Part shown: positions 1 to 64,000 of the stretch, piece after piece
Position numbering within the stretch: the stretch's first letter is position 1
Layout: the number at the start of each line of letters is the position of its first letter
Assembly: GCA_025999335.1 (NCBI GenBank)
Contig: AP024681.1
Coordinates: 615,610-679,609 of the forward strand
DNA: 64,000 nt
Source of the DNA: Candidatus Parcubacteria bacterium
GTDB lineage: Bacteria > Patescibacteriota > Minisyncoccia > UBA6257 > HR35
Direction: 5' to 3'
The notes under the pieces: model-generated
What the model was told of the DNA's origin: nothing
Database searches by the model: none
What the model saw: only the letters and a program-made list of their open reading frames with translations
Position numbers and translations under genes: made by a program

Positions 1-123
1 GTTAGAAAAAGGCAGGGAATTGTTATAAATAGTTTTTATAGAAATATCCCATCTCAGATTTTAAAAAAAGATCTTAATGTCTTGATGTTTATTGAAATTT
101 TATTTTATGTTTATAATTAAATT

Positions 124-1734
124 ATGGTTGAGAGATTTGGTTATATTAGTTATTTAAGTGAAAATGTTGCTTTCCATTTAGATTTTACTAATATTTTTAT
201 TCTTACCATAGCGATTGTGAACGCTATTTTAGGTTTTACTATTTATTTTAAAAATAGAAAAAGTATTACTAACTTATCCTTTTTTTTAACTTTGATGGCT
301 GTTGTTTTTTGGGGAATTTCTGTTGCTTTTTTTAGAGGTTTTTCAGATAAAGAAACAATCTTACTGTTTTACCGCTTGGCATTCTTTTTTGGTGGTTTAA
401 TATCATTTGTTTTTTATTATTTTTCTTTAGCTTTTCCTTATGATTATTATAATTTTAACAAAACTCAGAAATATTTAATTCCTCTACCGTTTTTAGTTTT
501 AGCTTTTATTAGTTTAACGCCAAATATTTTAGTGATTGATGTTCAAAAAATTCCTGACACTGAAAACATTCTTATTTTTAATCAATATGCTAATATTATT
601 TATATTTTAATATTAATCTTTTATTTTGTGCTTGCTTATTATGTTTTAACTAAAAAATATTGGCAATTTCAGGGTAACTATAAAGATCAAATTTCAAGAG
701 TAATATTTGGTACCTCGATTTCAGTAATTATAGCTTTTTTTACGAATTTAATTTTACCTTCTTTCGGCATTTTTAATCTAAATTGGTTTGGTGCAGTTGC
801 GGTTATTATAATGAGCGTTTCTATATTCCTTTCAATTATTAAATATCATTTATTTAATGTTCAAATTGTTGCTACTGAAATTTTTGTATTTGTTTTATGG
901 ATTTTTACCTTTGTTCAATTTTTAGTTGCTGATTATACAATTTTAAAAATTACTAATGCTTTTCTTTTTTTAGTAATGTTAATTGCCGGTTTGTTATTAA
1001 TCCGTAGCGTTATTAAGGAGGTAGAGCAAAGGAGAGAATTAACTAATTTGAATATACTCAAAAATCAATTTTTATCTTTCGCCTCTCATCAATTGAAAAA
1101 TCCTTTAGCAGTTATTAGAGGTTATGCTCAATTGATGTTAGAAAATAAAGATAACGAAGATAAATTAATAAATTTTTATAAGAAAATCACAAATAAAATT
1201 GATGATCTTTTAAATTTAATAGAGATATTCGTTAATTATAGAAAAATAGAAGAGAAAAAGTTAGATTTTAAATTTGAATTAGTTAATGTCGTTGATCTTG
1301 TTAAAGAAGTTAGCGACGGTATAAAAATTTTGGCTGCAGAAAAAAATTTAGACTTTTCTTTTAAAACTAGTTCTGAGAAAATTATGGTCAAAGTTGATCC
1401 TTTAAAGTTTACTCAGGTCATTCAGAATATTCTTGATAATGCTATTAAATATACACGATCAGGTTTTGTTAGGATAGAAATCTATACGAATGACGATACT
1501 AAAGAAGTTATTATTAAAATAAGTGATTCGGGTATTGGCTTAGATAAAAATGATAAATTAAAATTATTTGATCAATTTTATAGATCAATTAATGTTAAAA
1601 ATTATATCGAAGGTTCGGGGTTAGGTTTATATGTTGCTAAATATATAATTGAAGCGCACAATGGTAAGATTTGGGCAGAATCAGAAGGCATTAATAAAGG
1701 TTCAACATTTTTTATATCATTACCTCTATCATAA
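124..1734 (+). CDS. Membrane sensor histidine kinase (multi-TM N-terminus, HisKA + HATPase_c)
   Basis: H-box 'FLSFASHQLKNPLAVIRGYAQLM'; N/G boxes 'NILDNAIKYT', 'DSGIGL', 'GSGLGLYVAKYIIEAHNGKIWAESEG'; about 7 hydrophobic helices in the first 290 aa. Confidence 0.8.
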   Translation: MVERFGYISYLSENVAFHLDFTNIFILTIAIVNAILGFTIYFKNRKSITNLSFFLTLMAVVFWGISVAFFRGFSDKETILLFYRLAFFFGGLISFVFYYFSLAFPYDYYNFNKTQKYLIPLPFLVLAFISLTPNILVIDVQKIPDTENILIFNQYANIIYILILIFYFVLAYYVLTKKYWQFQGNYKDQISRVIFGTSISVIIAFFTNLILPSFGIFNLNWFGAVAVIIMSVSIFLSIIKYHLFNVQIVATEIFVFVLWIFTFVQFLVADYTILKITNAFLFLVMLIAGLLLIRSVIKEVEQRRELTNLNILKNQFLSFASHQLKNPLAVIRGYAQLMLENKDNEDKLINFYKKITNKIDDLLNLIEIFVNYRKIEEKKLDFKFELVNVVDLVKEVSDGIKILAAEKNLDFSFKTSSEKIMVKVDPLKFTQVIQNILDNAIKYTRSGFVRIEIYTNDDTKEVIIKISDSGIGLDKNDKLKLFDQFYRSINVKNYIEGSGLGLYVAKYIIEAHNGKIWAESEGINKGSTFFISLPLS

Positions 1735-1750
1735 TTTTTAAATCAATATA

Positions 1751-2395
1751 ATGGATGATAGAAGTTTTTTTTCTTGTATTATTCCAGCTTATAACGAAGA
1801 AAAAACAATTGGATTAGTTATTAAAGCAGCGCTTCAACACCCATTGATAAAGGAAGTTATAGTTATTTCAGATGGTTCTACAGATCAAACTAAAGACATT
1901 GCTATTACTTGCGGAGCTCATACAGTTATTCAATTAGAAAAAAATATAGGCAAAGGCGGCGCTGTTTTAAAAGGTGTTTCTTATTCTAAGTATGATAACT
2001 TGTTATTATTAGATGCTGATTTAATTAATTTAACTATTAATCATATAGATGCTTTAATTAAGCCATTAATAGAGAATAATGAGATAGTTATGTCAATTGG
2101 AATATTGCCTAATCAATTATTGCCTTATTTATCTGGACAAAGAGCCTTAAGAAAGTTTTTAATAAAAAATATTCACGAAGATCTTATTAATAATAGTAAA
2201 TATGGATTAGAAATTATTTTGAGTAATTATGTTAAGAAAAATCAATATAAGACTGTTTTTGTTAATTTAAATGATATTCACTTTTTAAGAACTTTTGCTA
2301 AATTTTCCTTTATAAAAAGTTTACAATTAGAATTAAAATTTATTAAAGATTTATTAAGGATACTATTATTGTTATTTTTTTTAAAATTGAAGTGA
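1751..2395 (+). CDS. Family 2 glycosyltransferase (short form)
   Basis: N-terminal 'SCIIPAYNEEKTIG...ISDGSTDQT' and the DAD-like 'LLLDADL' motif are typical of the GT2 fold. Confidence 0.55.
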   Translation: MDDRSFFSCIIPAYNEEKTIGLVIKAALQHPLIKEVIVISDGSTDQTKDIAITCGAHTVIQLEKNIGKGGAVLKGVSYSKYDNLLLLDADLINLTINHIDALIKPLIENNEIVMSIGILPNQLLPYLSGQRALRKFLIKNIHEDLINNSKYGLEIILSNYVKKNQYKTVFVNLNDIHFLRTFAKFSFIKSLQLELKFIKDLLRILLLLFFLKLK

Positions 2396-2414
2396 TTGCT
2401 TTTATTTAATAATA

Positions 2415-3599
2415 TTATTTTTTAACTATTTTAAATTTTACAGTATTCGGTTTTATTTCTACGATTTCTATATTTTTAGGTAGATTAATAATATTATTTT
2501 TATTAATATCTATTGAATAATTGCCTTCATCTAAATTAAATAAGTCAATGATTGTTTTTAGCTTCGATTCATCAAGAAATTTAAAATCAGAATTATAACC
2601 AGAGAGAATAACTATTGTTTTAAAAGTAGAAGGCGATTGTATGGCGTATTCATCTTTTAGCCCTTTAAATTCTACCGGAATTTCTATGCTTTTTTGTATT
2701 TTCGCATTGTCGTAATTAGAAATTGCCCAAAAAGATAGAGTAAACATCAATGTTATAAAGAAAATAAGAGTTAGTTTAAGAATATTGATGTTGTTTAAAA
2801 TTTTTGTCAATTTTCTTTTTTCATGAAGATTGTAGTATTCTTTTAATGTTTTTTCTATTTTATTTAAAGAGACATCATAATCTATGCGTCCGTTACTTGC
2901 TAATGAAATATTGCCATTTGTTTCGGAAATAATAATACTAATAGCGTCGGAAATTTCAGTAATGCCTATTGCAGCTCGATGACGAGTAGCGGTAAACTTT
3001 TCATTATCTATTATTTGTCCCAGAGGTAAATGAGCTGCTGCCCATTTTATTGTCGAATTATTGATAATAATAGCTCCATCGTGTAAAGGCGAAGATTTAT
3101 TAAAGATACTTAAGATTATTTCTTTGTTAACCTGACTATTAAGAGCAATTTTGTGTTCTAAATAGTTTTCTAAATCAATCTTATTTTCCAAAACTACTAT
3201 AGCTCCTATTTTGTTTTTAGATAGATATTGAATCGCTTTTAAAATATCTAAAATAATTTTTTGTTTTTCATAACTGAAATCTTTATGTTTGGATATTTTA
3301 AAATAAATAGCTATAAGTTCAAAAAAATTTCTTAATTCTTTTTGAAAGATAACTATTAAGACTATGGGGATTATATTAATTATTTCTTGCAATAATGTTA
3401 AACTTATATTTAAACCTAAATTTATTGATAATACGTATAAACCGATTATTAGTAAAAAGGTAATAACAATTTTATTTATATGTAGTTTTAAGAAAAAATA
3501 TATTACTAAAGTTATAACTGTTGATGATATTAAAATATCAATAATATCTTTAAAAACTATGTTTTTTAAAACAAACAGATAATCATTTATGTATATCAT
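2415..3599 (-). CDS. cdaA: Diadenylate cyclase CdaA fused to a C-terminal YbbR/CdaR-like domain
   Basis: N-terminal TM helices; DAC-domain motifs 'PLHDGAIII' (DGA) and 'TATRHRAAIGITE' (RHR); then a TM segment and a roughly 110-aa beta-rich YbbR-like tail. Confidence 0.7.
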   Translation of the reverse strand: MIYINDYLFVLKNIVFKDIIDILISSTVITLVIYFFLKLHINKIVITFLLIIGLYVLSINLGLNISLTLLQEIINIIPIVLIVIFQKELRNFFELIAIYFKISKHKDFSYEKQKIILDILKAIQYLSKNKIGAIVVLENKIDLENYLEHKIALNSQVNKEIILSIFNKSSPLHDGAIIINNSTIKWAAAHLPLGQIIDNEKFTATRHRAAIGITEISDAISIIISETNGNISLASNGRIDYDVSLNKIEKTLKEYYNLHEKRKLTKILNNINILKLTLIFFITLMFTLSFWAISNYDNAKIQKSIEIPVEFKGLKDEYAIQSPSTFKTIVILSGYNSDFKFLDESKLKTIIDLFNLDEGNYSIDINKNNIINLPKNIEIVEIKPNTVKFKIVKK

Positions 3600-3805
3600 T
3601 TTTATATAAAACTACAAACAATTAAAACATTTATTTTTTCATTAAGTTAATTAATTTTTAATATTATTAAAAAATTGGTATTGGTATAGATAAATATAAT
3701 ATTTATGTAGTTATTATTAAAAGAGAACTATTTTTTATATTATAATTGAATTTTTGTAATTTAAATAAAATTTTTGTCAATATTGTTTTATATAAGAAGC
3801 AGAAA

Positions 3806-4090
3806 TTATTTTTTAGAGAGTCTAAAAATTATTTTGTAAATTTTCGGTATTTCTTTTTTGAGATCTTTATTTTTAGAAATCTTCTGGAGTTTATTAATAA
3901 TTTGTTTTTCTCTCTGCGATGAAGTAATGGGTAGCCCATATTTTCTTTTTAAATTAACAATATATTGAGCTATTCGCAATCTATGATTTAATAGTTTGAT
4001 TATTGTTGCATCTAATTTATCTATTATTTTTCTCTTTTGTGTTATTTGACGAGTAACAGTTTTTTTAATTAAAGTTTTATTAAGGAGCAT
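3806..4090 (-). CDS. AroQ-type chorismate mutase (small helical form)
   Basis: 94 aa with the pattern 'RKIIDKLDATIIKLLNHRLRIAQYIVNLKRKYGLPI...REKQII', resembling AroQ class CM; by-eye call. Confidence 0.4.
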   Translation of the reverse strand: MLLNKTLIKKTVTRQITQKRKIIDKLDATIIKLLNHRLRIAQYIVNLKRKYGLPITSSQREKQIINKLQKISKNKDLKKEIPKIYKIIFRLSKK

Positions 4091-4102
4091 TAGTAATTTT
4101 AT

Positions 4103-4999
4103 TTAATAAACAAAAGATAGCCAATGATGATATTGATTTATTTCGCCTGTTATAATTTGATGATAAGTATATTTAATGATATTGGTTATTTTGCCTATTT
4201 TCCCTTTATTGATTAATTTGTTATTGATTTGATAGATTGGCGTTATTTCGGCGGCTGTTCCGGTAAAAAATACTTCGTCACTGTTTAGTATTTCGTTAAC
4301 AGTAATATTTTTTTCAATAACTTTTATTTTTAAATCTTTAGCTATTTTGATAACAGTATCTCTAGTAATTCCAGGCAGTATGGATCCTAATTTCGGTGTA
4401 TAAAGTTTATCATTTTTAACTAAAAAAATATTTTCTCCTGAACCCTCAGCAATATAGCCTTTGTAATCAAGCATTATAGCTTCATCATAGCCTTCTTTTT
4501 TTGCGTCAATAGTAGCTAAAATAGAATTAATATAATATCCACATACTTTTGCTTCGCTTATAATTGATTGAGGATGTAATCTAATAAATTTTGATATTTT
4601 CACTTTTATGGCTTCTTTTTGAAAATAATTATCAAAAGGAATGGCAATAATAGCAATGTTGGCTTCTAATCCTTGTGGGTCTAAGCCAATCCTTTTATTT
4701 CTAAAGACAATAGGTCTAAGATAACAATTTTTAAGATTATTTTTTTTAACTATCTTTAAACATTGTTGCTTGATTTCTTGTTGACTAAAATCAATTTTTA
4801 TATTAATATAGTTAGCAGATTTAAATAATCTTTTTATATGATCGTCTAATCTAAAAATTGCTGCATTATTATTGATGGTTTTGTAACATCTAATACCTTC
4901 AAAGACACCATCGCCATAATGCAAAGTATGACTTAAAATTGGGACATTAGCTTTGTTAATATCTATTATTTTTTTATTAAACCAAACGTATTGTTTCAT
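4103..4999 (-). CDS. ilvE: Branched-chain amino acid aminotransferase (class IV fold)
   Basis: 'WFNKKIIDINKANVPILSHTLHYGDGVFEGIRCY', 'EGSGENIFLV', 'LPGITRDTVI', 'VFFTGTAAEITPI' are IlvE/class IV motifs. Confidence 0.7.
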   Translation of the reverse strand: MKQYVWFNKKIIDINKANVPILSHTLHYGDGVFEGIRCYKTINNNAAIFRLDDHIKRLFKSANYINIKIDFSQQEIKQQCLKIVKKNNLKNCYLRPIVFRNKRIGLDPQGLEANIAIIAIPFDNYFQKEAIKVKISKFIRLHPQSIISEAKVCGYYINSILATIDAKKEGYDEAIMLDYKGYIAEGSGENIFLVKNDKLYTPKLGSILPGITRDTVIKIAKDLKIKVIEKNITVNEILNSDEVFFTGTAAEITPIYQINNKLINKGKIGKITNIIKYTYHQIITGEINQYHHWLSFVY

Positions 5000-5023
5000 T
5001 GAATTTGCGAAAATTATTGTTTA

Positions 5024-5470
5024 TTATTTTGATGAGTTGTTGACGATATTATTGGTGATATTAAGAGAATTATTAATTTTTTGAATTATAGTTGGCAGAT
5101 CTTCAGTTTTGCTTATAAACTCCAAGCCGCCGAATTTTTTAACCATTTTTGTATAAAGCTGCCCTAATTCTTCTTTTATGTCTAATTTATTTGTTAGCAT
5201 TATTACTTTAATATCTTTACCTACAGGATGCATTTTAAAATTAAATAATGTATCTAAGCCATTCATATTAGGCATAACCATATCTAAAAGGATAAGACTT
5301 GGTTTTGGTTTGAGGTTGTATAACAAATCTAAAGCTTTATTTCCGTCTTCAGCTTCAGCTACTTGAAAGCCGTATTTTTCTAAAGCAATTTTCATCATTG
5401 CTCTGAAATCTTTATCATCATCAACAATTAGGATTAAAGGTTTATTTGTTTCATCATTACTTTGTTGCAT
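5024..5470 (-). CDS. Stand-alone response regulator receiver (CheY-like) with a short C-terminal extension
   Basis: 'ILIVDDDKDFRAMM...LILLDMVMPNMNGLDTL...IMLT' has the REC-domain acidic pocket and conserved Lys. Confidence 0.8.
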   Translation of the reverse strand: MQQSNDETNKPLILIVDDDKDFRAMMKIALEKYGFQVAEAEDGNKALDLLYNLKPKPSLILLDMVMPNMNGLDTLFNFKMHPVGKDIKVIMLTNKLDIKEELGQLYTKMVKKFGGLEFISKTEDLPTIIQKINNSLNITNNIVNNSSK

Positions 5471-5861
5471 TTACTAAATTATTTTTTAAGATTTCAACTA
5501 ATTTGTTCAAATCTGTTGCTTTGCGAAGATAATCAACAGCGCCTATTTCGCCAGCTATTTTTTTATGATATTTAGCAAGTTCTTCATTAAGATCGTCCAT
5601 TGAGGTAATAAAAAATATTTTGATATTTTGTAGTTCCGGTCTATCTTTGATGGCAAAAAAGGTCTCCACTCCGTCCATTTCCGGCATTATGACATCTAAT
5701 AAAATAATATCAGGTTTATTTTTATTTAAAATTTCCAAAGCTTCTTTGCCGTTAGTAGCTTCTAAAACATTAAAACCACTAGTTAAAAGTTTTAATTTCC
5801 ATATTTCTCTAAAATTATTATCGTCGTCTATGATTAAAACCAAAGGTTTATTCATTGCCAT
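5457..5861 (-). CDS. Stand-alone response regulator receiver (CheY-like)
   Basis: 'LVLIIDDDNNFREIW...IILLDVIMPEMDGVETFFAIK...IFFITS'. Confidence 0.8.
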   Translation of the reverse strand: MAMNKPLVLIIDDDNNFREIWKLKLLTSGFNVLEATNGKEALEILNKNKPDIILLDVIMPEMDGVETFFAIKDRPELQNIKIFFITSMDDLNEELAKYHKKIAGEIGAVDYLRKATDLNKLVEILKNNLVNATK

Positions 5862-5862
5862 T

Positions 5863-6273
5863 TTAATTATTTTGGAATATTGATTTAATTTTATTAATAA
5901 TGACCTCTATGTCAGCTGTTTTATGAATGACACCTAAGGTGACCATCGATTTTGCATACTCATCATCGATTAAATTGCCAGAATTATCATAAGTTAAATT
6001 AGTTAAAAATAAAATTGGCGGACATTTTTCATTTAAATCTTTCTTTAAATAAGCTATAAAATTAAACCCGTTAATTTTCGGCATATCTATATCTAATAAT
6101 ATTAAATCAGTGTTTATATTTGTTATATTCTGTAAGGCTTCTTGAGCATCAGTAAAACATTTTACTTGAAAACCAGCTTTGTTTAAAAAAAAAGATACAA
6201 GATCACAAAAAGATTTTTCATCATCGACAATCACAATTGTTTTTTTGGTGTTGTCGCTGGTGGTTGAGTTCAT
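5863..6273 (-). CDS. Stand-alone response regulator receiver (CheY-like)
   Basis: 'IVIVDDEKSFCDLV...LILLDIDMPKINGFNFIAYLK...ILFLTN'. Confidence 0.8.
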   Translation of the reverse strand: MNSTTSDNTKKTIVIVDDEKSFCDLVSFFLNKAGFQVKCFTDAQEALQNITNINTDLILLDIDMPKINGFNFIAYLKKDLNEKCPPILFLTNLTYDNSGNLIDDEYAKSMVTLGVIHKTADIEVIINKIKSIFQNN

Positions 6274-6451
6274 ATTTTTTATTATTGAATTTTATATTTA
6301 TAGTTAAACAACTTCTTGGATTATGCAATCAATAACAACCTATAATTAAATTATACTATAAATTTTATATAATTCAATATATTAACTTGTTAAATTAAAT
6401 TAATTATGTTATAATATATAAGGTCGTTATTAATTTATTGATACTTTTAAA

Positions 6452-6850
6452 ATGAAAGGTTTTTATACAAACATCGAAAAAGACACTTTAAATAATAAAA
6501 ATTATCGTAAAGTTATTTACACAGGTAAAAATTTACAATTAGTTTTAATGACTTTACAACCTGGCGAGGAAATAGGAATGGAAGTACACGATGATCATGA
6601 TCAATTTTTTAGAATTGAAGCTGGTCAAGGAAAATGCATTATTGATGGCAATGAATACACCCTTGAGGATGGGGTAGTTATAATTGTGCCTGCTGGTGCA
6701 GAGCATAATGTTATTAACACTTCTGCAACTGAGGAATTAAAACTTTATACTATTTACGCTCCTCCAGTTCATAAGGATCAATTAGTAAGAGTTACTAAAA
6801 AAGAGGCTGATGATATGCCTGAATGGTTTGATGGCAAAACAACAGAATAA
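6452..6850 (+). CDS. Cupin-domain protein
   Basis: 'GMEVHDDHDQFFRIEAGQGKCIIDGNEYTLEDGVVIIVPAGAEHNVIN' matches cupin motifs 1 and 2. Confidence 0.6.
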   Translation: MKGFYTNIEKDTLNNKNYRKVIYTGKNLQLVLMTLQPGEEIGMEVHDDHDQFFRIEAGQGKCIIDGNEYTLEDGVVIIVPAGAEHNVINTSATEELKLYTIYAPPVHKDQLVRVTKKEADDMPEWFDGKTTE

Positions 6851-6965
6851 AATCTCTGTAATTAAATTACATTAAAAAATTTCATCTTAATTTATTTTAA
6901 TCTTAATTTATATTGAGAGCAATTTTAGATTTACCAAATTTATATTTGTTATTTACTAACAATTT

Positions 6966-8507
6966 TTACAAAGGTATTTTTACATAGAATTTACTTCCTT
7001 TACCTTCACCTTCGCTTTCCGCCCAAATTTTTCCTTGATGAGCTTCAATAATATTTTTAGCAATATAAAGACCTAAACCGGTTCCTCGGATTTCTTTTTT
7101 AATTGAAGGATCGCGAACAAATTCTCCAAAAAGTTTAGTTTGAACTTCTTTGCTCATTCCTATCCCTGAATCGCTGACACTTATAATGAGCATATTATTT
7201 GTGTCTTTAGAAATATTAACTTTTACCCAACCTGATGGCGTATATTTTATTGCATTATCGATTAAATTTTGAATTACTTGAGAAAATCTTAATTTATCTA
7301 CTTTTACAATAGCTTGTTCCAAGGAAGTTTCTAAAGTTAAATCCAGTTTTTTTTGCTTTGCCGCTAATTGAAAATTATTAACAATTTCTTTAATTAAACT
7401 AACAACTTCAATATTTTCAAAATTAAATTCCAGTTTTCCTTCTTCAATTCGTCGGTAATCCATAAATTCTTCAATTAAAACTAAAAGATTATCAACTGAT
7501 TCCTTGATTTTTTTAGCAAAATCTTTTGCTTGATCAGGAACATTCTCAATGGCTGAATATATCAATTCCGCATACCCCTTAACAACCGCCATCGGCGCTT
7601 TAACTTGATGGGACGCAAAAGAAAGAAACTCCGATTTAATCCGATTTAATTGCTCAAGCTGTTCTTTTTGTTGGACTTCTGTATATACAGATTTAATTAA
7701 TAATATTCCCAAGAAGAATAAAACGCTTAAAATAATTAAATTGATAATAATGTCTAAGGAGGTTTTAGACTGAATTACTTGAACTAAAACTAATGAAAGC
7801 ATAAATAAGACAAAAACCTCAGCGCTAATAATCCTTATATTAAGGGCTTGATATTTTAAGATAGAATAACTCATCCCCAAAATAACAGGCAGCATAAACA
7901 AAGGTCCAAAAGGTATGAAAGTAACATTTTGGAAAACATTAACAAAAATAAACTGACTAAGGATTATTAAAAAATAACCTATAGAAAGACTAGAAATAAT
8001 AAACACCCAAGATTTCTTATGTTGTGCTTCCAGAGTTTTAGTTTTATTTATTGCCGAGATTATTGTTGATATTAAAAGTGACACAATAAAGATAGAAAAT
8101 AATGGCATTAATTTTCCAGGCGCAGGAAGTTGGACGCCATTTTTAATAATAATTTTTTCAAAAATTTTATCGGATAAAGTTAAACCAGCTATGAGTATCG
8201 TAACACTGACTATAATTAAAAAGTGAATCTTATTAATTATTAAATTTTCATTTGGATAATTTTTAATAAAAAGATAAAAACCAAGAAGATGAAAAGACGC
8301 GAAAAACAAAACCAGTCTTATCCAAAATATTTTATTGGGAGTGTCTAACCACGAAAAATAATTAGCTATTGACCAAAAAATAGTAGAAGCACATATGAGA
8401 AAGAAAAATAAGCTGGAAAAATTTCGGGGGTTGTGGTATAAAATAACAGAGCCTAAATAACCTATCAAAAAAATTACTGCCAAAGCAATAATTAGTTCAA
8501 TTGTCAT
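6966..8507 (-). CDS. Membrane sensor histidine kinase (second copy)
   Basis: H-box 'FLSFASHQVKAPMAVVKGYAELI'; 'NLIDNAIKYTP', 'DSGIGM', 'GTGLGLYIAKNIIEAHQGKIWAESEG'; multi-TM N-terminus. Confidence 0.8.
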   Translation of the reverse strand: MTIELIIALAVIFLIGYLGSVILYHNPRNFSSLFFFLICASTIFWSIANYFSWLDTPNKIFWIRLVLFFASFHLLGFYLFIKNYPNENLIINKIHFLIIVSVTILIAGLTLSDKIFEKIIIKNGVQLPAPGKLMPLFSIFIVSLLISTIISAINKTKTLEAQHKKSWVFIISSLSIGYFLIILSQFIFVNVFQNVTFIPFGPLFMLPVILGMSYSILKYQALNIRIISAEVFVLFMLSLVLVQVIQSKTSLDIIINLIILSVLFFLGILLIKSVYTEVQQKEQLEQLNRIKSEFLSFASHQVKAPMAVVKGYAELIYSAIENVPDQAKDFAKKIKESVDNLLVLIEEFMDYRRIEEGKLEFNFENIEVVSLIKEIVNNFQLAAKQKKLDLTLETSLEQAIVKVDKLRFSQVIQNLIDNAIKYTPSGWVKVNISKDTNNMLIISVSDSGIGMSKEVQTKLFGEFVRDPSIKKEIRGTGLGLYIAKNIIEAHQGKIWAESEGEGKGSKFYVKIPL

Positions 8508-8521
8508 ATTACAATATTATT

Positions 8522-9589
8522 TTAAATTAGAATTCTAGTTTCCCTAAAATTACTAATTTTTATTATATACCTTCCAGACTCAATTTTTTTTCTTAAGGCA
8601 AATTGTTTGATAACCAATGTTAAGACAGCAGCTCGTAAAAATGAAACTTCGCTAAGCTGAGGAATGCCACGAATCATCTTTTTAGATAAAAGCATAAATG
8701 ATTTATTTAATCTACTACTTAAAAATTTTGACCCTATAAAATTTCTTATTAATAAAATTTTCTCTTTTTCTGTTAAATTTAATTTATCAAGATTTAAAAT
8801 TTTGTTTCGAGTTTCATCGTTTAGGAATCCATTTAAAATTTTTAATCTGGGATTTAAATCATATCGTTCAATATCTAAAATAACATCAGATTCATTACCT
8901 GTTGCCATAATTACCGGAATTCGGTATTTTTTAGCTAATTCCCTTATTTTAATTTTTAAAACGAGATTATCAATTTCTTCTACTAGAATATCTACTTTAG
9001 GTTTTACTAAAAATTCTACTAAATTCTTTTCGCTGATTCCTTCTGGGTAAGGAATAACTTCACAAAATGGATTTATATCATAAATATGCCTCAGGCAAAG
9101 TATAGTTTTATTTTCTCCGACATCTAAGAATTTTAATCCAGCTGCCAACCTATTAAGATTGGATAATTCGAAAGTATCATTATCAGCTATTTTGAACTTA
9201 GTAAAACCTTGAAAAGCCAAAGCCATAGCAAGAGGATTGCCTACGTTTAAACCAACGATGCCTATTCTAAAATTTTTAATGTTTTTTTGTTCTGATTTCG
9301 TAATCAGCCCTAAATTGCGTGATGTTTTAATTAGATAAAAATAAGGCTCAGATAAAGAATGAACTAATTTTTGATGCCAAGGATAGTAAATCCAAACGTC
9401 ATCAATTCTTTTTATACTTTGCTTTGGCGAACATTTATTCAATTCTTGTAGGAGGAGGTCATATTTATCAACAATTTCAACGCCCATTTTCTTAAGTTCC
9501 TTAAAAATTTTCTTATCTTTTTCTCGTGTCAAATTTAAAATAAGGGGTTTATTTATATTTGTTTTGATCATTAATAATTTTTTCTTCAA
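8522..9589 (-). CDS. ThiF/MoeB/E1-like adenylyltransferase-family protein with an N-terminal extension
   Basis: Rossmann 'RIGIVGLNVGNPLAMALAFQGFTKFKIADNDTFELSNLNRL' (compare ThiF 'GxGxxG...D.D.V..SNLNRQ'); overlaps the upstream gene by 41 nt. Confidence 0.5.
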   Translation of the reverse strand: MKKKLLMIKTNINKPLILNLTREKDKKIFKELKKMGVEIVDKYDLLLQELNKCSPKQSIKRIDDVWIYYPWHQKLVHSLSEPYFYLIKTSRNLGLITKSEQKNIKNFRIGIVGLNVGNPLAMALAFQGFTKFKIADNDTFELSNLNRLAAGLKFLDVGENKTILCLRHIYDINPFCEVIPYPEGISEKNLVEFLVKPKVDILVEEIDNLVLKIKIRELAKKYRIPVIMATGNESDVILDIERYDLNPRLKILNGFLNDETRNKILNLDKLNLTEKEKILLIRNFIGSKFLSSRLNKSFMLLSKKMIRGIPQLSEVSFLRAAVLTLVIKQFALRKKIESGRYIIKISNFRETRILI

Positions 9590-10595
9590 CGCTATGACGA
9601 GGAGTGAATTTTTCTTCTATATCCATATAACCAAAACAGAAATGAAACTGAGGAAGCCAGTCGGTTTCAAATATTTCAGCTACTTCTTTAGCTAACCCCA
9701 TTTCTATAGCTGAAACAAAAATAGACGATTCTAAATTATTAGCTGCTAAAAACACCATTATTCTCTCGGCTAATTGACCAACTTTACACCAAATCAGAGG
9801 TGAATTTTCTTTGGAACTAATAAGACAAGAAACTGGCGCAGACTTAACGCTTAAATAATTTAATTTACCTAATTTTTTGCCTAAATCTAGATACTTGATC
9901 ATAAAAGGAAAAACAAAAGATAGCAAAAGGGGCATTTTTAAAGCATATCCCGGGATGCCTTCTTTTTTTCGTGATAAACTATTATTAATCCAACGAGACA
10001 TCTCTTGTCTGAAATTTTTATTGCGATAGGCAATTTCTAAACCTTTAGCAATTAATTCCGCCATTTTTTCAATTTTTGTTTTTTCAGTTAGAAGATTTAT
10101 CTCTAGAGACTCATCTTGGTTAAGAGTTTTGATTTTATTCAAAAGTTCTGACGGCACATTATCCGGTTTAAACATTCCTCGAGCATTTAATCTTTTTTTA
10201 ATTCCTAAGAGCCATTCTTTAAGCTCTTCGTTCGGGATTGGTTTTTTGTCGAGATCTTTAAAATAAACCCGCGCTATCAAGTTATTCTCAAAAATATATT
10301 CTGTTTTTTCATAAACATTAAAATATTTACTGGCTAAAATTAAGTTTTCTAAGGCGCAACCGATACTAATATATAAATCGCGGTTTAGAGGATCAGCATA
10401 AGGAAGCGCAAGATTATTATTTTTATAGATTTCACAGAAAGAAGGACTGATTTTAAATAACCAAGGTTGAGAATTATGAGTTGAAGGCGCAATTACAGCA
10501 TAGTTCAGTAAAAATTTAATCTTTTCGTCAAAATTTCTAAACTTATAAAAATCTTCTTCGTTAATTGTCCTTAGATCTTTCATTTTATTGCCCAT
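9549..10595 (-). CDS. Nitroreductase-family protein (long form, 348 aa)
   Basis: 'APSTHNSQPW' FMN-nitroreductase signature near the N-terminus; not the SagB 'PSAGxxYP' type. Confidence 0.55.
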   Translation of the reverse strand: MGNKMKDLRTINEEDFYKFRNFDEKIKFLLNYAVIAPSTHNSQPWLFKISPSFCEIYKNNNLALPYADPLNRDLYISIGCALENLILASKYFNVYEKTEYIFENNLIARVYFKDLDKKPIPNEELKEWLLGIKKRLNARGMFKPDNVPSELLNKIKTLNQDESLEINLLTEKTKIEKMAELIAKGLEIAYRNKNFRQEMSRWINNSLSRKKEGIPGYALKMPLLLSFVFPFMIKYLDLGKKLGKLNYLSVKSAPVSCLISSKENSPLIWCKVGQLAERIMVFLAANNLESSIFVSAIEMGLAKEVAEIFETDWLPQFHFCFGYMDIEEKFTPRHSVEEKIINDQNKYK

Positions 10596-12112
10596 TTTTG
10601 TTTAATTCCTGGTTTAAAATATTGGGGATATTCATAATGATGTAAAAATATTTTAGGCTCTAATTGCTTTTTATATATTGATGTTGCATTATAATAAAGG
10701 TGGTAATACTCTGCAGAATAGGTTGATAGAAAATTGATAATTGCTTTTTTAGCAAGATTCTCTATTTGATTGCTGGGCTTGATATTTTTTTTAAGTTCTA
10801 TATGGACATATAATTTTTGGTTCATATTTTTGTCATAAACAACTTGCATTGAGAATTTACCCGTAAAGTATTTTTGTAACTCTTTGTTTAATAATGCCCT
10901 TTTTATATATTCAGGATATAAATTAATACCTACTAAACTTACAGCAAAATCAGATCTTTCATAAACATAAACGAAGGGAAGCTTTAAAATTTTGTCTTTT
11001 ATTTTAAATTTTTCTGCTTCTTTAAATATATCAACACCTACCTCTTTTAGTCTTTTAATCATTTCATCAAAGTAAATAACTTCACCTCGATCAGGAAAAC
11101 TATATCTTATAAGAGGTATTGAGTCTCCGTAGCCAGATGCTAAAATTAAACCATCTTTTTCTTCAAACCAAACAATATAAGGATGGTATTGGGCTAGGGT
11201 AGGAGTTCTATTAGCTTCACGAAATACATTTTTAAAAACTTTATCTTTTTCTATAGCGATATGCCTTATAAGATTAGAAAGAGCTGTTTCATGAGCCATA
11301 GCATGTAATTCTATGCTGCCATAAATATTGACATTATCATTAAACATATTTTTAAGATGAAAAATTTTAGCAAAATATACTCTGAGTTCTTCAGGGAATC
11401 CCTCAGCGGCATTAATTATTCTAAATTGTTTTACTTGTTTTAAGTGATTTTTAAACTCATTTAATTCATCCGCGATATCTTTAATAAATGGCGGATAGCC
11501 TATCAATATAACTTGATCAAAATATTTGTAGAATTTGAGAAAGGATTTTATAAACGCTTCTTTATTAACGCCTACAGGAATAATTGTTATTTTATAATTT
11601 TTTTGAGATAAAAATTCAAAAGTTTTATAATTAATAATACCTCCGATCCATATTCCTAAACCAAAACCTATAATAACTAGCGAACTTTTTTTATCTATTT
11701 CGAATTGGTTTTTTAAAATTAATTCGAGAGTATATATATGCTGCAAGTCGTGTTGTTGATTTCTAGGGAAGTAAAATGGTTCTCCAGTAGAACCTGAAGT
11801 AGCTGAAATTGTTGTTGAAGAAATGATGTTTTTATTTGGAAATAAATCAAGATAGTTATATTTTCTTAAGTAGTTTTCTTTGTTCATAATGGGAAGTTTT
11901 TCGAGATCTTTCGAGCCATTTATATCTTTATAATTTATACCGTTATCAAGTAAAAATTTTCTATAAGCAGGCACATGGTTTATTGTAAATTTGATTAAGG
12001 TATTTAAGTTTTCCTTTCCTAGTTTTACCCAATAATCAGGATTTTTTGTTTTAAGATCTCTTAACCGTTCATTTATGTTAGTTGGGTAAGAGAAATAATT
12101 AAAGTCTTTCAT
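10580..12112 (-). CDS. Adenylate-forming enzyme, phenylacetate-CoA ligase / coenzyme F390 synthetase-like (PaaK/CapK family)
   Basis: AMP-binding P-loop-like 'SATSGSTGEPFYFPR' and overall size; 16-nt overlap with the downstream gene suggests an operon. Confidence 0.5.
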   Translation of the reverse strand: MKDFNYFSYPTNINERLRDLKTKNPDYWVKLGKENLNTLIKFTINHVPAYRKFLLDNGINYKDINGSKDLEKLPIMNKENYLRKYNYLDLFPNKNIISSTTISATSGSTGEPFYFPRNQQHDLQHIYTLELILKNQFEIDKKSSLVIIGFGLGIWIGGIINYKTFEFLSQKNYKITIIPVGVNKEAFIKSFLKFYKYFDQVILIGYPPFIKDIADELNEFKNHLKQVKQFRIINAAEGFPEELRVYFAKIFHLKNMFNDNVNIYGSIELHAMAHETALSNLIRHIAIEKDKVFKNVFREANRTPTLAQYHPYIVWFEEKDGLILASGYGDSIPLIRYSFPDRGEVIYFDEMIKRLKEVGVDIFKEAEKFKIKDKILKLPFVYVYERSDFAVSLVGINLYPEYIKRALLNKELQKYFTGKFSMQVVYDKNMNQKLYVHIELKKNIKPSNQIENLAKKAIINFLSTYSAEYYHLYYNATSIYKKQLEPKIFLHHYEYPQYFKPGIKQKWAIK

Positions 12113-12127
12113 TGCTTAAAATTTTCT

Positions 12128-12508
12128 TTAGTGACTCTGGGCATTTGTTCTTAATTTTTGGTAAAGTATTTTGCCACAATTCTTCTTTAATGAACTATTT
12201 ATATTTTTTATACAATCAGGCTTTCGAAAATTTTTTTCTTTGCCAACGAGATCACGTAAAACTGTGATTTTGAAAAATGAATTTCCTTTTAGAGAATGGT
12301 GATGAACTAATGTATTTGGAATCTGATACCTTGCTTTTACTTTATAATCTGTTTCTTGTAAAGATATTTTTTCAGCAGCTTCTTCTCGTGTTTCGCTTTT
12401 TATTTGATAATCAGTGACTATAATACCTATTCCGGTGGGATAATAGTTTATACTGAAAAGTTCTAAAAAATCTTTATTATCTATGTTTTTTATTTTATCA
12501 AGAGGCAT
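12128..12508 (-). CDS. Hypothetical protein
   Basis: ORF only; no recognisable motif. Confidence 0.3.
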   Translation of the reverse strand: MPLDKIKNIDNKDFLELFSINYYPTGIGIIVTDYQIKSETREEAAEKISLQETDYKVKARYQIPNTLVHHHSLKGNSFFKITVLRDLVGKEKNFRKPDCIKNINSSLKKNCGKILYQKLRTNAQSH

Positions 12509-12608
12509 ATTTATACTAAATTTTAAATCAAAATTTTGGAATTGTCAAGTTTAAAAGCAAGCAATTTAGCCTTTTTTAGAATTTTATAACTTAAATTATT
12601 TTAGAATT

Positions 12609-13481
12609 TCAACTCATTATTCTAATTAAAATTTCTCCTAAGTAAATAAAAATTAGCCAATAAACAAATTCTCCGCTTCCTAAAACAAAACCTAAATAAT
12701 TACCTTTTTTAGTTAATTGAAAATAATAAGAACTCCAAAGTGGCAATAAGATGATAGGCATTGAAAGCAGTAATAATTCATTAGAGATATAAGTAAGAAA
12801 ATACAATAAATAAATAATGCTCAAAAAGTTTATTATATTTATAATAGAATAAACCTCATCTTTTCCACGTAATATGCATAAAGTTAAAAAGCCTAATTTT
12901 TTATCTCCTTCAAAATCTTTGATGTCTAAGAAAAATTGCATCATTAAAGCTCGGATAAAAGTGAAAAGAAAGATTATACTTAAAATTTTTGCCATAGTAT
13001 TATTAATAGCCACTGAATAATAAATTATAGGTAGTAAAACAAGAAGAGCAAAAACAGAAGCTACATAAAAATTTTTAAATAAAGGTATTTTCTTTGTTAA
13101 TTTTTTAAAATATATAGGATAAAGAAAACCAAAGAGTACTATTAAAATAACAAACAGTATACTTTGTTTATTGCTAAAGTAAAGTAATAAAGTTAATAAA
13201 GCAAATAAGCCAATAATTAAAATAAAAGGAATGTATTTGTAAATGATTTTTAAATGTTGACTTCTTGTTTGATTGGTTAAAGAATCGATGTCGATATTTT
13301 GATATCTATCATGAAGATAGATTAAATAAAACGCAATATATACAATTAATAAAATATCCCAGGTAATTTTGATTTTTAGTAAAATGCTTGAGAAGATTAT
13401 GATTGACAAGGAACCAAGAGTTTGAAAATGACCGTTATATAAAAATTCGTTTATTATAAATTTAAAAAATTTTTTAATCAT
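12609..13481 (-). CDS. UbiA-family aromatic/polyprenyl prenyltransferase (integral membrane)
   Basis: Eight or more TM helices; Asp-rich motifs 'YLHDRYQNIDID' and 'FLDIKDFEGDKKLG' (DxxDxxxD). Confidence 0.5.
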   Translation of the reverse strand: MIKKFFKFIINEFLYNGHFQTLGSLSIIIFSSILLKIKITWDILLIVYIAFYLIYLHDRYQNIDIDSLTNQTRSQHLKIIYKYIPFILIIGLFALLTLLLYFSNKQSILFVILIVLFGFLYPIYFKKLTKKIPLFKNFYVASVFALLVLLPIIYYSVAINNTMAKILSIIFLFTFIRALMMQFFLDIKDFEGDKKLGFLTLCILRGKDEVYSIINIINFLSIIYLLYFLTYISNELLLLSMPIILLPLWSSYYFQLTKKGNYLGFVLGSGEFVYWLIFIYLGEILIRIMS

Positions 13482-13483
13482 TA

Positions 13484-14527
13484 TTAAATTCTTTTAGTTA
13501 AAGATAATATAAATTTTTTAAATTCTTCTTTAGTTGAATTTTGCGGAAGAATGTTTTCTATGTTTTGCCATGCTTTATCAATTAGTTTATTTGCAAATTT
13601 TAAAGATTCTTCAATAGCTCCAGATTTGTTTATTAATTCAATTGCTTCAGAAATCAATTTTTTGTCTCTTGTGTGTATTTTTAGAATTTGAATTAGTCGT
13701 TTAGATTTTGCGGATGTTAATTTTTTTAGAGCTAATATTACCGGAAAACTAATTTTTCCTTCAGTTATATCATTTCCAAAAGTTTTACCTAAATTTTTAT
13801 TATCTATTAAATCTAAAACATCATCTTTAATTTGAAAAGCAATAGCTATCAACTCGCCAAAATGCGATAATTGTCTTTCTGTATTTTTATTTTTTTGCGC
13901 TAAAGCACAAGCTATTCTTAGAGGCATCTTTACTAATCCACCTGTTTTCAATCGGCACATTTCCATATATTGACTTATATTAATATTTTGAGGGAATTTT
14001 TTATGCCAATAAATGTCAATTGTTTGACCAAAATGAACATTTATTATTTCTTCAATGTAAATTGAAGAAATTTTTTGTAATTGTTTTGAAGGCAAGTTGC
14101 TTTTCAATAAAATTTTCAAAGGAATAAAATGTAATAGTATTCCTGTATTAAGAGCTGTATCTAAACCAAATTTTATATGACATGTGAGTTCATTTCTCCT
14201 TAATAAAGAGTTATCTTCAATATCATCAATAATTAAAGTTGCATTATGAGCAATTTCAATTGCAGCTGCAATATTTAGATATTTTTTATAATTTTTGCCA
14301 AATAACTTAACTGTTAATAAAAATAAAATCGGTCTCCATCTTTTGCCACCTCTAAATAAAAAATCACGCGCAGGTTCATTGAAATTTTTATTTAAAGCAT
14401 TTAAATCAAAATTAAATTTTATTTTGTTAATAAAATATTTAATTTTTTGCTGATTTAATCGTTGTGGTAGATAAAAATCAATTTTTCTTTTGATATTTTC
14501 TATTATTTTTATTGAATTTTTATTCAT
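13484..14527 (-). CDS. trans-Isoprenyl diphosphate synthase (polyprenyl synthetase family)
   Basis: First DDxxD 'LIIDDIEDNSLLRR'; second 'FQIKDDVLD'; 'GK..G.D..EGK' motif. Confidence 0.8.
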   Translation of the reverse strand: MNKNSIKIIENIKRKIDFYLPQRLNQQKIKYFINKIKFNFDLNALNKNFNEPARDFLFRGGKRWRPILFLLTVKLFGKNYKKYLNIAAAIEIAHNATLIIDDIEDNSLLRRNELTCHIKFGLDTALNTGILLHFIPLKILLKSNLPSKQLQKISSIYIEEIINVHFGQTIDIYWHKKFPQNINISQYMEMCRLKTGGLVKMPLRIACALAQKNKNTERQLSHFGELIAIAFQIKDDVLDLIDNKNLGKTFGNDITEGKISFPVILALKKLTSAKSKRLIQILKIHTRDKKLISEAIELINKSGAIEESLKFANKLIDKAWQNIENILPQNSTKEEFKKFILSLTKRI

Positions 14528-14534
14528 TTATTTT

Positions 14535-14978
14535 TTATTCGCCAATTATATGGAATTGAATTTTTCTTTGACGTGCTCTATCTAATTCAAGGAAAAAAAT
14601 CTGTTGCCATTGTCCTAACTGTATTTTGCCTTTAATTATATTTAAAACAACACTTGTTGGTAAAAGTATAGCTTTACAATGCGCATGACCGTTGGCACAT
14701 TCATCTTCGCATAAATTAACTGTTCTTATGGTAAAATCATCGTGTTGGTATTTACAGTTTTTAGGTATGAGCCTTGATAGATGTTTTTTTATGTCGTTTA
14801 AAAGTAATGGTTCATTTTCATTTATTAAGATAGAAGCTGTCGTATGTAATGATTGAATGTTCATAATCCCATTTTTGATTTTACTTTCTTTGACAAATTT
14901 TTTTATCTCTTCGGTAATATTAATAAATTGGAATTCTTTTTCTGTTTGAATGGTAATTGTTTTAGTTTTGATTTTCAT
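14535..14978 (-). CDS. YjbQ/UPF0047 family protein (secondary thiamine-phosphate synthase-like)
   Basis: 'HTTASILINENEP', 'NGHAHCKAILL', 'GQWQQIFFLELD' are YjbQ family hallmarks. Confidence 0.6.
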   Translation of the reverse strand: MKIKTKTITIQTEKEFQFINITEEIKKFVKESKIKNGIMNIQSLHTTASILINENEPLLLNDIKKHLSRLIPKNCKYQHDDFTIRTVNLCEDECANGHAHCKAILLPTSVVLNIIKGKIQLGQWQQIFFLELDRARQRKIQFHIIGE

Positions 14979-15426
14979 ATTTTTGAAAATATTTTTTAAA
15001 TTTTTCTATTTCTATTTTAAACCATGGAGTATATTTATTAGGATGAGCTGAAATATCTTTTTTTAATTCTTTTAAAGAAATCCATTTATAATCAGCGATT
15101 TCTTTGCGATCAGGTTTTATTTTGCCATTATATTCTCCAATTAATACCGTGCATATTTCTTTTTCTACGCCTATGTCATTAAACGAAGCTTTATAATAAA
15201 ATGTGCCTATTTTTTTTAGAGCACAGGTAAACCCCAACTCTTCCATTAATCTTTTCTCTCCTAATTTTTTTATGTTTTTATTATTTTTTGTTGGATGACT
15301 ACAACAACTATTACTCCAATAAAGTGGCCACAATAGTTTATACTTACTGCGTTTTTGAATTAATAATTGTTTCTGTTTATTGAAAATGAATATTGAAAAA
15401 GCTCGATGTAAAAATCCATTGCCCAA
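14962..15426 (-). CDS. idi: Isopentenyl-diphosphate delta-isomerase, type 1 (Nudix fold)
   Basis: 'HRAFSIFIFNKQKQLLIQKRS..K..WPLYWSNSCCSHP' matches the IDI-1 active-site region (NTCCSHP). Confidence 0.65.
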   Translation of the reverse strand: MGNGFLHRAFSIFIFNKQKQLLIQKRSKYKLLWPLYWSNSCCSHPTKNNKNIKKLGEKRLMEELGFTCALKKIGTFYYKASFNDIGVEKEICTVLIGEYNGKIKPDRKEIADYKWISLKELKKDISAHPNKYTPWFKIEIEKFKKYFQKYENQN

Positions 15427-16237
15427 ATGGCATTCTAATTTATTCTTGTAGCTTAAAATTTTATTTCTTCTATTAACAACTATTAAAAGAGGATTATCTT
15501 TGTTGAGATTTTGAGTTTTTATTAAATTATATTATATTTAAATGTTTTATTAACTTTTTTATTGTCTATTTTTTTCTTAGTTGTTGTATAAAAAGACATT
15601 TTTAAAAATTATAATTGCTATTTTTTATTGAAGAATATAGTATGCTTTATAATATTAATAATTATTATATCATAATATTTATTATATTTATATATATTTC
15701 TCTAAATTTTCTGATTTTATAAAATATACTTTTTCTTTTTATTATTAACCTTATTCGTTTTTATAATTTATACATAGATTTAACAATATACATAAAAAAT
15801 ACACAAAAACAAAAACCCTCTAGATAAAAAAATTCTTTTTGTTTTTTGTCGCAGTAAGAATGCTTCAAAAGATAATTATTACATTCCTGGTTCTGAATGG
15901 GGTTCGGTATTAATATTTGATACTGAAACTAAAGAAATGTTAGATGCAATCATTGATAGAAATCAACCAACAGTTCTTGATGTTTCAGATAATGAAAAAT
16001 ATTTAACTTTTTCTAATTTTCTTGATAATAATTTAGAAATTTTTGAAATGTCTTCTTATGAAGAATTAAAAAGGTATAGGGGTAGAAGTAATATATGCAA
16101 AAGTCAATAACAAAATAACAATAAAGTTTTACTTTGTGATGCATATAACTTTTGTGTATATGCATTAAATAATGCTTGACAAATTTATTTTTTTAAGTAT
16201 AATTTAGAATAGAACTTTTTTAAAAGAGGAGGCGTTG

Positions 16238-16372
16238 ATGAAAAGGTGGCTGATTAGAAAAAAAAGATGGAAAGAAAAGATGAGGAGAGATATGAGAAGA
16301 GAGATAGGGGAGACATTGGATGAAAAGGTAAAAGGAAATAAAGAAACAAATAAACAAAAAAATGGGGAGTAA
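16238..16372 (+). CDS. Candidate 44-aa highly basic small protein (not in the ORF track)
   Basis: ATG at 16238 preceded by AGGAGG (16227-16232); translation MKRWLIRKKRWKEKMRRDMRREIGETLDEKVKGNKETNKQKNGE; stop overlaps a perfect 10-bp-stem hairpin terminator. Confidence 0.25.
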   Translation: MKRWLIRKKRWKEKMRRDMRREIGETLDEKVKGNKETNKQKNGE

Positions 16373-16396
16373 ATTTTACTCCCCTTTTTCTTTTTT
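16364..16396. terminator. Bidirectional rho-independent terminator
   Basis: Perfect hairpin GGGGAGTAAA-tt-TTTACTCCCC followed by TTTTTCTTTTTT on the + strand and a T-run on the - strand (3' of the MFS gene). Confidence 0.5.
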
Positions 16397-16405
16397 ATTA
16401 AACAT

Positions 16406-17617
16406 TTAATCTTCAACTTTCAAAAAAGGTATGAAAATCAGAATTGCTAAACTAGTAATGCCGGAGACAATAATTAAAGGAGCTAAACCAATTTTCGCGA
16501 ACAACCAACCACCTAAAGCTTCTGACGCCATTAAACCGACATTCATAACTGAAGTGACAAAAGCAAAAACGCTGCCCGCTAATTTAGGATCAGTTTTTTG
16601 AGCGGCGAAAGTAAGCATAGTTAAGAAGAAAATCATACCCAAAGTGCTAAAAATTAAACTATCAATAATTGCTAAAATTTTTGCTAAGTATAAATTATTT
16701 TTTATAAAATCGGTTAAATAAATTAATGACCAAAAAGTAAAAACGCCACCAAGTAAAACAGACCAGAATAATAGTTTTTTAAATTTAATATATTTTGTTA
16801 AATAATTAAAGCTTATTGCTCCTAAAGCTGAACCAATAGCGCTTAACGAAGATAAAGTGCCAAGAAATATTTTTGAAAATTTCAGAACATCAACTTGATA
16901 ATAAAACATCGGTGCTCCAATAGAAGGCGAAAATCTCCATAAAAACAAAAATAAATTAACCAACAGAAATTCTTTTGTCAAAACTGCGCTTTTGAAATTT
17001 TCTTTAAATTCTTTAAATCTAAGCACTGGCTCTTCTTCGGTTTTTCTTAAAAGTATTAAAACAATTAAAGCTATAATTAAAGGAAAAAAAATTGCTATCC
17101 CAAAAGTTGTTTGAGCTCTTAGATTTTCTGCAGCTAAACCACCAGCAAAACCGGTGATTATTTGGGCAATTGAGACTGCCAACCATTGAATTGATTGAAA
17201 TTCAGTCAGCTTTTTTTCTTTTTTGCCAATTTCAATCATTAAAGCATCAGTAACTACATCTTGAAAGGCATAGGCAAAAGATGAAATTGTTAAAATCATT
17301 AAAAGTAACCAAACTGAATAATTTTGAGTTAAAGATAAACCAAACCAACAGAAAGCAGCTAATAAACTTGTTAAAACTAAATAGCTTTTTCTTTTACTGC
17401 CAAAAATTGGGAGTAAATCAGAAATTAATCCCCATAAAGGTTTTATTGCCCAACCTAAAATTGTAATCGCACTAAAATAAGCAAGTTGGGTTGCTGTAAG
17501 TTTTAAAGTTTCTTTTAATAAAAAATTTAAAGTTAAATTCGGAAGCGACGAAAGACCATTCGGTGAAAAGAAATAAACTAAAGCAAAAATAATTAAGTAC
17601 TTAAATCTCTGGAGCAT
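16406..17617 (-). CDS. MFS-type transporter (12 TM; possibly folate-biopterin/BT1-like)
   Basis: 403 aa, about 12 hydrophobic helices with a central loop. Confidence 0.45.
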   Translation of the reverse strand: MLQRFKYLIIFALVYFFSPNGLSSLPNLTLNFLLKETLKLTATQLAYFSAITILGWAIKPLWGLISDLLPIFGSKRKSYLVLTSLLAAFCWFGLSLTQNYSVWLLLMILTISSFAYAFQDVVTDALMIEIGKKEKKLTEFQSIQWLAVSIAQIITGFAGGLAAENLRAQTTFGIAIFFPLIIALIVLILLRKTEEEPVLRFKEFKENFKSAVLTKEFLLVNLFLFLWRFSPSIGAPMFYYQVDVLKFSKIFLGTLSSLSAIGSALGAISFNYLTKYIKFKKLLFWSVLLGGVFTFWSLIYLTDFIKNNLYLAKILAIIDSLIFSTLGMIFFLTMLTFAAQKTDPKLAGSVFAFVTSVMNVGLMASEALGGWLFAKIGLAPLIIVSGITSLAILIFIPFLKVED

Positions 17618-17725
17618 TATTTATAATTATATCTTATAAAAATCAAAAATTTTTCTTAAAAACAACCAAAGGTATAATAATAAAAGATTAAGTTTTAGAG
17701 AAAAAGTTAGCGAAATTTACTTTCA

Positions 17726-18280
17726 ATGGTAGAACAACAAAATACTACCAAATTAATAGTTTTACTTATATTTCGATTTCTTATAAGTTATATTAAGAGT
17801 TTTTTCCTTACTGGTTCTGTTGTTTTTTCTGTGGGAATATTGTTATTTATTATATTGAATATTAACCAAAATTTTTCTTTTGGATTCCTTAAATACTTTT
17901 CTTTTGTTAACCCTCTTTTTAAAGAAGAGAGTTTTTCTATGGGCATCAAAGAAATAATGCAACTTTTTTTATTTATATCATTTATTTTTATGATAATTAT
18001 AGGAGTATTTAAAGTAATTATGAAAAAGATGTTTAAAATGGATATAGATCTATTATTTAGTTTTAAATCAAGATTAATTGTAATTTTATCCTTTATCACT
18101 GTTTTTTATATTATTTCTTTTTTTATTGTCGCGTTGAATGAAAATTTAGATAAAAAAGGATTTTATATTGTGTTTATTATTTTTTATATTATAAATTTAT
18201 TCTGTACTTTATTTTATTTTCTTTTTGATTTCATTTCGAAAAAAATTAAAATACAAGAACAAAACTCTTTATTTCTATAA
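17726..18280 (+). CDS. Hypothetical multi-pass membrane protein
   Basis: Hydrophobic helices; no motif. Confidence 0.3.
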   Translation: MVEQQNTTKLIVLLIFRFLISYIKSFFLTGSVVFSVGILLFIILNINQNFSFGFLKYFSFVNPLFKEESFSMGIKEIMQLFLFISFIFMIIIGVFKVIMKKMFKMDIDLLFSFKSRLIVILSFITVFYIISFFIVALNENLDKKGFYIVFIIFYIINLFCTLFYFLFDFISKKIKIQEQNSLFL

Positions 18281-18455
18281 AGTAAGAAAAAAGAATCTGG
18301 TTTTTTATTTGTTGTATAATAAAGTTAATATTGACTAAATAAAAGGTAGATTTATTTAAAAAAAATAATAGTTTTACGCTTTGCTAAAGGAATTAAAATA
18401 TGTTGTGATTAATAATAAAATGTTGTCGTTAAATATCTTAAAATAAAATAAATAA

Positions 18456-19781
18456 ATGGATTTTGAATCAAAAGAACCAGCCAAAGTACCAAAAACTACA
18501 TCTGAATCAGAAAATAAAGTTAATAATAGATATTTAATTATTTCTGAATATTTACACAGGTTAAAAAAAGAAGATCCCCTTAAGGTTTTGCCTTTTATTT
18601 TAAAAGAGGTTAGAGAAGAAATTCCGCCAGTTGAGATTAATACAGACAATAAAAATATTATTTTTTCACCAGAAGATGAAATTATAAAACTTAGAAGATT
18701 AGGAAAAGAAGAACGGAAAAAAGCTTTATTAAAATTTAAAGAAAATCTTGTTCGACAACGTGAAGCATGGGCTATGTGTCGTATTTTTATCGAAAGAGTA
18801 TTATTGTATAACCAAGATATTGCCAAAGAAAAATTAATGAAGATTGTGGAAGAATTTAGACGGTATTATCTTTTTACTGATAAACAAGTTCAATTAGTTG
18901 AAAAAATTTTAGATAGGTATTACAAAGCTCGTCAGCAAGCAAGGATATTATATGAAAAATTTAAAAACGATCCTATTGAATTAGTAAGACAAATTACGGG
19001 ATTAAAGTTAGATAGAGATGTAAATGTTTATTTTTCTTTAATGTCTTTGTGGATTGAAACAAATGCCTTTAATGCAGGTAGGTTGTTTGAGCAGTCTCTT
19101 GAACCGATAAGATATAATAAATTGCCCTCCGCAGGATTCGCTTCGCGTACTGAAGATGAAAACCCTGTATATTATATTGTTATTAATAACGAAGAAGTTA
19201 ATTTATTTGAATCTTCAGGCATTGTTTTATCATATCATGAGTTAGAGCATATAAAAAATATGTTTTTTATGGCGATATTTGAAGCTCCTCCACCGGAATT
19301 ACAAAGTTTTAATGATTATATTAATGAACAAGATCAAGAGAAGAAAGAAATAATTCTTCAAGATATTTTTAGTATGCATAGAGAATACGCTTTGGAAAGA
19401 GCAAAAGATGAAATTCTTGCTTATTTTAGACAATTTAGTTTATTAAAAGATACAATAACTTATGAAGATACAAAATGGATTTTAAATAATTTTCTTGATA
19501 ATAATCAAAATCCTTATTATGATTATTTATCTGATTTGCGTGATAATCCAAAATTCAAAGAAGATAATTTATATCAAAATTTAGCAAAAAAAATGCTTGT
19601 AGATGAATATGTAGATATTATTAAAAAAGCTTTAGATGCAGCAGTTAAATTATCAAGAGAAGGACATTATTTATACGAACAGTGCATTGCTCTTTTAGCT
19701 GATAGACCTTTGGTGACTTGGCAAAAAACTGTCCGTAGATTATTAGAGCAAAAGTTTAAAAGAAGTTTAGATCATTCATAA
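18456..19781 (+). CDS. Hypothetical protein (441 aa, charged, helical)
   Basis: Long ORF with coding-like composition; no motif recognised. Confidence 0.4.
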   Translation: MDFESKEPAKVPKTTSESENKVNNRYLIISEYLHRLKKEDPLKVLPFILKEVREEIPPVEINTDNKNIIFSPEDEIIKLRRLGKEERKKALLKFKENLVRQREAWAMCRIFIERVLLYNQDIAKEKLMKIVEEFRRYYLFTDKQVQLVEKILDRYYKARQQARILYEKFKNDPIELVRQITGLKLDRDVNVYFSLMSLWIETNAFNAGRLFEQSLEPIRYNKLPSAGFASRTEDENPVYYIVINNEEVNLFESSGIVLSYHELEHIKNMFFMAIFEAPPPELQSFNDYINEQDQEKKEIILQDIFSMHREYALERAKDEILAYFRQFSLLKDTITYEDTKWILNNFLDNNQNPYYDYLSDLRDNPKFKEDNLYQNLAKKMLVDEYVDIIKKALDAAVKLSREGHYLYEQCIALLADRPLVTWQKTVRRLLEQKFKRSLDHS

Positions 19782-19927
19782 AAATTTTTTATTTAGTTAT
19801 CAACTAAAATATTATTTCTTAAATAAAAAATTCTTTATATATAATACATAGCTTAAATTTATTTAAATTTAATTTTAAAGGTACTTTATTTTTTTTCTAA
19901 AAAACAAAATTTTTTATAATTGAATTT

Positions 19928-21151
19928 ATGCGATACGGTATAGTTGGATTAGGTATTTCAGGCAAAGCATTAGTAGATATTTTATTGAAGCTTGGGCACA
20001 AGCCAGTAGTTTTTGAATTAAAAAGTAGAAAGAGTTTTAAGCAAGAGGAAATTGAAAAATTAGAAAAAGAAGGAGTAGAGCTTATTTTTAATTATCAGCT
20101 AGATGATTTTAAAAAAGTTGATTTAGTTATTTTGTCTTCAGGAATAAAACACGATTTTTTCAAGCAAAATAAAATTAAATTTATCTCCGAGCTTGATTTT
20201 GTTTGTTCTTTTTTGGAAGACAAAGATTATATTTTTATAACCGGAACGAAAGGGAAGGGAACAACAGCAATTTTTACAAAGTTTTTATTTGATGAATTAG
20301 GTTTGAAAACTTTTTTAGGCGGGAATATTGGGGAAAGCGAATATTCAAAACCAGCTGTTTATGCAATTTTCGAGTCTGCTGATATTTATCTTTTCGAAAC
20401 TTCAAGTTTTCAATTAAGATCAAGTTTTCAAGCTAAGCCTTTGATTTATGCAATTGTTAATTTGGGAATCGATCATTTAGATCGGCATAATTCTTTAGAA
20501 GATTATTGGCAATCAAAATTAAAATTTTTAGAAAAAGCGAAATATTGGATTAAGCCTAATGAGTTTGAAATTTTAAAAAATGTTCCTGAAGAATTCAAAA
20601 ATAATTTTCCGGGAGAGCATAATTTGTATGACTTGAGTTTAGCTTATAGAATTTTAGAGGTTTATGCTAAAGAGAAAAATTTGGAAATTCCCGAGGATTT
20701 ATTAGCAAAAGCGGTTAAAAAATTTCCTAGACAAAAATTTGTTTTGCAATATGAAGGTGAAATTAATGGCGTAAAAATTTATAATGATTCAAAATCGACT
20801 CATTATTTATCTTTAAAAGCAAGTTTGAATTCATTTAATCAGCCAGTAATTTTAATTTGCGGTGGTTTAACAAAAGGTTTTGATTTTTCGGAAATTGAAG
20901 ATGTTATTAAGAAAAAAGTTAAATATGGAATAATTATTGGCAGAGATAAAGAGAAAATAGCGGAATCTTTTGATAAAAGCAGAATATTTTTAGCGGAAAA
21001 TTTAGAAGAAGCTATTAATAAAGCTTTAGAAGTCTCTCAAAGTGGTGATGTAATTTTATTTTCTCCAGGATGTGCTTCTTTTGATATGTTTCAAAATGCA
21101 ACAGAAAGAGGTGAGATTTTTTCAGAATTAATTAAAAAATTTGCTAAATGA
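19928..21151 (+). CDS. murD: UDP-N-acetylmuramoylalanine--D-glutamate ligase
   Basis: N-terminal 'GIVGLGISGKAL', Mur ligase P-loop 'ITGTKGKGTTA', 'NDSKSTHY' (MurD NDSKATN-like). Confidence 0.65.
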   Translation: MRYGIVGLGISGKALVDILLKLGHKPVVFELKSRKSFKQEEIEKLEKEGVELIFNYQLDDFKKVDLVILSSGIKHDFFKQNKIKFISELDFVCSFLEDKDYIFITGTKGKGTTAIFTKFLFDELGLKTFLGGNIGESEYSKPAVYAIFESADIYLFETSSFQLRSSFQAKPLIYAIVNLGIDHLDRHNSLEDYWQSKLKFLEKAKYWIKPNEFEILKNVPEEFKNNFPGEHNLYDLSLAYRILEVYAKEKNLEIPEDLLAKAVKKFPRQKFVLQYEGEINGVKIYNDSKSTHYLSLKASLNSFNQPVILICGGLTKGFDFSEIEDVIKKKVKYGIIIGRDKEKIAESFDKSRIFLAENLEEAINKALEVSQSGDVILFSPGCASFDMFQNATERGEIFSELIKKFAK

Positions 21152-21933
21152 AGATTTATATTGGTACATCAGGTTGGCAATATTATCATTGGTATGGTAA
21201 GTTTTATCCGGAAAACTTAAAAGCAAAAGATTTTTTAAATTTCTACGCAAAGCATTTTAAAACCGTTGAAGTTAACACAAGTTTTTATCATTTTACTAAA
21301 GAATCAACTTTTAAAAATTGGTTAAGTCAAGTTCCCAAAAATTTTTTGTTCTCAATCAAACTCCATCGTCTTTTTACTCATTTTCGAAGATTAAAATTAA
21401 AAAAAGAAGATAAAAGAATTTTAAAAGAAACAATTGATGGTTATAAAGTTTTAGGTAAAAATTTAGGAGTAATTTTAATTCAACTACCACCAGGACTTAA
21501 AAAAGATATCAAACTATTAAAAAATTTTTTGAAAATATTAAAAGATATTAGTTCGTATAAGTTCGCGGGTAAAAATGCTGTTCGCAGTAGTTCGCGTTAT
21601 TTTTTAAGATTCGCTATTGAATTTCGCCATAAATCTTGGCTTGATAAAGAAGTTTATAAGATTTTAAAAGAAAATAAAATTGCTTTTGTTATTTCTGACT
21701 CACCGAAATGGCTAACTGATATTGTTAAAACCGCTGATTTTGTTTATGTTCGTTTTCATGGCAAACCAAAGCTTTTTGCTTCAAAATATTCAAAAGAAGA
21801 ATTGAAAGACTATGCTGAGAAAATTAAAAAATTAAAACCTAAAATTTTATTCGCTTACTTTAATAATGATTTTGAAGGTTATGCTGTAGAAAATGCTTTA
21901 CAACTTAAAAGAATCTTAACTATATTAAATTAG
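21148..21933 (+). CDS. DUF72 (YecE-like) family protein carrying an in-frame GTTCGCR repeat insertion
   Basis: 'IYIGTSGWQYYHWYGKFYP', 'EVNTSFYH', 'FRHKSW' are DUF72 hallmarks. Confidence 0.65.
   Translation: MKIYIGTSGWQYYHWYGKFYPENLKAKDFLNFYAKHFKTVEVNTSFYHFTKESTFKNWLSQVPKNFLFSIKLHRLFTHFRRLKLKKEDKRILKETIDGYKVLGKNLGVILIQLPPGLKKDIKLLKNFLKILKDISSYKFAGKNAVRSSSRYFLRFAIEFRHKSWLDKEVYKILKENKIAFVISDSPKWLTDIVKTADFVYVRFHGKPKLFASKYSKEELKDYAEKIKKLKPKILFAYFNNDFEGYAVENALQLKRILTILN
21551..21597. repeat. Short copy of the GTTCGCR repeat element, inside the DUF72 coding sequence
   Basis: gttcgtataaGTTCGCGggtaaaaatgctGTTCGCAgtaGTTCGCGtt; locally GC-rich; reading frame is maintained (encodes SSYKFAGKNAVRSSSRYF). 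Confidence 0.4.
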
Positions 21934-22847
21934 AAATTTTGTTGTTGATTATCATTTATAAATGTTAATAAAAAAGGATCTTCAAAAATTACAGCGTTCC
22001 ATCTATTGGTTTTTGGATGAAAATTAAACCAGCAAATTTTTGCTATTTTTTCTTTAATTCTATTTGAAACAGTAAAATTTAGTATTTTTTTAATTATTTC
22101 AGTTCTTTCTTCGCTTTTTTTCTCAAGCGATCTTTCAATACCTATATGAGCATGTCCGATAATTATTCCAATTTCAGGTTTTTTTCTTTCGCTGTTTGTA
22201 AATTCAGCGATGGTTTGCATTTTTTGAGCTAACAAATGATTCCGTAAGGTGAGAACAATTAAATTTGTTTCCGGATGAATTCTTTCATTTAAATCTAATA
22301 CGAATCTATTTATAATTGATCGAGCCTCTTCGTCTTTTCCTGTAAGCCAGAGGGGATATTCTAAAATATGTGTAGAAAAAAATAATCCGGACAATAATTT
22401 TCCGCTACGTTTTAAAAATTCACGTCGTGTCATTTTTTGTTTTTTAAGTGCATCATTGACTAAAGAAACAAGAAGCAAAACTCCGGCAATTGGTTCAATA
22501 TTTAGTAAACTTTCTTGTAAGGCTATGGTTACATCTTCTTCTACAATGTCTGCAAAGAAAATAGATTGCCTATCTTTTTCTGCTTTTTCGACTATTCTTT
22601 TATACTGTATTGATTCATAACATGCTTCAAGTATTTTATAAGCTGATTCTATTGTTGAATAATCGCCGATGCCTTCTAAAACAACCCCATCTAAACCTTC
22701 AATATCTTTTGGATCTTGTTCAATATTATGTTTACCATAAATAATGCGAAATGTTGCGTAAGGCAACTCTTTGATTACTATATTTTTAGGCAATTCTTTT
22801 TTAGAATTTATATTTTCTGTGTTTTGATTATGCATATTACTTGGCAT
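21930..22847 (-). CDS. Hypothetical protein; internal twin-arginine-like segment 'MTRREFLKRSGKLLSGLFF' at about residue 140
   Basis: ORF; 'GIIIGHAHIGIER' motif; a possible alternative start at the internal Met would give a Tat-type signal peptide. Confidence 0.35.
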   Translation of the reverse strand: MPSNMHNQNTENINSKKELPKNIVIKELPYATFRIIYGKHNIEQDPKDIEGLDGVVLEGIGDYSTIESAYKILEACYESIQYKRIVEKAEKDRQSIFFADIVEEDVTIALQESLLNIEPIAGVLLLVSLVNDALKKQKMTRREFLKRSGKLLSGLFFSTHILEYPLWLTGKDEEARSIINRFVLDLNERIHPETNLIVLTLRNHLLAQKMQTIAEFTNSERKKPEIGIIIGHAHIGIERSLEKKSEERTEIIKKILNFTVSNRIKEKIAKICWFNFHPKTNRWNAVIFEDPFLLTFINDNQQQNF

Positions 22848-22899
22848 ATTTTTTATTTCTTTTACAATTTTAACCTATAAATAAAAAATAGCTTTATCC

Positions 22900-23409
22900 T
22901 TATTGACTAATTTTATCCTTTGTATTTAAAAAATTAATTAGTTTATCTATAATTTTTTCTTGATAACTAACTAATTTTTTTCTTGCTGTTTCTAAATCAA
23001 AATAACCAGCTTTATCAACTTCAGGTATTTTAATAAATTTTTTTGATTTAGGTGGAAATTCGAGTTCAATTAAATTGCTTTTAACTTTAAAATCATCACC
23101 AAAATCTTTTTTTAAAACAAAAACATAAAGAATCTTATTTGAACTCCTAACTTCACCAAGATATTTAAGATTGTTTGTATCTTCTTTATTAAGCTTTAAA
23201 CTAGTTTCTTCTTCAAACTCCCGAATAGCTGTTTCTTTTAAAATTTCTGGTTTTAAGTTTTGAGTTTTGAAATTTGAGATCTCACCTTTAGGCACACTCC
23301 AACAATTTTCATCTTTATTTTGCCAATAAGGACCACCAGGATGAACTAATAAAATTTCAATTTTGTTATTAATCTTTCTGTAAACCAAAACTCCTGCTGA
23401 TTTTTTCAT
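22900..23409 (-). CDS. NUDIX hydrolase
   Basis: Nudix box 'GEISNFKTQNLKPEILKETAIREFEEETSL'. Confidence 0.75.
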   Translation of the reverse strand: MKKSAGVLVYRKINNKIEILLVHPGGPYWQNKDENCWSVPKGEISNFKTQNLKPEILKETAIREFEEETSLKLNKEDTNNLKYLGEVRSSNKILYVFVLKKDFGDDFKVKSNLIELEFPPKSKKFIKIPEVDKAGYFDLETARKKLVSYQEKIIDKLINFLNTKDKISQ

Positions 23410-23504
23410 TTTAATTTAATTTTAACCTTGAGTTTTTATAATATAAAAACTTACTAGAAGTATTATAGTTTTTTAAATGAAATTATCTGTAATATAATTA
23501 AATT

Positions 23505-24431
23505 ATGAAAAGTCAAATTTTAGTAGAAAATAAACCAAAAAAGATTAATAGCAATTCAGGAGAAAAAATATTAAAGATAAATATTAATAGAATATGCAAC
23601 TGTCCTCAAAATAAACTTTCTTGTTTAGATGCTAAAACTTGGACTAAGTATCAAGTAGGTATTTGGGAATTTTTTTACGAAAAAAGGGATATTAGAGACA
23701 AAAATATTCACCCCGCTGTTTTTCCGATTGAATTACCAAAAAGATGTATAGAACTTTTTACTCATAAAGGAGAATTAGTTTTGGATCCTTTTGTTGGTAT
23801 TGGCACAACATTAATAGCTGCTAAAGATTTAGAAAGAAATGCTATAGGCTTTGATTTGAATAAAAAATATGTAGAATTAGCAAACAAAAGAATAAATAAA
23901 GAAAAACAACTTTTTGATTCCAACACAAAACAAATCGCGATTTGCGATGATGCTTTTAATATAAATAAATATTTAGAAGAAAAAACAATTTCTTTATGCG
24001 TGACATCACCACCTTATGCAAATATGTTAAACAAACAAAGATTAAATAAAAGTTTTCGAAGTGATTTAAGAAAAAAGAAATATTATTTAGATATCCAACA
24101 ATATTCACAAAATGAAAGAGATTTAGGCACCATGGAACCTAAAAAATACATTAAAGCGCTTCAAGAAATTTTTAAAAATATTTTACCACTTTTAAAAGCT
24201 AAAGCACATTGTGTGATTAATATTAACGATTTATGGGTAAACGATAAAAGAATACCACTTCATGTAATGGTGATAAAAGCAATGGAAGAAGTTGGTTATG
24301 AGTTAAGAAATATTATAATTTGGGATAAAAGAAAATTAGTTAATAAGGTAGGAATATTTGGTTGGCCAAGTAATTATATTACAATGGGAGCCACGTTTGA
24401 ATATTTATTAGATTTTTGGAAGCCAGAATAG
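23505..24431 (+). CDS. DNA methyltransferase, N6-adenine/N4-cytosine family (type II R-M methylase)
   Basis: Motif I 'VLDPFVGIGTTLIAA'; motif IV 'TSPPYANM'. Confidence 0.8.
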   Translation: MKSQILVENKPKKINSNSGEKILKININRICNCPQNKLSCLDAKTWTKYQVGIWEFFYEKRDIRDKNIHPAVFPIELPKRCIELFTHKGELVLDPFVGIGTTLIAAKDLERNAIGFDLNKKYVELANKRINKEKQLFDSNTKQIAICDDAFNINKYLEEKTISLCVTSPPYANMLNKQRLNKSFRSDLRKKKYYLDIQQYSQNERDLGTMEPKKYIKALQEIFKNILPLLKAKAHCVININDLWVNDKRIPLHVMVIKAMEEVGYELRNIIIWDKRKLVNKVGIFGWPSNYITMGATFEYLLDFWKPE

Positions 24432-24435
24432 AAGA

Positions 24436-25122
24436 TTAAAAAATTTTATTTAAATCATTGATTATTTCACTTAATCTTTTCACGTGAGGAAGAATATGTT
24501 CTGTTTTTCTAGCTATATAGACATAATCAAAAAAAGTAATAGTAGCTCTATATTGTGGTTCAAGTAGTTCTTTATAAAAATTAGTTGTAATGAAACCAAA
24601 TTTTATTTCTTTTTCCGGTTTATAGTTAATATTATATTTTTCTTTTAAAAAATCACAATATTGAGCAATATCTAAAATTAATTTCCATCTATGAGATTGC
24701 CCAGCTCGTTCTCTTAGAGATGTTTTTAAGCTAAATATGATTATCGGCTTATCAGGTTTTTCACTAAAAGCCATTAAATCCATATCTGGTTTTAATATTT
24801 CGTTCCCGATTTTAATGGCAGCGTATTCTTTTATTAATGGATGATTTTTAGAAAGAGAAAGTTGCATACTAGATGGCAATTTGCCCAGCTCCTTTATCTT
24901 TAAAAGAGTATAATAAACTCCAAAAGGAAATAAACTTCCTACAATAGCAACCCGGGCTTGCTTGTAATCTTTATTTCTATTTTTAGCTATTTCAGTGCAT
25001 TCTTTTTCACAGCTTTTTAAAATTTTATCAAAGTTATTTAAAATTTCTACCAAACTTTCGTAATTTTTACCTATTTTATCTATTCGTTTCTTTAAAATTT
25101 GTCGGTAAATAGATAATTTCAT
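24436..25122 (-). CDS. Putative cognate type II restriction endonuclease (family unknown)
   Basis: Convergent, 5 bp from the methylase stop; no recognisable family motif (typical for REases). Confidence 0.3.
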   Translation of the reverse strand: MKLSIYRQILKKRIDKIGKNYESLVEILNNFDKILKSCEKECTEIAKNRNKDYKQARVAIVGSLFPFGVYYTLLKIKELGKLPSSMQLSLSKNHPLIKEYAAIKIGNEILKPDMDLMAFSEKPDKPIIIFSLKTSLRERAGQSHRWKLILDIAQYCDFLKEKYNINYKPEKEIKFGFITTNFYKELLEPQYRATITFFDYVYIARKTEHILPHVKRLSEIINDLNKIF

Positions 25123-25134
25123 TTTAACTCAATT

Positions 25135-26010
25135 TTAACTCAATTTTAACATACCAACTCCTTGTCTTAAAATTTCAATTTTTCCATTTTTTAATTTAAT
25201 TAAAGTTGATGGTTTACCAACAATTTTACCAGTATTGTAATAAACAACATTATTTCCAAAGTATTTTTTCGCTTCAGTTATTGTTTTTGCCGGTTCATAA
25301 CCTTCCCAATTTGCTGAAGGAGCAACTAAAGGACCAGAAATTTTTAAAATGTTTCTTAACCATTTTGGTTTTGGCATTCTAAAAGCCAATGTTTTTGTAC
25401 CCCGATGAAGGTATTTAAACTTTTTAATTTTGTTTTTATCACTAATATCTAAAATCACCGAAACCGGTCCCGGCCAAATCTTTTTGAGGAAAGTTTTTAT
25501 ATCACCTGCTCGAATGTTAACCGAATTATTTGGTTTTTCATTCGAGTAAGTTATTCGGTTATCATTCGTGTGATCTATTTGCGTTGAATTAACGTCAACG
25601 CCAAAAATTTTTAAATCATCAAAATCAGAAATCAAAGTAATCATTGGTTTTTGTGGCGATCTTTTTCTTAATTTATAAATTCTTTCTACTGTTTTTTTAT
25701 TTAAAGCACTGCCGCAAATCCCATAAATTGTATCAGTTGGCATAACTGCAATTACGCCTTCTTTTAAAAGTAAAGCAAGTTTTTTCCAAGAATTTTTATA
25801 AGAACCAAAGTAACCGCCAATTGTATAATCATTTTTTATAATACGATGACAAGGGATTTTAGGGTTTTTATTTTTAGCTAAAATATTTCCTATAACTCGG
25901 TAAGCTTTTTTATTACCGGCTAATTTTGCTACTTCTTGATATGTTGAATATTTACCTGGTTTTATTTTTTTAATTATTCTTAGTACTTTATCTTTAAAAT
26001 GCATATTCAC
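25135..26010 (-). CDS. Fusion protein: N-terminal MGMT/Ogt-like methylated-DNA-protein-cysteine methyltransferase domain plus C-terminal YrdC/Sua5 (TsaC) threonylcarbamoyl-AMP synthase domain
   Basis: N-terminal 'YSTYQEVAKLAG...AYRVIGNILAKNKNPKIPCHRII' (PCHRV active-site Cys); C-terminal 'GVIAVMPTDTIYGICGSAL...RIYKLRKRSPQKPMITLISD' (YrdC). Confidence 0.65.
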   Translation of the reverse strand: MNMHFKDKVLRIIKKIKPGKYSTYQEVAKLAGNKKAYRVIGNILAKNKNPKIPCHRIIKNDYTIGGYFGSYKNSWKKLALLLKEGVIAVMPTDTIYGICGSALNKKTVERIYKLRKRSPQKPMITLISDFDDLKIFGVDVNSTQIDHTNDNRITYSNEKPNNSVNIRAGDIKTFLKKIWPGPVSVILDISDKNKIKKFKYLHRGTKTLAFRMPKPKWLRNILKISGPLVAPSANWEGYEPAKTITEAKKYFGNNVVYYNTGKIVGKPSTLIKLKNGKIEILRQGVGMLKLS

Positions 26011-26011
26011 T

Positions 26012-26563
26012 TTATTTCAGATCATTGTGAAAGTAAATAGTTTCTATTTTTTTATCTTTATATTTTAAGGTATGAATAAGAGGTTTTTTCTTGTTGCTAA
26101 CATTGCTAACACATTTTCCTTTGCCAATATAAAAACCAATATGTTTATGACCATCTTTGCCAAATCCCCAAACAATTATAGCGCCTTTTTTTAAAGTATT
26201 GATTTGATACCAACCTGATTTTTCTAAATCTTCAACAGTACTTTTTACTGTTGAATGTATGTCATTAATTAGTCCTATTATCTTTAAAATTGTACTTACA
26301 TAAAAAGCACAACTTAAACTGCCATTTTTATAAATATCTTTTGATTTGTTGTCAATAAAAAAATAAAGCGATCTAAAAAATTTTATTCCTAAACTATTTT
26401 TAATTAAGACAAAGAGAGATTTTTTCTTATTGATTTTATAAGCCATTTTAATTAAAATTATATCATATAAACGTTTAAAAAAATGAAAATTTATATCATT
26501 TTGCATAATATAAGAAGCTCTTATAATGTTGGAGCGATTTTTCGCACTGCTGATGCTGCTCAA
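26012..26563 (-). CDS. Hypothetical protein, possibly a papain-like (NlpC/P60/CHAP-like) hydrolase; the true start is probably the internal Met near 26446
   Basis: Cys then His in a 'SLSCAFYVS...GHKHIGFYIG' arrangement; the 5' 80 nt overlap the divergent SpoU gene, so the annotated start is likely too long. Confidence 0.25.
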   Translation of the reverse strand: MSSISSAKNRSNIIRASYIMQNDINFHFFKRLYDIILIKMAYKINKKKSLFVLIKNSLGIKFFRSLYFFIDNKSKDIYKNGSLSCAFYVSTILKIIGLINDIHSTVKSTVEDLEKSGWYQINTLKKGAIIVWGFGKDGHKHIGFYIGKGKCVSNVSNKKKPLIHTLKYKDKKIETIYFHNDLK

Positions 26564-26944
26564 GTTGATAAAATATATTTAACAGGTTACACTCCAACGC
26601 CAAAAACTAATCCTAAACAAATTCATAAATCAGCATTAGGCGCTGAAAATTTTGTGCAATGGGAAAAGCATAAAAATATTAACTATCTTCTGAAAAAACT
26701 TAAAAAAGAAAAGTTTAAAATTGTGGCTGTGGAGCAAAGTGAAAAAAGTATCCCTTATTATAAATTTAAACCTAAAAATGATTTAGTTTTAATCTTCGGC
26801 AATGAAGTTCGTGGTTTAAATAAAAAAATTTTAGAAAAAGCTGATTATATTTTAGAAATACCGATGCTTGGTAAAAAAGAATCATTAAATGTTGCTATAT
26901 CTTGTGGTATTATTGTGTACTATTTAAGATTTAGAGATTATTAA
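26483..26944 (+). CDS. SpoU/TrmH-family RNA 2'-O-methyltransferase
   Basis: 'NIRSSYNVGAIFRTADAAQVDKIYLTGYT', 'LIFGNEVRGL', 'LEIPMLGKKESLNVA'. Confidence 0.75.
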   Translation: MKIYIILHNIRSSYNVGAIFRTADAAQVDKIYLTGYTPTPKTNPKQIHKSALGAENFVQWEKHKNINYLLKKLKKEKFKIVAVEQSEKSIPYYKFKPKNDLVLIFGNEVRGLNKKILEKADYILEIPMLGKKESLNVAISCGIIVYYLRFRDY

Positions 26945-26983
26945 ATATTATTGATAATTTAGCAAATTTTTTGTTTTAATTAT

Positions 26984-28219
26984 TTAATAAGTTATTTCAT
27001 ATAATGTTTTAATCTCTTCTTGAGAAAGAGCGCGATTGTAAAGACGTATTTCATCTATTATTCCTTCAAAATATTCACCAGGGATAATGCGCATTCCTAT
27101 TTTGGGAGTTTGCACTAAATTTGTATTAGGTGGAGCATCTAAGGTGTGTGTTGCTAATAATAAATCATTTTGGTAGTATTTTTTAATAGTTCCGCTAGCA
27201 GAAAGAGTAATAGCAATAAATGTCCATTGTTTAAGAGGAACATTCCCATATCTGGTGTGACTACTCCATTCGTGTGCGCCAAATTTAGCGTTATCATAAA
27301 CAGCTAATCCGAAAGCTTGATTAAAAGAATCATTTCCATAGTGAAAAACGTGATATATTTGTTGTCCACTTCGTGTTGCAAATTGATTAATCCAAGCAAT
27401 AACTGTTCTATCCTGTGAACTAAAAGGAAAATTTACTTGGTTTATTATATTTATATACGAGCTTGTTCCATTAAAATTTAAAGCTTTTCCAATTTTACCA
27501 TCAACCCATTGAGGTTCGTTGTATAGAATTCCATTGTTATTATTATTACTATTGTCATAAGTTGTAGTACCTTTGCCTTCATCAAACGTCCACCATCCTA
27601 CTAATCCTTGTTTTAATGAAGCTGGTTCAGCGCGTGCCTGAAGAGAAGAAGGTGTCAACTTTTTATTGTTTCCTACTTCATAGATAAAGTTATTATCTCC
27701 TTGGTCATTACCACCAAGTTCTTCTTTACCTTTGTTGCTTTCGCTTTCTAAAGCAGCTGTTAATTCATAGCTTCCACCAACAGTAAAGGTATAAAAGTAA
27801 GGAGGTTTGTTAATCGGATCAGTTGGTAATTTAGGTATGTTTATAAGATAATTTTGGCTAAAAGGAATGGGAATCCAACCCGTGCCATCAAGATTATTGG
27901 GATTTTCTGAACATTGATACGACCAACCATAAGGTAGTAATGGTAATTGACTTAACCACGAAGAACAAATTGTTGATGAATCTTGTAGGGAAACATAGAC
28001 TATGTTAGGGGAAGCGTATTGTTTTTCATTGAAGGATTGGTTGTTTATTAACATAAGGTTTATTGCTTTTTCAATATTCTTTAAATCGTTTATTCTTTGA
28101 GTGTCTCGTGCGTTTTTAAATATTTCTGCAGGCTGAATAATTGTTATTAAAACAGTTGATAAAACTGCTATTATAGATAGAACAATTAAGATTTCTATTA
28201 GGGTAAAAGATTTTAACAT
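26984..28219 (-). CDS. Type IV pilin-like protein with a C-terminal LamG/concanavalin-like lectin domain
   Basis: Prepilin N-terminus 'MLKSFTLIEILIVLSIIAVL'; LamG-like 'GLVGWWTFDEGKG...ALNFNGTSSYINI...IDEIRLYNRALSQEEI'. Confidence 0.7.
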   Translation of the reverse strand: MLKSFTLIEILIVLSIIAVLSTVLITIIQPAEIFKNARDTQRINDLKNIEKAINLMLINNQSFNEKQYASPNIVYVSLQDSSTICSSWLSQLPLLPYGWSYQCSENPNNLDGTGWIPIPFSQNYLINIPKLPTDPINKPPYFYTFTVGGSYELTAALESESNKGKEELGGNDQGDNNFIYEVGNNKKLTPSSLQARAEPASLKQGLVGWWTFDEGKGTTTYDNSNNNNNGILYNEPQWVDGKIGKALNFNGTSSYINIINQVNFPFSSQDRTVIAWINQFATRSGQQIYHVFHYGNDSFNQAFGLAVYDNAKFGAHEWSSHTRYGNVPLKQWTFIAITLSASGTIKKYYQNDLLLATHTLDAPPNTNLVQTPKIGMRIIPGEYFEGIIDEIRLYNRALSQEEIKTLYEITY

Positions 28220-28356
28220 ACTTTTGTTATATCGTTTTTAGTGTTATTATTAAAATTATAAAATACTTAATATTTTTTTAGAAATGCATTTTTTGTGCTA
28301 TATACTTGGGTAATGTATAATATAAAAAAGTCGAAAAATTTTCAGTTAGTTCAAAT

Positions 28357-29085
28357 ATGGATAAATATTTAAGAAATTCAATAATTATTGGTATTTTTCT
28401 TTTTATTATCGCTTTATTTTTAGGTATTTATACATTTTCAGATATACTTAAGTCATTACGATTGTCACAAAGTTTTTCAGTATCAGCTGAAGGCAAAGAA
28501 GTTGTTATTCCTAACATTGCTCAATTAACCATAGGTCTTATTACTGAAGGCGAGAGTTTGCTTAAGATTCAAAAAATAAATACGGAAAAATTTAATAAGG
28601 TGATTAAATTTTTAAAAGATCAAGGTATTGATGAAAAAGATATTAAAACAGAAAATTATTCAGTAAAGCCAATCTACGACTACAAGAAATCACCTTATCA
28701 AATAGTTGCTTATTCTATTAATCAAAATGTTTTGGTTAAGATCAGAGATCTTAATAAAGTTAATGTAATTCTTAGCGGAGTTGTTCAAAATGGTGCTAAT
28801 AATATTAGTGGTCCTAATTTTGTTGTGGATGATCCAGAGATTTATTTAGATAAAGCTAGAGATAAAGCAATTAAACTTGCAAAAGAAAAAGCTGAGAAGA
28901 TTGCTAAAACAGCAGGGATTAGATTGGGGAAAATCATAAACATTTCTGAATCTTCGTATTCGCCAATGCCTATTTATATGAAAGCAATGGAAATAGGTGG
29001 AGGTGAAAGTGGAGCATTGCCGTCAATTGAACCAGGCTCTCAAGAAATAAAAATTTGGGTAACGATTACTTATGAAATTAAATAA
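28357..29085 (+). CDS. SIMPL/DUF541 family periplasmic protein
   Basis: N-terminal TM helix; 'LDKARDKAIKLAKEKAEKIAKTAGIRLGKII' is a typical SIMPL C-terminal region. Confidence 0.65.
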   Translation: MDKYLRNSIIIGIFLFIIALFLGIYTFSDILKSLRLSQSFSVSAEGKEVVIPNIAQLTIGLITEGESLLKIQKINTEKFNKVIKFLKDQGIDEKDIKTENYSVKPIYDYKKSPYQIVAYSINQNVLVKIRDLNKVNVILSGVVQNGANNISGPNFVVDDPEIYLDKARDKAIKLAKEKAEKIAKTAGIRLGKIINISESSYSPMPIYMKAMEIGGGESGALPSIEPGSQEIKIWVTITYEIK

Positions 29086-29467
29086 TTTTTATTAAGATTT
29101 CTCTTTCTCTTGGTCCATCAAATTCAATTAAAACTATTCTTTGCCAAGTACCTAAAATTAATTTTTTGTTTTCAAAAGGAAGGAGAAGAGAAGTGCCGAC
29201 AATTGACGATAAAAAGTGATCAGAGAAATGTTCAGGATTGTGAGGATGGATATAATTTGCTTTAGGTTTGATTTTCTCAAAAGCAGTTATATAATCTTTT
29301 TCAGCCCCCGGATCTAAATCAGCAGTCGTTAAAGAACAAGTTGTATGCAGAGCAAAAAGAAAGATTAATCCTTCATTTTTTTCTTGTGCTATTAATAACT
29401 TATTAAGTTTATCAGTAATATCAATTACTTCTTGTTTTTTTGTTGTTTTTACGATTGTATGTTGCAT
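29078..29467 (-). CDS. YjbQ/UPF0047 family protein (second paralog)
   Basis: 'HTTCSLTTADLDPG', 'GTWQRIVLIEFDGPRER'. Confidence 0.6.
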   Translation of the reverse strand: MQHTIVKTTKKQEVIDITDKLNKLLIAQEKNEGLIFLFALHTTCSLTTADLDPGAEKDYITAFEKIKPKANYIHPHNPEHFSDHFLSSIVGTSLLLPFENKKLILGTWQRIVLIEFDGPREREILIKII

Positions 29468-29501
29468 AATTTTATTTTAAAATAAAATCATTAAGAATGA
29501 A

Positions 29502-30506
29502 ATGGATAATTTATTAAAAATTAAAATAATAATCTTATTATTTATATTATTATTTTCTTTAGATTACTCACAAGCTAAAAATAATTTTTTAATTTTTAAA
29601 AATATTCATCGCTATTCTTTGTGGCAACCAAGAGATAGTCACAGTGTAGTTGTCTATAAAAATAAAGTTTTTTTATTAGGTGGTTTAAACGGTAATAAAA
29701 ATGTTATCGAGCCTGGTAGTGTTAATTATGAAAAAGCTGAACATTTTAGTGATGTTTGGGTTTCTGAAGATTTAAAAAAATGGAGAAAGATTTTAGACAA
29801 AGCTCCTTGGGGAGGAAGAAGGTCTATGGTTGTTTTAGAATTTAGGGATAAACTTTGGCTTTTTGGCGGTTATGGTCCTAAAATTGGTTTAAAAAATGAT
29901 ATTTGGGTATCTGAAGATGGCATTAACTGGTTATTGGTAAAAAAACAAGCTGAATGGCAACCACGCGAAGGTCATACAGTTACTGAGTTTAATAATAAAT
30001 TATATCTTATTGGTGGCGTAGATTATAAAAATAAAAAAGTTTTTAATGATGTTTGGTTCTCTGACGATGGTCTTCATTGGCAATTAGCAACTGAGAAAGC
30101 TCCTTTTTCGCCGCGATGGGATCATGCTACTGCTGTTTTTGGTAATAAAATTTGGTTAGCCGGAGGCATGAATTTAGAAAGAAGAATATTTAGAGATGTT
30201 TGGTATTCGGAAAATGGTAACGACTGGTTTTTAATTTCAAAACGCGTTCCTTGGGCAGCAAGACAAGGACATAGTTTATTAAGTTTTGGAAATAAATTAT
30301 GGCTTATTGGAATATTAAGTAAAGAAAATGATATTTGGTATTCTTTAGATGGATTGCATTGGTTGAAAAATAAATTTAAAACTGCTTGGTCTGGCAGAGA
30401 AGATTTTGCTTCTATTATTTTTAAAAATAGAATTTGTATATTAGGAGGAATGGATGTATTTTGGCAATGGAAAAATGATATTTGGTGTTCGGAGAATTTA
30501 AAATAA
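29502..30506 (+). CDS. Secreted Kelch-repeat beta-propeller protein
   Basis: Signal peptide; six or more repeats of 'R.GH..V.F..KLWL.GG......NDVW.S.DG..W'. Confidence 0.6.
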   Translation: MDNLLKIKIIILLFILLFSLDYSQAKNNFLIFKNIHRYSLWQPRDSHSVVVYKNKVFLLGGLNGNKNVIEPGSVNYEKAEHFSDVWVSEDLKKWRKILDKAPWGGRRSMVVLEFRDKLWLFGGYGPKIGLKNDIWVSEDGINWLLVKKQAEWQPREGHTVTEFNNKLYLIGGVDYKNKKVFNDVWFSDDGLHWQLATEKAPFSPRWDHATAVFGNKIWLAGGMNLERRIFRDVWYSENGNDWFLISKRVPWAARQGHSLLSFGNKLWLIGILSKENDIWYSLDGLHWLKNKFKTAWSGREDFASIIFKNRICILGGMDVFWQWKNDIWCSENLK

Positions 30507-30692
30507 TCATCACAAACATTACCCAATTAAAGTTTGTTTATGTTGCTAACAGGATATATAAAAAACAATGATTCGTTAAATTATTTTGTTTTTATTTATT
30601 TTTTATAATTGCTATTCAATTACTTATTGAAAAAACATAGGATATTGAGATATTATTATCTAAATTAAATAGTATGATATAATTAGGCTGAT

Positions 30693-30995
30693 ATGAAAAA
30701 ATATTACGGAGTATTTTTTTTAATATTTGCAGTTGTTAGTTTAAATTTTTTGTTGAATTATCGTTTGATTGCTGATTTAATTTTAATTTCTATTATTGAT
30801 CCCGACAATTATGATGTTTTAGGATTTATTTTAGATGATGATAATTTAATTTATCTTGTTTTTATTGTATTTAGTTTCTCTGTAGTTGATTTTATCTTTG
30901 CAAAAAATTATTTTAGTAAATTATTTATTAAAACTACTTTTCGTCAACAAGATAGTTTTTTAGGCAACCTATACATTCGTTCGCCTCCTTTTTAA
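30693..30995 (+). CDS. Hypothetical small membrane protein
   Basis: ORF only. Confidence 0.2.
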   Translation: MKKYYGVFFLIFAVVSLNFLLNYRLIADLILISIIDPDNYDVLGFILDDDNLIYLVFIVFSFSVVDFIFAKNYFSKLFIKTTFRQQDSFLGNLYIRSPPF

Positions 30996-31057
30996 TAATA
31001 TAGTTAGCAATAAAAATCTAATATTAGTTGGTCAATATTTAAAAGTTATAAACTAAG

Positions 31058-31417
31058 ATGAAAAAATATTTTATTTTTGGACTTTTAGCTATTATTTTAG
31101 GTTCACAATTAATTTTTGCTAAAAGTTTAACATCAACAAAAATGAAACCAAACTACAATGCTTGCGTTAATTCAAAGATAAAACAGTTAACAAAAGAAAT
31201 GACAAAGAAAAAACAAGATGCTTGGACTGAATTTAAAACAGCTAACAAAAAGGCAACTACTAGTCAAGCTAGAAGAGAAATTGAAAAAAATTATAATCAA
31301 AAAATTGTTGATATCAAAAGATGGTATAACCAAGAATTGAAGAATGTTAAAACAGAATGCAAAAGTTTACAGTCTTCGACTTCAACTTTAACAACAACAA
31401 CTTCTAGTCAACAATAA
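31058..31417 (+). CDS. Secreted hypothetical protein; paralog of the N-terminal domain of 31581..32405
   Basis: Signal peptide; 'YNACVNSKIKQLTKEM...NQELKNVKTECKSL' aligns with 'YNACVGRQVKELRKEM...NQELRRIQQECRQL' in the next gene. Confidence 0.4.
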   Translation: MKKYFIFGLLAIILGSQLIFAKSLTSTKMKPNYNACVNSKIKQLTKEMTKKKQDAWTEFKTANKKATTSQARREIEKNYNQKIVDIKRWYNQELKNVKTECKSLQSSTSTLTTTTSSQQ

Positions 31418-31451
31418 GGTAAATAATTTAATTATAGTTTTCAAAGGTCGA

Positions 31452-31481
31452 GCCAGCGCCTTAAAAAGCGCTGGTTTTTAT
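31452..31481 (+). terminator. Rho-independent terminator
   Basis: GCCAGCGC-cttaaaaa-GCGCTGG followed by TTTTTAT. Confidence 0.5.
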
Positions 31482-31580
31482 AATTTATATATTTTTGTTA
31501 TAATTTAAAAAACAAATAATAATCAATATATAAAAATTAATTTTTAAGGTCATTATTAATAAATAATATCTTTATAAAAA

Positions 31581-32405
31581 ATGAAAAAATATTTAACTTT
31601 TTTTATTTTGATAATCGTTTTTGTAGTCGGTCAATTAACTTTTGCTCAAAATTCAATCGAAGCAAGACGACGCCAAGTAATTAGAGATTTAGAAGGTAAT
31701 GTTATGGTTTCAACAACAACACCAACAACTACTAGAAAAGTTATGCACGATTCTGCTATGACTGCTATTCGCAATTTTAAACGCGAAGGAAAAACAGATT
31801 ATAATGCTTGTGTTGGTAGACAAGTTAAAGAATTAAGAAAAGAAATGAGAGCTAAGAGAAGAGAAGCTTCTAACGAATTTAACACAGAGTTCAAAGCAGC
31901 AACGACTGTTGAAGCAAAAAGAGAGGCGCGAATAAAACATAACCAAGCGATGAGAGAAATTCGTAGATTGTTTAATCAAGAATTAAGAAGAATTCAGCAA
32001 GAATGTCGACAACTAAACATTCCTCAACCTTCAACATCAACTTCATCGATTCCACCAACGACTTCAACTTCAACATCAAGGCAATCTCCTTCAGAGATTA
32101 CAATAAAAATTACTAATTCAGGTTTTGAACCAAAAGAGGTTACTATAAGTAGAGGGACTAAGGTTACCTGGATTAACGAATCCGACAATTCTTCTTGGCC
32201 TGCATCAGCTGTTCATCCCACTCATAAAGTTTATCCTGGTTCTGGCATCGAAAAATGCGGTACGCCTGAACAAGTAAATATTTTTGATGCTTGCAAATCT
32301 TTAAGCAAAGGTGAAAGTTGGAGTTTTGTTTTTAATGAAATTGGCGAATGGTATTATCATGATCATGTTAATCCTTCTTTAAAAGGTGAAATCAATGTTG
32401 AATAA
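31581..32405 (+). CDS. Secreted protein with a Ser/Thr-rich linker and a C-terminal cupredoxin-like beta-sandwich domain (tentative)
   Basis: 'ITIKITNSGFEPKEVTISRGTKVTWINESD...H..H...C...YYHDH' resembles plastocyanin/EfeO-type cupredoxin folds; the ligand set is not canonical. Confidence 0.35.
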   Translation: MKKYLTFFILIIVFVVGQLTFAQNSIEARRRQVIRDLEGNVMVSTTTPTTTRKVMHDSAMTAIRNFKREGKTDYNACVGRQVKELRKEMRAKRREASNEFNTEFKAATTVEAKREARIKHNQAMREIRRLFNQELRRIQQECRQLNIPQPSTSTSSIPPTTSTSTSRQSPSEITIKITNSGFEPKEVTISRGTKVTWINESDNSSWPASAVHPTHKVYPGSGIEKCGTPEQVNIFDACKSLSKGESWSFVFNEIGEWYYHDHVNPSLKGEINVE

Positions 32406-32564
32406 ACTTAATTTCTAAAAAAATTTTAGCAAAATTTAATTTTCTTTATCTTAATCAGCAATCTTTTTGAATCTATTAGATTTTTTTGTTTTGTTGTTTT
32501 AATAATTTAGTTTTTTTAATATTAATTTTCTGTTAAAATTATAAATAAGTAAATAATAAATATT

Positions 32565-33131
32565 ATGTTGTTAATAACGCTAATTTTTGTATGGATAATT
32601 TTAATTTTAGCATTTCTCTTATTTGTTTATTTATTTTTACACTTATTTGTAGAATTATTTTTTACATTATTTAAAAAATATGCTCCTTTTGTGCCAACGG
32701 TAACACTTATCTATCGTCAAGAATTTGAAGAGCTTTTTAAGTTTCTTGAAAGTCTTAATTTAGAAAATAAGAAATTTGTTGATCTTGGTTCTGGCGATGG
32801 CGTAGTGGTTAAAAAATTTGCAGAGAAAGGTTATCCGAGTTATGGCATTGAAGGCAACCCTTTTTTATTTTTTTTAAGCAAACTAGGAATAAAAAATAAA
32901 AATGCCTTTTTTATCAGAAGTGATTTTTTTAAAGAAGATTTGCGAAATTTCGGAATTGTATATGTTTATCAATTAACATCAATTAATCAAAAATTATTAC
33001 CTAAACTACAAGAGGAACTTAAAAGCGGATCAATTATTATTGCTCATAAATTTCCATTTTTTGAATCTGAACAAATTAAATTAATTAAAAAAATTAATGG
33101 CAATACATTATTAATTTACCAAAAATTATGA
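32565..33131 (+). CDS. Small class I SAM-dependent methyltransferase (membrane-anchored)
   Basis: Motif I 'FVDLGSGDGVVVKKFAEKGYPSYGIEGNP'. Confidence 0.5.
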   Translation: MLLITLIFVWIILILAFLLFVYLFLHLFVELFFTLFKKYAPFVPTVTLIYRQEFEELFKFLESLNLENKKFVDLGSGDGVVVKKFAEKGYPSYGIEGNPFLFFLSKLGIKNKNAFFIRSDFFKEDLRNFGIVYVYQLTSINQKLLPKLQEELKSGSIIIAHKFPFFESEQIKLIKKINGNTLLIYQKL

Positions 33132-33265
33132 AAATCTATTTTTTATTTATTTGTAGTTATTGATTAATGATTTTATTTAAATTTATTAAAGATTTTGTTT
33201 TAATTTAAAATAAATTTAAATAAAAAAAGGTCGCATTTAAATTACTTAATATTGCAATAGAAATA

Positions 33266-33793
33266 ATGGAAAATAAAAATTTAAATATTTCTTTAGGTCT
33301 TTTAAGACTTTCTTTGGGATGGATATTTTTATGGGCATTTTTTGATAAACTTTTAGGTTTAGGATTTAGTACTTGTCGTGATACTCAAACAGGAATTGTG
33401 AATTATTTTTGCAATCAAGCATGGTTATATGGAGGATCGCCAACATTTGGTTTTCTAAAATTTGCTACCAAAGGTCCATTTCAAGCAATCTTTCAAGGTT
33501 TAGCAGGGAATCCGATTGTTGATTGGTTATTTATGTTAGGTCTTTTAGGTATTGGTTTGGGACTTATGTTGGGAATTTTTATGAGATTATCAACATTTTT
33601 TGCCGGTATTTTGCTTGGTTTAATGTATTTAGCAGCTTCTATCTTGCCAGAACATAATCCATTTATTGACGAACATATTATTTATATTATTGTTATGGCT
33701 GTTTTGTGTTTGTCTAATTCAGGAAGATATTTAGGTTTTGGTAATTTTTGGGAAAAAACGAGTTTTGTTCAAAAGTATCCTATTTTAAAGTAA
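33266..33793 (+). CDS. DoxX-family membrane protein
   Basis: 'LGLLRLSLGWIFLWAFFDKLLG' DoxX-type first helix; 4 TM. Confidence 0.5.
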   Translation: MENKNLNISLGLLRLSLGWIFLWAFFDKLLGLGFSTCRDTQTGIVNYFCNQAWLYGGSPTFGFLKFATKGPFQAIFQGLAGNPIVDWLFMLGLLGIGLGLMLGIFMRLSTFFAGILLGLMYLAASILPEHNPFIDEHIIYIIVMAVLCLSNSGRYLGFGNFWEKTSFVQKYPILK

Positions 33794-33844
33794 AAATATT
33801 CATATATACCCTCCCCAAGTATTTTTATGGTATAATTTTATATA

Positions 33845-34111
33845 ATGGATGAAAAGATTAAAAAGAAAGCTTTAAGAAGGTTAAATATTGCGAAAGGACA
33901 AATTGATGGTTTAAAAAAAATGATTGAGAAAGAAAAATATTGTATTGATATTTTAATTCAATCAATGGCAATCAAGCAAGCTTTATCTGGCATTGAAGAT
34001 TTAATTTTGGAAAATCATTTTAGAATTCATGCGCCAAAGCAATTTAGAAATAAAAAAGAGGTCGCTATTAAAGAATTATTAAGAATTTATAAATTAGCAA
34101 AAAGAAAATAA
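33845..34111 (+). CDS. csoR: CsoR/RcnR-family metal-sensing transcriptional repressor (DUF156)
   Basis: 'LRRLNIAKGQIDGLKKMIEKEKYCIDILIQSMAIKQALSGIEDLILENHFRIH' has the conserved Cys and His of the Cu-sensing W-X-Y-Z motif. Confidence 0.7.
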   Translation: MDEKIKKKALRRLNIAKGQIDGLKKMIEKEKYCIDILIQSMAIKQALSGIEDLILENHFRIHAPKQFRNKKEVAIKELLRIYKLAKRK

Positions 34112-34258
34112 TCTAACCCGAATAGTAATTTGCCAAATGTAAATTTAATACATTCAATCTTAATTGAGTAGTTAATTCGTTAATAATTTAGATTATTCAT
34201 TAAGAAGTTAATTATTCGGGTAGTTAATTTGGTCATAATTCAGATATAAAATAATATT

Positions 34259-34867
34259 ATGAAAAAAATTTTTATTTTATTTATTCTACTTTCGGTAAGT
34301 TCATTTGTTTTAGCTCACAGTGAAGATGCGGAGTTAAATAATGAACTTCAAAAGGGTAGGGAATTGATAGAGAAATTACAAAGAGGAGAAATTACTTGCC
34401 AAAACTTGACTAATAAAGATTTTCATTCAATTGGTGAGTATGTTATGGAACAAATGGTTGGCGGCAGCGATCATTTGTCAATGAATCAAATAATGGAGAA
34501 AATGCACGGTAAGAATGCAGAAGAGTTAATGCACATTAATATGGGTAAACGTTTTAGTGGATGTATTGATAATACTACCTTAGAACCAACAAAATTATTA
34601 TTAGCAACATCAGTTAGAAATTCTGAGACAATGGGGCGAGGGATGATGAATCAAGATAGAGTAGGATATAATATGATGGGACCAGGTATGATGAATTATA
34701 TTAATTGGATGTCTCAACCTGTTTCTGGTTTTTATGGAGTTTTATTTAGTATTTTAGGTATTATTTGGTTATTACTTATGTTAACCTTGCCTATTTTGAT
34801 TTTATTTTTGTTGATTTTATCGATTGTATATCTTATTAAAAAAATAAGAGCCGAAATAAAAAAATAA
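34259..34867 (+). CDS. Secreted His/Met-rich protein with a C-terminal membrane anchor; putative periplasmic copper-binding protein
   Basis: Signal peptide; 'MGRGMMNQDRVGYNMMGPGMMNY' MxxM-type Met-rich stretch; C-terminal TM. Confidence 0.4.
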   Translation: MKKIFILFILLSVSSFVLAHSEDAELNNELQKGRELIEKLQRGEITCQNLTNKDFHSIGEYVMEQMVGGSDHLSMNQIMEKMHGKNAEELMHINMGKRFSGCIDNTTLEPTKLLLATSVRNSETMGRGMMNQDRVGYNMMGPGMMNYINWMSQPVSGFYGVLFSILGIIWLLLMLTLPILILFLLILSIVYLIKKIRAEIKK

Positions 34868-34945
34868 CAATTTTAATATTAAGATCGACATAAACTCTAT
34901 AAAATTTATTTTGAAATTTTTATATAAATAAAACTTATATAAATA

Positions 34946-36037
34946 ATGGTTAAATTAATTCAAAAAGAAAATCAGAATTATTATGAATGCGAAGAATGTC
35001 ATTATGCTTATGGAACCGAAGAATTGGCACAAAAGTGTGAAAATTGGTGTAAAACAACTAGAAGTTGCAATCTTGAAATAATAAAATACGGCAAGAAATT
35101 TGAAATAGATCCAGAAACAGCTATTAAAAATGAAAAAACCATAGGATCAACCATCATTAGTGGTTTATTAGGAGTTTTTGTAGGTGGATTTTTGGTTTTT
35201 ATATTTTCGAAATTTAATTATATAAATGGTAACTTAATGGCGAATAAAGTTAATGTTGAAAACATAATCCAAGCAATCGTAGCTCAAGTTTTACCCAAAG
35301 AAGGTTTTCAAACAAGATTAGCTTTTGGTAATAGCGTACAAAAAATGATTGATTGTAAAGTGATTGACATAGAAAAACTTAAAAAGTTATACAATGGCAA
35401 CATTCCAGAATATATTCAAAAAGCAATTGATGGAAATAATGAGCCTATAGTTATCAATAACGAAACAGCTAATTATCTTTTAACTCTATTTTGGCCCTTA
35501 GGTCTTTCGAATAAAACCGAGTTTAACGAGAATATTCCCTTTAGTAAGAAAGATTTACCTTATTTAGCGTCTACAGGTGGTTGGTGGTTAGGAGAAAAGA
35601 ATAACGGAGTAGAATATTTTAATAAATGTGAAATTATAAAATTAACTCCTGAACAAGAATCTATTGTTTATGAAGTAGCTCAAAATACTTATAGACCTTG
35701 TTGTAATAATTCAACTTTTGCGCAGGATTGTAATCATGGTTCAGCTTTACTTGGTGCTTTAGAATTGGCTGCTTCTCAAGGTTATTCCAAAGATGAACTT
35801 TATAAATTAGCTTTGCAACTTAATTCTTTTTGGTTTCCTGATAATTATGTCAAGATTGCTTTGTATAAAAAATTAGTTGAAAATCAAGACTGGCAAAATA
35901 TTAATCCTAAAGAAATAATGTCAATAAAATATTCATCAATTTCTGGTTATTTACAAAATGTCGAAAAAAAATTAGCTCAACTTAACCTGCCTGGCATTCA
36001 AACTCAAGGCGCAGGTTGTGGTTTGCAAAATGAATAA
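34946..36037 (+). CDS. Hypothetical protein with an N-terminal Cys4 zinc ribbon and one TM
   Basis: 'YECEECHYAY...CENWC'; TM at about 70-90; Cys-containing periplasmic domain. Confidence 0.35.
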   Translation: MVKLIQKENQNYYECEECHYAYGTEELAQKCENWCKTTRSCNLEIIKYGKKFEIDPETAIKNEKTIGSTIISGLLGVFVGGFLVFIFSKFNYINGNLMANKVNVENIIQAIVAQVLPKEGFQTRLAFGNSVQKMIDCKVIDIEKLKKLYNGNIPEYIQKAIDGNNEPIVINNETANYLLTLFWPLGLSNKTEFNENIPFSKKDLPYLASTGGWWLGEKNNGVEYFNKCEIIKLTPEQESIVYEVAQNTYRPCCNNSTFAQDCNHGSALLGALELAASQGYSKDELYKLALQLNSFWFPDNYVKIALYKKLVENQDWQNINPKEIMSIKYSSISGYLQNVEKKLAQLNLPGIQTQGAGCGLQNE

Positions 36038-36509
36038 AAGTTTAATTTTGGGAATAGTTATTGGAGTGATTTTTTTTAGCGCAATTTATTTTTTTAATAA
36101 ACAACCGTTGACTCAAAAAAATCCTTTGTTTTCCGAGCTTCAAGCAGTTGTTTACAAAACTCCAACTTGTGGATGTTGCAAGGAATATATTAACTATTTA
36201 AAAGCTAATGGCTTTTCGGTTGAGGTGAGAGAGGTTAGCGATGAAGAATTAGAAAATGTCAAAAAACAAAATCAAATTCCAGCAGATTTATGGTCCTGCC
36301 ACACTGTTTTTCTCAATAATTATTTCGTTGAAGGACATATGCCAGTTGAAGCAATTAGCAAACTTTTAACTGAAAAACCAAATATTAACGGAATTGCTTT
36401 ACCGAAAATGCCTTCTGGTTCTCCAGGAATGCCCGGCATTAAACTCTATCCATTTAAAATTTATTCAGTAAAAGACGGTAAAGATTTGGGATTATTTATG
36501 GAGATATAA
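36018..36509 (+). CDS. DUF411 (CopG-like) metal-binding protein
   Basis: 'TPTCGCCKEY' CxCC motif and 'WSCHTVF', 'GHMP' are typical of DUF411 proteins found in copper-resistance operons. Confidence 0.6.
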   Translation: MVCKMNKSLILGIVIGVIFFSAIYFFNKQPLTQKNPLFSELQAVVYKTPTCGCCKEYINYLKANGFSVEVREVSDEELENVKKQNQIPADLWSCHTVFLNNYFVEGHMPVEAISKLLTEKPNINGIALPKMPSGSPGMPGIKLYPFKIYSVKDGKDLGLFMEI

Positions 36510-36524
36510 ATTTAAAATTTTCTA

Positions 36525-38132
36525 ATGATTAAGAAATATTTGCTTATTATTTTTATTATAGTTTTATTATTTTTTGTTAGTTATTTTATTTTTGTAAATA
36601 AAAATTTTGTAAATCAATATATTGAAAATAGTAATAATAACAACATTAAAAATCAAATTCAAACTATTTCAAATATTAATCATCCAAAGATTGTTGAATT
36701 ACAAAATGGAGACTCTTATGATTTAAATATTGATTTTGTAAATCATAATATAAATGGAAAAACTTATCGTATGTTAGCTTATAATGGCAGCATACCTGGG
36801 CCTATCATAAAAGTAAAACAGGGAAGTGAAATCACATTAAAAGTGAAAAACAATACTAATTTTTCTACTCTTTTGCATTCTCATGGTGTTAGATTAGAAA
36901 ACCAATTTGACGGAACACATCTTGTCCAAAAAGAAATTAATCCCGGAGAAACTTTTGCTTATAAAATTAAATTTCCCGATTTTGGTTTTTATTGGTATCA
37001 TCCTCATTTAAGAGAAGATTTGCAACAAGAATTAGGTCTTTATGGAGGTTTTTTGGTTATTCCTTCTAATAATGATTATTGGTTAAAAATAAATAAAGAA
37101 GAGTTTTTATTTTTAGATGATATTTTAATTGAAAATAACAATCTTGTTTTGAATTATGAAAACGCTGATCATACTTTAATGGGAAAATTTGGCAATATTA
37201 TGCTTACTAATGGACAAACATATTATTCTTTAAAAGTTAACAAAGGTGAAGTTATAAGATTTTATATTGTTAACACAGCCAATGTTCGTCCTTTTAATTT
37301 TTCTATTGAAAATACGAAATTAAAATTAATTGGTTCAGATAATGGTTTATACGAGAAGGCACGTTGGGTAGATTCGGTTTTAATTGCGCCTTCAGAAAGA
37401 TATATTGTTGAAGCACTATTTGACAAAGAAGGTAAATTTAAGATTCAAAATAAAACCCCAAATAAGAGTTATGATTTAGGCGAAATTATAGTAGAATCAA
37501 GTTTTACAGATATCTCTTATGCTAATTTTTTTAATAAATTTACGGATTATGAAAAAACAACCAAAGATATAGTGAATTTAAAACAATATTTAGCAAAAAA
37601 ACCTGACAAAGAAATATGGCTTGCAATGAATATGGGTATGATGATGAACAACGAATCTATGGGTATGATGATGACTATGATGAATAATAATATGAACCAT
37701 AATAATCATAATAATAGTATGATGCAAGCAGCAGACAATATAGAATGGGAAGACAGAAATCCATCAATGAATAAAATATCAAATATAAAGAATATTCAAT
37801 GGAAAATTATTGATAAAGAAAATGGTTTAGAAAATATGGATATTCAATGGAAATTTAAAAAAGGTGATTTAGTGAAAATTAGAATTTTTAATGACCCAAA
37901 TTCTATGCATTCAATGCAACACCCTATTCATATTCATGGACAAAGATTTTTAGTTTTAGCTCGTAATGGCGTACAAGAGAATAATTTTGCTTGGAAAGAT
38001 ACGGTTTTAGTGAAAACAGGAGAAACAGTTGATATTTTAGTTGACTTTTCTAATCAAGGTAAGTGGTTAATACATTGTCATATTCCAGAACATATGGAAG
38101 CAGGAATGATGATGCAATTTGAAGTAGAATAA
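36525..38132 (+). CDS. Multicopper oxidase (CueO/CopA-like) with a Met-rich insert
   Basis: Copper-ligand motifs 'HSHGVRL', 'WYHPHLRED', 'HPIHIHGQRF', 'HCHIPEHMEAGMM'; Met-rich 'MNMGMMMNNESMGMMMTMM'. Confidence 0.85.
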   Translation: MIKKYLLIIFIIVLLFFVSYFIFVNKNFVNQYIENSNNNNIKNQIQTISNINHPKIVELQNGDSYDLNIDFVNHNINGKTYRMLAYNGSIPGPIIKVKQGSEITLKVKNNTNFSTLLHSHGVRLENQFDGTHLVQKEINPGETFAYKIKFPDFGFYWYHPHLREDLQQELGLYGGFLVIPSNNDYWLKINKEEFLFLDDILIENNNLVLNYENADHTLMGKFGNIMLTNGQTYYSLKVNKGEVIRFYIVNTANVRPFNFSIENTKLKLIGSDNGLYEKARWVDSVLIAPSERYIVEALFDKEGKFKIQNKTPNKSYDLGEIIVESSFTDISYANFFNKFTDYEKTTKDIVNLKQYLAKKPDKEIWLAMNMGMMMNNESMGMMMTMMNNNMNHNNHNNSMMQAADNIEWEDRNPSMNKISNIKNIQWKIIDKENGLENMDIQWKFKKGDLVKIRIFNDPNSMHSMQHPIHIHGQRFLVLARNGVQENNFAWKDTVLVKTGETVDILVDFSNQGKWLIHCHIPEHMEAGMMMQFEVE

Positions 38133-38199
38133 AATTAAAATTTTATTAGTTTTGTTTAAGGAATAATTTATTAATATTAAATTGTAAAATAATATTTAA

Positions 38200-38829
38200 A
38201 TGATCGGATATAAACTGCTAAAGTTATTCAGCATTGTTTTTGTTTTAGTGCCTATTGTTATTATTTTTGCTCATTGTCCGTTGTGTACTGCTGGAGCTGG
38301 AATAGGCGCTTTAATTGCTAAAGAATTAGGAATGAAATCTTCGGCGATTGGGGTTTGGATGGGCGCTTTTAGTGTGGCTTTGGGATGGTGGTTGGGAAAT
38401 GTGGTTATGAAGCGTGCCGCGCGTTTCATCCCCAGAAGCCACCCGTCTGCTGAACAGGCAGGCATAGCCCTCGGCTCGGCATTCGCCGATCGTCTCCGCC
38501 GGAATGAACCGCGTTGGCACGCTTTTCTATTAGTTTCATTAATATTACTATCTTTTCTATCGATTATCTTGCCTCTAAAGCTTTATTTTTATGAAATTGG
38601 ATCTTTTTCAATTTTTTGGTTTGGAGATTATGGAAGTTTGTTTAATCGTACTTATGTTTATGATCAATTTTTACTGGGTTCAATTATTGGAGGATTGATG
38701 ATTATAATTTCAACTTTTATTAGCAAAAAAATCATTCAATTACGTCAAAATAAAATTTTTCCTTATCAAGGTCTTATAATTACTTTTATTTTATTGATAA
38801 TTATTACTATTTTCTTTCAATTTAAATAA
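38200..38829 (+). CDS. Hypothetical membrane protein containing a GC-rich in-frame insertion
   Basis: TM helices; 'HCPLCTAGAG' near the N-terminus. Confidence 0.4.
   Translation: MIGYKLLKLFSIVFVLVPIVIIFAHCPLCTAGAGIGALIAKELGMKSSAIGVWMGAFSVALGWWLGNVVMKRAARFIPRSHPSAEQAGIALGSAFADRLRRNEPRWHAFLLVSLILLSFLSIILPLKLYFYEIGSFSIFWFGDYGSLFNRTYVYDQFLLGSIIGGLMIIISTFISKKIIQLRQNKIFPYQGLIITFILLIIITIFFQFK
38409..38524. repeat. About 115-nt GC-rich (roughly 60% GC) segment with imperfect terminal inverted repeats, inserted in-frame
   Basis: gaaGCGTGCCGCGCG...CGCGTTGGCACGC termini; GC content roughly double the surroundings; encodes KRAARFIPRSHPSAEQAGIALGSAFADRLRRNEPRWHA. Confidence 0.4.
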
Positions 38830-39362
38830 TGGATGAATTAAATAAAAATATTAACGAACAACAAATAGGTAAACATGAAAGCTATGCGCTTAAAAAACAA
38901 CGCAAAGAGGAAGAACGAAGAAAACGACAGCGCAAAAAAATTATAAAAAAAATAATAAATGTTGCATTGATTGTTATTATTATTAGTGCTGGAATTTTTG
39001 GTTTAATTTGGCTTAAATTGAACAGTCCTAATTTACCTCCAACCTCATTAGAAGGTCATATTGAGGAATCTCCGCCGGGGCATATTTTATCTGAGCCAAT
39101 GCCCGAAGTTATTCAAAAACATATGCTTGAACATGCCGATGGCAAGGGCAAGCCAGGTGTTATTATTCAATATAATTGTCAAAAATATGTTTGCGAACCA
39201 GATTTAATACAAAAACTAACTGAGTTAGTAAAACAATATCCAGAAAATGTTTATCTTGCTCCAAATAATTACGATGGAAAAATAATTTTAACTAAACTTG
39301 GCAAAATTCAGATTTTAGATGTCTTTGATGAACAAAAAATTAGAAAATTCATTGAGGAATGA
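38829..39362 (+). CDS. Hypothetical membrane-anchored protein (Lys/Arg-rich N-terminus, one TM)
   Basis: ORF; start overlaps the upstream stop (ATGA). Confidence 0.35.
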   Translation: MDELNKNINEQQIGKHESYALKKQRKEEERRKRQRKKIIKKIINVALIVIIISAGIFGLIWLKLNSPNLPPTSLEGHIEESPPGHILSEPMPEVIQKHMLEHADGKGKPGVIIQYNCQKYVCEPDLIQKLTELVKQYPENVYLAPNNYDGKIILTKLGKIQILDVFDEQKIRKFIEE

Positions 39363-39484
39363 TTAAATATCTAAATACATCAACTTAATAAAACAAGTAA
39401 TAAAAAATAATTTTTAAATAATATACTCAGAAAAATATTATAATTTATATAGAAATGGATGAGAATTATTTACCTTAAAACCCA

Positions 39485-39922
39485 ATGGTCCCAATTGAAT
39501 ATGAAACTTTAATAGTTTTTCTTTCAACATCTATAATTTTTATTTTTGTTCTAATTTTTAATGCAATTTTTAAAAAGAAAATTTGCGCCGTTTGTGCATC
39601 AGTATTTTTAACCTGGTTAATATTTTTGGTTCTTTATTATTTTGGTTATTTTCAAAACTTATTGGTTTTAGCTCTTTTAATAGGATCGAGCGCAAGCGGA
39701 ATTTTTAATCTTTTAAAAGAAAAGTTAAATATTTTTAAACTGCCATTTATTCTAACTCTTTTAACAATTGCTTATTTTCTTTTATTAAAACAAATTGATA
39801 TCGCTCTTTTGATTTTTAACTTAATTTTATGGCTATTGTTTGCTTTAATATTTTTATTTTCAAAGAACCAAAACCTAAAATCAATCTTTCAAAAATTAAT
39901 TGAATGTTGTAAAGATTGGTGA
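39485..39922 (+). CDS. Hypothetical multi-pass membrane protein
   Basis: ORF; four hydrophobic helices. Confidence 0.3.
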   Translation: MVPIEYETLIVFLSTSIIFIFVLIFNAIFKKKICAVCASVFLTWLIFLVLYYFGYFQNLLVLALLIGSSASGIFNLLKEKLNIFKLPFILTLLTIAYFLLLKQIDIALLIFNLILWLLFALIFLFSKNQNLKSIFQKLIECCKDW

Positions 39923-40073
39923 AATTAATTATTTTAGTCTTTTAATTTTATAAATTTTCTTTAACAAATAAACTATTCCAAATATATTAAAAACCAATCC
40001 TAACCAAAATAATTTTATTTGGTACTGACTAATTAAGTTGATAATACCAATGGCTCCAAGAATAGGCAGTATA

Positions 40074-40373
40074 TTAACAAAATAATGAGCGCAACAGGAT
40101 ATCATAGCTACAGTGGAGGTTGTTCCAGATACAGCCAGAACACCGCTGGATGTTTTTTTTTTGATTAATAATAGTTTTTAAATAAACATAAAGCCCAACT
40201 TGAATTCCAAATCCTATTGTTAAACCAATAAAAAAATACCAGAACTGCAAAAACTGACTTAAGGCAAAAGACCAACCAGATATTAAACTAACCATAGAAA
40301 AATAAATAGCCAATAATAAAATTGTTCCAGAAAAACCATATATTACAGATTTTAATAAGATTCTTTTATCCAT
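40074..40373 (-). CDS. Hypothetical small membrane protein
   Basis: ORF; TM helices; C-terminal 'CSGC'. Confidence 0.25.
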   Translation of the reverse strand: MDKRILLKSVIYGFSGTILLLAIYFSMVSLISGWSFALSQFLQFWYFFIGLTIGFGIQVGLYVYLKTIINQKKNIQRCSGCIWNNLHCSYDILLRSLFC

Positions 40374-40417
40374 ATTTTGTTTTAAATAATTTCTAATTTT
40401 CTATAGAAATATAGAAA

Positions 40418-41044
40418 TTAAATTTTTTGTTCTTCATTAATTTTTCTAATTTCTTGAAGAAGAAAGTCATTACGGATGCCCATATCAGGATCATCTAAAA
40501 TATAACGAACTATCCCTTCTTTATCAATGATAACATAACTGTGACCCGGATATAAGCCAGGATGCATTGAAGAAGGTATATTTAACATACCAAAATTTTT
40601 AGAAGCTGATTTATTAACATCAAATAAAACAATAGCTTGCTTAAGTTCCGGCATCTTTTGAATAGCTTGCTTCCATTCTTCAGGCGAATCAACAATAATG
40701 GAAAGAACAATTGTTTTTTCTGTTTCAAATCTTTTATCTTTAGTTAAAGCAACCATTTGTTGCCAGCAAGATGGATAGCACATTACACCTTCATTAAAAA
40801 ATAGCAATACATTTTTACCTCGAAAGTTTTTTAAAGAATAAACCTCGCTATCAATGCCTAAAAGTTCAAAATCTGGCGCTGGTTTGTTGATTATTTCTTT
40901 GTTGATCAAAAGAAGATTGTGATGTTTAAAATGTTCTTTTTGAGAAATCTCTTGTTTTGATGGTTCTTTCGATGCTGGCAGTAATAATAGAAAAATGATA
41001 ATTACTGCTAAAACGATTGGCAAAATAATTACTAGGTTTTTCAT
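40418..41044 (-). CDS. Thioredoxin-fold redoxin-family protein (TlpA/peroxiredoxin-like), membrane-anchored
   Basis: N-terminal TM; 'PAPDFELLGIDSEVYSLKNFRGKNVLLFFNEGVMCYPSCWQQ'. Confidence 0.55.
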   Translation of the reverse strand: MKNLVIILPIVLAVIIIFLLLLPASKEPSKQEISQKEHFKHHNLLLINKEIINKPAPDFELLGIDSEVYSLKNFRGKNVLLFFNEGVMCYPSCWQQMVALTKDKRFETEKTIVLSIIVDSPEEWKQAIQKMPELKQAIVLFDVNKSASKNFGMLNIPSSMHPGLYPGHSYVIIDKEGIVRYILDDPDMGIRNDFLLQEIRKINEEQKI

Positions 41045-41143
41045 CGTGTTTTAAATTTTAAATACCCCGACTGGGTATATTATATCACAATTTTGATTTA
41101 TTTGACAAATATGTTATAATTGAAATAAAAGTATTAATAATTT

Positions 41144-41250
41144 GTCGCGAACTAATACAAACTGTACGCGAACCACTGCGAACTATATCAGTATTGTGGT
41201 ATCAAAAAGTTCGCAACAGTTCGCGAGAAGGTTCGCAAGGGTTCGCGATT
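41144..41250. repeat. GTTCGCR repeat element (promoter-proximal copy)
   Basis: tcGCGAACtaatacaaactgtacGCGAACcactGCGAACtatat...aaaaaGTTCGCAacaGTTCGCGagaagGTTCGCAaggGTTCGCGat: GCGAAC units followed by GTTCGC units, forming a large imperfect inverted repeat; 35 nt are near-identical to 42596-42631. Confidence 0.5.
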
Positions 41251-41263
41251 TGCAAATCCAAAA

Positions 41264-43474
41264 ATGAAAAAATATATTTGTCCAATGGGATGCCTTGAGC
41301 CTCAAGATCAGCCCGGAAATTGTCCTGTTTGTGGAATGAAGCTTGTTGAAGTTGAGGAAAAATATCACAAAAAACACAAAGAAAAACACGAAGAACATTT
41401 AGATAAACATCAAGGCCATCGAACTGAAGATTTTCTCAAAAAATTTTGGTTATCTTTGATTTTAACTATTCCGATAGTTCTTTATTCTGATATTTTTCAA
41501 AAAATTAGTAACATAAAATTACCTTCTTTTGAGGGAATTCAATATTTGCCTTTTGGGCAGACAGGTTTAATTATGCTTCTTGGTTCTATTGTCTTTTTTT
41601 ATGGTGGTTTTGTTTTTCTTGTTGGTGCTTATCGAGAAATAAAAGCAAAGAATCCGGGAATGATGACTTTGATTGCTTTAGCGGTAGTATCTGCTTATGT
41701 TTATAGTGTTTTTGCTGTTTTATTCAAAATTGGACATGAATTTTTCTGGGAATTAGCAACCTTAATTACGATTATGCTTTTGGGACATTATTTTGAAATG
41801 AAATCAGTTTCTTCAGCGCAACGAGCTTTACAGGAGATTGAAAAGTTATTGCCTGATATCGCGGAATTAGAAGACGGAAGAAAAGTGAAATTAGATGAAT
41901 TAAAGTTAAATGATATTGTAATTGTTCGGCCCGGAGGAAAGATTCCTGCTGATGGTATTGTTATTGAGGGAAAATCTGAAGTTAATGAAAGTATGATAAC
42001 TGGAGAAAGTAAACCGGTTTTAAAAGAAATTGGTTCAGAAGTCATTGCTGGAACAATTAATGGTGATGGAGTTTTAAAAGTCAAAGTAACAAAAATTGGC
42101 GAAGAGACATTTTTGGCAGGAATTAAAAGATTAATTAAAGAAGCGCAAGCATCAAAATCAAAACTTCAAGTTTTAGCTGATGTTTTTGCGAAATATTTGA
42201 CTTTTATTGCTATAGGTATAGGTTCTTTGAGTTTTATTATTTGGCTTTTGTTACAAAAAAATCTTGCTTTTGCCCTTGAAAGATTGGTAACAGTTTTGAT
42301 TGTTGCTTGTCCTCATGCTTTAGGTTTAGCAGTTCCCTTAGTTGTGGCAATTTCAACATCTTTAGCAATTCATAACGGCTTTTTAATTAGAAACAGATTA
42401 CAACTTGAGCTGGCAAGAAAAATAGATGTTGTTTTATTTGATAAAACTGGGACCTTAACTTCTGGAAGATTTAAGGTAAGAGAAATTATAACGCGAACCG
42501 ATGCGAACAACGATGACAACCGCGAACTTATGCGAACAGATAATGACAAAGTTCGCGAGAGTTCGCAAGAGTTTGCGTCTGAAAACAATGTTCGCAATAG
42601 TTCGCGAGAAGGTTCGCAAGAGTTTGCGATATTACAATTAGCAGCCTCCTTAAATCAATACTCCCAACATTTTATTGCTCAAGGGATTTTAGAAAAAGCA
42701 AAAGAGCAGGGAATTAAACTTTTAAAAGTTGAGGAATTTGAAAATCTAACTGGTAGAGGAGTTAAAGGAAAAATTAATGGAAAAACTTATTATCTTGGCG
42801 GTAATAATTTGTTAAAGGAACTGGGTTACCCGAATGAAAACCGAATAAATTACCCGAATGAAAATCAAATTGGAACAACGGTCTATCTTATTGATGAAAA
42901 TAAAAATCTTTTAGGAGCAATTGTGTTGGAAGATGAAATCCAGGAAGAATCTTTTGAAGCTGTTAAGAATTTACATCAAATGGGAATTAAAGTAGCAATG
43001 ATAACCGGTGATAAAAAAGAAGTTGCTGAAAAAGTTGCCAAGGAGTTAGGAATTGATGAGTATTTTGCTGAAGTTTTACCAGAAGATAAAGTTAATAAAG
43101 TTAAAGAACTTCAAAAAAGAAATTTAAAAGTAATGATGGTTGGCGATGGAATTAATGACGCTCCGGCATTGATGCAAGCTGATGTTGGTGTGGCAATTGG
43201 GGCAGGTACAAATGTGGCTATTGAATCAGCGGGAATAATTTTAGTCAGAAATGATCCAAGAGATATTGTTAAATTAATTGAGCTTTCAAGAAAAACTTAT
43301 CGCAAAATGATTGAAAACCTCTTTTGGGCAACTGGCTATAATATTGTTGCTTTACCACTCGCAGCTGGGATTTTAGCTTTTAAAGGAATCTTTCTTTCCC
43401 CAGCTTTAGCTGCAATCTTTATGTCTCTTTCAACAGTAATTGTTGCTGTTAATGCGTTGGGGTTGAGAGGTTGA
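41264..43474 (+). CDS. copB: Copper-translocating P1B-type ATPase (CPH motif, His-rich N-terminus; CopB-like)
   Basis: 'CPMGC...CPVCGM' N-terminal metal site; His-rich 'KYHKKHKEKHEEHLDKHQGH'; TM 'ACPHALGLA'; 'DKTGTLT', 'GDGINDAPAL', 'MITGD'. Confidence 0.9.
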   Translation: MKKYICPMGCLEPQDQPGNCPVCGMKLVEVEEKYHKKHKEKHEEHLDKHQGHRTEDFLKKFWLSLILTIPIVLYSDIFQKISNIKLPSFEGIQYLPFGQTGLIMLLGSIVFFYGGFVFLVGAYREIKAKNPGMMTLIALAVVSAYVYSVFAVLFKIGHEFFWELATLITIMLLGHYFEMKSVSSAQRALQEIEKLLPDIAELEDGRKVKLDELKLNDIVIVRPGGKIPADGIVIEGKSEVNESMITGESKPVLKEIGSEVIAGTINGDGVLKVKVTKIGEETFLAGIKRLIKEAQASKSKLQVLADVFAKYLTFIAIGIGSLSFIIWLLLQKNLAFALERLVTVLIVACPHALGLAVPLVVAISTSLAIHNGFLIRNRLQLELARKIDVVLFDKTGTLTSGRFKVREIITRTDANNDDNRELMRTDNDKVRESSQEFASENNVRNSSREGSQEFAILQLAASLNQYSQHFIAQGILEKAKEQGIKLLKVEEFENLTGRGVKGKINGKTYYLGGNNLLKELGYPNENRINYPNENQIGTTVYLIDENKNLLGAIVLEDEIQEESFEAVKNLHQMGIKVAMITGDKKEVAEKVAKELGIDEYFAEVLPEDKVNKVKELQKRNLKVMMVGDGINDAPALMQADVGVAIGAGTNVAIESAGIILVRNDPRDIVKLIELSRKTYRKMIENLFWATGYNIVALPLAAGILAFKGIFLSPALAAIFMSLSTVIVAVNALGLRG
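42491..42631. repeat. GTTCGCR repeat element inserted in-frame (about 47 codons) in the ATPase N-domain just after DKTGTLT
   Basis: acGCGAACcgatGCGAACaacgatgacaacCGCGAACttatGCGAACag...aaaGTTCGCGagaGTTCGCAagagtttgcg...atGTTCGCAataGTTCGCGagaagGTTCGCAagagtttgcgat; encodes RTDANNDDNRELMRTDNDKVRESSQEFASENNVRNSSREGSQEFA. Confidence 0.5.
43386..43468. repeat. Left direct repeat (attL-like): the in-gene 3' end of the ATPase
   Basis: 57/57 identity (43412-43468 vs 47615-47671) plus about 25 nt at roughly 80% identity upstream. Confidence 0.55.
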
Positions 43475-43484
43475 TTTAACAAAC

Positions 43485-43514
43485 TTGACAAGGTTTGTTT
43501 TTGTTGTGTATAAT
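43485..43514 (+). promoter_or_regulatory. Near-consensus sigma70-type promoter upstream of the precursor peptide gene
   Basis: TTGACA (43485-43490), 18-nt spacer, TATAAT (43509-43514); about 80 nt upstream of the precursor ATG. Confidence 0.45.
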
Positions 43515-43592
43515 GTATTACAGCTAAATTAGAAAGTTGTTTGAATTCTAAGTAAATTATATTAAAGGTCGCTATTAAATAAAATTAAATAA

Positions 43593-43772
43593 ATGAGGAA
43601 AATAATATTAAAAAATAATGATAAAAAAAGAATTGCTAGTATCTATTCGAGAGAACCAGAGTATACGCAAATAAGAAAGGTGAATTTGGTAGCTGGTCCA
43701 TGTGACAATTCTAGCAATGGATGTACAGGTAGTTGCAATCATTCATCGGGTGCCATTCAACAACTCAAATAA
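43593..43772 (+). CDS. TOMM/LAP-type RiPP precursor peptide (59 aa), not in the ORF track
   Basis: MRKIILKNNDKKRIASIYSREPEYTQIRKVNLVAGPCDNSSNGCTGSCNHSSGAIQQLK. Charged leader plus a Cys/Ser/Thr/Gly-rich C-terminal core (GPCDNSSNGCTGSCNHSSG), 53 nt upstream of the YcaO gene. Confidence 0.6.
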   Translation: MRKIILKNNDKKRIASIYSREPEYTQIRKVNLVAGPCDNSSNGCTGSCNHSSGAIQQLK

Positions 43773-43824
43773 CGAATATACAAGTTACTTGCAATTACTT
43801 TTTAAAATAATTATATTTGTATAA

Positions 43825-45096
43825 ATGTTAATTAAGGAAAGAAGGCTAGAGGGAATATCAAAAATTAAAATATATAAAAATACTAGATGGTATGATTTAC
43901 CATTCATATGGCAATATGCGGCTTTTTTTTCTAATTTTAAAAAAAACAATATCTTTGGAGTAGGATCTTCATTGATTTCTCGAAAAATAGCTATTACTCG
44001 AGCTTTTTATGAGTTGCTAGAAAGATTTTCGCTTAGCTACCCTTCTCTTAATAAATTTTTAAGGCTCAGTTTTTCTGAAATAGACGAAGATAGAACAATA
44101 CCGTACAATGTTTGGTTCAAGAAAAATGATGTTGAAAAAAACCAAAAAATAAATCCAAAATTAATTAAAAATATACCTTCTTTAGATGATAAATTATACT
44201 TTGCGTGGGGTTACAATTTAATTAATAGAGAAAAAGTTTTAATTCCTGCACAGTTAATCTATGTTCCTCCAAAAAGATTTATCGAAAAAATAATTCGTGA
44301 GTCAAATAGTACCGGGGCTGCTGCTGGTAAAAATTTAAAACAATGTTTGATTAAAGGTATTTTAGAAATTTTAGAAAGAGATGCGTTTATAAATTATTAT
44401 TTAAACGAATTTTTTGGTGAAAGGATAGATCTTAGCAGATTTAAAAATATTAAATGCTTTATTAATAAATTTAGAAAATACCATTTAGAAATATATTCTT
44501 TTTATCTACCTTCCGATATAGAAATTTTTAATGTGGTGACTTTCTTAATAGATAAATCAGGCATGAGTCCAATTATAAATTGTGGTTCTGCCTCAGGGTT
44601 TGAGATCGAAAATTGTATTTTAAAAAGCCTTGAAGAATCTCTTCAGGTTTTAATGTGGATAAGATTACTTTCTTTAACTAAAAGAATTAGTACTATAGAT
44701 CTTAACACTCTTGAGAACAGGGGATTTTTTTGGATGGATAATAAAAAATTGAAATTAATATATCAATGGGTAAATAAATCAAGAAAACCAAAACAACTTA
44801 ATTCTTTAATTAAAAAGCTTAAAAATAACAAAAATAACCGTTTAAATTATCTTATTGAGCAAATTAAAAATCATAATTATAATATATATTATTCTGAAAT
44901 TACTTCTGAAAAATTCAAAAAATTAAAAGTAAAAGTAATTAAAGTGATAATTCCTCAATTGCAATGGATATATTTAGGCGAAGATTTTAAATTTATTAAT
45001 TGGGAACGAATTAAAAAGATCAGAGAAATTAACAATCTTAAACCTTTTGATGTAGATGCTAACAAATTAAATAAAGTGCCACATTTTTTTTTATAA
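43825..45096 (+). CDS. YcaO-domain cyclodehydratase (TOMM 'D' protein)
   Basis: 'GVGSSLISRKIAITRAFYELLERFSL' and 'SNSTGAAAGKNLKQCLIKGILEILERDA' are YcaO ATP-binding signatures; C-terminal '...VPHFFL'. Confidence 0.8.
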   Translation: MLIKERRLEGISKIKIYKNTRWYDLPFIWQYAAFFSNFKKNNIFGVGSSLISRKIAITRAFYELLERFSLSYPSLNKFLRLSFSEIDEDRTIPYNVWFKKNDVEKNQKINPKLIKNIPSLDDKLYFAWGYNLINREKVLIPAQLIYVPPKRFIEKIIRESNSTGAAAGKNLKQCLIKGILEILERDAFINYYLNEFFGERIDLSRFKNIKCFINKFRKYHLEIYSFYLPSDIEIFNVVTFLIDKSGMSPIINCGSASGFEIENCILKSLEESLQVLMWIRLLSLTKRISTIDLNTLENRGFFWMDNKKLKLIYQWVNKSRKPKQLNSLIKKLKNNKNNRLNYLIEQIKNHNYNIYYSEITSEKFKKLKVKVIKVIIPQLQWIYLGEDFKFINWERIKKIREINNLKPFDVDANKLNKVPHFFL

Positions 45097-45113
45097 CTAT
45101 TTATAACATCTAA

Positions 45114-45893
45114 ATGAAAGAGAAATTAAGTTATGTAATATTAAAAAAATTAGCTTCAAATTATGAAAATGTCAACAATTTTGAATTTTTAAAATACTTT
45201 AAAAAATCCTCTATAGATAAATTCCATAAAACTATCAAAAATTATCCCGAAAGCTGGAAAAAAATTAATTTTAAAACATACGCAAGGTTCTCCAATGTTT
45301 TGCTTAATAAAAATTTTGGAAAGGATGAGCTTTTAAAAATTATTTTTAAAAGAAGAAGTGAGAGAAATTTTCAAAAATATCCTTTAAGTTTGAAAGAAAT
45401 TTCTTATTTTCTCCTAGGAGCAACAATTACCAAGGTTTTTGATAATAATTTCGATTATAACTCATTTAGAGCTTATCCTTCGGCTGGAGCCCGTTACTCT
45501 CTTGAGGTATATTTATTTTTATTATCATCAAAAGATCTAAAAAGGGGCTTGTATCATTATAATGTAAGATTTCATTGTTTAGAGTATATGTGGGATTTTA
45601 AGAAAAAAGATTTAATAAAAATTTTTAATCAAAAATTTATTCTAAATAGTAGTTTAATAATTTTTATTACTTGTGTTATTAAAAGAATTTATCCTAAATA
45701 TGGTGAAAGAAGCTTGAGATTGGCTCTATTAGAGGCAGGACATTTAGCTCAAAATTTTTTACTGTTAGCTACAAAATTAGGGCTGAAATCTTGTCCAGTG
45801 GGTGGTTTTAAAGAACAAAAAATTTTAGAAATTTTAGATATATCTCAGGAAGAACAAGAATTGCCCCTTTATTGTATAATAATAGGAAAATGA
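45114..45893 (+). CDS. SagB-type (McbC-like) FMN-dependent dehydrogenase (TOMM 'B' protein)
   Basis: 'FKRRSERNF', 'YPSAGARYSLEVYLF', 'LLEAGHLAQNF', 'CPVGGF'. Confidence 0.8.
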   Translation: MKEKLSYVILKKLASNYENVNNFEFLKYFKKSSIDKFHKTIKNYPESWKKINFKTYARFSNVLLNKNFGKDELLKIIFKRRSERNFQKYPLSLKEISYFLLGATITKVFDNNFDYNSFRAYPSAGARYSLEVYLFLLSSKDLKRGLYHYNVRFHCLEYMWDFKKKDLIKIFNQKFILNSSLIIFITCVIKRIYPKYGERSLRLALLEAGHLAQNFLLLATKLGLKSCPVGGFKEQKILEILDISQEEQELPLYCIIIGK

Positions 45894-47539
45894 CATTAGA
45901 AATGATTTTATCTAAAGAAAAAGGACCGTTGAGAGAACATATTTTTTGTGATATTAAGTTTTTGAGAATCGGCACTAAAGAACTAATTACAGAGAGCAAA
46001 CTTATTGTTCGTTCAAATGAAAAGGTAGCTTTAATTGGAAGAAATGGAAGTGGGAAATCAACTTTAATTAGATTGATAATTAGTTTTTATGAAAAAAGAG
46101 ATGTTTCCGAAGATTTAGAATTTTCTGGTAAGATTTTTATTTCCCCTGAAATTAAGATAGCTTATCTACCTCAAGAAATTAAACTACAATTTTCTGGTAC
46201 TGTTGAAGAATATTTAGAATGGAGAGGTGGTGAATTTGTAAAACTAGTTAAAAGATATAAAGAGTTTTCCGAAAAAGGAGAATTTTCTTTAGAAGAAGCA
46301 GAAGAATATTCACGAATAATTGAAAGAATGACTCAATTTAATTTATGGGATTATGAAGGAAAAAGAGATAGAATTTTAAAAAAATTAAATATTAGATCAG
46401 AAATTCTAAATAGAGATGTCCAGGAGATATCTGGTGGTGAAGCTACAAAAATAACTTTAGCTGGAATTCTACTTTCTGATGCTAATTTCTGGATTCTTGA
46501 TGAGCCAACTAACAATTTAGATAAGGATTCTATAGATATCCTTTTTGAAGAAATGAGAAGGTTTAGGGGAGGAATTTTATGTATTACTCACGATAGAAGA
46601 CTTTTAAATATTTCTTCAAGAATTTTTGAGATAGATGAAGAAACTAAAACTTTAAAAGTTTGGGGAGGTAATTATGAATTTTATAAAAAAGAAAAGGAAA
46701 AAGAATTTTTGGGGAGGATGAAAAAATTTGAGGAACAAGAAAGAAAAAGGAAAAAATTAGAAAAAGCTATTGAGGAGTTAAAGAAAAAATCTCAAGAATT
46801 TGAAAAAATTGGCCGTGATGCTTTTTACAGAGCAAAAGGATCTAAAATAGCTAAACAAGCTAAGGTTCAAGAAGAGAGAATTTTAAGAGAACTTTCTCAG
46901 CTTACCGAACCTCAGCCTCCAGAAAGGCCAGAGTTTCCTAAGTCACAACCAGAAGTTTTAAAAGGAAATGTGCTTTCAATTAAAGGCTTATCTTATTCTT
47001 TTAATGATAAGATTTCAATTAATATTCCTTATTTAATTCTAGAAGCCGGGGAAAGGCTTTTAATAGAAGGACCAAACGGTTCTGGTAAAACAACTTTGAT
47101 TAGACTCATTCTTGGTGAAATAAAACCATCAGAAGGAAAAGTAACTCTTAAAGAAAGTATTATAATTGGATATTTACCTCAATCACCTAAAATCGAAAAT
47201 ATCAGCCAAAAAGTTTATCAATTTCTAAAAACTGAACATAATATTAATGAAGGGGAGACTAAAGCTATTCTTAATAGAATGAAAATACCACATGTTTTCA
47301 ATTTGACTTTAAAAGATCTAAGCATTGGCGAAATAAGAAGATTACAACTTGCTGCTATTTTATTTAAAAATCCAGACCTTTTAATTTTGGATGAGCCAAC
47401 TAATCATCTTGATATTTATACCATTGAAGAACTTGAAGTGGCGTTGAAAGATTATAAGGGAACAATAATTTTTGTTTCTCATGATAAATATTTTATAAAC
47501 ACTTTAAAACCAACCCAAAAAATAGTTTTAAAAAGATAA
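45872..47539 (+). CDS. ABC-F family ATPase (two ABC domains, no TM, charged interdomain linker); candidate self-immunity/ribosome-protection protein
   Basis: Walker A 'GRNGSGKST' and 'GPNGSGKTT'; signature 'SGGE'/'SIGE'; 'ILDEPTNNLD'/'ILDEPTNHLD'; KE-rich linker at about 270-320; 22-nt overlap with the SagB-like gene. Confidence 0.7.
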   Translation: MYNNRKMTLEMILSKEKGPLREHIFCDIKFLRIGTKELITESKLIVRSNEKVALIGRNGSGKSTLIRLIISFYEKRDVSEDLEFSGKIFISPEIKIAYLPQEIKLQFSGTVEEYLEWRGGEFVKLVKRYKEFSEKGEFSLEEAEEYSRIIERMTQFNLWDYEGKRDRILKKLNIRSEILNRDVQEISGGEATKITLAGILLSDANFWILDEPTNNLDKDSIDILFEEMRRFRGGILCITHDRRLLNISSRIFEIDEETKTLKVWGGNYEFYKKEKEKEFLGRMKKFEEQERKRKKLEKAIEELKKKSQEFEKIGRDAFYRAKGSKIAKQAKVQEERILRELSQLTEPQPPERPEFPKSQPEVLKGNVLSIKGLSYSFNDKISINIPYLILEAGERLLIEGPNGSGKTTLIRLILGEIKPSEGKVTLKESIIIGYLPQSPKIENISQKVYQFLKTEHNINEGETKAILNRMKIPHVFNLTLKDLSIGEIRRLQLAAILFKNPDLLILDEPTNHLDIYTIEELEVALKDYKGTIIFVSHDKYFINTLKPTQKIVLKR

Positions 47540-47588
47540 ATCTTTGGTTAAATATTTATTCAATGTTCATATTTTTAGTATTCAAAAT

Positions 47589-47671
47589 CATCTTTTTTCT
47601 CCCCAACTTCAGCAGCAATCTTTATGTCTCTTTCAACAGTAATTGTTGCTGTTAATGCGTTGGGGTTGAGA
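47589..47671. repeat. Right direct repeat (attR-like): duplicated ATPase 3' end with its own stop codon
   Basis: Identical 57-mer; ends '...GLR-stop' and is followed directly by a hairpin terminator. Confidence 0.55.
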
Positions 47672-47675
47672 TAAA

Positions 47676-47700
47676 AACCGCAAGTTTGCGGGGATTTTAT
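47676..47700 (+). terminator. Rho-independent terminator
   Basis: CCGCAA-gt-TTGCGG followed by GGATTTTATTTATATTTTT. Confidence 0.5.
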
Positions 47701-47784
47701 TTATATTTTTAATCTTTAAAATACTATTCATGATTTTATTAATTTTCTTGAGATTATTTTATAATAAATAAAAAGTAAAATAAT

Positions 47785-48399
47785 ATGTATAACATCCTTA
47801 TTTTTGGTGATAGTATAGCAGCGGGTAGAAAAATAAATAAAATAAAGTCGTGGCCATCTCTTTTAGCTCAATTTCTTGATAAGAAAGATAAAGATTTTAC
47901 GCTCGTTCATAATTTAAGTATTCCCGGAGATTCAAGTAATGATGTTTTAAAAAGATTCTCCGTAGAAGCTGAGGCAAGATGTAAAAAAATTTATCCTGAT
48001 GATCGTTGTTCGATTATTTTTACTATAGGTATAAATGATACAAAATGTATTAATTCTGTAAACAATCCTGTTACAAATGAAAAAACCTTTCTAAAGAATA
48101 TAATTTCGCTTATTGAAAGGGCACAAAAATACACTAACCATATTATTTTTGTTGGCTTAACTCCAGTTGATGAAAGTAAAACAATTTCTTTAGATGGTGT
48201 TTATTTTTTTAATGAAAAAATAAAAGCATATGAAAAAATAATCCAAGATGAATGTAAAAAAAGAAAAATTGTGTTTTTAGATATTGTTAATGAGTGGTTA
48301 AAATCCAATTATTTGAGATTTCTTTCAAATGACGGAATCCATCCTAATGAGAAGGGGCATCAAAAAATTTTCAAAAAAGTGAAGATATTATTTAAATAA
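47785..48399 (+). CDS. SGNH/GDSL-family hydrolase
   Basis: 'ILIFGDSIAAG' (block I Ser), 'GINDT', C-terminal 'DGIHPNEKGHQ' (Asp-His). Confidence 0.7.
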   Translation: MYNILIFGDSIAAGRKINKIKSWPSLLAQFLDKKDKDFTLVHNLSIPGDSSNDVLKRFSVEAEARCKKIYPDDRCSIIFTIGINDTKCINSVNNPVTNEKTFLKNIISLIERAQKYTNHIIFVGLTPVDESKTISLDGVYFFNEKIKAYEKIIQDECKKRKIVFLDIVNEWLKSNYLRFLSNDGIHPNEKGHQKIFKKVKILFK

Positions 48400-48404
48400 A
48401 ATTA

Positions 48405-48926
48405 ATGTTTATTCAAATATTAAATATTTTCAAAAGACCCGTTTATTTAATTTCTTGGATATTTTTGACTTTCATTTTTGTTACTTTTTTCATAATAGTT
48501 CAAATTTATTTTACGCCTGATTATCGAGCCAATCCTGAACTTATATTTTTAGTTTTAAAACCAAAAGATTATTTTCTTTTGACTACTTTTGCTTTTTTAA
48601 TTGCTTTAAATTTTGTTTTGTCTGTTTACACTTTTAGATTGACAAATAAAATATTTGATTCCAGTAAATCTTTAATTCAAAACATACCAGCAGTTTTTTC
48701 TTCGTTATTTACTGGCATTATTGCAACTGCTTTTTGTACTTCTTGTTTAGTTTCAGTTTTAAGTTTTTTAGGAACATCTACTGCTTTTGGTTTAACTCTT
48801 TTTTCTTTAAAATACAAAAGCTGGATAATTTTAGGAAATTTCATATTTTTAATCCTGTTAACTTTTTATAATTTGAAAAATATCAGTAAAATTGTGAATA
48901 AAAACGAAAAAGAGTGTAATTGCTAA
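48405..48926 (+). CDS. Hypothetical multi-pass membrane protein
   Basis: ORF; TM helices. Confidence 0.3.
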   Translation: MFIQILNIFKRPVYLISWIFLTFIFVTFFIIVQIYFTPDYRANPELIFLVLKPKDYFLLTTFAFLIALNFVLSVYTFRLTNKIFDSSKSLIQNIPAVFSSLFTGIIATAFCTSCLVSVLSFLGTSTAFGLTLFSLKYKSWIILGNFIFLILLTFYNLKNISKIVNKNEKECNC

Positions 48927-49276
48927 AATAAATTAAACACCTTAGATTTAATTTATTGATTGAAACTTTTTTAATTTTTAAAGGAAACGAGAAAAATATT
49001 ACAAAAGATATTTACTTTTAAATAGAAGGCTATAAAAACAAAAGAATAAAAAAACAAAAAGTTAAATTGTTACAAATTAATTGTTATAAGTAGGTTCAAT
49101 CGAAAAAATGTTCATAATCTTTATAAAAAATTTGGCTTTAAAAAATGTGGTTATGAATTTAGAATGAATTTTTAAGTTATATTTATTTTTTTAGAAAAGT
49201 AAAAAAAATAAAACTGAAAAAATAAAAGAAAAGATGCAGTTTTTGTAAAATAGATTAAATTAGTATAATAAATATA

Positions 49277-49855
49277 ATGAATCCAGAAAATCCAAATTTT
49301 ATAGATAAAAATTCTAAGTGGGAGGAAGAAAGAAATGAAGTTAATAAAATAGTTGATAGACTTGGCAATCCAATTGATGAAGGTATTAAGGAAACTGTAA
49401 TTGCTCTTAGAATTTTTGGACTCGAGACGACAGGTTCTTGTGAAGGACATTTGGAAAGAGGGTTACCTTATCCTTGGGTTGATATTGGTACTGATCCTCC
49501 CGAAGATTGGGATCCTAATATTCAAGATGAAACACAAAGAAAAATTGAAGCAGAATGGAAGAGAAAAAATTTTCAACAGAGAGAAAAAATAATCGATCTT
49601 CTTAATGAATTTTATCGTAAAAGATTAGAACAAGGAGAATTTGATTATCAATCTCAATTAATTATAAGTGATATAGGAATTTTTGGCGGTTTTAGGTTTC
49701 AGAGTTTAGGTGCGTCAACATTTGAATTAAAGGTAGAAAGATTGAGATCGGAGGCTGAAGAGATCGCTCCAGAAATTCAACAGGAATTCGAACGCTATCG
49801 ACAAGAAATGCAATCCTTTACGCAATTTTTAAAAAAGAAATTTTTTGAGAATTAA
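49277..49855 (+). CDS. Hypothetical protein (acidic, locally higher GC)
   Basis: ORF; no motif. Confidence 0.35.
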   Translation: MNPENPNFIDKNSKWEEERNEVNKIVDRLGNPIDEGIKETVIALRIFGLETTGSCEGHLERGLPYPWVDIGTDPPEDWDPNIQDETQRKIEAEWKRKNFQQREKIIDLLNEFYRKRLEQGEFDYQSQLIISDIGIFGGFRFQSLGASTFELKVERLRSEAEEIAPEIQQEFERYRQEMQSFTQFLKKKFFEN

Positions 49856-50104
49856 ATTCTGAAATAATAAGTTTTAAATCTATCTGTTAGCATATATTGT
49901 TAATCAGATTAAAAGTTGTTGTATTTATTTATTTTAATCTATATTAAAATTAGCATTATATTTATTATGTTTTTGTTTGCAATATTTTTAAATAAGTTTA
50001 CAATAAATAAGTTTTTGTAATTTATAGATAAATAACTAATAAGAAGTTTTATTATTAAAATTGGAAAATAAAAATATCATTGAATTTTAGTTTAAAATTT
50101 AATT

Positions 50105-51490
50105 ATGAATAGAATATTCTTAATCAATTTATTATTTTTATTTTTTAATATTGTTACTGCTCAAAATTATGTTTTATTTGTAAGCGATGCAAATCCTTCT
50201 CAAGGTGATACTTTAATTATAAAATTAACCTTACCCACTAATACAAACATAAAAAGTGCTTTTTTGGATAAAGAAAAAATTAATTTTGTGAATATAAATA
50301 ATAATATTTTAACAGCATTTATAGGCATTAATGCAAAGCAAAAGCCAGGAATTGCTAAATTAAGCATTCAGTTAAGCAATAATCAAGTTCTAACTAAAAA
50401 TATTATAATAAAATCGAAAAATTTTCCTATTACTAAATTACAAACAACGCCTGAATTGGAAAAAAAAGGTTTTACGTCTGCAAAAATTGTTGAGAATTTG
50501 ATCAAAGAGAACAAACTTGTTTCTACTATTACTTCAAAATTTACAAATAAACTATATTTTAATCAAACATTTGGCTATCCTTTAGACAAAATGATTGTTG
50601 TTGGTGATTATGGTAATATAAGAAAAAATAATTATGATGAAGTTCAGCATTTAGGCATAGATCTTGATGGTCAACTAGGAGACGCTGTTTATGCAATTAA
50701 TAATGGTAAAGTTGTTTTAGCTAGAGAATTAATTAATTATGGTAAGACTGTTATTATTGATCACGGAGTTGGTATCTTTTCTTTATATCTTCATTTAAAT
50801 AAAATTAATGTTTGGGAAGGCAAAGATGTTAAAAAAGGTCAAAAGATCGGAGAAGTAGGTAATACTGGTTATTCTCTTGGTCCTCATCTACATTTATCTA
50901 TAAAAATTAATAATAATTCAGTTGATCCATTAAAGTTTTTTTCTATTATGAATAATTTTTTAAATTCTTATCCAAGCGAAAACAAATCAAGCAATAATGA
51001 CTCTGCTTTAAACATAAATAATAATATAATCTTAAAAAAGATAAGCTGGGGTTTTGAAAATACTAATAAACGTTATATTGATACTATTATTATTCATTCT
51101 TCATACAATCCTTTTGATAATGATTATTATAATGTAGATAAAATTTTAGATATTTATAAAGATTATGATGTGTCTGCTCATTATTTAATTGATCGTCAAG
51201 GAAAAATTTATAAATTAGTTGAAGAAAAAAACATAGCCTATCATGCCGGTAAAAGTAAAATGCCTGATGGAAGGATTAATGTTAATTATTTTTCTATTGG
51301 TATAGAATTAATTTATCATAAAAATGAAACTCCTAACGAATACCAATATCAAAGTTTAAATAAATTAATAAAGGATATTAAAAATCGCTATCAAATAAAA
51401 TATATTTTAGGACACAAAGATATCGCCCCTCAAAGGAAAGATGATCCATGGAATTTTGACTGGAATAAAGCAAAGAATAATGACAATTAA
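50105..51490 (+). CDS. Bifunctional peptidoglycan hydrolase: M23 (LytM) peptidase domain plus N-acetylmuramoyl-L-alanine amidase (Amidase_2/PGRP) domain
   Basis: M23 'HLGIDLDG...GNTGYSLGPHLHLSI'; amidase 'IIIHSS', 'AYHAG', 'SIGIELI', 'GHKDIAP'. Confidence 0.75.
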   Translation: MNRIFLINLLFLFFNIVTAQNYVLFVSDANPSQGDTLIIKLTLPTNTNIKSAFLDKEKINFVNINNNILTAFIGINAKQKPGIAKLSIQLSNNQVLTKNIIIKSKNFPITKLQTTPELEKKGFTSAKIVENLIKENKLVSTITSKFTNKLYFNQTFGYPLDKMIVVGDYGNIRKNNYDEVQHLGIDLDGQLGDAVYAINNGKVVLARELINYGKTVIIDHGVGIFSLYLHLNKINVWEGKDVKKGQKIGEVGNTGYSLGPHLHLSIKINNNSVDPLKFFSIMNNFLNSYPSENKSSNNDSALNINNNIILKKISWGFENTNKRYIDTIIIHSSYNPFDNDYYNVDKILDIYKDYDVSAHYLIDRQGKIYKLVEEKNIAYHAGKSKMPDGRINVNYFSIGIELIYHKNETPNEYQYQSLNKLIKDIKNRYQIKYILGHKDIAPQRKDDPWNFDWNKAKNNDN

Positions 51491-51555
51491 ATAATGCTAA
51501 ATTAATTTTAATGTTTTACAAGTATTAAAATAATCATCAATTAATATAAATAAAA

Positions 51556-51864
51556 ATGATTTTAGTTTACATAACAAATCCAGATAAAAAGACAGCTTTA
51601 AAAGTTAGCAAATATTTACTTGAAAAAAGACTTGTTGCTTGTATTAATATTTTTAAAATTCAAAGTTTGTATTGGTGGAAAGGAAAGATTGAAGATGCTA
51701 ATGAATATGTTGTGATTGCTAAAACAATTTCTAGAAATTATTCAAAAATAGAAAAAGAAATAAGGAAAATTCATCCTTATAAAATTCCATGCATAATGAA
51801 AATTAAAGTCGATAAAATTAATAAAGATTATTTAAATTGGCTTTTAAATAATATAAAATCATAA
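51556..51864 (+). CDS. cutA: CutA1 divalent-cation tolerance protein
   Basis: 'ILVYITNPDKKTALKVSKYLLEKRLVACINIF..IQSLYWWKGKIEDANEYVVIAKT'. Confidence 0.7.
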   Translation: MILVYITNPDKKTALKVSKYLLEKRLVACINIFKIQSLYWWKGKIEDANEYVVIAKTISRNYSKIEKEIRKIHPYKIPCIMKIKVDKINKDYLNWLLNNIKS

Positions 51865-51866
51865 AA

Positions 51867-52283
51867 ATGAATTGGATATTTTTCGCTTTATTTTCAGCAA
51901 TAACTGCAGCTTTGGTAGCAATTTTTGGCAAAATGGGAATTGATCATGTGGATATAACTTTAGCGACAACTATTAGAGTAATTATTATGGCATTATTGTT
52001 AATTATGATTTCAATTTTATCAGGCAAATTTCAGCTTTTGAATACAATTGACAATAAAGCTTTAGGTTATATTTTTTTAGCAGGAATCTCGGGTGCTTTA
52101 TCATGGCTTGCTTATTTTTTAGCATTAAAACTTGGACCTGCTTCTGGAGTTGCCGCTTTAGATAGATTAAGTGTTGTTTTTGTTTTGATTTTTTCAATTT
52201 TATTTTTAGCTGAAGAATTAACATTATTTAAATTATTAGGAGCAATTTTGATAACAATCGGAGCAATTTTGATGATTTTATAA
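51867..52283 (+). CDS. EamA-like (DMT superfamily) small membrane transporter
   Basis: 138 aa, 4-5 TM, EamA-like helices. Confidence 0.45.
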   Translation: MNWIFFALFSAITAALVAIFGKMGIDHVDITLATTIRVIIMALLLIMISILSGKFQLLNTIDNKALGYIFLAGISGALSWLAYFLALKLGPASGVAALDRLSVVFVLIFSILFLAEELTLFKLLGAILITIGAILMIL

Positions 52284-52315
52284 AAATTTTTTTTAATTTA
52301 TGTTTTTTTCTTCAA

Positions 52316-53113
52316 GTGATAGCTGGTGGCAAAAAAATTTTTAATGAAAATTATTTAAAAACTTATGTTGATATGATAACTCCACAAAGAACTGAAAAAG
52401 AAGTTAGTTTTCTTTTAAAATTTATAAAGGAAAAATTTAAAAATAAAAAGATTAAAATTTTAGATTTAGCTTGCGGTTATGGAAGACATTCAATTCCTTT
52501 AGCTCAAGCAGGGTATTTAGTAACAGGTGTTGATTATTCAGATTATTTTTTGAGATTGGCTAAAAAAGAAGCTAAAAAATTAAAACTTAAAAATGTTGAA
52601 TTTATAAAGAAAGATATGAGAAAAATTGATTTCAAAAATGAATTTGATCTGGTGATTAATATGTTTACTTCATTTGGCTATTTTGAAAATGAAAATGATA
52701 ATATTTTGATTCTTAAAAAAGTTTATCAAGCATTAAAAAAGAAAGAATATTTTATTTTTGATTTAGACAATTATCATCAAAGAATTGATTGGCTTATTAA
52801 GGAAGGTAAGCGGGTTGACGGTTTTTTGATAGTTTCTCGAACAGTTAAACAATCAAACGGACTTGAAGTAACAACAACTTATGGACTTAATCCACTAGAA
52901 TTAAAAGCTTTTATAGAAAGAAAATGGATTGAAGGTAAAGCTAAAAGTTATAAAGGAATTTATCTTCTCTATCCTCTAAATGAAATTTGTAATTATTTAA
53001 AATTATTAAATTTTAAAATTGAAAAATTTTATGGAGATTTTGATGGCAGGAAATTTACTTTTGATTCTTTACGAATGATTATTGTAGCTAAAAAAGTTAA
53101 TAAATTATTATAA
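52316..53113 (+). CDS. Class I SAM-dependent methyltransferase
   Basis: Motif I 'ILDLACGYGRHSIPLAQAGYLVTGVDYS'; 'DLVINMFTSFGYF'. Confidence 0.7.
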   Translation: MIAGGKKIFNENYLKTYVDMITPQRTEKEVSFLLKFIKEKFKNKKIKILDLACGYGRHSIPLAQAGYLVTGVDYSDYFLRLAKKEAKKLKLKNVEFIKKDMRKIDFKNEFDLVINMFTSFGYFENENDNILILKKVYQALKKKEYFIFDLDNYHQRIDWLIKEGKRVDGFLIVSRTVKQSNGLEVTTTYGLNPLELKAFIERKWIEGKAKSYKGIYLLYPLNEICNYLKLLNFKIEKFYGDFDGRKFTFDSLRMIIVAKKVNKLL

Positions 53114-53806
53114 AGCTACTTTCAAATTATTGGTAACCAAAACAATATTTTTACTTTTTAAATCGAGATAAATTTGAATTGCTTTTATTTGAACTCCTCT
53201 ATTTTTTGCAATTTGAAGTAATTCGTAAATTTTTTCATCGGCATTTTTGTTTGGCTTAAAGGCTTTGATATTTTTCATACCAGCAATAAAAAGAATAATT
53301 GAGTTTTTAGGATGATTTATAAGTTCTTTGATGTGTTTTTGACCTCTTAAAGAATGGCAATCAGGATACATTGCAAAATAATTTTCTTTCATCACAGCAC
53401 TTTTTATTTCTAAATAATATTTTTTATTTTTGCGTTGAATTAAATAATCAATTAAAGAATTGCCCAATCTATAATTTCTTTTCAAAATTTTTGCTCCCTT
53501 AAGCCAAGAAATTAAACCTTTTTCTAAACCAATTTCAAAACATTTCATTTGTAAATTTGTATCAATTATACTTGCTGAATTTTTGTCTTCTTTTACAAAA
53601 GAGAGACGATATTTTGTCTTTTGAGGTATTTTCAAAGGTAAAAGATGCCCGATTTTATTTTTAACTAAAAATTCTTCTAATCTTCCAGTATTGTTTAATG
53701 AAGCTTTTGTGATTTTATTGTCAATTTTTATTTTAACTACAAATCTATTTAATCTTTCTATTATTTGGCACGGAACAATCGAAGAAATTTTTAAAACTGT
53801 TTTCAT
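53108..53806 (-). CDS. sfsA: SfsA-family (sugar fermentation stimulation) nuclease-like protein
   Basis: 'CQIIERLNRFVVKIKID.KITKASLNNTGRLEEFL' matches the SfsA N-terminal OB region 'RyKRFLADV...aHCpNTGsM'. Confidence 0.6.
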   Translation of the reverse strand: MKTVLKISSIVPCQIIERLNRFVVKIKIDNKITKASLNNTGRLEEFLVKNKIGHLLPLKIPQKTKYRLSFVKEDKNSASIIDTNLQMKCFEIGLEKGLISWLKGAKILKRNYRLGNSLIDYLIQRKNKKYYLEIKSAVMKENYFAMYPDCHSLRGQKHIKELINHPKNSIILFIAGMKNIKAFKPNKNADEKIYELLQIAKNRGVQIKAIQIYLDLKSKNIVLVTNNLKVAL

Positions 53807-54231
53807 AATTTTTTATTGTTGTGAAAATATATATTTATTATTTACAATTATAAGAAAACTATAGTTTAAAACATAAACATTTAGTTAAAAAATGAAATTA
53901 AAAATTTTAAGAATTTTAGAATTGTTTCTTCCTAAAACATTAAAAACTTAGACAAAAAAGAAATTATGTTAAAGTTAGAACTTAACTGAATTATTATTAA
54001 TAAACAATTTCAAAAATAAAAAATAATCAATTTAATTTTATATTTTTTAAATTTATTAGCACTAAATAAAAAAATAAACTCTAAAAATATATAACAATTT
54101 TCTGAATTTCAAACTATTAGAAGCATTTATTAACTAATTTTTTACAATTTTTGCTATAATTATGAATATAAATAAATTAATTAACCTATAAAGAAAGATC
54201 CTTTATTACTTGATTATATCAATTTACCTTT

Positions 54232-54612
54232 ATGTTAAAGGTCGATAAATTAACTCCGATTTCTTTATTATAAAAGAAAGCGAATTCGAACGTTTTGGTA
54301 AAAGAGGAGGCGAAGGACAACTCCAAGAAGATAAGCTACAAGATCTTATTAATGAAATAAACGAGCGCGCAAAAGGAGCTCCGGAAAAAGTAAGGGAATG
54401 AGTTGAAAAAGTTTTTATCGAAAATTTAAAGGCATATAATAATATAAATTATGCAATTAGGACTTAGAAGGTATAAGAAACGATTTTCGTATGATAGTTA
54501 ACGAACCAAAAAAAGCAGAAGAAGTTGGCTTAATGCAGTATTATAAAGATTGGGAAGTTGAAGATATAGAAAAGCTTTACTGGGTACTTTATGGAGAAAA
54601 TTTAGAAGAATG
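54232..54612 (+). pseudogene. Possible decayed gene (several short coding-like frames, higher GC) within an 835-bp ORF-free region
   Basis: Frames read KESEFERFGKRGGEGQLQEDKLQDLINEINERAKGAPEKVRE and VNEPKKAEEVGLMQYYKDWEVEDIEKLYWVLYGENLEE, interrupted by stops or frameshifts. Confidence 0.2.
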
Positions 54613-54641
54613 ATAAAAATTAAAGTTATTATAATCAAACA

Positions 54642-55886
54642 TTGATAATGAATCCAGAAACCTACAAACCATCGCAAGAAAATCAACCAATAGATTCACG
54701 TAAATTAAGCGAAAAAAATACTGAAAAATGGATTGAGGTTGCTCAAGAGAGATTAGAAGAAATTAGCTTGCCAGAAGATTTAATAAAAATTATTAAAGAA
54801 TCTTTAAACATTCCGCAATTAGGACCTTATCATAATGAAGGTCCTATAATGGCTGCTCATCTTGGTTTAATGGTTCAATCTTTAGAAGAAATTAAAGAAA
54901 AATCTTTTAATTTCAGTATTTTAAAGATACCTTCTAATGAAATTCTTAGAAACCATATTATTAATATTTTAACAACCACTGCTAAAAAATCATTTGAACA
55001 ATTATTACTGTTTATTTATCTTCATGATATCGGCAAATCTAATTGTATGGTTATCATAGATAATCAAAAAAGACAAATTCCTTTTAATATGGGAAAATGG
55101 CAAGAATACTTACAGCAAGTCAAAGGCAATAGATATGCAGCCTTAAAAAAATTAAAAACTGAAGGCTATGAACAAATTAGCTATCGAACTGATGATAAAG
55201 ATCACGGTGAGGAGGGAGTAAGGATTATTCAAGAACTTGCAAGAACTAACGAAAAACTTTATAATTTCATTGAAGAAAATAACCAGCTTTTAAGTATAAT
55301 TTCAAATCACGAAGCATATTTTCAAGTATTTAGTCAAAGCAGTTCAGCTAAAAATTTTGAAAAATTACTTCGGCTATTAAACTTAATAGATGATAATGGA
55401 AATATAGTCAATGAAGAAAATCTTAATTTGTTTTTTACTGCTTGTTTTCTTGGTATTGCTGGGTCTTTAAACAAAAAAGGGGAGTCTGATTTTAATGGTT
55501 TTATAAATATGGTGGTAGCTTGGGAATGTTACAAACTTATTGATAAATTTTTGCGAGAACTCGAAGTAGACGAAAACAAAAAACAGCATATAAAAGAACG
55601 ATTAATCAATCTTAGCTCTATAGAAGATGTGAATAAAAAAATACAAGAAATTAAAAATGAAGAAAAATTAAAAACGGTAAAATTTAACGATGAAGATATC
55701 GAAGAAATTATACAGCAAGCTATTACAAATAAAATTATAAAATTAGAAGACAAAGAAAGACTTAGAGAAATAATGACAAGGAGTAATGCTAGTGAAAATA
55801 TTTTTGCTTTTTTAGGACAAAATTTACCTAAAGAATGGAAACGCCTGATTCCTCAAATTAGAGAATTTTTATTAAAAAAAATATAA
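54642..55886 (+). CDS. HD-domain-like phosphohydrolase-family protein (tentative)
   Basis: 'IYLHDIGKS' HD motif. Confidence 0.4.
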   Translation: MIMNPETYKPSQENQPIDSRKLSEKNTEKWIEVAQERLEEISLPEDLIKIIKESLNIPQLGPYHNEGPIMAAHLGLMVQSLEEIKEKSFNFSILKIPSNEILRNHIINILTTTAKKSFEQLLLFIYLHDIGKSNCMVIIDNQKRQIPFNMGKWQEYLQQVKGNRYAALKKLKTEGYEQISYRTDDKDHGEEGVRIIQELARTNEKLYNFIEENNQLLSIISNHEAYFQVFSQSSSAKNFEKLLRLLNLIDDNGNIVNEENLNLFFTACFLGIAGSLNKKGESDFNGFINMVVAWECYKLIDKFLRELEVDENKKQHIKERLINLSSIEDVNKKIQEIKNEEKLKTVKFNDEDIEEIIQQAITNKIIKLEDKERLREIMTRSNASENIFAFLGQNLPKEWKRLIPQIREFLLKKI

Positions 55887-56053
55887 AAATTCATTTAATC
55901 TTAAAATTAAAGTTTAAAATAGCGAAGAAATTATAAAGGTTTGATTTTACAAAAAATTTAACTATGGCTAATATTTGTTAAAAAAGTTTTATATTTTTAG
56001 TTTTTAGTTAATCAAAGTGAATATTGATTTTATTATTAAACCATATAAGAAAA

Positions 56054-57457
56054 TTAAAGCTTTTGAGTAATTTTAATAATATTCATATTTTTTCTATCAT
56101 AAACATAATAAATTACATATTTACTATCTGAAGAAAATGCTAAATAAGGTAATATGTAAGGTAATATGTATTCAAATTTTTCTCCTTCTATACCATCAAC
56201 AACAATAAAATTCTGACTATCTTTGCTACTTACTATATAAGCAAAATGCTTGCCATTAGGAGAAAAAGAAAAAAATTTTATATCTTCTGCATCCGGCTCT
56301 TTTTTTTCTTGACCGTCAATTACTATAAAAGAATTATTATCTTTGTAAGCTATATAAGCAAAATGTTTGCTATCTTTAGAAAAATATAAATTCGATATAG
56401 AATCATATTTTGTTTGTTCTTTGTTATTAAGTACTACAAATGCTTTTTTATTTTGAACAGCTACATAAGCAAAATGCTTGCTGTCAGGAGAGAAAGTTAA
56501 AGAAGATACAAGATCATATTTTTTACCTTCTTTACCGTCAAAAATAACGAAATTTTTATTGTCTTTATTGGCAACATAGGCAAAATGTTTACCATTGGGA
56601 GAAAAAATCAATTTATAAATAATAGAATCAGTTTTTTCTTTATTATCTGATATTACGATTTCTTGATTATCTAAAACAAGATAATATTTTTTACATTTTG
56701 CCGTACCTGGATAATGGTTATCGTTTAAACAATTTTGACCTTTTATATAAGCAAAATGTTTACTATCAGGAGAAAAAGTTAAAGAAGATATAAAATCATA
56801 TTTTTTACCTTCTTTACCGTCAACGACAATAAATTGTTTACCATCTTTAGTGGCTATATAAGCAAAATGCTTGCTGTCAGGAGAGAAAGTTAAAGAATAT
56901 ACAAGATCATATTTTTTACCTTCTTTACCGTCAAGAACTACTGCTGCTGTATTGTTTACAAACACTGCATAAGCAAGACGTTTGCTATTAGGAGAAAATA
57001 TTATTGGATACACATGTTCATACTTATATTTTTTTATTTCTTTATTATCTAAAACAACAAAGCGACTACCAAACTCTTCTGCTACATAAGCAAAATGCTT
57101 ACTGTCAGGAGAGAAAGTTATTGTATAAAAAAGTATGTAGTCATATTCTTTCCCTTTTTTATAATCATCTAAAATTATAAAATACTTATTTGTGTTTGTT
57201 TTTACAATAATAGCCGAACGTTTAGAATTATCAGCAATTCGTAGATATGTAGGATACAAATCATTAAAATTAAGCTTATATATTATTTCTTTTGTGATTT
57301 TTTGATTAAGATCATCTGTTTTTTGTTTAGTTAAATTTATTAATTGTTCACTATTATTAGATGTTGAAAATTGTTGCGCCGATGTCGGATTATAATTACG
57401 AGTAAAGATAAACAATAATAAGAAAATTAAAAACAATATTCTTTTATGCTTATACAT
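56054..57457 (-). CDS. Secreted tandem-repeat (beta-propeller-like, PD40/TolB-like) protein
   Basis: Signal peptide; about nine repeats of 'TFSPDSKHFAYIA.KDGK.FIVVDGKEGKKYD'; the repeats are also near-identical at the DNA level. Confidence 0.5.
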   Translation of the reverse strand: MYKHKRILFLIFLLLFIFTRNYNPTSAQQFSTSNNSEQLINLTKQKTDDLNQKITKEIIYKLNFNDLYPTYLRIADNSKRSAIIVKTNTNKYFIILDDYKKGKEYDYILFYTITFSPDSKHFAYVAEEFGSRFVVLDNKEIKKYKYEHVYPIIFSPNSKRLAYAVFVNNTAAVVLDGKEGKKYDLVYSLTFSPDSKHFAYIATKDGKQFIVVDGKEGKKYDFISSLTFSPDSKHFAYIKGQNCLNDNHYPGTAKCKKYYLVLDNQEIVISDNKEKTDSIIYKLIFSPNGKHFAYVANKDNKNFVIFDGKEGKKYDLVSSLTFSPDSKHFAYVAVQNKKAFVVLNNKEQTKYDSISNLYFSKDSKHFAYIAYKDNNSFIVIDGQEKKEPDAEDIKFFSFSPNGKHFAYIVSSKDSQNFIVVDGIEGEKFEYILPYILPYLAFSSDSKYVIYYVYDRKNMNIIKITQKL

Positions 57458-57540
57458 TATATATTTATATTAATAATTTTATTTTACTTACCTTATTAAT
57501 TAGATTATAAACAAAATTTTAATTATTAGAAAAAATTTTT

Positions 57541-58749
57541 CTATTCAAAAATTATTTTATAAAATCTTTTTTTGCCAACTTTTAAGATTGCTTCATCTCT
57601 GAGAGAAGTTTTAAAGGATTCATCTAAGAAAATTTTTTTGCTATCAATTTCAATAGCTCCATTTTTTAAGTACTCTTTTAATTCACTATTACTACGAAAA
57701 ATTTTTGTTGCTTTGAGAATTTCAATTAAAGGTTTATTTTTTAAACTACTAACTAATTTAATTGTCTCTAAAACATTTTCAGTTGGAATTTCCTTTTTTT
57801 GAAAAATTTTCTCAAATTCCTCTTTAGCTTTTTCTGCTTTTTCTTTACTATGATATAAAGTTACAATCTCTACGGCTAATCTTTTTTTAGCTTGCATTGG
57901 ATGAAGTTTATTTAAAATCTCTTTTATTTCTTTCTCTTTAAGGTTAGTGCATAATTTAAACCATTGTTCCATTAATTCATCAGGAAGGCTCATAATTTTA
58001 CCAAACATTTCATTTGCTGATTCCGTAATGCCAACATAATTACCATAACTTTTACTCATTTTTCTTCCATCCGTTCCTAAAAGCAAAGGCATTAAGATTA
58101 CCACTTGTTTTTCTTGATTAAAAAAAGTTTGCAATTCTCGACCAACCAAACAATTAAATCTTTGATCTGAACCGCCTAATTCAATGTCAGCATTGAGCAT
58201 TACGCTATCATAACCTTGTATTATTGGGTAAATAATTTCATGCAAATGAATAGGCAAATTTTCTTTTAATCTATTTTCAAAGTCTTCTCGAGCTAAAATT
58301 TGTTGAATTGTTAGTTTAGAGAGTAATTTTATTATTTTTTCAAAATTCATCTTCTTTAGCCATTCTGAATTATAACGAATTTCTAGATTATCTTTTTTCA
58401 AAATTTTTAAAGCTTGCTTTAAATAGGTTTTCATATTTTTTTTAATTTCCTCATCACTAAGTTGAGGGCGAGTTATTTTTTTTCCAGTTGGATCGCCAAT
58501 TTTAGCTGTAAAGTCTCCAATTATTAAAACTGCCGTATGTCCTAAATCTTGAAATTCTCTTAATTTTCTCAAAACAGTCGCAAAACCTAAATGAATGTCC
58601 GGAGATGTAGGATCAATGCCCAATTTTACTCTTAATGGTTTTTTATCTTTAATAGCTTTTTTAATTTTATTTTCTAGATCTTTTGCAGTAATAATTTCTA
58701 AGGTTCCTTTTTTTATTATTTCTAATTGTTCTTTGGGTGATTTTCCCAT
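57541..58749 (-). CDS. tyrS: Tyrosine--tRNA ligase
   Basis: HIGH 'DPTSPDIHLGF', 'KMSKS', C-terminal S4-like domain. Confidence 0.9.
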   Translation of the reverse strand: MGKSPKEQLEIIKKGTLEIITAKDLENKIKKAIKDKKPLRVKLGIDPTSPDIHLGFATVLRKLREFQDLGHTAVLIIGDFTAKIGDPTGKKITRPQLSDEEIKKNMKTYLKQALKILKKDNLEIRYNSEWLKKMNFEKIIKLLSKLTIQQILAREDFENRLKENLPIHLHEIIYPIIQGYDSVMLNADIELGGSDQRFNCLVGRELQTFFNQEKQVVILMPLLLGTDGRKMSKSYGNYVGITESANEMFGKIMSLPDELMEQWFKLCTNLKEKEIKEILNKLHPMQAKKRLAVEIVTLYHSKEKAEKAKEEFEKIFQKKEIPTENVLETIKLVSSLKNKPLIEILKATKIFRSNSELKEYLKNGAIEIDSKKIFLDESFKTSLRDEAILKVGKKRFYKIIFE

Positions 58750-58841
58750 TTATAGTTTAATTGTTATAATTAAATAGGCTTTTTAAAATTATACAGCAAA
58801 ACTTATAATAAAACCAAACTAATGTTAAAACAATTTTATTA

Positions 58842-60329
58842 ATGAAGAAATTGATATTTTTAATTTTTATCGGAGTAGCGGCTGTTGTGTTTTTGTTTAA
58901 AGATTATTTTGAAAAACTTTATTTTCAACCTCAAAAAGCAATAGAGAAAAAAGTGGAGAAGGGAATTAGTGAGATTAAAAGCTATGAAATTGTTTTTAGT
59001 AATTTAGAAATTCCTTGGAGTATTGTCTTTTTGAATGAAAATCAAATTTTAGTAACTGAAAGACAAGGTAGAGTGAAAATTATTGATTTAAAAGAAAAAA
59101 GAATTGTTCAAAATTTTGAAATTAAGGAAGTAAAACATATTGGCGAGGGTGGGCTTTTAGGAGCAGAAATTCACCCAAAATTTAAAGAGAATGGGTTTAT
59201 TTATCTTTATTACACAACAGAAAAGGACGAAGAATTGATTAATAGAGTTGAAAGATATATTTTAAAAGATAGTGAGCTTACCAAAGATAAAGTTATTGTT
59301 GATAATATTCCGGCAAGTAGCGTTCATAATGGAGGAAGAATAAAATTTAGTCCTGATGGTTATTTATATATTACAACTGGCGATGCTGGAAATTCTGAAA
59401 ATGCTCAAAATGTTAATTCATTAGCCGGGAAAATTTTAAGAGTAAAAGACGATGGCAGTATTCCTGAAGATAATCCATTTAAAAATGAGGTTTATGCTTA
59501 TGGAATTAGAAATTCCCAGGGAATTAGTTGGGACAAAAATGGTAATTTATGGTCAATTGATCATGGAAGATCGGGTATAAAGAGCGGTTTAGATGAAATT
59601 AATTTAATTGAGAAAGGCAAAAATTACGGTTGGCCCCTTATTCAAGGAGATGAGAAAAAAGAAGGAATGGAAACGCCGATTATTAATTCTGGTCCGGATA
59701 TTACTTGGGCGCCAGCTGATTTAATTTATTATGAAGGCAATCTATTTTTTACAGGATTAAGAGGTCAGGGTTTATATCAATATAATATTCAAAATAGAAA
59801 TTTAAAAGTTCATTTCTTCCAACAATTCGGCAGATTAAGAGCTTTAACTTTAGGTCCTGACGGTTATTTTTATTTATCAACATCTAATCGTGATGGCAGA
59901 AATTATCCTCAAGAAGGAGATGACAAAATTATTAAAATAACCCCTCAATATTTATTGAGTGAAAAAACTATTTACAAAAACGATCAAATAGAAATTTTTT
60001 CTCCCAAGCCTAATGAAAAAATTAAAAGTCCTTTAAAAATTACTGGTCAAGCAAGAGGTAATTGGTTTTTTGAAGCTACTTTTCCTATAGTTTTAACTGA
60101 TTGGAACGGAAAAATTATTGCTGAAAGTTATGCTCAAGCTAAGGGTGAGTGGATGACAACTGATTTTGTACCTTTTGAAGCTATTTTAAATTTTGAAACC
60201 ACTGTGTTTTCTGATACTCTAGAAAATCATTTTAGCCGAAGAGGTTATTTAATCTTACAAAAAAATAATCCTTCAGGTTTACCAGAACACGATAATACTT
60301 TAAAAATTCCCGTTATCTTTGATTTTTAA
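58842..60329 (+). CDS. PQQ-dependent soluble sugar (glucose/sorbosone) dehydrogenase-like beta-propeller protein with a C-terminal domain
   Basis: 'LEIPWSIVFLNENQILVTERQGRVKII', 'GGRIKFSPDGYLYITTGD', 'GKNYGWP' are GSDH family motifs. Confidence 0.65.
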   Translation: MKKLIFLIFIGVAAVVFLFKDYFEKLYFQPQKAIEKKVEKGISEIKSYEIVFSNLEIPWSIVFLNENQILVTERQGRVKIIDLKEKRIVQNFEIKEVKHIGEGGLLGAEIHPKFKENGFIYLYYTTEKDEELINRVERYILKDSELTKDKVIVDNIPASSVHNGGRIKFSPDGYLYITTGDAGNSENAQNVNSLAGKILRVKDDGSIPEDNPFKNEVYAYGIRNSQGISWDKNGNLWSIDHGRSGIKSGLDEINLIEKGKNYGWPLIQGDEKKEGMETPIINSGPDITWAPADLIYYEGNLFFTGLRGQGLYQYNIQNRNLKVHFFQQFGRLRALTLGPDGYFYLSTSNRDGRNYPQEGDDKIIKITPQYLLSEKTIYKNDQIEIFSPKPNEKIKSPLKITGQARGNWFFEATFPIVLTDWNGKIIAESYAQAKGEWMTTDFVPFEAILNFETTVFSDTLENHFSRRGYLILQKNNPSGLPEHDNTLKIPVIFDF

Positions 60330-60404
60330 TTAAAACAATCCCCGCAATATGTTATATTTATATTAATATAAATTAAAAGGTCTTTTTAAAAAATAAGATA
60401 AAAA

Positions 60405-61253
60405 ATGTACCTTGTTATTTTAATTTCATCTTTTTCAGGAGCTTTAGTTGCTTATCATATTTATTATCATAAAAGACAAAAAAAACCGTTAGTTTGTCCA
60501 TTGAAAGCAGATTGCGAAAATGTTGTCCATAGTAACTATTCAAAATTTTTAGGAATTGATTTAGAAAAATTAGGAATTTTTTATTATTCTTTAATTTTTA
60601 TAAGTTATTTAATATATCAAATAAGTGGTTTTGATTATTTAATTTTTGATTTTGTTCTTTTTAGCTTATCTTTGCTTGCTTTTCTTTTTTCTATTTATTT
60701 AACCTTTATTCAAGTTTTAAAAATAAGGAAATTTTGCAGCTGGTGTTTGGTTTCGGCATTTCTTTCATCTTTAATATTTTTAAATTCTTACTTTTTGTAT
60801 AGAGAAAGTATAGTTTTTATGGCTAAAATGTTAAGAGATATAACTGTTTTTGTTCATGCTTTAAGCGGAGGAGTTGGTTTAGGAGTAGTTTTAGTTGTTG
60901 ATTATTTATTTTTTAAATTTTTGAAAGATAGAAAAATTGACCAGCGTGAAAAAGAAGTATTAGATCATCTTTCTGATTTTGTTTGGTTAGTTTTAGGTTT
61001 AATTATTGTTTCGGGATTATTTATTTATTTTTCAGATATGGAAAAATATCATAATTCAGTTAAATTCCAATTTAAAATGATTGCTGTATCTATTCTAATT
61101 ATCAATGGATTTTTAATGAATCTTTTTATCTCTCCCAAGCTTATAGATTTAGATTTAAAAAATTTGTCATCTTATAAAGAAAAAATGGCAATTATAATGG
61201 GGACAATTTCTTTTATGTCTTGGTTTTTAAGTTTTTGCTTTAGGAAGAATTAA
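60405..61253 (+). CDS. Vitamin K epoxide reductase (VKOR)-family membrane protein with extra C-terminal TM helices
   Basis: 'CPLKADCENVVHSNYSKFLGIDLEKLGIFYY' loop Cys pair and TM 'CSWC' active site. Confidence 0.5.
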   Translation: MYLVILISSFSGALVAYHIYYHKRQKKPLVCPLKADCENVVHSNYSKFLGIDLEKLGIFYYSLIFISYLIYQISGFDYLIFDFVLFSLSLLAFLFSIYLTFIQVLKIRKFCSWCLVSAFLSSLIFLNSYFLYRESIVFMAKMLRDITVFVHALSGGVGLGVVLVVDYLFFKFLKDRKIDQREKEVLDHLSDFVWLVLGLIIVSGLFIYFSDMEKYHNSVKFQFKMIAVSILIINGFLMNLFISPKLIDLDLKNLSSYKEKMAIIMGTISFMSWFLSFCFRKN

Positions 61254-61548
61254 ATTTTTAGACGCAAATCTTTCAACTTTAGTTTTACTCTACTTTTTAA
61301 TTTTAATTATTTCATCCGTGTTAGGTGTTGTATTCTTTAATATAAAAAAAACTTTAGTAAAAAGAAACTAAAAATTTTAACTTAAATATTTCAAAAAATT
61401 TTTTAATTTTATAAGCATCTATTACTTATATAAGAATATTAAACAATGATTCAAAATTCATATTGCTTTGATTTTTAAATCGTTTTTTCTAGGTTTTAAA
61501 AAATTTTTCTTAAAGATTATAGTAAATTAAGTAAAAGTGAAGACAAAC

Positions 61549-61602
61549 AAAATATTTAAAAACAACATTCCAACATTCTTAAGAATGTTGGAATGTTAGC
61601 TT
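61549..61602. repeat. 54-bp repeat containing a perfect 17-bp-arm palindrome (copy 1)
   Basis: aaaatatttaaaaacAACATTCCAACATTCTTAAGAATGTTGGAATGTTagctt. Confidence 0.5.
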
Positions 61603-61767
61603 ATATTCTATAATCTTAAATAGATTAGAATATAATTAATATAATCTTTAACTTTTAAGAAAATATTAAAATATTAATTAATTAAAAAATTATAATATTT
61701 ATTATATTCATTGCTAGTTTTTACACGTATTTTTAATAATAAAAATTTATATCATTAAGATTCATTT

Positions 61768-62346
61768 ATGAAAAACGAAATTGAAGCAACATTTCTTTCG
61801 GTTAATAAAGATTCAGTACGAACTAAACTTAAGAAAGCTGGATTTGAACTAAAAACTCCTGAATATTTAATGCGGAGAAAAACTTTTGATTTCTCCCGTG
61901 TTGCGCCAGGCCAAAACAAATGGGGACGTGTTCGTCAGGAGGCAGATATGGTAACGATGACTATAAAGGAAATTCGTGGATCGGGAATTAACGACACTTA
62001 TGAAATTGAACTAATAGTTAACGACTTTGATACTGCCTGTGATTTTTTTGAAGCATGTGGCATTCCTGCGAAAGCGTTTCAAGAAAATATGCGCGAGGTA
62101 TGGACACGTAATGGCGTTGAAGTAACGATTGACACATGGCCTGGGCTAAATCCGTTTGTTGAGATTGAAGGTGAAAACGAAAAGGTTGTTCGGGACATAT
62201 CTAAAGAGCTTGGTTTTGATTTTGAAAAGGCTGTTTTTGGAAGTATTGATCTAATATACGAAAAAGAGCTTGGTATTCCTGCCGAAATAATTATTCGTTT
62301 ACCAGAAATTACCTTTGCTAATCCGCCAAAGAAAAAGGACATGTAA
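61768..62346 (+). CDS. CYTH-like domain protein (class IV adenylyl cyclase/triphosphatase fold), tentative
   Basis: N-terminal 'EIEATFLSV' (EIE.KF motif); GC content visibly higher than its neighbours. Confidence 0.45.
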   Translation: MKNEIEATFLSVNKDSVRTKLKKAGFELKTPEYLMRRKTFDFSRVAPGQNKWGRVRQEADMVTMTIKEIRGSGINDTYEIELIVNDFDTACDFFEACGIPAKAFQENMREVWTRNGVEVTIDTWPGLNPFVEIEGENEKVVRDISKELGFDFEKAVFGSIDLIYEKELGIPAEIIIRLPEITFANPPKKKDM

Positions 62347-62564
62347 TTCATATATTTTTACACATTATTAAAATTTATAAATATTTATAATTGATTAATT
62401 TTTAAAGTTTTCATAATACAGTAACAATCCTTAAATTCTTTATAGAAAAACAAAATTATTTTTGAATCTAATAATTTAATCTTTTTAATTCTTTAAAAAG
62501 TTTCATAAGTTCTAGGTGTTAAATAGATATTAGCATTTTATAAATCTGTATTAAAATTATTCTA

Positions 62565-63611
62565 ATGAAGTTTAAATTTAAGATTTCCCAAACAGGAAAT
62601 TTTTATTTTTTTATTTGGAATCTTAGCGAGTGGCATTTTTCCTGTAGGCCCGAAGTAAATTACTATTGGAAAACTTTTTCGCCAACCAAATCTTTTAAAG
62701 AAGAACTTTTATTGGAAAAATATTTAAAAAAATCAGCGAATATTTTTAAAAAATACGAAAAAGAGAAAGGCGAAGTTGTTTTTCCAGTTCTCGCTAAAGC
62801 TTTAAAGGCTAAAAGCAAAAAAGATATTTTGAATGAACTTAAAGGAAGAGACAGAATTTTTATGGAAAAAGTTTTTAAGGTTTTTGAGACAATGTTTTCT
62901 TTTTATTGGCAGGAATCAAAGCCAAGATTAAAAAAATTTATTCAGCTTTTTGCAAATCCTAAAGTAGAAAAATTAATTGGCAAAGCCCTAAAAATACTTG
63001 AAATTTATTTTGGCAAGATAGATTCTAAAGAAATTACTGTTTATCTTTTAATGATACCTCAGCATTTTATGGGCGGAGGTGGCGCTAATGTTGGAAGAAA
63101 TAAAATAACCGTGGAAATTGGCAATATTTCTCCTAAAGGATTTCGATGGTCTTTAATTACCATCTTACACGAAATTGCCCATGTTTGCTTTCAATATCAT
63201 CAAAGTTATTTCGATAATTTGCTAAAAGAATTTTTAAAATCTTTAAATAAACAAGAAATTAAAGAAATTAATATTGATAAAATATTTGATAACGATTTAA
63301 TAACTATTTTTAGAGAAGGTATTACTTCTTCAATAATTTCTGATGGTATCATTGATGATATTCTTTTTAAAACCAATACAAGAAAAAAATTGGAATTTCA
63401 GTTAAAAAATATTGATTTTATTAAAACTTATCCTGAAGGTTATTTTAGAAAATTTATGAGTTACTATCTTTATCCTTTAAACAAAAAATATCTTCGCCAA
63501 AAAAGAAAAATTGATAAAAATTATTTAAAAGAATCTTTAAAATTAATTAAAAAATTTAATAAGATATATAAAAAATTTAACGGTTATATAAGATTATACA
63601 ATTTCAATTAA
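62565..63611 (+). CDS. Hypothetical protein with an HExxH motif ('LHEIAHVCF')
   Basis: ORF; possible zinc-metallopeptidase-like motif. Confidence 0.35.
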   Translation: MKFKFKISQTGNFYFFIWNLSEWHFSCRPEVNYYWKTFSPTKSFKEELLLEKYLKKSANIFKKYEKEKGEVVFPVLAKALKAKSKKDILNELKGRDRIFMEKVFKVFETMFSFYWQESKPRLKKFIQLFANPKVEKLIGKALKILEIYFGKIDSKEITVYLLMIPQHFMGGGGANVGRNKITVEIGNISPKGFRWSLITILHEIAHVCFQYHQSYFDNLLKEFLKSLNKQEIKEINIDKIFDNDLITIFREGITSSIISDGIIDDILFKTNTRKKLEFQLKNIDFIKTYPEGYFRKFMSYYLYPLNKKYLRQKRKIDKNYLKESLKLIKKFNKIYKKFNGYIRLYNFN

Positions 63612-63772
63612 ATAAAATTTAAAACAATAATTATTTTTTAAAATTTATATGTTTTAAATGCTTCGAAATAGATATTAAATATATAAAATAAATCTTATAT
63701 ATTTTTAAAATTATATAGATTGTATTTTTAAATTTTTAATTAATATTCAGAATATTTTTATGATTTTGAATA

Positions 63773-63826
63773 AAAATATTTAAAAACAACATTCCAATAT
63801 TCTTAAGAATGTTGGAATGTTAGCTT
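63773..63826. repeat. 54-bp palindrome-containing repeat (copy 2; 53/54 identical to copy 1)
   Basis: aaaatatttaaaaacAACATTCCAATATTCTTAAGAATGTTGGAATGTTagctt; the single C-to-T change keeps a G-U pair if transcribed from the + strand. Confidence 0.5.
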
Positions 63827-64000
63827 GAAGATGGTTGATTGCGTGAAAATAAAAAAGAATAAAAAATTAAAATTAATAGATAATTTTACTTTTATTAATT
63901 AGATTTTAAAAATATAAAGCATTAATATAATTGATAAGCTAAAAAGCTTAACGGTTGTTTTGAAAAATAACATTAAAAACTAAAGGAGCATTTAAAAGTT

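What the first reader, a model, noticed from the sequence alone, without database searches (positions are those of the whole stretch)
38409..38524. 115-nt GC-rich in-frame insertion with terminal inverted repeats in a membrane-protein gene
Within the AT-rich gene 38200..38829, a block of about 60% GC (GCGTGCCGCGCG…CGCGTTGGCACGC) encodes an Arg/Ala-rich 38-aa loop. The block has no stop codons on either strand, hence the two spurious antisense ORFs 38271..38465 and 38326..38520. Its ends are imperfect inverted repeats. It could be a second family of ORF-colonising mini-elements, foreign DNA, or a chimeric assembly.
Basis: seen in the sequence. Interest (0 to 1): 0.5.

Follow-up and report, generated by a model that had tools for sequence, protein, structure and literature searches.

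The report
GC-rich hairpin mini-element inside a gene
A 115-base GC-rich, hairpin-forming mini-element sits in frame in a dispensable loop of a copper-operon membrane protein of a very AT-rich hot-spring Parcubacteria genome; related copies lie in other genes and between genes, so it resembles the "selfish DNA inside genes" known from Rickettsia and yeast mitochondria.

Summary
Window 38410-38524 is 64-65% GC in a 26.4% GC window, the strongest composition outlier in 64 kb. Its ends form a stem of about 21 bp. It adds about 34 residues to a loop of a CPLC-motif membrane protein.

It is not a chimera or random foreign DNA. It belongs to a small family, here called "type A", about 90 nt long:
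- The core is a conserved three-way junction.
- The outer stem differs in sequence between copies but stays complementary: 11 of 28 pairs show compensatory changes.

Copies occur at four unrelated sites in related hot-spring Parcubacteria: this loop, two positions in a copper P-type ATPase, and one intergenic site. They are read in two different frames. The window copy also carries a nested 21-nt hairpin, "H", found elsewhere in unrelated contexts.

Near-identical orthologous genes carry type A, a different element (type B, in either orientation), a B/A remnant, or nothing at this loop.

Best reading: an RPE-like or mitochondrial-GC-cluster-like palindromic mini-element that is translated in a permissive loop. 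How it moves, and which strand (RNA or single-stranded DNA) is active, are unknown. The lack of stop codons is explained by GC content alone. A functional RNA role in copper loci is not excluded.

The parts
38200..38829 (+). Host gene: 209-aa CPLC-motif polytopic membrane protein with no Pfam family. It belongs to a copper-resistance gene cluster: the multicopper oxidase is upstream at 36525..38132, and relatives also have CsoR, DUF411 and a Cu P-type ATPase nearby.
38410..38524 (+). Type A GC-rich palindromic mini-element, 115 nt including the nested hairpin. It encodes residues 71-108 (KRAARFIPRSHPSAEQAGIALGSAFADRLRRNEPRWHA).
   Evidence: (covariance model hit 85.9 bits, E = 4.5e-17)
38410..38431 (+). 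Left arm of outer stem P1 (AAGCGTGCCGCGCGTTTCATCC).
38501..38524 (+). Right arm of outer stem P1 (GGAATGAACCGCGTTGGCACGCTT).
38432..38474 (+). Conserved P2 region (CCAGAAGCCA ... CATAGCCCTCGG). Its apical loop is interrupted by hairpin H.
38442..38462 (+). Nested 21-nt hairpin module H (CCCGTCTGCTGAACAGGCAGG). It is absent from the otherwise homologous copies in L001, L002 and L019. Near-identical 21-mers lie in unrelated contexts in L003 and L015.
38476..38489 (+). P3 hairpin (TCGGC-ATTC-GCCGA). In L004 and L026 a different hairpin (GTGC-TAAC-GCAC) takes its place.
38490..38500 (+). Junction strand containing CTCCGCC. It is invariant in all copies and unpaired in the consensus structure.
38271..38520 (-). 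Two antisense ORFs (38271..38465 and 38326..38520). They are spurious by-products of the low stop-codon frequency in GC-rich DNA.

Best explanation
The block is one copy of a small family (type A) of GC-rich, hairpin-forming mini-insertion elements carried by AT-rich hot-spring Parcubacteria.

**Shown:**
- The element is about 90 nt. It has a sequence-conserved core with two small hairpins and a conserved junction strand (CTCCGCCGGAA).
- The core is closed by a 17-21 bp outer stem whose sequence drifts but whose pairing is kept.
- It lies at several unrelated places, inside ORFs and between genes.
- Inside ORFs it is read through in whichever frame it landed, adding an Arg/Ala/Pro/Ser-rich loop.
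- The window copy has a second, 21-nt hairpin module nested in its P2 loop.
- The host loop between TM2 and TM3 tolerates any of several unrelated inserts, or none.

**Inferred:**
- The element spreads or is exchanged at the DNA level by copy-and-paste or gene-conversion-like events, as proposed for Rickettsia palindromic elements and yeast mitochondrial GC clusters.
- It survives only where the protein tolerates an extra surface loop.
- Its high GC reflects the need for a single-stranded form (RNA or ssDNA) to stay folded in a 26% GC organism living at about 52 °C. A tRNA in a relative reaches 59% GC in a 25% GC genome.
- The peptide itself has no function.

**Unknown:** the enzyme or process that moves the element, and which strand is the active one.
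For: **1. A family with conserved structure.**
- Eight distinct copies fold alike.
- On the model-fitted alignment, 97.7% of cells pair, against 30-39% when partners are slid.
- 11 of 28 pairs change on both sides, against 1-3 in slid controls. Covariation score is 0.43 against 0.04-0.09, and 0 of 500 shuffles reach it.
- RNAalifold on an unfitted MAFFT alignment gives 9 of 26 compensatory pairs.
- Each copy's own arms pair at -28 to -33.5 kcal/mol; arms swapped between subfamilies pair at only -7 to -18.
- The core is more conserved (0.77-0.96 identity) than the arms (0.55-0.72).

**2. Dispersed copies.**
- CPLC loop: window, L001, L002, L019, L004, L005, L014, L017, L020, L026.
- Cu-ATPase site 1: L008, L010, L023.
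- Cu-ATPase site 2: L017 2712-2798.
- Intergenic: L015 1196-1284.
- The flanks of these four sites are unrelated.

**3. The peptide is not conserved.**
- The core is read as FIPRSH... in the window and as SSPEA... in L004, L008 and L017.
- The insert peptide has no homologue among 1.84 billion representatives; the single hit is an unrelated GC-rich repeat.

**4. Presence/absence and turnover.**
- Most homologues lack any insert; an empty site is seen in L027.
- Three genes with near-identical flanks (about 90% or more by eye from the alignment; not computed) carry type A, type B, or a B-left/A-right remnant.
- Type B occurs in both orientations at this loop.

**5. Nesting.**
- The 21-nt H module is inserted exactly in type A here and in type B in L015.

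**6. Permissive loop.**
- In the AlphaFold model, pLDDT is 51-55 over residues 81-100, the centre of the insert (residues 71-108), while most transmembrane helix blocks score 90 or more.

**7. Not an artefact.**
- HiFi assembly plus independent assemblies.
Against: - Only one copy lies in the 64-kb window, and none was found in a further 71 kb of related genomes. High copy number is not shown.
- Every copy found without bias lies in or beside copper or metal genes. This could point to a function or to local exchange rather than genome-wide mobility.
- There is no consistent target-site duplication.
- No transposase was looked for or found.
- The arms are the least conserved part, the opposite of classical MITEs.
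- At the CPLC site the element has diverged about as much as its flanks (0.80-0.88 against 0.74-0.83). That particular insertion may therefore be old and vertically inherited.
- The covariation counts rest on eight related sequences, and partly on a model-fitted alignment.
Confidence: 0.66

Rival explanations
1. It is a functional structured RNA tied to copper-resistance loci. It could act in cis in the mRNA (stability, translational pausing, thermosensing) or as an antisense RNA. On this view the ORF location is incidental.
For: - The core is conserved and the stems covary, as in functional RNAs.
- All copies recovered by unbiased DNA pattern search lie in or next to copper or metal genes: the CPLC gene, the Cu-ATPase, and an intergenic site beside DoxX-like and cupredoxin-like genes.
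- All four sites have the same orientation relative to the host or downstream gene.
- The antisense strand folds 5-15 kcal/mol better and carries the G·U pairs in all eight copies.
Against: - No Rfam family matches.
- Positions within the genes are not conserved: three different places in two proteins.
- Close orthologues do without it, or carry an unrelated element at the same place.
- The copper bias is partly an ascertainment effect. The search pattern was derived from copper-locus copies, and most held loci are centred on that operon.
- Four same-orientation sites give only P of about 0.06-0.12.
Confidence: 0.13
2. It is not mobile. It is a lineage-specific loop expansion that arose once, became palindromic by hairpin-templated mutation, and spread between nearby copper genes only by ectopic gene conversion or recombination.
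For: - The element and its flanks have diverged to a similar extent between the window, L001 and L004.
- The two ATPase copies and the CPLC copy lie within a few kb of each other (L017).
- No target-site duplication and no transposase were found.
Against: - The intergenic L015 copy lies in a different locus.
- Type B occurs in both orientations at the same loop, and type D occurs both inside and outside the gene.
- The exact 21-nt H module lies in three unrelated contexts.
- Genes with near-identical flanks (about 90% or more by eye; not computed) carry different inserts.
Confidence: 0.13
3. It is foreign DNA: a fragment of a GC-rich organism (for example the host of this likely epibiont) captured during repair or horizontal transfer.
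For: The GC content is 64%, against 26% for the genome.
Against: - No donor was found in plasmids, phages or E. coli.
- No donor was found in GTDB species genomes or JGI metagenomes. The GC-rich matches share only the searched words.
- The palindromic three-way architecture with compensatory changes, and the recurrence at several sites, are not expected of a random fragment.
Confidence: 0.04
4. It is an assembly chimera or sequencing artefact.
For: This exact 115-nt version, with hairpin H, is on record from a single contig only.
Against: - The source is a PacBio HiFi assembly.
- The reading frame is kept.
- The same element lies at the same codon position in independent Logan and JGI assemblies.
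Confidence: 0.02

Closest known systems
Rickettsia palindromic elements (RPEs; Ogata et al. 2000, from my own knowledge; summarised in PMC10969869)
   Same: - Palindromic elements of about 100-150 bp in a small, AT-rich genome.
- Inserted in frame into unrelated protein-coding genes and translated as extra segments compatible with the fold.
- Also found between genes.
- The mobility mechanism is unknown.
   Different: - RPEs encode a conserved peptide in one frame; type A is read in two frames with no conserved peptide.
- RPEs are not strongly GC-enriched relative to their host.
- RPEs reach tens of copies per genome; few copies have been seen here.
- Different phylum.
- Here the core is conserved while the arms covary.
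GC clusters of yeast mitochondrial DNA (PMC8811140)
   Same: - Short GC-rich palindromes in a very AT-rich genome.
- In-frame insertion polymorphism in a coding gene (var1).
- Mostly intergenic but also in ORFs.
- 'Dynamic merger and shuffling' of clusters, which matches the nested and composite arrangements here: H inside A, H inside B, and the B-left plus A-right remnant.
- They act as recombination and deletion hot spots.
   Different: - Organellar and shorter (about 30-60 bp).
- Flanked by AG/TAG repeats taken as target duplications; none is seen here.
- Hundreds of copies per genome.
Bacterial MITEs (Correia, ERIC, Nezha and others; PMC10969869)
   Same: - Small non-coding elements with inverted-repeat ends.
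- Can fuse in frame with host ORFs.
   Different: - MITE ends are the conserved part, because transposases bind them; here the ends are the least conserved part.
- No target-site duplication.
- No cognate IS identified.
byp elements of Magnusiomyces mitochondria (translational bypassing; cited in PMC8811140)
   Same: GC-rich hairpin inserts inside ORFs of an AT-rich genome that remain in the mRNA.
   Different: byps break the frame and are skipped by the ribosome. Here every in-ORF copy keeps the frame open, and no matching take-off and landing codons are seen.
REP/BIME elements with RAYT transposases; IS200/IS605-derived palindromic elements (from my own knowledge)
   Same: - GC-rich hairpins that act as single-stranded DNA.
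- Strand asymmetry.
   Different: - These are extragenic and shorter.
- They need a Y1 transposase, which was not sought here.

Membership tests
MITE | Terminal inverted repeats | tested here: met
   The arms form about 21 bp.
MITE | Inverted-repeat ends conserved between copies (transposase binding sites) | tested here: not met
   Arm identity is 0.55-0.72 against core identity 0.77-0.96. The arms covary.
MITE | Target-site duplication | tested here: inconclusive
   No direct repeat flanks the window, L004 or L008 copies. Short AT-rich repeats at L015 (AGTTTA/AGTTTTA) and L017 (TATTA) could be chance.
MITE | Many dispersed copies per genome | tested here: inconclusive
   Two copies lie on one 7-kb contig (L017) and one in the 64-kb window. 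Four sites are known across samples. Whole genomes could not be scanned.
MITE | Cognate autonomous IS with matching ends | not tested
   Transposase genes were not surveyed.
Rickettsia palindromic elements | Palindromic element of about 100-150 bp inserted in frame in ORFs and tolerated by the protein fold | tested here: met
Rickettsia palindromic elements | Conserved encoded peptide read in a single frame | tested here: not met
   Two frames are used (FIPRSH and SSPEA).
Rickettsia palindromic elements | Sequence homology to RPE families; Rickettsiales host | tested here: not met
   The host is Candidatus Parcubacteria. Sequence similarity to RPEs was not compared directly.
Yeast mitochondrial GC clusters | GC-rich palindrome in an AT-rich genome, with in-frame insertion polymorphism in a coding gene | tested here: met
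Yeast mitochondrial GC clusters | AG/TAG terminal repeats; mitochondrial location | tested here: not met
   The flanks show no such repeats, and the genome is bacterial.
Described structured RNA families (Rfam 15) | Covariance-model match | tested here: not met
   Nothing relevant at E up to 10 in 38200-38750, and no gathering-score hit in the whole window.
Translational bypass (byp / T4 gene 60 type) | Insert breaks the frame or carries stops; matched take-off and landing codons | tested here: not met
   The frame stays open in every in-ORF copy. No matching codons are visible.
REP/RAYT or IS200/IS605-derived palindromic elements | Extragenic hairpins plus a Y1 transposase in the genome | not tested
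   Location is mostly intragenic. Y1 transposases were not searched for.

The most novel reading that the evidence does not exclude
Type A, together with its companions B, D and H, could be a previously undescribed class of structured mobile element in Patescibacteria. On this reading the conserved three-way-junction core, not the ends, is what gets recognised or is catalytic. That would make it an RNA- or ssDNA-level self-mobilising or enzyme-guided module able to nest into the loops of other copies. Alternatively, the core could be a functional RNA motif specific to copper-resistance loci. Three observations fit this reading better than a plain MITE: the core is conserved while the stems covary, the folding is strand-asymmetric, and the 21-nt H module inserts exactly with no duplication.
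Probability: 0.12. Interest if true: 0.8.

Novelty: new variant of a known kind. Interest (0 to 1): 0.55.

Why it matters
**If the reading is right:**
- Streamlined, AT-rich Patescibacteria carry GC-rich palindromic mini-elements that colonise protein-coding genes. This would be a third, independent case of the phenomenon, after Rickettsia palindromic elements and mitochondrial GC clusters, and the first in a lineage usually thought to be almost free of mobile DNA.

**Practical consequences:**
- These inserts inflate and diversify predicted proteins.
- They create spurious antisense ORFs.
- They can mislead homology clustering and the annotation of "hypothetical" CPR proteins.

**Open question made testable:**
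- The conserved core with covarying stems gives a concrete, searchable model (a 92-position covariance model). It could be used to ask what moves such elements, which is still unanswered for RPEs.

Tried and rejected
- **Rfam:** region at E up to 10 and whole window at gathering scores. Nothing relevant. No tRNA or tmRNA.
- **blastn of the block:** plasmids, phages and E. coli genomes gave only a 41-nt chance match.
- **Exact 20-mer CTCCGCCGGAATGAACCGCG:** no hit in species genomes or viral contigs. The source genome is evidently not among the representatives.
- **Viral-contig scans for H and for the core:** only chance hits in GC-rich contigs.
- **Six-frame peptide query against 5.8 billion proteins:** no hit at E up to 10. 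This is uninformative, probably because of word-index and bias filters.
- **38-aa insert peptide against 1.84 billion representatives:** one irrelevant repeat protein.
- **Stop-codon depletion:** not significant for the window copy. The L008 and L015 copies are open in all six frames (P about 0.01), but they are not independent of each other.
- **Target-site duplications:** none consistent.
- **Hammerhead, twister, attC, retron and bypass-like readings:** considered from memory and dropped, because their diagnostic motifs are absent from the sequence.
- **Extra 71 kb from relatives:** no further type A copy.

Full report
**1. The observation**

The window is very AT-rich (26.4% GC). The stretch 38410-38524 is 64-65% GC. 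It is the most GC-rich 115-nt window in the 64 kb, about 5.8 standard deviations above the mean. The sequence occurs once in the window.

Its ends are inverted repeats. The exact seed is AAGCGTGCC/GGCACGCTT, extended by folding to about 21 bp: AAGCGTGCCGCGCGTTTCATCC with GGAATGAACCGCGTTGGCACGCTT. Both strands fold far better than shuffles. The sense strand gives -50.9 kcal/mol (z = -4.5) and the antisense strand -58.7 kcal/mol (z = -3.75), with 0 of 200 shuffles folding as well in each case.

The block lies in frame in ORF 38200..38829.

Three of six frames are open, as expected for this composition (P = 0.36). The two antisense ORFs are therefore by-products.

**2. Source and host gene**

The protein is identical to a hypothetical protein of "Candidatus Parcubacteria bacterium KatS3mg097", on a 680-kb contig. 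The KatS3 MAGs come from PacBio HiFi sequencing of Katase hot-spring sediment at 52 °C (PMC9671151).

The gene encodes a polytopic membrane protein with an invariant AHCPLCT motif and no Pfam family. It sits in a copper-resistance cluster:
- The multicopper oxidase is directly upstream.
- Relatives also have CsoR, DUF411 and a Cu P-type ATPase nearby.

Distant homologues are 172-182 aa and have only about KKKIN between TM2 and TM3. The window protein has about 34 extra residues there.

An AlphaFold model built on that alignment gives pLDDT of 90 or more for most transmembrane helix blocks. It gives 51-55 for residues 81-100, the centre of the insert.

**3. The block belongs to a family**

GC-island scans of orthologous loci and a covariance model found homologous elements, here called type A, about 90 nt long.

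All copies share a core: ...TC(A/G)TCCCCCGAAGCC(A)CACAGCCCTCGG-hairpin-C(N)CCTCCGCCGGAA(T/C)GA...

The outer arms differ in sequence between copies but remain complementary within each copy:
- Window: GCGTGCCGCGCGTTTCATCC
- L004: AAAGCGGTTTGCCCTCGACTCATCC
- L008: ATGTTCCCCTCGACTCGTCC
- L015: TTGTTTCCCTGCGGCTCGTCC

Each copy's own arms pair at -28 to -33.5 kcal/mol. Arms swapped between subfamilies pair at -7 to -18.

RNAalifold on an unfitted MAFFT alignment finds 9 of 26 pairs with compensatory changes.

On the model-fitted alignment of eight distinct copies:

| Measure | Observed | Slid controls |
|---|---|---|
| Cells paired | 97.7% | 30-39% |
| Pairs changed on both sides | 11 of 28 | 1-3 |
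| Covariation score | 0.43 | 0.04-0.09 |

This alignment leans towards the structure, and the sequences are few and related.

The third hairpin (TCGGC-ATTC-GCCGA) is replaced in L004 and L026 by a different hairpin (GTGC-TAAC-GCAC).

**4. Copies at unrelated sites, in two frames**

A 22-base gapped pattern was searched in JGI metagenomes and in 185,579 species genomes. In AT-rich DNA it returned only true family members. The hits in GC-rich genomes share nothing beyond the searched words.

Together with the model search, four sites emerge:
- (a) The CPLC loop: window, L001, L002, L019, L004, L005, L014, L017, L020, L026.
- (b) The Cu-ATPase after LLPDVAEV: L008, L010, L023.
- (c) The Cu-ATPase after DKTGT...EIIPIDFRLLDDI: L017 2712-2798, on the same 7-kb contig as a CPLC copy.
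- (d) An intergenic position upstream of a DoxX-like gene and a cupredoxin-like gene: L015.

The flanks of these sites are unrelated.

The core is translated as FIPRSH... in the window, L001 and L002, and as SSPEA... in L004, L008 and L017. The nucleic acid is therefore what is conserved, not the peptide. The peptide has no homologue among 1.84 billion representative proteins.

**5. Nesting and turnover**

The window copy differs from L001, L002 and L019 by an exact 21-nt insertion, CCCGTCTGCTGAACAGGCAGG at 38442-38462, in the P2 loop.

The near-identical 21-mer CCTGTCTGCCGAACAGGCAGG lies in two other places:
- Inside a different element (type B) in L015, again as an exact 21-nt insertion when compared with the type B copy in L003.
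- In the N-terminal region of the L003 orthologue.

At the same protein loop, other orthologues carry other inserts:
- Type B (about 105 nt), forward in L003 and L006 and reversed in L035.
- Type D in L007; the same element is intergenic in L033.
- Yet other inserts, or none.

Three genes whose flanks look about 90% or more identical in the alignment carry type A (L004), type B (L006), or a remnant made of 13 nt of the B left end plus 17 nt of the A right end (L033). The flank identity was judged by eye from the alignment, not computed.

The loop is thus a permissive landing or exchange site with fast turnover.

Between the window, L001 and L004, the element has diverged about as much as the flanking gene. 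This particular insertion may be old.

**6. Which strand, RNA or DNA?**

All four sites have the C-rich strand in the sense orientation of the host or downstream gene.

In all eight copies the antisense (G-rich) strand folds 5-15 kcal/mol better and holds the G·U pairs, 1-6 against 0-1. The exception is the nested H, which has its G·U pairs on the sense strand.

This could mean that the antisense strand is the selected form. It could equally mean that only the orientation giving the weaker mRNA structure is tolerated in ORFs. I cannot decide between these.

In a relative with 25% GC, the only GC island in 17 kb is a tRNA of 59% GC. GC islands in these genomes therefore mark nucleic acid that must stay folded.

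**7. Interpretation**

The best-supported reading is a GC-rich palindromic mini-element. In Section 5 it behaves like Rickettsia palindromic elements (in-frame, translated, tolerated; PMC10969869). It also behaves like yeast mitochondrial GC clusters (GC-rich palindromes in AT-rich DNA, in-frame var1 polymorphism, merger and shuffling; PMC8811140).

It is not a member of either family. It also fails a MITE criterion: the ends are the least conserved part and no target duplication is seen.

The mechanism of spread is inferred, not shown.

Three caveats keep a functional-RNA reading and a local-gene-conversion reading alive:
- Few copies have been found.
- All are near copper or metal genes.
- All have one orientation.

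A chimeric assembly and captured foreign DNA are not supported.

**8. Verdict**

This is a real feature. I class it as a new variant of a known kind. I found no description of such elements in Patescibacteria in the searchable literature. Interest is moderate.

Noticed in passing
window 41165-41250, 42490-42630, 21546-21605: Arrays of units about 10-11 nt long, GCGAAC on the left and GTTCGC(G/A)A on the right, in inverted arrangement. One array lies upstream of the Cu-ATPase gene (41264..43474). One lies inside that ORF just after the DKTGT motif, the same variable site where L017 carries a type A copy. One lies at 21.5 kb. Relatives have analogous arrays: CGCAGA, translated as 'TQINAD', in the L008 ATPase, and GTCCGCGTA in the L004 DUF411 gene.
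   Followed up: partly
L003 2612-2716, L006 10188-10292 (forward); L035 2840-2952 and L015 about 1040-1170 (reverse): A second GC-rich element family (type B, about 105 nt) occupies the same protein loop in either orientation, in frame both ways. It also lies between genes next to a type A copy.
   Followed up: partly
L007 10208-10365; L033 560-727: A third GC-rich element (type D) lies inside the CPLC loop in one genome and in the intergenic region upstream of the CPLC gene in another.
   Followed up: no
L008 14843-17515 (Cu P-type ATPase, 890 aa against 729-770 aa in relatives): This ATPase carries at least five lineage-specific insertions made of short repeats and GC-rich elements, adding about 120-160 residues while keeping the frame.
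   Followed up: partly
L006 4121-4191 and 12626-12668: Another small hairpin family (GAACCG..CTTTGCTCTGGTTC) lies in the Cu-ATPase and in a NAD-binding reductase gene. GC-rich hairpin inserts are therefore not confined to copper genes.
   Followed up: no
window 61549-61602 and 63773-63826: Two 54-nt copies, 98% identical, each with a palindromic core (AACATTCCAA[C/T]ATTCTTAAGAATGTTGGAATGTT; one central mismatch in the second copy), bracket a 2.2-kb segment. The segment holds a relatively GC-rich 192-aa ORF (61768..62346) and a 348-aa ORF. They could be terminators or the ends of a small mobile unit.
   Followed up: no
window 56232-57133: Eight copies of a 53-nt unit, spaced 111-117 nt apart with one 171-nt spacing. 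This is probably a repeat-domain protein gene.
   Followed up: no
L034 3548-3625: In a relative with 25% GC, the only GC island in 17 kb is a tRNA (59% GC). This is a useful calibration for reading GC islands in these genomes as structured nucleic acid.
   Followed up: yes
L007 1747-3819: The Cu-ATPase is called as two genes (432 aa plus 237 aa) with a 60-nt gap. It may be a frameshift, a disruption, or another insert.
   Followed up: no

Follow-up and report, generated by a model that had tools for sequence, protein, structure and literature searches.

Palindromic heptamer arrays in the leader and coding sequences of Parcubacteria genes

The window, by which we mean the whole 64-kb stretch of DNA analysed here, contains a gene for a P1B-type copper-translocating ATPase (41264..43474, plus strand). 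Pfam recognizes HMBD, E1-E2_ATPase and HAD hydrolase domains in its product, which matches at 100% a Parcubacteria MAG protein in NCBI with the annotation copper-translocating P-type ATPase. The public gene call begins 7 codons later than the ORF in the window. A second gene encodes a DUF72 family protein (21148..21933, plus strand). Three clusters of the heptamer GTTCGCR are associated with these genes. Copy A is located in the 5'UTR of the ATPase gene, copy B inside its coding sequence and copy C inside the DUF72 gene. The hexamer GTTCGC has 25 exact matches on the two strands of the window, compared to 5.97 ± 2.2 expected, and none of 100 shuffles of the window reached this count. Nineteen of the 25 matches are inside the three clusters. 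The GC content of the copies is 0.46-0.47, compared to 0.264 in the whole window. A GC-rich GTTCGCR repeat in three clusters had been described in an earlier note on this DNA; these counts establish that the repeat family is real and strongly GC-enriched.

Copies A and B are complete elements with mirror-image arms. Copy A (41144..41250, no strand assigned) is a palindromic repeat of 107 nt. Its left arm (41146-41183) is composed of CGCGAAC, TACAAAC, CGCGAAC and TGCGAAC, starting at 41146, 41156, 41167 and 41177. A loop (41184-41208) separates it from the right arm (41209-41247), in which GTTCGCA, GTTCGCG, GTTCGCA and GTTCGCG start at 41209, 41219, 41231 and 41241. Copy B (42491..42631, plus strand) is larger, at 141 nt, with 4 units in the left arm (42492-42537) and 7 in the right (42551-42628). 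Copy C (21551..21597, plus strand) contains 4 right-type heptamers (21551-21596) and no left arm. The arm layouts are therefore 4+4, 4+7 and 0+4, the unit lists admitting CpG-to-TpG variants of the heptamer. The units are spaced by 10, 11, 12 or 19 nt. Selection for G·U pairs in RNA was considered for the GTTTGC variants and rejected. In the left arm the variants read GCAAAC, which amounts to one kind of CpG-to-TpG change on both strands.

The ends of copies A and B, CGCGAAC ... GTTCGCG, constitute terminal inverted repeats. RNA folding, which the earlier note had proposed, established the hairpin potential of both: long hairpins are predicted for copy A (-43.7 kcal/mol, z -5.4) and copy B (z -5.6), and none for copy C (z +0.6). 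The statement that all copies are inverted repeats thus applies to A and B; C is a half element with one arm. In a strict census of inverted arrays of tandem 6-mers, copies A and B are the only ones in the window, and 30 shuffled windows contain none. The two copies have an exact 22-nt stretch in common, and 44 nt at 91% identity, so the 35-nt stretch reported to be nearly identical between them is upheld. None of the three copies carries an ORF of its own. An Rfam search of the window gave no match at the gathering threshold, and no rRNA was found in it.

Copy A ends 13-16 nt upstream of the ATG at 41264. A promoter-like TTGATT-16-TATAAT is located upstream of it and ends at 41120, so copy A would be transcribed. 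A separate and unique palindrome, ATACCCCGACTGGGTAT, is found further upstream at 41062-41078. The related contig L128 contains a counterpart of copy A at the equivalent place, with about 91% identity, similar to that of the flanks.

Copy B (TRTDANNDDNRELMRTDNDKVRESSQEFASENNVRNSSREGSQEFA, aa 410-455) is in frame in the ATPase, where the phosphorylation domain meets the nucleotide-binding domain. It had been placed directly after DKTGTLT; it instead starts 10 residues later, after ...SGRFKVREII. Copy B replaces 27 nt of loop codons present in the empty allele. The 46 residues previously ascribed to it are indeed inserted, but they take the place of a 9-residue loop, and the net gain is 37. No target-site duplication was found at copy B, and no direct repeat is common to the window and L128 in comparison with the empty allele. 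Four of the six frames are stop-free through copy B, which none of 3000 random segments equals. In an AlphaFold model calculated with an MSA, pLDDT is 46-56 inside the insert, compared to 85-91 on either side (a single-sequence run gave a pLDDT of 41). The model is consistent with the earlier suggestion that the insert forms a surface loop.

Copy C is in frame in the DUF72 protein (SYKFAGKNAVRSSSR). Its insert was placed by alignment of DUF72 orthologs, since the alignment with solved structures was too divergent. The insertion is in frame as described before, and adds about 15 residues rather than about 16. A second family of repeats, with the units NCGAAT and ATTCGN, is also present. It forms a small hairpin (25519..25575, minus strand) located in frame in an ORF that fuses MGMT to TsaC (25135-26010, minus strand), corresponding to about 25 extra residues compared to solved TsaC structures. 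A one-armed remnant of this family is found in the ATPase (42828..42859, plus strand), with the units ACCCGAAT, AACCGAAT and ACCCGAAT giving YPNENRINYPNEN. It corresponds to about 6 extra residues compared to ATPase orthologs, and pLDDT is low at aa 523-534. ACCCGAAT is not enriched across the window, and only local clusters support the second family. Three genes in the 64 kb carry in-frame inserts of such kind.

Comparison with orthologs established the presence and absence of the inserts at both the ATPase and the DUF72 sites. Among the 52 closest ATPase orthologs, about half have no insert at the site of copy B but a plain loop of 9 aa (xFxxLSExE). Empty-site and insert-bearing members are interleaved in an NJ tree of the ATPase orthologs. 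An ortholog with 80% identity (L122) is found in a contig with 0 GTTCGC units in 22 kb. At the site of copy C, an insert is present in 8 of 120 DUF72 orthologs and absent from the other 112; GTTCGC-like inserts are found there only in the 5 closest relatives. A universal, ancestral segment, an alternative named in the earlier note, is therefore not what the orthologs contain. The ATPase in L128 contains 6 inserts, all in frame, and its site equivalent to copy B is occupied by an unrelated heptamer family.

The left and right arm modules, each of about 45 nt, recur at other sites, in other genes and in other Parcubacteria genomes, and the suspicion that the copies are unrelated low-complexity sequence falls with this observation. 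AATGTTCGCAATAGTTCGCGAGAARGTTCGCAAGRGTTCGCGAY and its mirror are found in copies A and B and in L121 and L120. Additional in-frame hosts include a ROK kinase-like ORF (L120) and long ORFs (L070, L018). In L121, a related ATPase contains, all in frame, three to four GCGAAC units, a GxxExxY domain and nine GTTCGC units. The embedded domain matches TIGR04256 with 115 bits against a cut-off of 35, which assigns it to the GxxExxY family (TIGR04256 / PF13366). The right arm in L121 is 91% identical to that of copy B over about 87 nt, and the ATPase gene itself is 76-85% identical. Element identity across genomes is 89-92%, only modestly above gene identity. L121 also contains a one-armed copy (11775-11816). 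In L105 the arrays are expanded in tandem. The same design with other heptamers is found in L125, L124, L126/L161, L157, L159 and L138. In each of at least five heptamer families, left and right arms are invariably reverse complements of one another.

The GxxExxY domain is often found inside other proteins. In about 40 of the best 150 GxxExxY matches, the domain lies within a long protein, between arm peptides. The hosts are Asn synthase, GatB, LeuRS, LepA, RecG, RtcB, DHFR, GT2 and transketolase, and all named sources belong to the Parcubacteria group. Insertion sites are located near conserved motifs: after DKTGT in the ATPase, between helicase motifs in RecG and inside the G domain of LepA. 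These observations show that the arm modules are common to the window copies and a nuclease-bearing copy, and that in-frame insertion of GxxExxY domains is general. NCBI names one GatB and one LeuRS 'GxxExxY protein'. The architecture does not hold throughout the family: on viral contigs, most GxxExxY genes have no flanking arrays. The strict module pattern was found at only 2 metagenome loci and on no viral contig. Among the matches listed for the loose pattern GTTCGCRNNNGTTCGCRN{2,14}GTTCGC on genome contigs, most are chance occurrences in genomes of high GC, and the informative ones amount to only about 10 loci from low-GC CPR/Cloacimonadota. Two genes in L124, one for a four-helix bundle and one for GxxExxY, are each located between inverted heptamer arrays. 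Similar heptamers (xACAGAT) accompany ORFs of two unrelated types, S23p (a four-helix bundle) in Coxiella and GxxExxY in L124, which weakens the case that the nuclease reads the heptamer.

We conclude that the three GTTCGCR clusters probably represent a non-autonomous, IVS-like palindromic element that is translated through, A and B as complete copies and C as a half copy. In relatives, inverted heptamer arms surround a small ORF, as in the 23S IVS, which suggests that the window copies are ORF-less IVS-like derivatives. The element consists of a left arm of about four CGCGAAC/TGCGAAC units and a right arm of about four GTTCGCA/GTTCGCG units in mirror order, with the units about one helical turn apart. 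It would be the ORF-less form of an IVS-related element, whose full-length form contains a GxxExxY PD-(D/E)XK nuclease of about 120 aa between the same arms. Copies would insert into transcribed regions, represented here by the leader and coding sequence of copA and by a DUF72 loop, and the intragenic ones would be read through by the ribosome. The heptamer contains no stop codon in any of the six frames, and a 10-nt period cycles through the frames. A copy of suitable length would therefore merely add a hydrophilic and poorly ordered surface-loop peptide, and the host protein would survive. Copies would decay by CpG-to-TpG changes and by arm loss, as in copy C.

We infer that the element spreads at the DNA level. 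Spread would be driven in trans by a cognate GxxExxY nuclease recognizing the heptamer arrays. The nuclease may trigger break repair or gene conversion, which would let one heptamer lineage overwrite another at an occupied site. A trans-acting GxxExxY partner in the source genome is hypothetical, and tBLASTn and HMM searches found no GxxExxY gene in the 64-kb window. Recombination between ATPase alleles could also explain why one site is held by different families, since copA is often transferred. Two points against our explanation are the absence of a target-site duplication and the replacement of a 9-codon loop where a simple interruption would be expected.

Selection could instead keep the copies for a function. 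The hairpin in the 5'UTR would tune the stability or translation of the copA mRNA, and the loop peptides would be functional in the ATPase. The location of copy A in a transcribed leader agrees with this, and so does its retention at the equivalent place in L128 with an identity like that of its flanks. However, by our reading, the variants between the window and L128 represent CpG decay on both strands and do not preserve pairing. The presence of an unrelated heptamer family at site B in L128, the low structural confidence of the insert and the many orthologs that function without it also make such exaptation unlikely.

A role at the RNA level is still harder to sustain. The arms would pair in the mRNA, and the insert would be excised by an RNase III-like activity and the ends rejoined, so that it is never translated. 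The architecture matches that of rRNA IVSs excised by RNase III, strong hairpins are predicted, and related ORF families (23S_rRNA_IVP) are found in CPR rRNA insertions (PMC11270868). If inserts were removed in this way, frame and stops would vary freely, yet every insert in 120 near-full-length ATPase and 120 DUF72 orthologs keeps the frame. The one-armed copies (C and that in L121) cannot form a stem and are in frame nevertheless. We know of no bacterial pathway that would rejoin an mRNA after such excision. Conservation of the frame in all inserts, together with the four open frames in copy B, argues for translation rather than removal, and in-frame translation of the inserts is well supported at the sequence level.

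Two other explanations are very improbable. In the first, the inserts are flexible linkers of local origin, immobile and unrelated from locus to locus, produced in permissive loops by tandem duplication and slippage of a GC-rich heptamer. The varying unit numbers and the tandem expansion in L105 are in line with this, as are two features of the insert-bearing ATPase orthologs: none keeps the ancestral 9-aa loop, and the insert boundaries match secondary-structure boundaries. But the extended similarity of intergenic copy A to intragenic copy B is not expected from it, reverse-complement arms in so many heptamer families are not a product of slippage, and recurrence of the modules across sites, genes and genomes largely refutes it. 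In the second, the arrays are operators for a regulator of the copper locus, such as a metal-responsive repressor, with secondary sites inside genes; copy A does lie between the promoter-like site and the copA start codon, with units one helical turn apart as in many operator arrays, but the same elements are found in DUF72, ROK kinase-like and other unrelated genes, orthologous copA loci have no arrays, and the palindrome ATACCCCGACTGGGTAT is presumably a better fit to the known form of CsoR-type operators.

The translated-through element can be compared with several known systems. Rickettsia palindromic elements (RPEs) are short palindromes present in many copies in a small AT-rich genome, and many are in frame in housekeeping genes and encode fold-compatible peptides (PMC10969869). 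Similarly, the window element is a palindrome of about 100-150 bp in multiple copies, in frame in unrelated genes and absent from many orthologs. Unlike RPEs, the window copies are found in another phylum, and their arms are tandem heptamer arrays. Heptamer lineages replace each other at one site, and a nuclease-bearing full-length form exists; to our knowledge, no autonomous RPE has been found. Homology to the RPE-1 to RPE-10 consensus sequences is unlikely, given the different phylum and the heptamer-array arms.

MITEs such as Correia (Neisseria) and ERIC are also small, non-autonomous, multicopy and bounded by inverted repeats, with some inside transcripts and occasional in-frame fusions (PMC10969869). 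The window element differs in having no target-site duplication and repeated heptamers in place of a single terminal inverted repeat. Its end-sharing full-length relative encodes a GxxExxY PD-(D/E)XK protein, not a known or DDE transposase. The likeness to RPEs and Correia-like MITEs drawn in the earlier note therefore holds for the behavior of colonising ORFs in frame and not for the family, given the heptamer-array arms, the absence of a target-site duplication and the nuclease in a relative. Nothing points to kinship with RPEs or Correia elements. REP/BIME elements with RAYT are likewise short palindromes that vary between lineages and are possibly matched to an associated protein. REPs are extragenic, however, and linked to Y1 (IS200/IS605-like) transposases, and no such gene accompanies the window elements.

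An architectural parallel is provided by the 23S rRNA IVSs of Coxiella, Leptospira and Salmonella, which share the inverted-repeat stem, the tandem heptamers and a transcribed host gene. In Coxiella, terminal inverted repeats and a variable number of tandem GACAGAT heptamers precede a small ORF (PMC4990558). IVSs are located in rRNA helices and excised by RNase III, whereas the window elements are in an mRNA leader or coding sequence, keep the frame and are apparently translated. The window copies contain no small internal S23p ORF, the relatives carrying GxxExxY, and they are not located in 23S helix 25 or 45. Inteins and free-standing homing endonucleases also place an in-frame nuclease segment beside conserved housekeeping motifs, at sites reused across lineages. 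In contrast to inteins, many different sites per gene are used here. No Hint/intein family was detected in the window ATPase or in the hosts with embedded nuclease domains, so the insert should stay in the mature protein. Copy B is bordered by I|T and A|I, which does not fit the intein pattern of an N-terminal nucleophile and, at the other end, HN followed by C, S or T.

A broader reading is possible, and we offer it tentatively. Parcubacteria may harbor an unrecognised class of invasive elements that insert in frame and do not splice, each composed of a GxxExxY nuclease between lineage-specific inverted heptamer arrays, and the window copies would be the ORF-less tail of this class. Such elements would enter conserved sites in housekeeping genes (P-type ATPase, LepA, RecG, GatB, RtcB, DHFR and others) and be produced solely as a domain within the host protein. 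They would decay to hairpin minis, and lineages with different heptamers would overwrite them at precisely the same boundaries. If true, this would be a homing-like system independent of both RNA splicing and protein splicing. Our search of the literature on GxxExxY, PF13366, CPR MITEs, RPE-like elements and IVS heptamers found no description of such elements in protein-coding genes.

These results extend the RPE phenomenon of selfish palindromes inside proteins to CPR bacteria, where it is apparently common. They would tie hairpin minis to a full-length form with the functionally uncharacterized nuclease GxxExxY and to the 23S rRNA IVSs, which have long lacked an explanation, and this link provides a concrete hypothesis for the nature of both. 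If the nuclease reads heptamer arrays, it would represent a new family of programmable-looking DNA-recognition modules. In-frame inserts would also explain part of the odd length variation and misannotation of Parcubacteria proteins, and they could serve as a natural guide to the loops of conserved enzymes that tolerate insertion. If the insert is translated, the insert-derived peptide VRNSSREGSQEFAILQLAASL is expected.

The GTTCGCR copies of the window are best explained as ORF-less, IVS-like palindromic elements composed of heptamer arrays, which lie in transcribed DNA and are translated in frame. On this account, their full-length form contains a nuclease of the GxxExxY family (PD-(D/E)XK). 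The window is very AT-rich (GC 0.264) and contains 25 GTTCGC matches on the two strands (6.0 ± 2.2 expected), a number attained by no shuffle. Nineteen of them lie within three clusters: copy A (41144-41250) in the leader of the copper ATPase gene, copy B (42491-42631) in the same gene, and copy C (21551-21597) in the gene of a DUF72 protein (21148-21933). Their GC content is 0.46-0.47 each. These are the places named in an earlier note.

Heptamer units were called with CpG-to-TpG variants allowed. In copy A, four left units (CGCGAAC, TACAAAC, CGCGAAC, TGCGAAC) are mirrored perfectly by four right ones (GTTCGCA, GTTCGCG, GTTCGCA, GTTCGCG). Copy B has four left and seven right units, and copy C has four right-type units and no left ones. 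The units are spaced by 10, 11, 12 or 19 nt. Copies A and B have 22 identical nt and 44 nt at 91% identity in common. Long hairpins are predicted for A (z = -5.4) and B (z = -5.6), every heptamer being paired with the unit that mirrors it; folding of copy C gave no hairpin (z = +0.6). In a census of inverted arrays of tandem 6-mers, A and B were the only hits in the window, and 30 shuffled windows had none. Based on the counts, clustering, folding and census, the observation is real, with three corrections. The inverted-repeat structure is found in A and B, and C is a half element. Copy B does not directly follow DKTGTLT but starts 10 residues past it. Since it takes the place of a 9-residue loop, the protein gains 37 residues net and not the full 46.

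The ATPase is P1B-type (41264-43474), with HMBD, E1-E2_ATPase and HAD hydrolase domains. Both it and the DUF72 protein match proteins from a 680-kb contig of an NCBI ‘Candidatus Parcubacteria bacterium’ MAG (locus tags KatS3mg097) at 100% identity. A promoter-like TTGATT-16-TATAAT upstream of copy A (10 of 12 matches, extended TG) ends at 41120, which would place copy A in the 5′ UTR. The possibility that the arrays are operators of the copper locus is weakened by a palindrome, ATACCCCGACTGGGTAT (41062-41078), that occurs once in the window, between the divergent AhpC-like and ATPase genes. We take it to resemble CsoR-type copper-repressor operators, and by this analogy it is the better candidate for a copper-responsive operator.

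Comparison of orthologs indicated that B and C are insertions. In about half of the 52 closest ATPase orthologs, DKTGT and SxHF are 35 residues apart and connected by a plain xFxxLSExE loop. The others have, precisely where copy B lies (site B), inserts of 13-242 residues. Empty and occupied orthologs are interleaved on a neighbour-joining tree from 624 well-occupied columns, also inside the clade of the window ATPase. No GTTCGC units were found in 22 kb around the 80%-identical ortholog P0002. The equivalent position of copy C is empty in 112 of 120 DUF72 orthologs. Related, decaying versions (ISSRESLQ, SQRFAVNENKVRISLR and others) are confined to the five closest relatives, consistent with copy C as an old, half-lost copy. 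Presence of the insert thus varies among the orthologs of both genes, and the segments are not a universal ancestral linker.

The element is also found elsewhere. A genome scan was noisy, yet AT-rich CPR loci with true arrays are among the matches listed. A ROK kinase-like ORF (L120/L129) has three in-frame inserts, one of which is the full hairpin form (...RTDTNNDNNHEPIRTN...NVRNSSRESSQWFA), and loci L070 and L018 have arrays within long ORFs. Alignments revealed a right module, AATGTTCGCAATAGTTCGCGAGAARGTTCGCAAGRGTTCGCGAY, and its mirror left module common to copies A and B, L120 and the ATPase locus L121, so the copies are not unrelated low-complexity sequence. The related metagenome contig L128, 82-91% identical in DNA to the window over the ATPase locus, has copy A at the same copA-leader position. 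Where copy A differs between the two, and in the GTTTGC/GCAAAC variants, CpG has become TpG on both strands, which is a sign of decay and not of compensatory change. Arms can expand as arrays, as contig L105 shows: at 459-585 and 1903-2105, a ~44-nt GCGAAC left module is amplified three to four times in tandem, always in the same orientation, and each array immediately follows the stop codon of one of two paralogous genes that end in ...LYEATK.

L121, from another Patescibacteria MAG, encodes an ATPase (P0014) 74% identical to that of the window. Its A-domain site contains three to four GCGAAC units, a 120-residue domain and nine GTTCGC units, in a single frame with the host. This domain is a genuine member of the GxxExxY family (TIGR04256, 115 bits; PF13366 PDDEXK_3). 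The right arm is 91% identical to that of copy B over ~87 nt, and the left arm has the layout of that in copy A. The ATPase genes themselves are 76-85% identical, and the insertion sites of the L121 element and copy B differ. Because arm identity and layout match this nuclease-bearing element, the window copies look like L121-type elements with the ORF deleted. No GxxExxY gene was found within the window.

The array-flanked design is general, with a heptamer that varies by lineage. ATPase P0033, encoded by L125, contains a GxxExxY domain at the same post-DKTGT site between ACGCGGA(T/A) and ATCCGCG units. Free-standing GxxExxY genes are flanked by CACAGAT/ATCTGTG in L124, CACGAAT/ATTCGTG in L157 and L159, and CTACAAATG/CATTTGTAG in L126 and L161. 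A four-helix-bundle gene in L124 (TIGR02436, ‘23S rRNA IVS protein’ family) is flanked by CAGGGT/ACCCTG. Most GxxExxY genes of viral contigs have no flanking arrays, so arrays are not universal for the family. In L124 (600-2370 of a 4.5-kb Omnitrophica contig), the four-helix-bundle (23S rRNA IVS protein/Avd-like) and GxxExxY genes each lie between co-oriented housekeeping genes, with their own inverted arrays. In L157, L159 and L126/L161, the last left-arm unit provides the start codon of the GxxExxY gene (CACGAATG, CTACAAATG), which the stem would sequester in RNA. The same architecture has been described for the Coxiella 23S rRNA intervening sequence (IVS), in which terminal inverted repeats form a stem excised by RNase III and a variable number of tandem GACAGAT heptamers precedes the S23p ORF (PMC4990558). 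In CPR bacteria, rRNA insertions are reported to contain ORFs of the 23S_rRNA_IVP family (PMC11270868).

In-frame inserts are widespread in Parcubacteria. The ATPase alignment contains at least 10 insertion sites, each filled in some orthologs only, and the insert peptides decode different heptamers, including SSRESSQEF (GTTCGC), TQINAD...NPRKSA (CGCGGAT/ATCCGCG) and TDQFGFETD...NPYKSV. DUF72 orthologs have the same patchy occupancy at three sites. The L128 ATPase has six in-frame inserts. Within 23 kb of L125, three genes contain seven CGCGGAT-type arrays, all in frame; arrays of this family are absent from the window and from L122, the locus of P0002. Site B in L128 is occupied by an unrelated array of 8 ACRCRGAT and 6 ATCMGCG units with exactly the boundaries of the window insert (...gaa att ata | ... 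| tta caa tta gca...), and site 532 of the L128 ATPase gene contains a chimera whose left arm is of CGCGGAT type and whose right arm is of GTTCGC type. Reuse of these sites may reflect either specific targeting or overwriting of residents by the currently active lineage of a genome. No target-site duplication was found at the insert site, and the ancestral loop codons are missing from all insert-bearing ATPase orthologs. A GC-rich in-frame insert (…SPAHSMRQFGSLDVPLDSSPEATQPSARLSPTASAGTSLG…) at the L128 A-domain site (5108-5248), which recurs at other positions in the ATPase orthologs P0003, P0010 and P0026, has no heptamer units and seems to represent a further family of elements that invade coding sequence.

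A free-standing GxxExxY protein, used as query in a full phmmer search, retrieved 9,927 relatives. Among the best 150, about 40 are long proteins in which arm peptides flank an internal GxxExxY domain, and some entries are misnamed ‘GxxExxY protein’. By Pfam, the hosts include asparagine synthase, GatB, LeuRS, LepA (inside the GTPase domain), RecG (between DEAD and Helicase_C), RtcB, DHFR, GT2 glycosyltransferase and transketolase, and every named source belongs to the Parcubacteria group. One site is reused in seven LepA representatives and another in eight RecG representatives, adjoining strongly conserved motifs, which recalls the sites of inteins and homing endonucleases. Unlike inteins, no splicing domain was detected in these hosts or in the window ATPase.

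The inserts could instead be removed from RNA. Near-universal preservation of the frame, with up to six inserts per gene, speaks against this and argues that they are translated. GTTCGCR is stop-free in all six frames and the 10-nt period shifts successive units through the frames, so stops are possible only in spacers. Four of six frames are open over the 141 nt of copy B, a number not reached by any of 3,000 segments of equal length drawn at random from the window. All coding copies of the GTTCGC lineage have the same orientation and register (VRNSSRE[GS]SQEFA), as would be expected if they descended from a cassette with arms and nuclease continuous in frame with the host. In an AlphaFold model of the ATPase (60-sequence alignment, mean pLDDT 79), copy B follows the last strand of the P domain and precedes the first helix of the N domain, with pLDDT of 46-56 inside the insert and 85-91 on either side.

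The reading of an in-frame, ORF-colonising palindromic element was right in substance, given orthologs without the insert, modules in other genomes and behaviour like that of Rickettsia palindromic elements (RPE), which are in-frame palindromes inside genes. We infer that the element would spread at the DNA level, driven by the nuclease. RPE behaviour and IVS architecture are known; the literature searched gave no account of such elements within protein-coding genes, and there is a real chance that the wider class is new.

Several other repeats are found in the window. In a single minus-strand ORF (25135-26010), an MGMT-like DNA-binding domain (aa 9-71) is joined with a TsaC/Sua5 threonylcarbamoyl-AMP synthase domain. 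A small CGAAT/ATTCG hairpin of a second family (25519-25575) lies in frame in this ORF, where it corresponds to about 25 residues that solved TsaC structures lack. Three ACCCGAAT-type units (42828-42859) encode YPNENRINYPNEN in the ATPase, in a stretch that is shorter in orthologs and uncertain in the AlphaFold model. The final 78 nt of this gene (43391-43468) recur 4.2 kb downstream at 94% identity (47594-47671, intergenic, after the ABC-F gene). The two enclose a YcaO/nitroreductase-like/ABC-F block (43825-47539), apparently a gene cassette whose insertion duplicated or restored the 3′ end of the ATPase gene. A 54-nt repeat (61549-61602 and 63773-63826, 98% identity) brackets a 2.2-kb segment with two genes. 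It holds the palindrome AACATTCCAACATTC-TTAA-GAATGTTGGAATGTT, each arm of which consists of two tandem units with an 8-nt period, and may represent an operator or a further small palindromic element. Eight copies of a 53-nt core repeat (56232-57133; spacing 111-171 nt, 66-96% identity) probably reflect a protein module repeated on one strand.

Follow-up and report, generated by a model that had tools for sequence, protein, structure and literature searches.

Genomic islands and integrative mobilisable elements encode an integrase, insert into the 3' end of a tRNA, tmRNA or protein gene, and restore the end of that gene. The CIMEs of Streptococcus thermophilus are flanked by att sites, lack an integrase and can be mobilised in cis. 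The minimal mobile elements of Neisseria are alternative gene cassettes that lie between conserved flanking genes and are exchanged by transformation. Linear azol(in)e peptide (TOMM) clusters are exemplified by that of microcin B17, and ABC-F immunity is found in producers of ribosome-targeting antibiotics (NCBIfam NF000171-type). Members of the CPR/Patescibacteria have tiny genomes with few recognisable mobile elements and few natural-product clusters, and to our knowledge the routes by which they exchange genes are poorly known.

We analyzed a 64,000-nt stretch (the window) of the genome of a hot-spring Candidatus Parcubacteria bacterium (AP024681.1:615610-679609), in which a TOMM cassette lies directly behind a copper-pump gene and is bounded on both sides by copies of the end of that gene (Table 1).

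The copA locus and its repeated gene end

The copper-translocating ATPase scores 596 bits against NCBIfam TIGR01511 (cut-off 397). An exact look-up of the ATPase returned no record, probably because its in-frame repeats fragment the gene in short-read assemblies. The first-pass annotation had proposed that the 3' end of this gene is duplicated with an identical 57-mer, and that the second copy ends GLR-stop ahead of a hairpin terminator; both observations hold. The direct repeat spans 78 nt (43391-43468 and 47594-47671), 73 of which are identical. It includes the exact 57-mer (43412-43468 and 47615-47671), which occurs only twice in the window and gave 0 matches in 100 shuffles. The homology probably reaches about 21 nt further left, as 43370-43390 and 47572-47592 agree at 14 of 21 positions when a 1-nt indel is allowed (counted by hand in the correct register). 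Random 21-mers score at least 14 matches at a frequency of 0.001 per register, and unanchored local alignment gave no significance to this leftmost part. With the extension included, the imperfect repeat covers 99 and 100 nt at approximately 88% identity; copy 1 comprises the last 99 nt of the ATPase, and the identity of copy 2 to it climbs from left to right (14/21, 16/21 and 57/57).

Copy 1 reads ...GLRG-TGA and copy 2 ...GLR-TAA, with the TAA at 47672-47674. Because an in-frame TAG (47576-78) precedes copy 2 in the ATPase frame, and because copy 2 contains non-conservative changes (FFSPTSAA versus the conserved FLSPALAA), we regard it as a non-coding relic. Copy 2 can be aligned with the 3' ends of ATPase genes from relatives (83% over 105 nt in the case of L007), and the two window copies have substitutions in common that are absent from the ATPase of every relative.

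Table 1. Features of the copA locus in window coordinates
Feature	Position	Strand	Remarks
Copper-translocating P1B-type ATPase (CopA-like), target gene	41264..43474	+	Pfam E1-E2_ATPase, Hydrolase, HMBD
Repeat copy 1, last transmembrane helix of the ATPase	43370..43468	+	exact 57-mer at 43412-43468
GGT TGA, extra Gly codon and stop	43469..43474	+	outside the repeat; GGTTGATTT resembles the left ends of related cassettes
Cassette promoter, TTGACA, 18-nt spacer, TATAAT	43485..43514	+	12/12 match to the sigma-70 consensus
Precursor peptide, 59 aa	43593..43772	+	Cys/Ser-rich, core ...GPCDNSSNGCTGSCNHSSGAIQQLK
YcaO cyclodehydratase	43825..45096	+	PF02624, E = 2.8e-38
SagB-type FMN dehydrogenase	45114..45893	+	PF00881; TIGR03605 129.5 bits, cut-off 78.4
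ABC-F ATPase	45872..47539	+	ABC_tran x2 and ABC_tran_Xtn; NF000355
Spacer	47540..47571	+	aligned segment 47540-47588 overlaps the left end of repeat copy 2
Repeat copy 2, non-coding 3' fragment of the ATPase gene	47572..47671	+	
TAA stop and intrinsic terminator	47672..47700	+	hairpin CCGCAAGTTTGCGG, stem 47678-47691, T-rich tail
SGNH/GDSL hydrolase	47785..48399	+	Pfam Lipase_GDSL_2
Membrane protein orf48405	48405..48926	+	homologue follows the cassette in lineage B and the ATPase in L003

Between the copies lie, in order, a promoter, the precursor gene and genes for YcaO, a SagB-type dehydrogenase and an ABC-F protein. The -35 box of the promoter is 10 nt past the ATPase stop codon, and ACTTGACAA with the downstream AAAGGTCG motif is kept at most related cassettes. 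The precursor has no match in Pfam or NCBIfam. Its CTGSCNHSS core is also present in the precursors of two related cassettes (L060 and L064) and, with one change (CNGSCNHSS), in a third (L062). The best NCBIfam model for YcaO, TIGR03604 (SagD family), gave 159 bits, under its cut-off of 219. The ABC-F protein has two ABC domains and a linker, without a membrane domain; its score of 389.8 bits passes the cut-off (380) of NF000355, the model for ribosomal protection-like ABC-F proteins, and its role is probably self-immunity through ribosome protection. No E1-like, C-protein, Ocin-ThiF or RRE partner for YcaO was found within the cassette. A ThiF gene is located 33 kb from the cassette, in a separate trio. 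YcaO, a SagB-type FMN dehydrogenase and an adjacent short Cys/Ser/Thr-rich precursor together make up a TOMM cluster, and this 4.1-kb unit with its own promoter is a self-contained thiazole/oxazole-peptide cassette with a likely immunity gene. GC content was uninformative as an island marker, since the islet has 26% GC like its flanks and only the conserved ATPase is higher.

It had also been noted that the four islet genes lie between the repeats without an integrase. A Pfam scan of 65 ORFs of the window, comprising all those of at least 150 aa and several shorter (the four islet genes and 61 others), agrees with this: no recombinase or transposase domain was detected in any of them. The window also yielded no tRNA genes or Rfam elements as integration targets.

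In lineage B the gene after ABC-F is an orf48405 homologue; its promoter and 5' start give a weak alignment with the segment downstream of ABC-F in the window, 47540-47588 (score 19, where the null gives 11.4 +/- 2.2; p ~0.007 when natural AT-rich 54-mers serve as background, uncorrected for the three targets tried). The match is suggestive only, and the segment may be a relic of the orf48405 promoter/start region. The stop codon and terminator (47672..47700) are identical in two contigs of strain V, described below (L143 and L144). SGNH-orf48405 differs by approximately 5% between strains, compared with approximately 1% or less in neighbouring DNA, and is a recombination hot patch.

The copA site and the cassette in relatives

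In close relatives, the copA-cutA interval holds alternative contents: the cassette, SGNH, orf48405, or DUF192-HlyD-MacAB. Lineage C (L138/L139) has the ATPase, 310 nt and SGNH, without the cassette; its ATPase 3' end and SGNH are 91% and 90% identical to the window at the nucleotide level. Lineage B (L058/L046) has the ATPase, the cassette and the orf48405 homologue, and in L058 the cassette occupies the same copA site without the repeat and without SGNH. In L003 the ATPase is followed directly by a promoter and the orf48405 homologue. L058 is collinear with the window, and its cassette is 75.6% identical in nucleotides versus 77-82% for the flanks. Specific to the window relative to lineage B is 47540-48404, that is, the putative relic, the ATPase fragment, the terminator and SGNH. 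Neither of the relatives nearest by ATPase sequence (L138 and L007, 91% nucleotide identity) has the cassette.

The first-pass annotation had predicted an empty site in which the ATPase is followed directly by the terminator and SGNH. The gene order was found in lineage C, but the intergenic DNA there has no recognisable homology to the terminator region of the window (47672-47784), to the islet edge or to the relic. No second ATPase fragment was present in 40 copA loci of relatives, and no TOMM gene remnants were detected in the 280-nt ATPase-ABC-F spacer of L031. Two further ideas were rejected. An extra C-terminal residue does not mark cassette-bearing ATPases, as the cassette-less lineage C ends LRLRS; and a tandem ATPase duplication followed by deletion is out, as no relative has two ATPases and the same kind of short fragment occurs at rtcB.

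The cassette was found in at least five contexts (copA, rtcB, and loci L060, L062 and L064), and the family has been mobile over evolutionary time. In two genomes that are 91% identical (L049 and L050), a homologous cassette (amino acid identities of 42% for YcaO, 54% for SagB and 53% for ABC-F) follows rtcB and is flanked by a perfect 51-nt direct repeat of the last 51 nt of rtcB, including the stop codon. The repeat boundaries are sharp, and a native convergent gene directly follows the 51-nt copy. All four copies of the 51-mer are identical in the two genomes. Special conservation of the 51-mer was considered and dropped, because uninterrupted identity over 51 nt or more is frequent between these genomes (16 of 415 runs). 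No empty rtcB site was retrieved. The 57-mer and the 51-mer have no common core beyond the 7-mer AGTAATT, which is about what a rough estimate predicts by chance. With no sequence relationship between the two repeats, what they have in common is their homology to whichever gene is upstream.

Locus L064 is a 5,023-bp circular-looking contig with identical 123-nt ends, in which the cassette lies directly behind the truncated 3' part of an IS481-like transposase gene; it could be a tandem array or a small plasmid instead of an excised circle. The IS481-like transposase of L062 and L064 was not found in the window or in other loci. The cassette was not found on viral contigs. A short GGTTRAT-like motif occurs at cassette ends. 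Long repeats beside a distant YcaO (L069/L070) proved to be two whole duplicated genes, not a gene-end duplicate, and were set aside.

Proposed age and mechanism of the insertion

In read set SRR27730017, from a sister strain (strain V), the terminator-side copy (L143) has three SNPs in the 57-mer, at 47647, 47654 and 47663, whereas the next 158 nt show none. Over the 55 nt that it covers, the islet-side copy (L145) is the same as in the window, and it passes the end of the 57-mer without a branch. Because the sister strain has three SNPs in copy 2, the perfect identity in the window is probably the result of gene conversion, and these data do not support reading the perfect 57-mer as a sign of recency. 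We read the event as old. The proposal that the cluster is horizontally acquired cargo is upheld as far as the mobility of the family goes, with its five or more contexts, but not as a recent acquisition, the lineage B cassette being as diverged as its flanks.

We take the cassette to be one of a small family in Patescibacteria whose members move from one chromosomal site to another and encode no recombinase themselves. We propose, with a probability of roughly 0.5, that the arrangement in the window arose by an old homology-driven insertion-duplication of such a mobile, integrase-free cassette, through Campbell-type or homology-facilitated illegitimate recombination. One homologous exchange, placed in the conserved copA 3' end, and one illegitimate joint would have brought the cassette together with the downstream block (copA fragment, terminator and SGNH). 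This could have been the single-crossover integration of a circle with a copA 3' fragment, or the uptake of linear DNA followed by homology-facilitated illegitimate recombination. The product would be an intact copA with its last codon and stop from the cassette side, followed by the cassette, a leftover copA 3' fragment and the original terminator. Later, the left part of the fragment would have decayed, while gene conversion from the functional gene restored the identity of the 57-nt core. The direct orientation of the repeats would allow RecA-type recombination to excise the cassette cleanly and give ATPase-terminator-SGNH, and the same recombination could release a circle able to re-enter any genome with a similar copA end.

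Several observations are consistent with a homology-driven insertion. Homology-facilitated illegitimate recombination and transformation-linked duplication formation are established processes (PMC3240628, PMC3784515). Both parental arrangements are present in relatives (ATPase-SGNH in lineage C and ATPase-cassette-orf48405 in lineage B, together with L003). The order of complete gene, insert, direct 3' fragment and native downstream DNA is found both in the window and at rtcB, and in both cases the homology of the repeat is to the target gene, with no fixed element sequence involved. A circle bearing a gene 3' fragment and the cassette, as L064 may be, is what the homology model needs. Against this model, 51-57 nt of homology is short for RecA-dependent integration, and the first capture of a target 3' fragment is a rare illegitimate event that must have happened at least twice. 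The similar repeat lengths (57 and 51 nt), the perfect 51-mers in 91%-identical genomes and the GGTTRAT-like end motif could each point to an enzyme-driven mechanism. The absence of the repeat in lineage B, and of recognisable homology in the lineage C intergenic DNA, also weighs against it. No circular or empty-site molecule was observed for the window genome, and graphs at k = 31 would look alike for an integrated cassette and for an empty site accompanied by a circle.

A bolder proposal, which we offer tentatively, is that these cassettes constitute a novel CPR mobile element: a recombinase-free unit of antibiotic and immunity in which the captured 3' end of a host gene serves as a portable homology arm. 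Such an element would cycle between circle and chromosome by host recombination, probably after DNA uptake, be maintained by producer-immunity addiction, and have its arm freshened by gene conversion.

The event may also have run in the reverse direction, a possibility to which we give perhaps half the weight of the homology-driven insertion. The cassette would have been at the copA 3' end since before the lineage B split, and a 0.86-kb block of copA fragment, terminator and SGNH would have entered afterwards. Its donor would be a relative with the ATPase-SGNH arrangement, and its entry homology-facilitated illegitimate recombination anchored in orf48405, with the repeat as hitch-hiking DNA. 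The collinearity with L058 outside 47540-48404, the cassette as diverged as its flanks, the possible orf48405 promoter/start relic left of the fragment, the ATPase-SGNH adjacency in lineage C and the SGNH-orf48405 hot patch all fit this direction. However, the evidence for the relic is weak, and the closest relatives by ATPase are without the cassette. Moreover, the topology at rtcB is the same and the fragment there adjoins the native downstream DNA without an intervening gene, which makes the cassette the common denominator.

Site-specific integration, as first put forward for this locus, would make the cassette a decayed or trans-mobilised CIME-like element, with the repeats as attL and attR and the integrase encoded elsewhere. 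We consider this improbable. The topology of the locus does fit an insert that brings a replacement 3' end, and direct repeats at a target in the 3' end of a gene are the classic mark of an island; the attL/attR reading fares less well, with no shared core and no recombinase. The same layout at rtcB, with a perfect repeat of similar length and sharp boundaries, the four identical 51-mers, the possible terminal GGTTRAT motif and the circular-looking contig all speak for this reading. However, neither the cassette nor the scanned ORFs of the window encode an integrase, resolvase or transposase, and no integrase-bearing partner with the same att sites was found in the loci fetched (the 64 kb and the relatives' fragments). 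The AGTAATT match is near chance, and long perfect runs such as the 51-mers are common in that genome pair. Imperfect homology to the ATPase runs on for approximately 42 nt to the left of the identical stretch, which suits a captured piece of the gene better than an att arm. The three SNPs in one copy of strain V, and a lineage B cassette in the same place with no repeat, also argue against it.

Misassembly was raised in the first-pass annotation and is not supported. Independent Logan unitigs from two read sets (DRR290133 and SRR27869038) recovered both inner junctions and the junction from copy 2 to the terminator, and break exactly k-1 = 30 nt inside the 57-mer. The KatS3mg MAG series, to which protein names assign the window, was assembled from PacBio HiFi reads with an N50 of 10.5 kb (PMC9671151), long enough to span the 4.2-kb interval. 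It is very improbable that a repeat was collapsed or that two strains were joined into a chimera: both arrangement types circulate in related populations and the 57-mer is a branch point in short-read graphs, but the left part of copy 2 is distinct in sequence and is linked to the ABC-F end on an independent unitig (L001), the terminator junction of copy 2 is present in two read sets, the source series rests on reads of about 10 kb, and analogous structures occur in unrelated assemblies.

These findings point to a possible route of gene exchange in which compact cassettes are placed behind conserved genes by homology alone, and in which the duplicated gene end permits clean excision. They provide a searchable footprint of integrase-free gene flow in uncultured bacteria, namely an intact gene, a cassette and the last 50-100 nt of the gene. 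They also caution that a perfect direct repeat need not indicate a recent or integrase-mediated event, and they single out the conserved YcaO/SagB/ABC-F cassette as a Parcubacteria peptide system that may target the ribosome.

Comparison with known systems

In its gene content the cassette resembles TOMM clusters, with a Cys/Ser/Thr-rich precursor core, YcaO, a SagB-type dehydrogenase and an ABC-F protein that passes a ribosomal-protection-like model. Unlike known TOMM clusters, it has no separate E1-like/C-protein, recognisable RRE partner or exporter, and its host is a member of the Parcubacteria.

As with integrase islands, the insert adjoins the extreme 3' end of a conserved and still intact gene and is followed by a far-side repeat and the native downstream DNA. 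Of the hallmarks of integrative elements, direct repeats with one in the target 3' end are present. A recombinase encoded by the cassette and a recurring att core are not, the 57-mer and 51-mer being unrelated and lineage B showing no repeat. Unlike in those islands, the repeat is entirely different at copA and rtcB, the identity block is continued by imperfect homology, and the cargo is four genes only. Flanking direct repeats, the lack of recombination genes of its own and potential mobilisation in trans are features the cassette has in common with CIMEs. However, CIMEs carry the att sites of known ICE families and have a cognate integrase in related elements, whereas no such partner or shared core was found for the cassette. 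The copA-cutA interval, with its varying gene sets and no recombinase, resembles minimal mobile elements; those, however, are swapped through a double crossover involving both flanks, and no gene end is left duplicated.

The proposed insertion also parallels Campbell-type integration and homology-facilitated illegitimate recombination during natural transformation, in which one homologous exchange and one illegitimate joint, with no dedicated recombinase, yield an intact gene, foreign DNA and a partial duplicate (PMC3240628, PMC3784515). Those are known mainly as laboratory or single-event outcomes, whereas here the cassette is a natural one, and finding its footprint at both copA and rtcB suggests that it spreads by this route repeatedly.

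Duplicated ATPase gene end and the genes it brackets

The genome is very AT-rich (~25% GC), and by its protein names the window belongs to the MAG 'Candidatus Parcubacteria bacterium KatS3mg097'. A 78-nt direct repeat, identical at 73 of 78 positions, brackets four genes, and its exact 57-nt core occurs twice in the 64 kb against a chance expectation of 0. Identity between the copies climbs from left to right, from 67% through 76% to 100%. Leftward, 14 of a further 21 nt match with a 1-nt indel (register-corrected count by hand), a level that random 21-mers reach with a frequency of ~0.001 per register; the repeat therefore comes to ~99 nt in total. An unanchored alignment of this leftmost 21-nt part was not significant.

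Copy 1 is the end of the copper P1B-ATPase gene (copA) and reads GLRG-stop, and copy 2 reads GLR-TAA with a hairpin terminator next. Past the 57-mer, copy 1 continues into GGTTGA and a promoter, and copy 2 into TAAAAACC and the terminator. Copy 2 is non-coding, given that an in-frame stop lies upstream and conserved residues are altered. The first-pass annotation had described both the duplicated gene end with its identical 57-mer and the GLR-stop ahead of a terminator, and both observations hold.

The cassette promoter is a perfect consensus and starts 10 nt past the ATPase stop. Between the repeat copies lie genes for a Cys/Ser-rich precursor of 59 aa, a YcaO protein, a dehydrogenase of the SagB type and an ABC-F protein; the last of these passes the 'ribosomal protection-like ABC-F' model. 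Judged from family membership only, the ABC-F gene probably confers self-immunity against a ribosome-targeting azole peptide. In agreement with the earlier remark that an integrase was absent, Pfam detected no integrase, resolvase or transposase in the islet's four genes or in a further 61 ORFs, a set that covers all window ORFs of at least 150 aa. No tRNA gene or Rfam match was found.

The arrangement is no assembly artefact. In two runs, DRR290133 (L001, L056) and SRR27869038 (L146, L057), Logan unitigs agree with the window to within one mismatch and begin or end exactly 30 nt (k-1) into the 57-mer, which is the expectation for a true repeat; on L001, the ABC-F end runs on into copy 2's diverged left part. 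Assembly of the KatS3mg MAGs used PacBio HiFi reads with an N50 of 10.5 kb, which span the 4.2-kb interval (PMC9671151, whose main text does not mention mg097 itself).

Other features of the window and its relatives are listed in the table. The GTTCGCRA-rich and TQINAD-type repeats, the latter stretching the ATPase of L007 to 897 aa, may be elements that insert in frame in coding genes of hot-spring Parcubacteria, and they seem to break short-read contigs. The 54-nt repeat pair means either that a second gene block is bracketed here or that a terminator was reused. The conserved ThiF-like trio, seen again in several of these genomes, is a possible second system for peptide modification. The SGNH hydrolase gene downstream of copy 2 could itself be carried along with gene fragments that lie upstream of it. 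The 111-117-nt repeats are ordinary protein repeats.

Coordinates of features in the window (unless a relative's locus or contig, L, is named)
Feature	Position	Description
Direct repeat, 78 nt	43391-43468; 47594-47671	Copies 1 and 2
Exact 57-mer	43412-43468; 47615-47671	Core of the repeat
GGTT(G/A)A(T/A)-like motif	43469-43477; 47546-47553; L049 9676-9684, 13801-13808	At or near both cassette ends
Window-specific DNA	47540-48404	The only such stretch relative to lineage B
Possible relic	47540-47588	Weak alignment to the lineage B orf48405 homologue
Divergence patch	47822-48800	SGNH and orf48405 (membrane protein), ~5% between strains
GTTCGCRA-rich repeats	41206-41249; 42526-42630	44-nt repeats just upstream of the ATPase start; in frame within the ATPase nucleotide-binding domain
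TQINAD-type in-frame inserts	L007 10001-12694; L031 100-300; L035 1240-1800	Stretches concerned in relatives; different inserts at the same positions of their ATPases
54-nt direct repeat	61549-61602; 63773-63826	98% identical, 34-nt palindrome (AACATTCCAACATTCTTAAGAATGTTGGAATGTT) in each copy
ORFs bracketed by it	61768-62346; 62565-63611	
ThiF-like trio	8522-12112 (- strand); L049 880-4541; L138 7936-11676	ThiF-like, nitroreductase-like and ~500-aa protein without Pfam match
Stretch ahead of SGNH homologues in other genomes	L051 9300-9565; L052-L055	Homologues at 75-76% identity; ahead of them a fragment from the 3' end of an HTH (XRE-like) gene, directly after a tRNA gene in L051-54
GC-rich patch	38271-38520	38-40% GC vs ~25%
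ORF containing the patch	38200-38829	No Pfam match; part of the copper-resistance gene block
111-117-nt repeat, 8 copies	56232-57133 (minus strand)	Within a WD40/PD40-repeat protein gene
Small contigs with identical ends	L064 1-5146; L065 1-4356	Ends of 123 nt and 74 nt

The cassette family and a second footprint at rtcB

YcaO homologues of the cassette type are rare (24 among 5.8 billion proteins). The ACTTGACAA promoter of the four-gene cassette is conserved and the AAAGGTCG leader is present in most copies, while the precursor core CTGSCNHSS is kept in L060 and L064 and has one change in L062. At least five contexts were found. In two genomes that are 91% identical, L049 and L050, the cassette lies directly behind rtcB and has on either side one copy of a perfect 51-nt direct repeat corresponding to the last 51 nt of rtcB, stop codon included. 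The second 51-mer begins at the final base of the ABC-F stop codon, with the native convergent gene, which encodes a P-type ATPase, beyond it. The rtcB case is an independent instance of the window topology at another gene, and the sequence of the 51-mer shows no relationship to that of the 57-mer.

The 5,023-bp contig L064 looks circular because its 123-nt ends are identical, and it carries a truncated 3' part of an IS481-like transposase gene directly ahead of the cassette promoter. In L062 an IS-end-like 65-mer lies 27 nt past ABC-F. No copy of the cassette was found on viral contigs. L064 and L065 carry YcaO and SagB (L064 also ABC-F) and no replication or recombination gene, and could be circles, tandems or tiny plasmids. 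Taken together, these comparisons indicate that the cassette family is mobile and its footprint repeated elsewhere.

The copA locus in relatives and strains

Among the copA loci compared (41 from a genome-collection scan and more via exact-protein look-ups), only the window has a second ATPase C-terminal fragment. Lineage B (L058, L043-46) reads AhpC, ATPase, precursor, YcaO, SagB, ABC-F and orf48405 homologue, without the repeat and without SGNH, and its nucleotide identity to the window is 77% in the flanks, 82% in the ATPase, 75.6% in the cassette and 77% in orf48405. Three independent assemblies of this lineage (L043, L044, L045) all stop 40 nt past YcaO and two (L058, L046) continue, which points to variation among strains or to a repeat where YcaO meets SagB. 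In L003, whose ATPase has 75% amino acid identity to that of the window, the promoter and start of an orf48405 homologue directly follow the ATPase stop, and this promoter is the one following ABC-F in lineage B. L031 has an ATPase and then ABC-F only (75% amino acid identity).

Lineage C (L138, L139) reads ATPase, 310 nt, SGNH, DUF192, HlyD, MacAB, CutA and EamA; it is 91% identical to the window at nucleotide level in the ATPase 3' end and 90% in SGNH. L007 has the same layout minus SGNH, with 91% nucleotide identity in the ATPase 3' end. Lineage C and L007 have no cassette; the empty site anticipated by the first-pass annotation was an ATPase followed directly by the terminator and the SGNH hydrolase gene. 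Given these arrangements, the window looks like a composite of the cassette-type and SGNH-type arrangements, overlapping in the last ~100 nt of copA, and the copA-cutA interval is a variable region. At its left edge, the window-specific DNA shows weak similarity to the orf48405 homologue of lineage B, over that gene's promoter and 5' start (p ~0.007 uncorrected, three targets); this stretch may be a relic, which we treat as a lead only.

Read sets reveal polymorphism at the repeat. In SRR27730017, the islet-side copy (L145) equals the window over the 55 nt covered and continues into the cassette without a branch, with 1 SNP and 1 indel in 2.6 kb. The terminator-side copy (L143) carries three SNPs, at 47647, 47654 and 47663. 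Two of these variant states are unique, and one of the two alters a conserved Asn; at the remaining site L143 has the ancestral Arg codon, and the functional gene has Gly. Past the SNPs, L143 has 0 differences over 158 nt (47664-47821), then ~5% divergence in SGNH and orf48405, declining beyond. On the most economical reading, the two copies had once diverged and copy 2 of the window strain was recently converted by copy 1. These variants show that the copA fragment is an active recombination end-point and that the perfect 57-mer is no sign of recency. The same strain difference, with ~1% or less further right, is seen against L143/L144 (SRR27730017/32), and the patch looks like a localised recombination import adjoining the repeat. 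At rtcB, the insertion is older than the 9% divergence of L049 and L050, yet 4/4 51-mers are identical; this lends weak support to homogenisation or constraint, because equally long perfect runs are common in the alignment (16/415).

Direction and proposed mechanism of the insertion

Two directions would produce the composite. In one, the direction first proposed, an ATPase-SGNH genome received the cassette; the rtcB case and the closest relatives, which are without the cassette, speak for it. In the other, a genome that already had the cassette received a fragment-terminator-SGNH block; in its favour, the window is collinear with lineage B, cassette and flanks are equally diverged, and the possible relic points the same way. 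A trans-acting enzyme driving cassette insertion is possible, in that the 57-mer and 51-mer are similar in length, the 51-mer is sharply bounded and several cassette ends carry a GGTTRAT-like motif, but the two repeats share no core and no recombinase was found in the ORFs scanned. The motif, present also at the cassette left ends of lineage B (L058) and L062, could be chance, joining microhomology or a recognition site. The initial interpretation is borne out in part: the insertion footprint and the mobility of the cassette stand; an integrase att site and a recent acquisition are not supported.

The data fit a homology-driven insertion-duplication, in which a single exchange within the upstream gene's conserved 3' end would be combined with one illegitimate joint. 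The incoming DNA could be a circle that bears a 3' fragment of a gene (Campbell type), or linear DNA that undergoes homology-facilitated illegitimate recombination; both processes are on record for transformable bacteria (PMC3240628, PMC3784515). Once present, the direct repeats would permit recA-type excision, leaving a clean ATPase-terminator-SGNH site and a freed circle that could integrate again in genomes where a similar gene end exists, which would explain why the footprint recurs with the cassette. ABC-F immunity could render loss of the cassette costly. The locus is a variation on known insertion-duplications and island-like islets, and is noteworthy because, in CPR bacteria, one and the same integrase-free cassette has its footprint at two separate genes.
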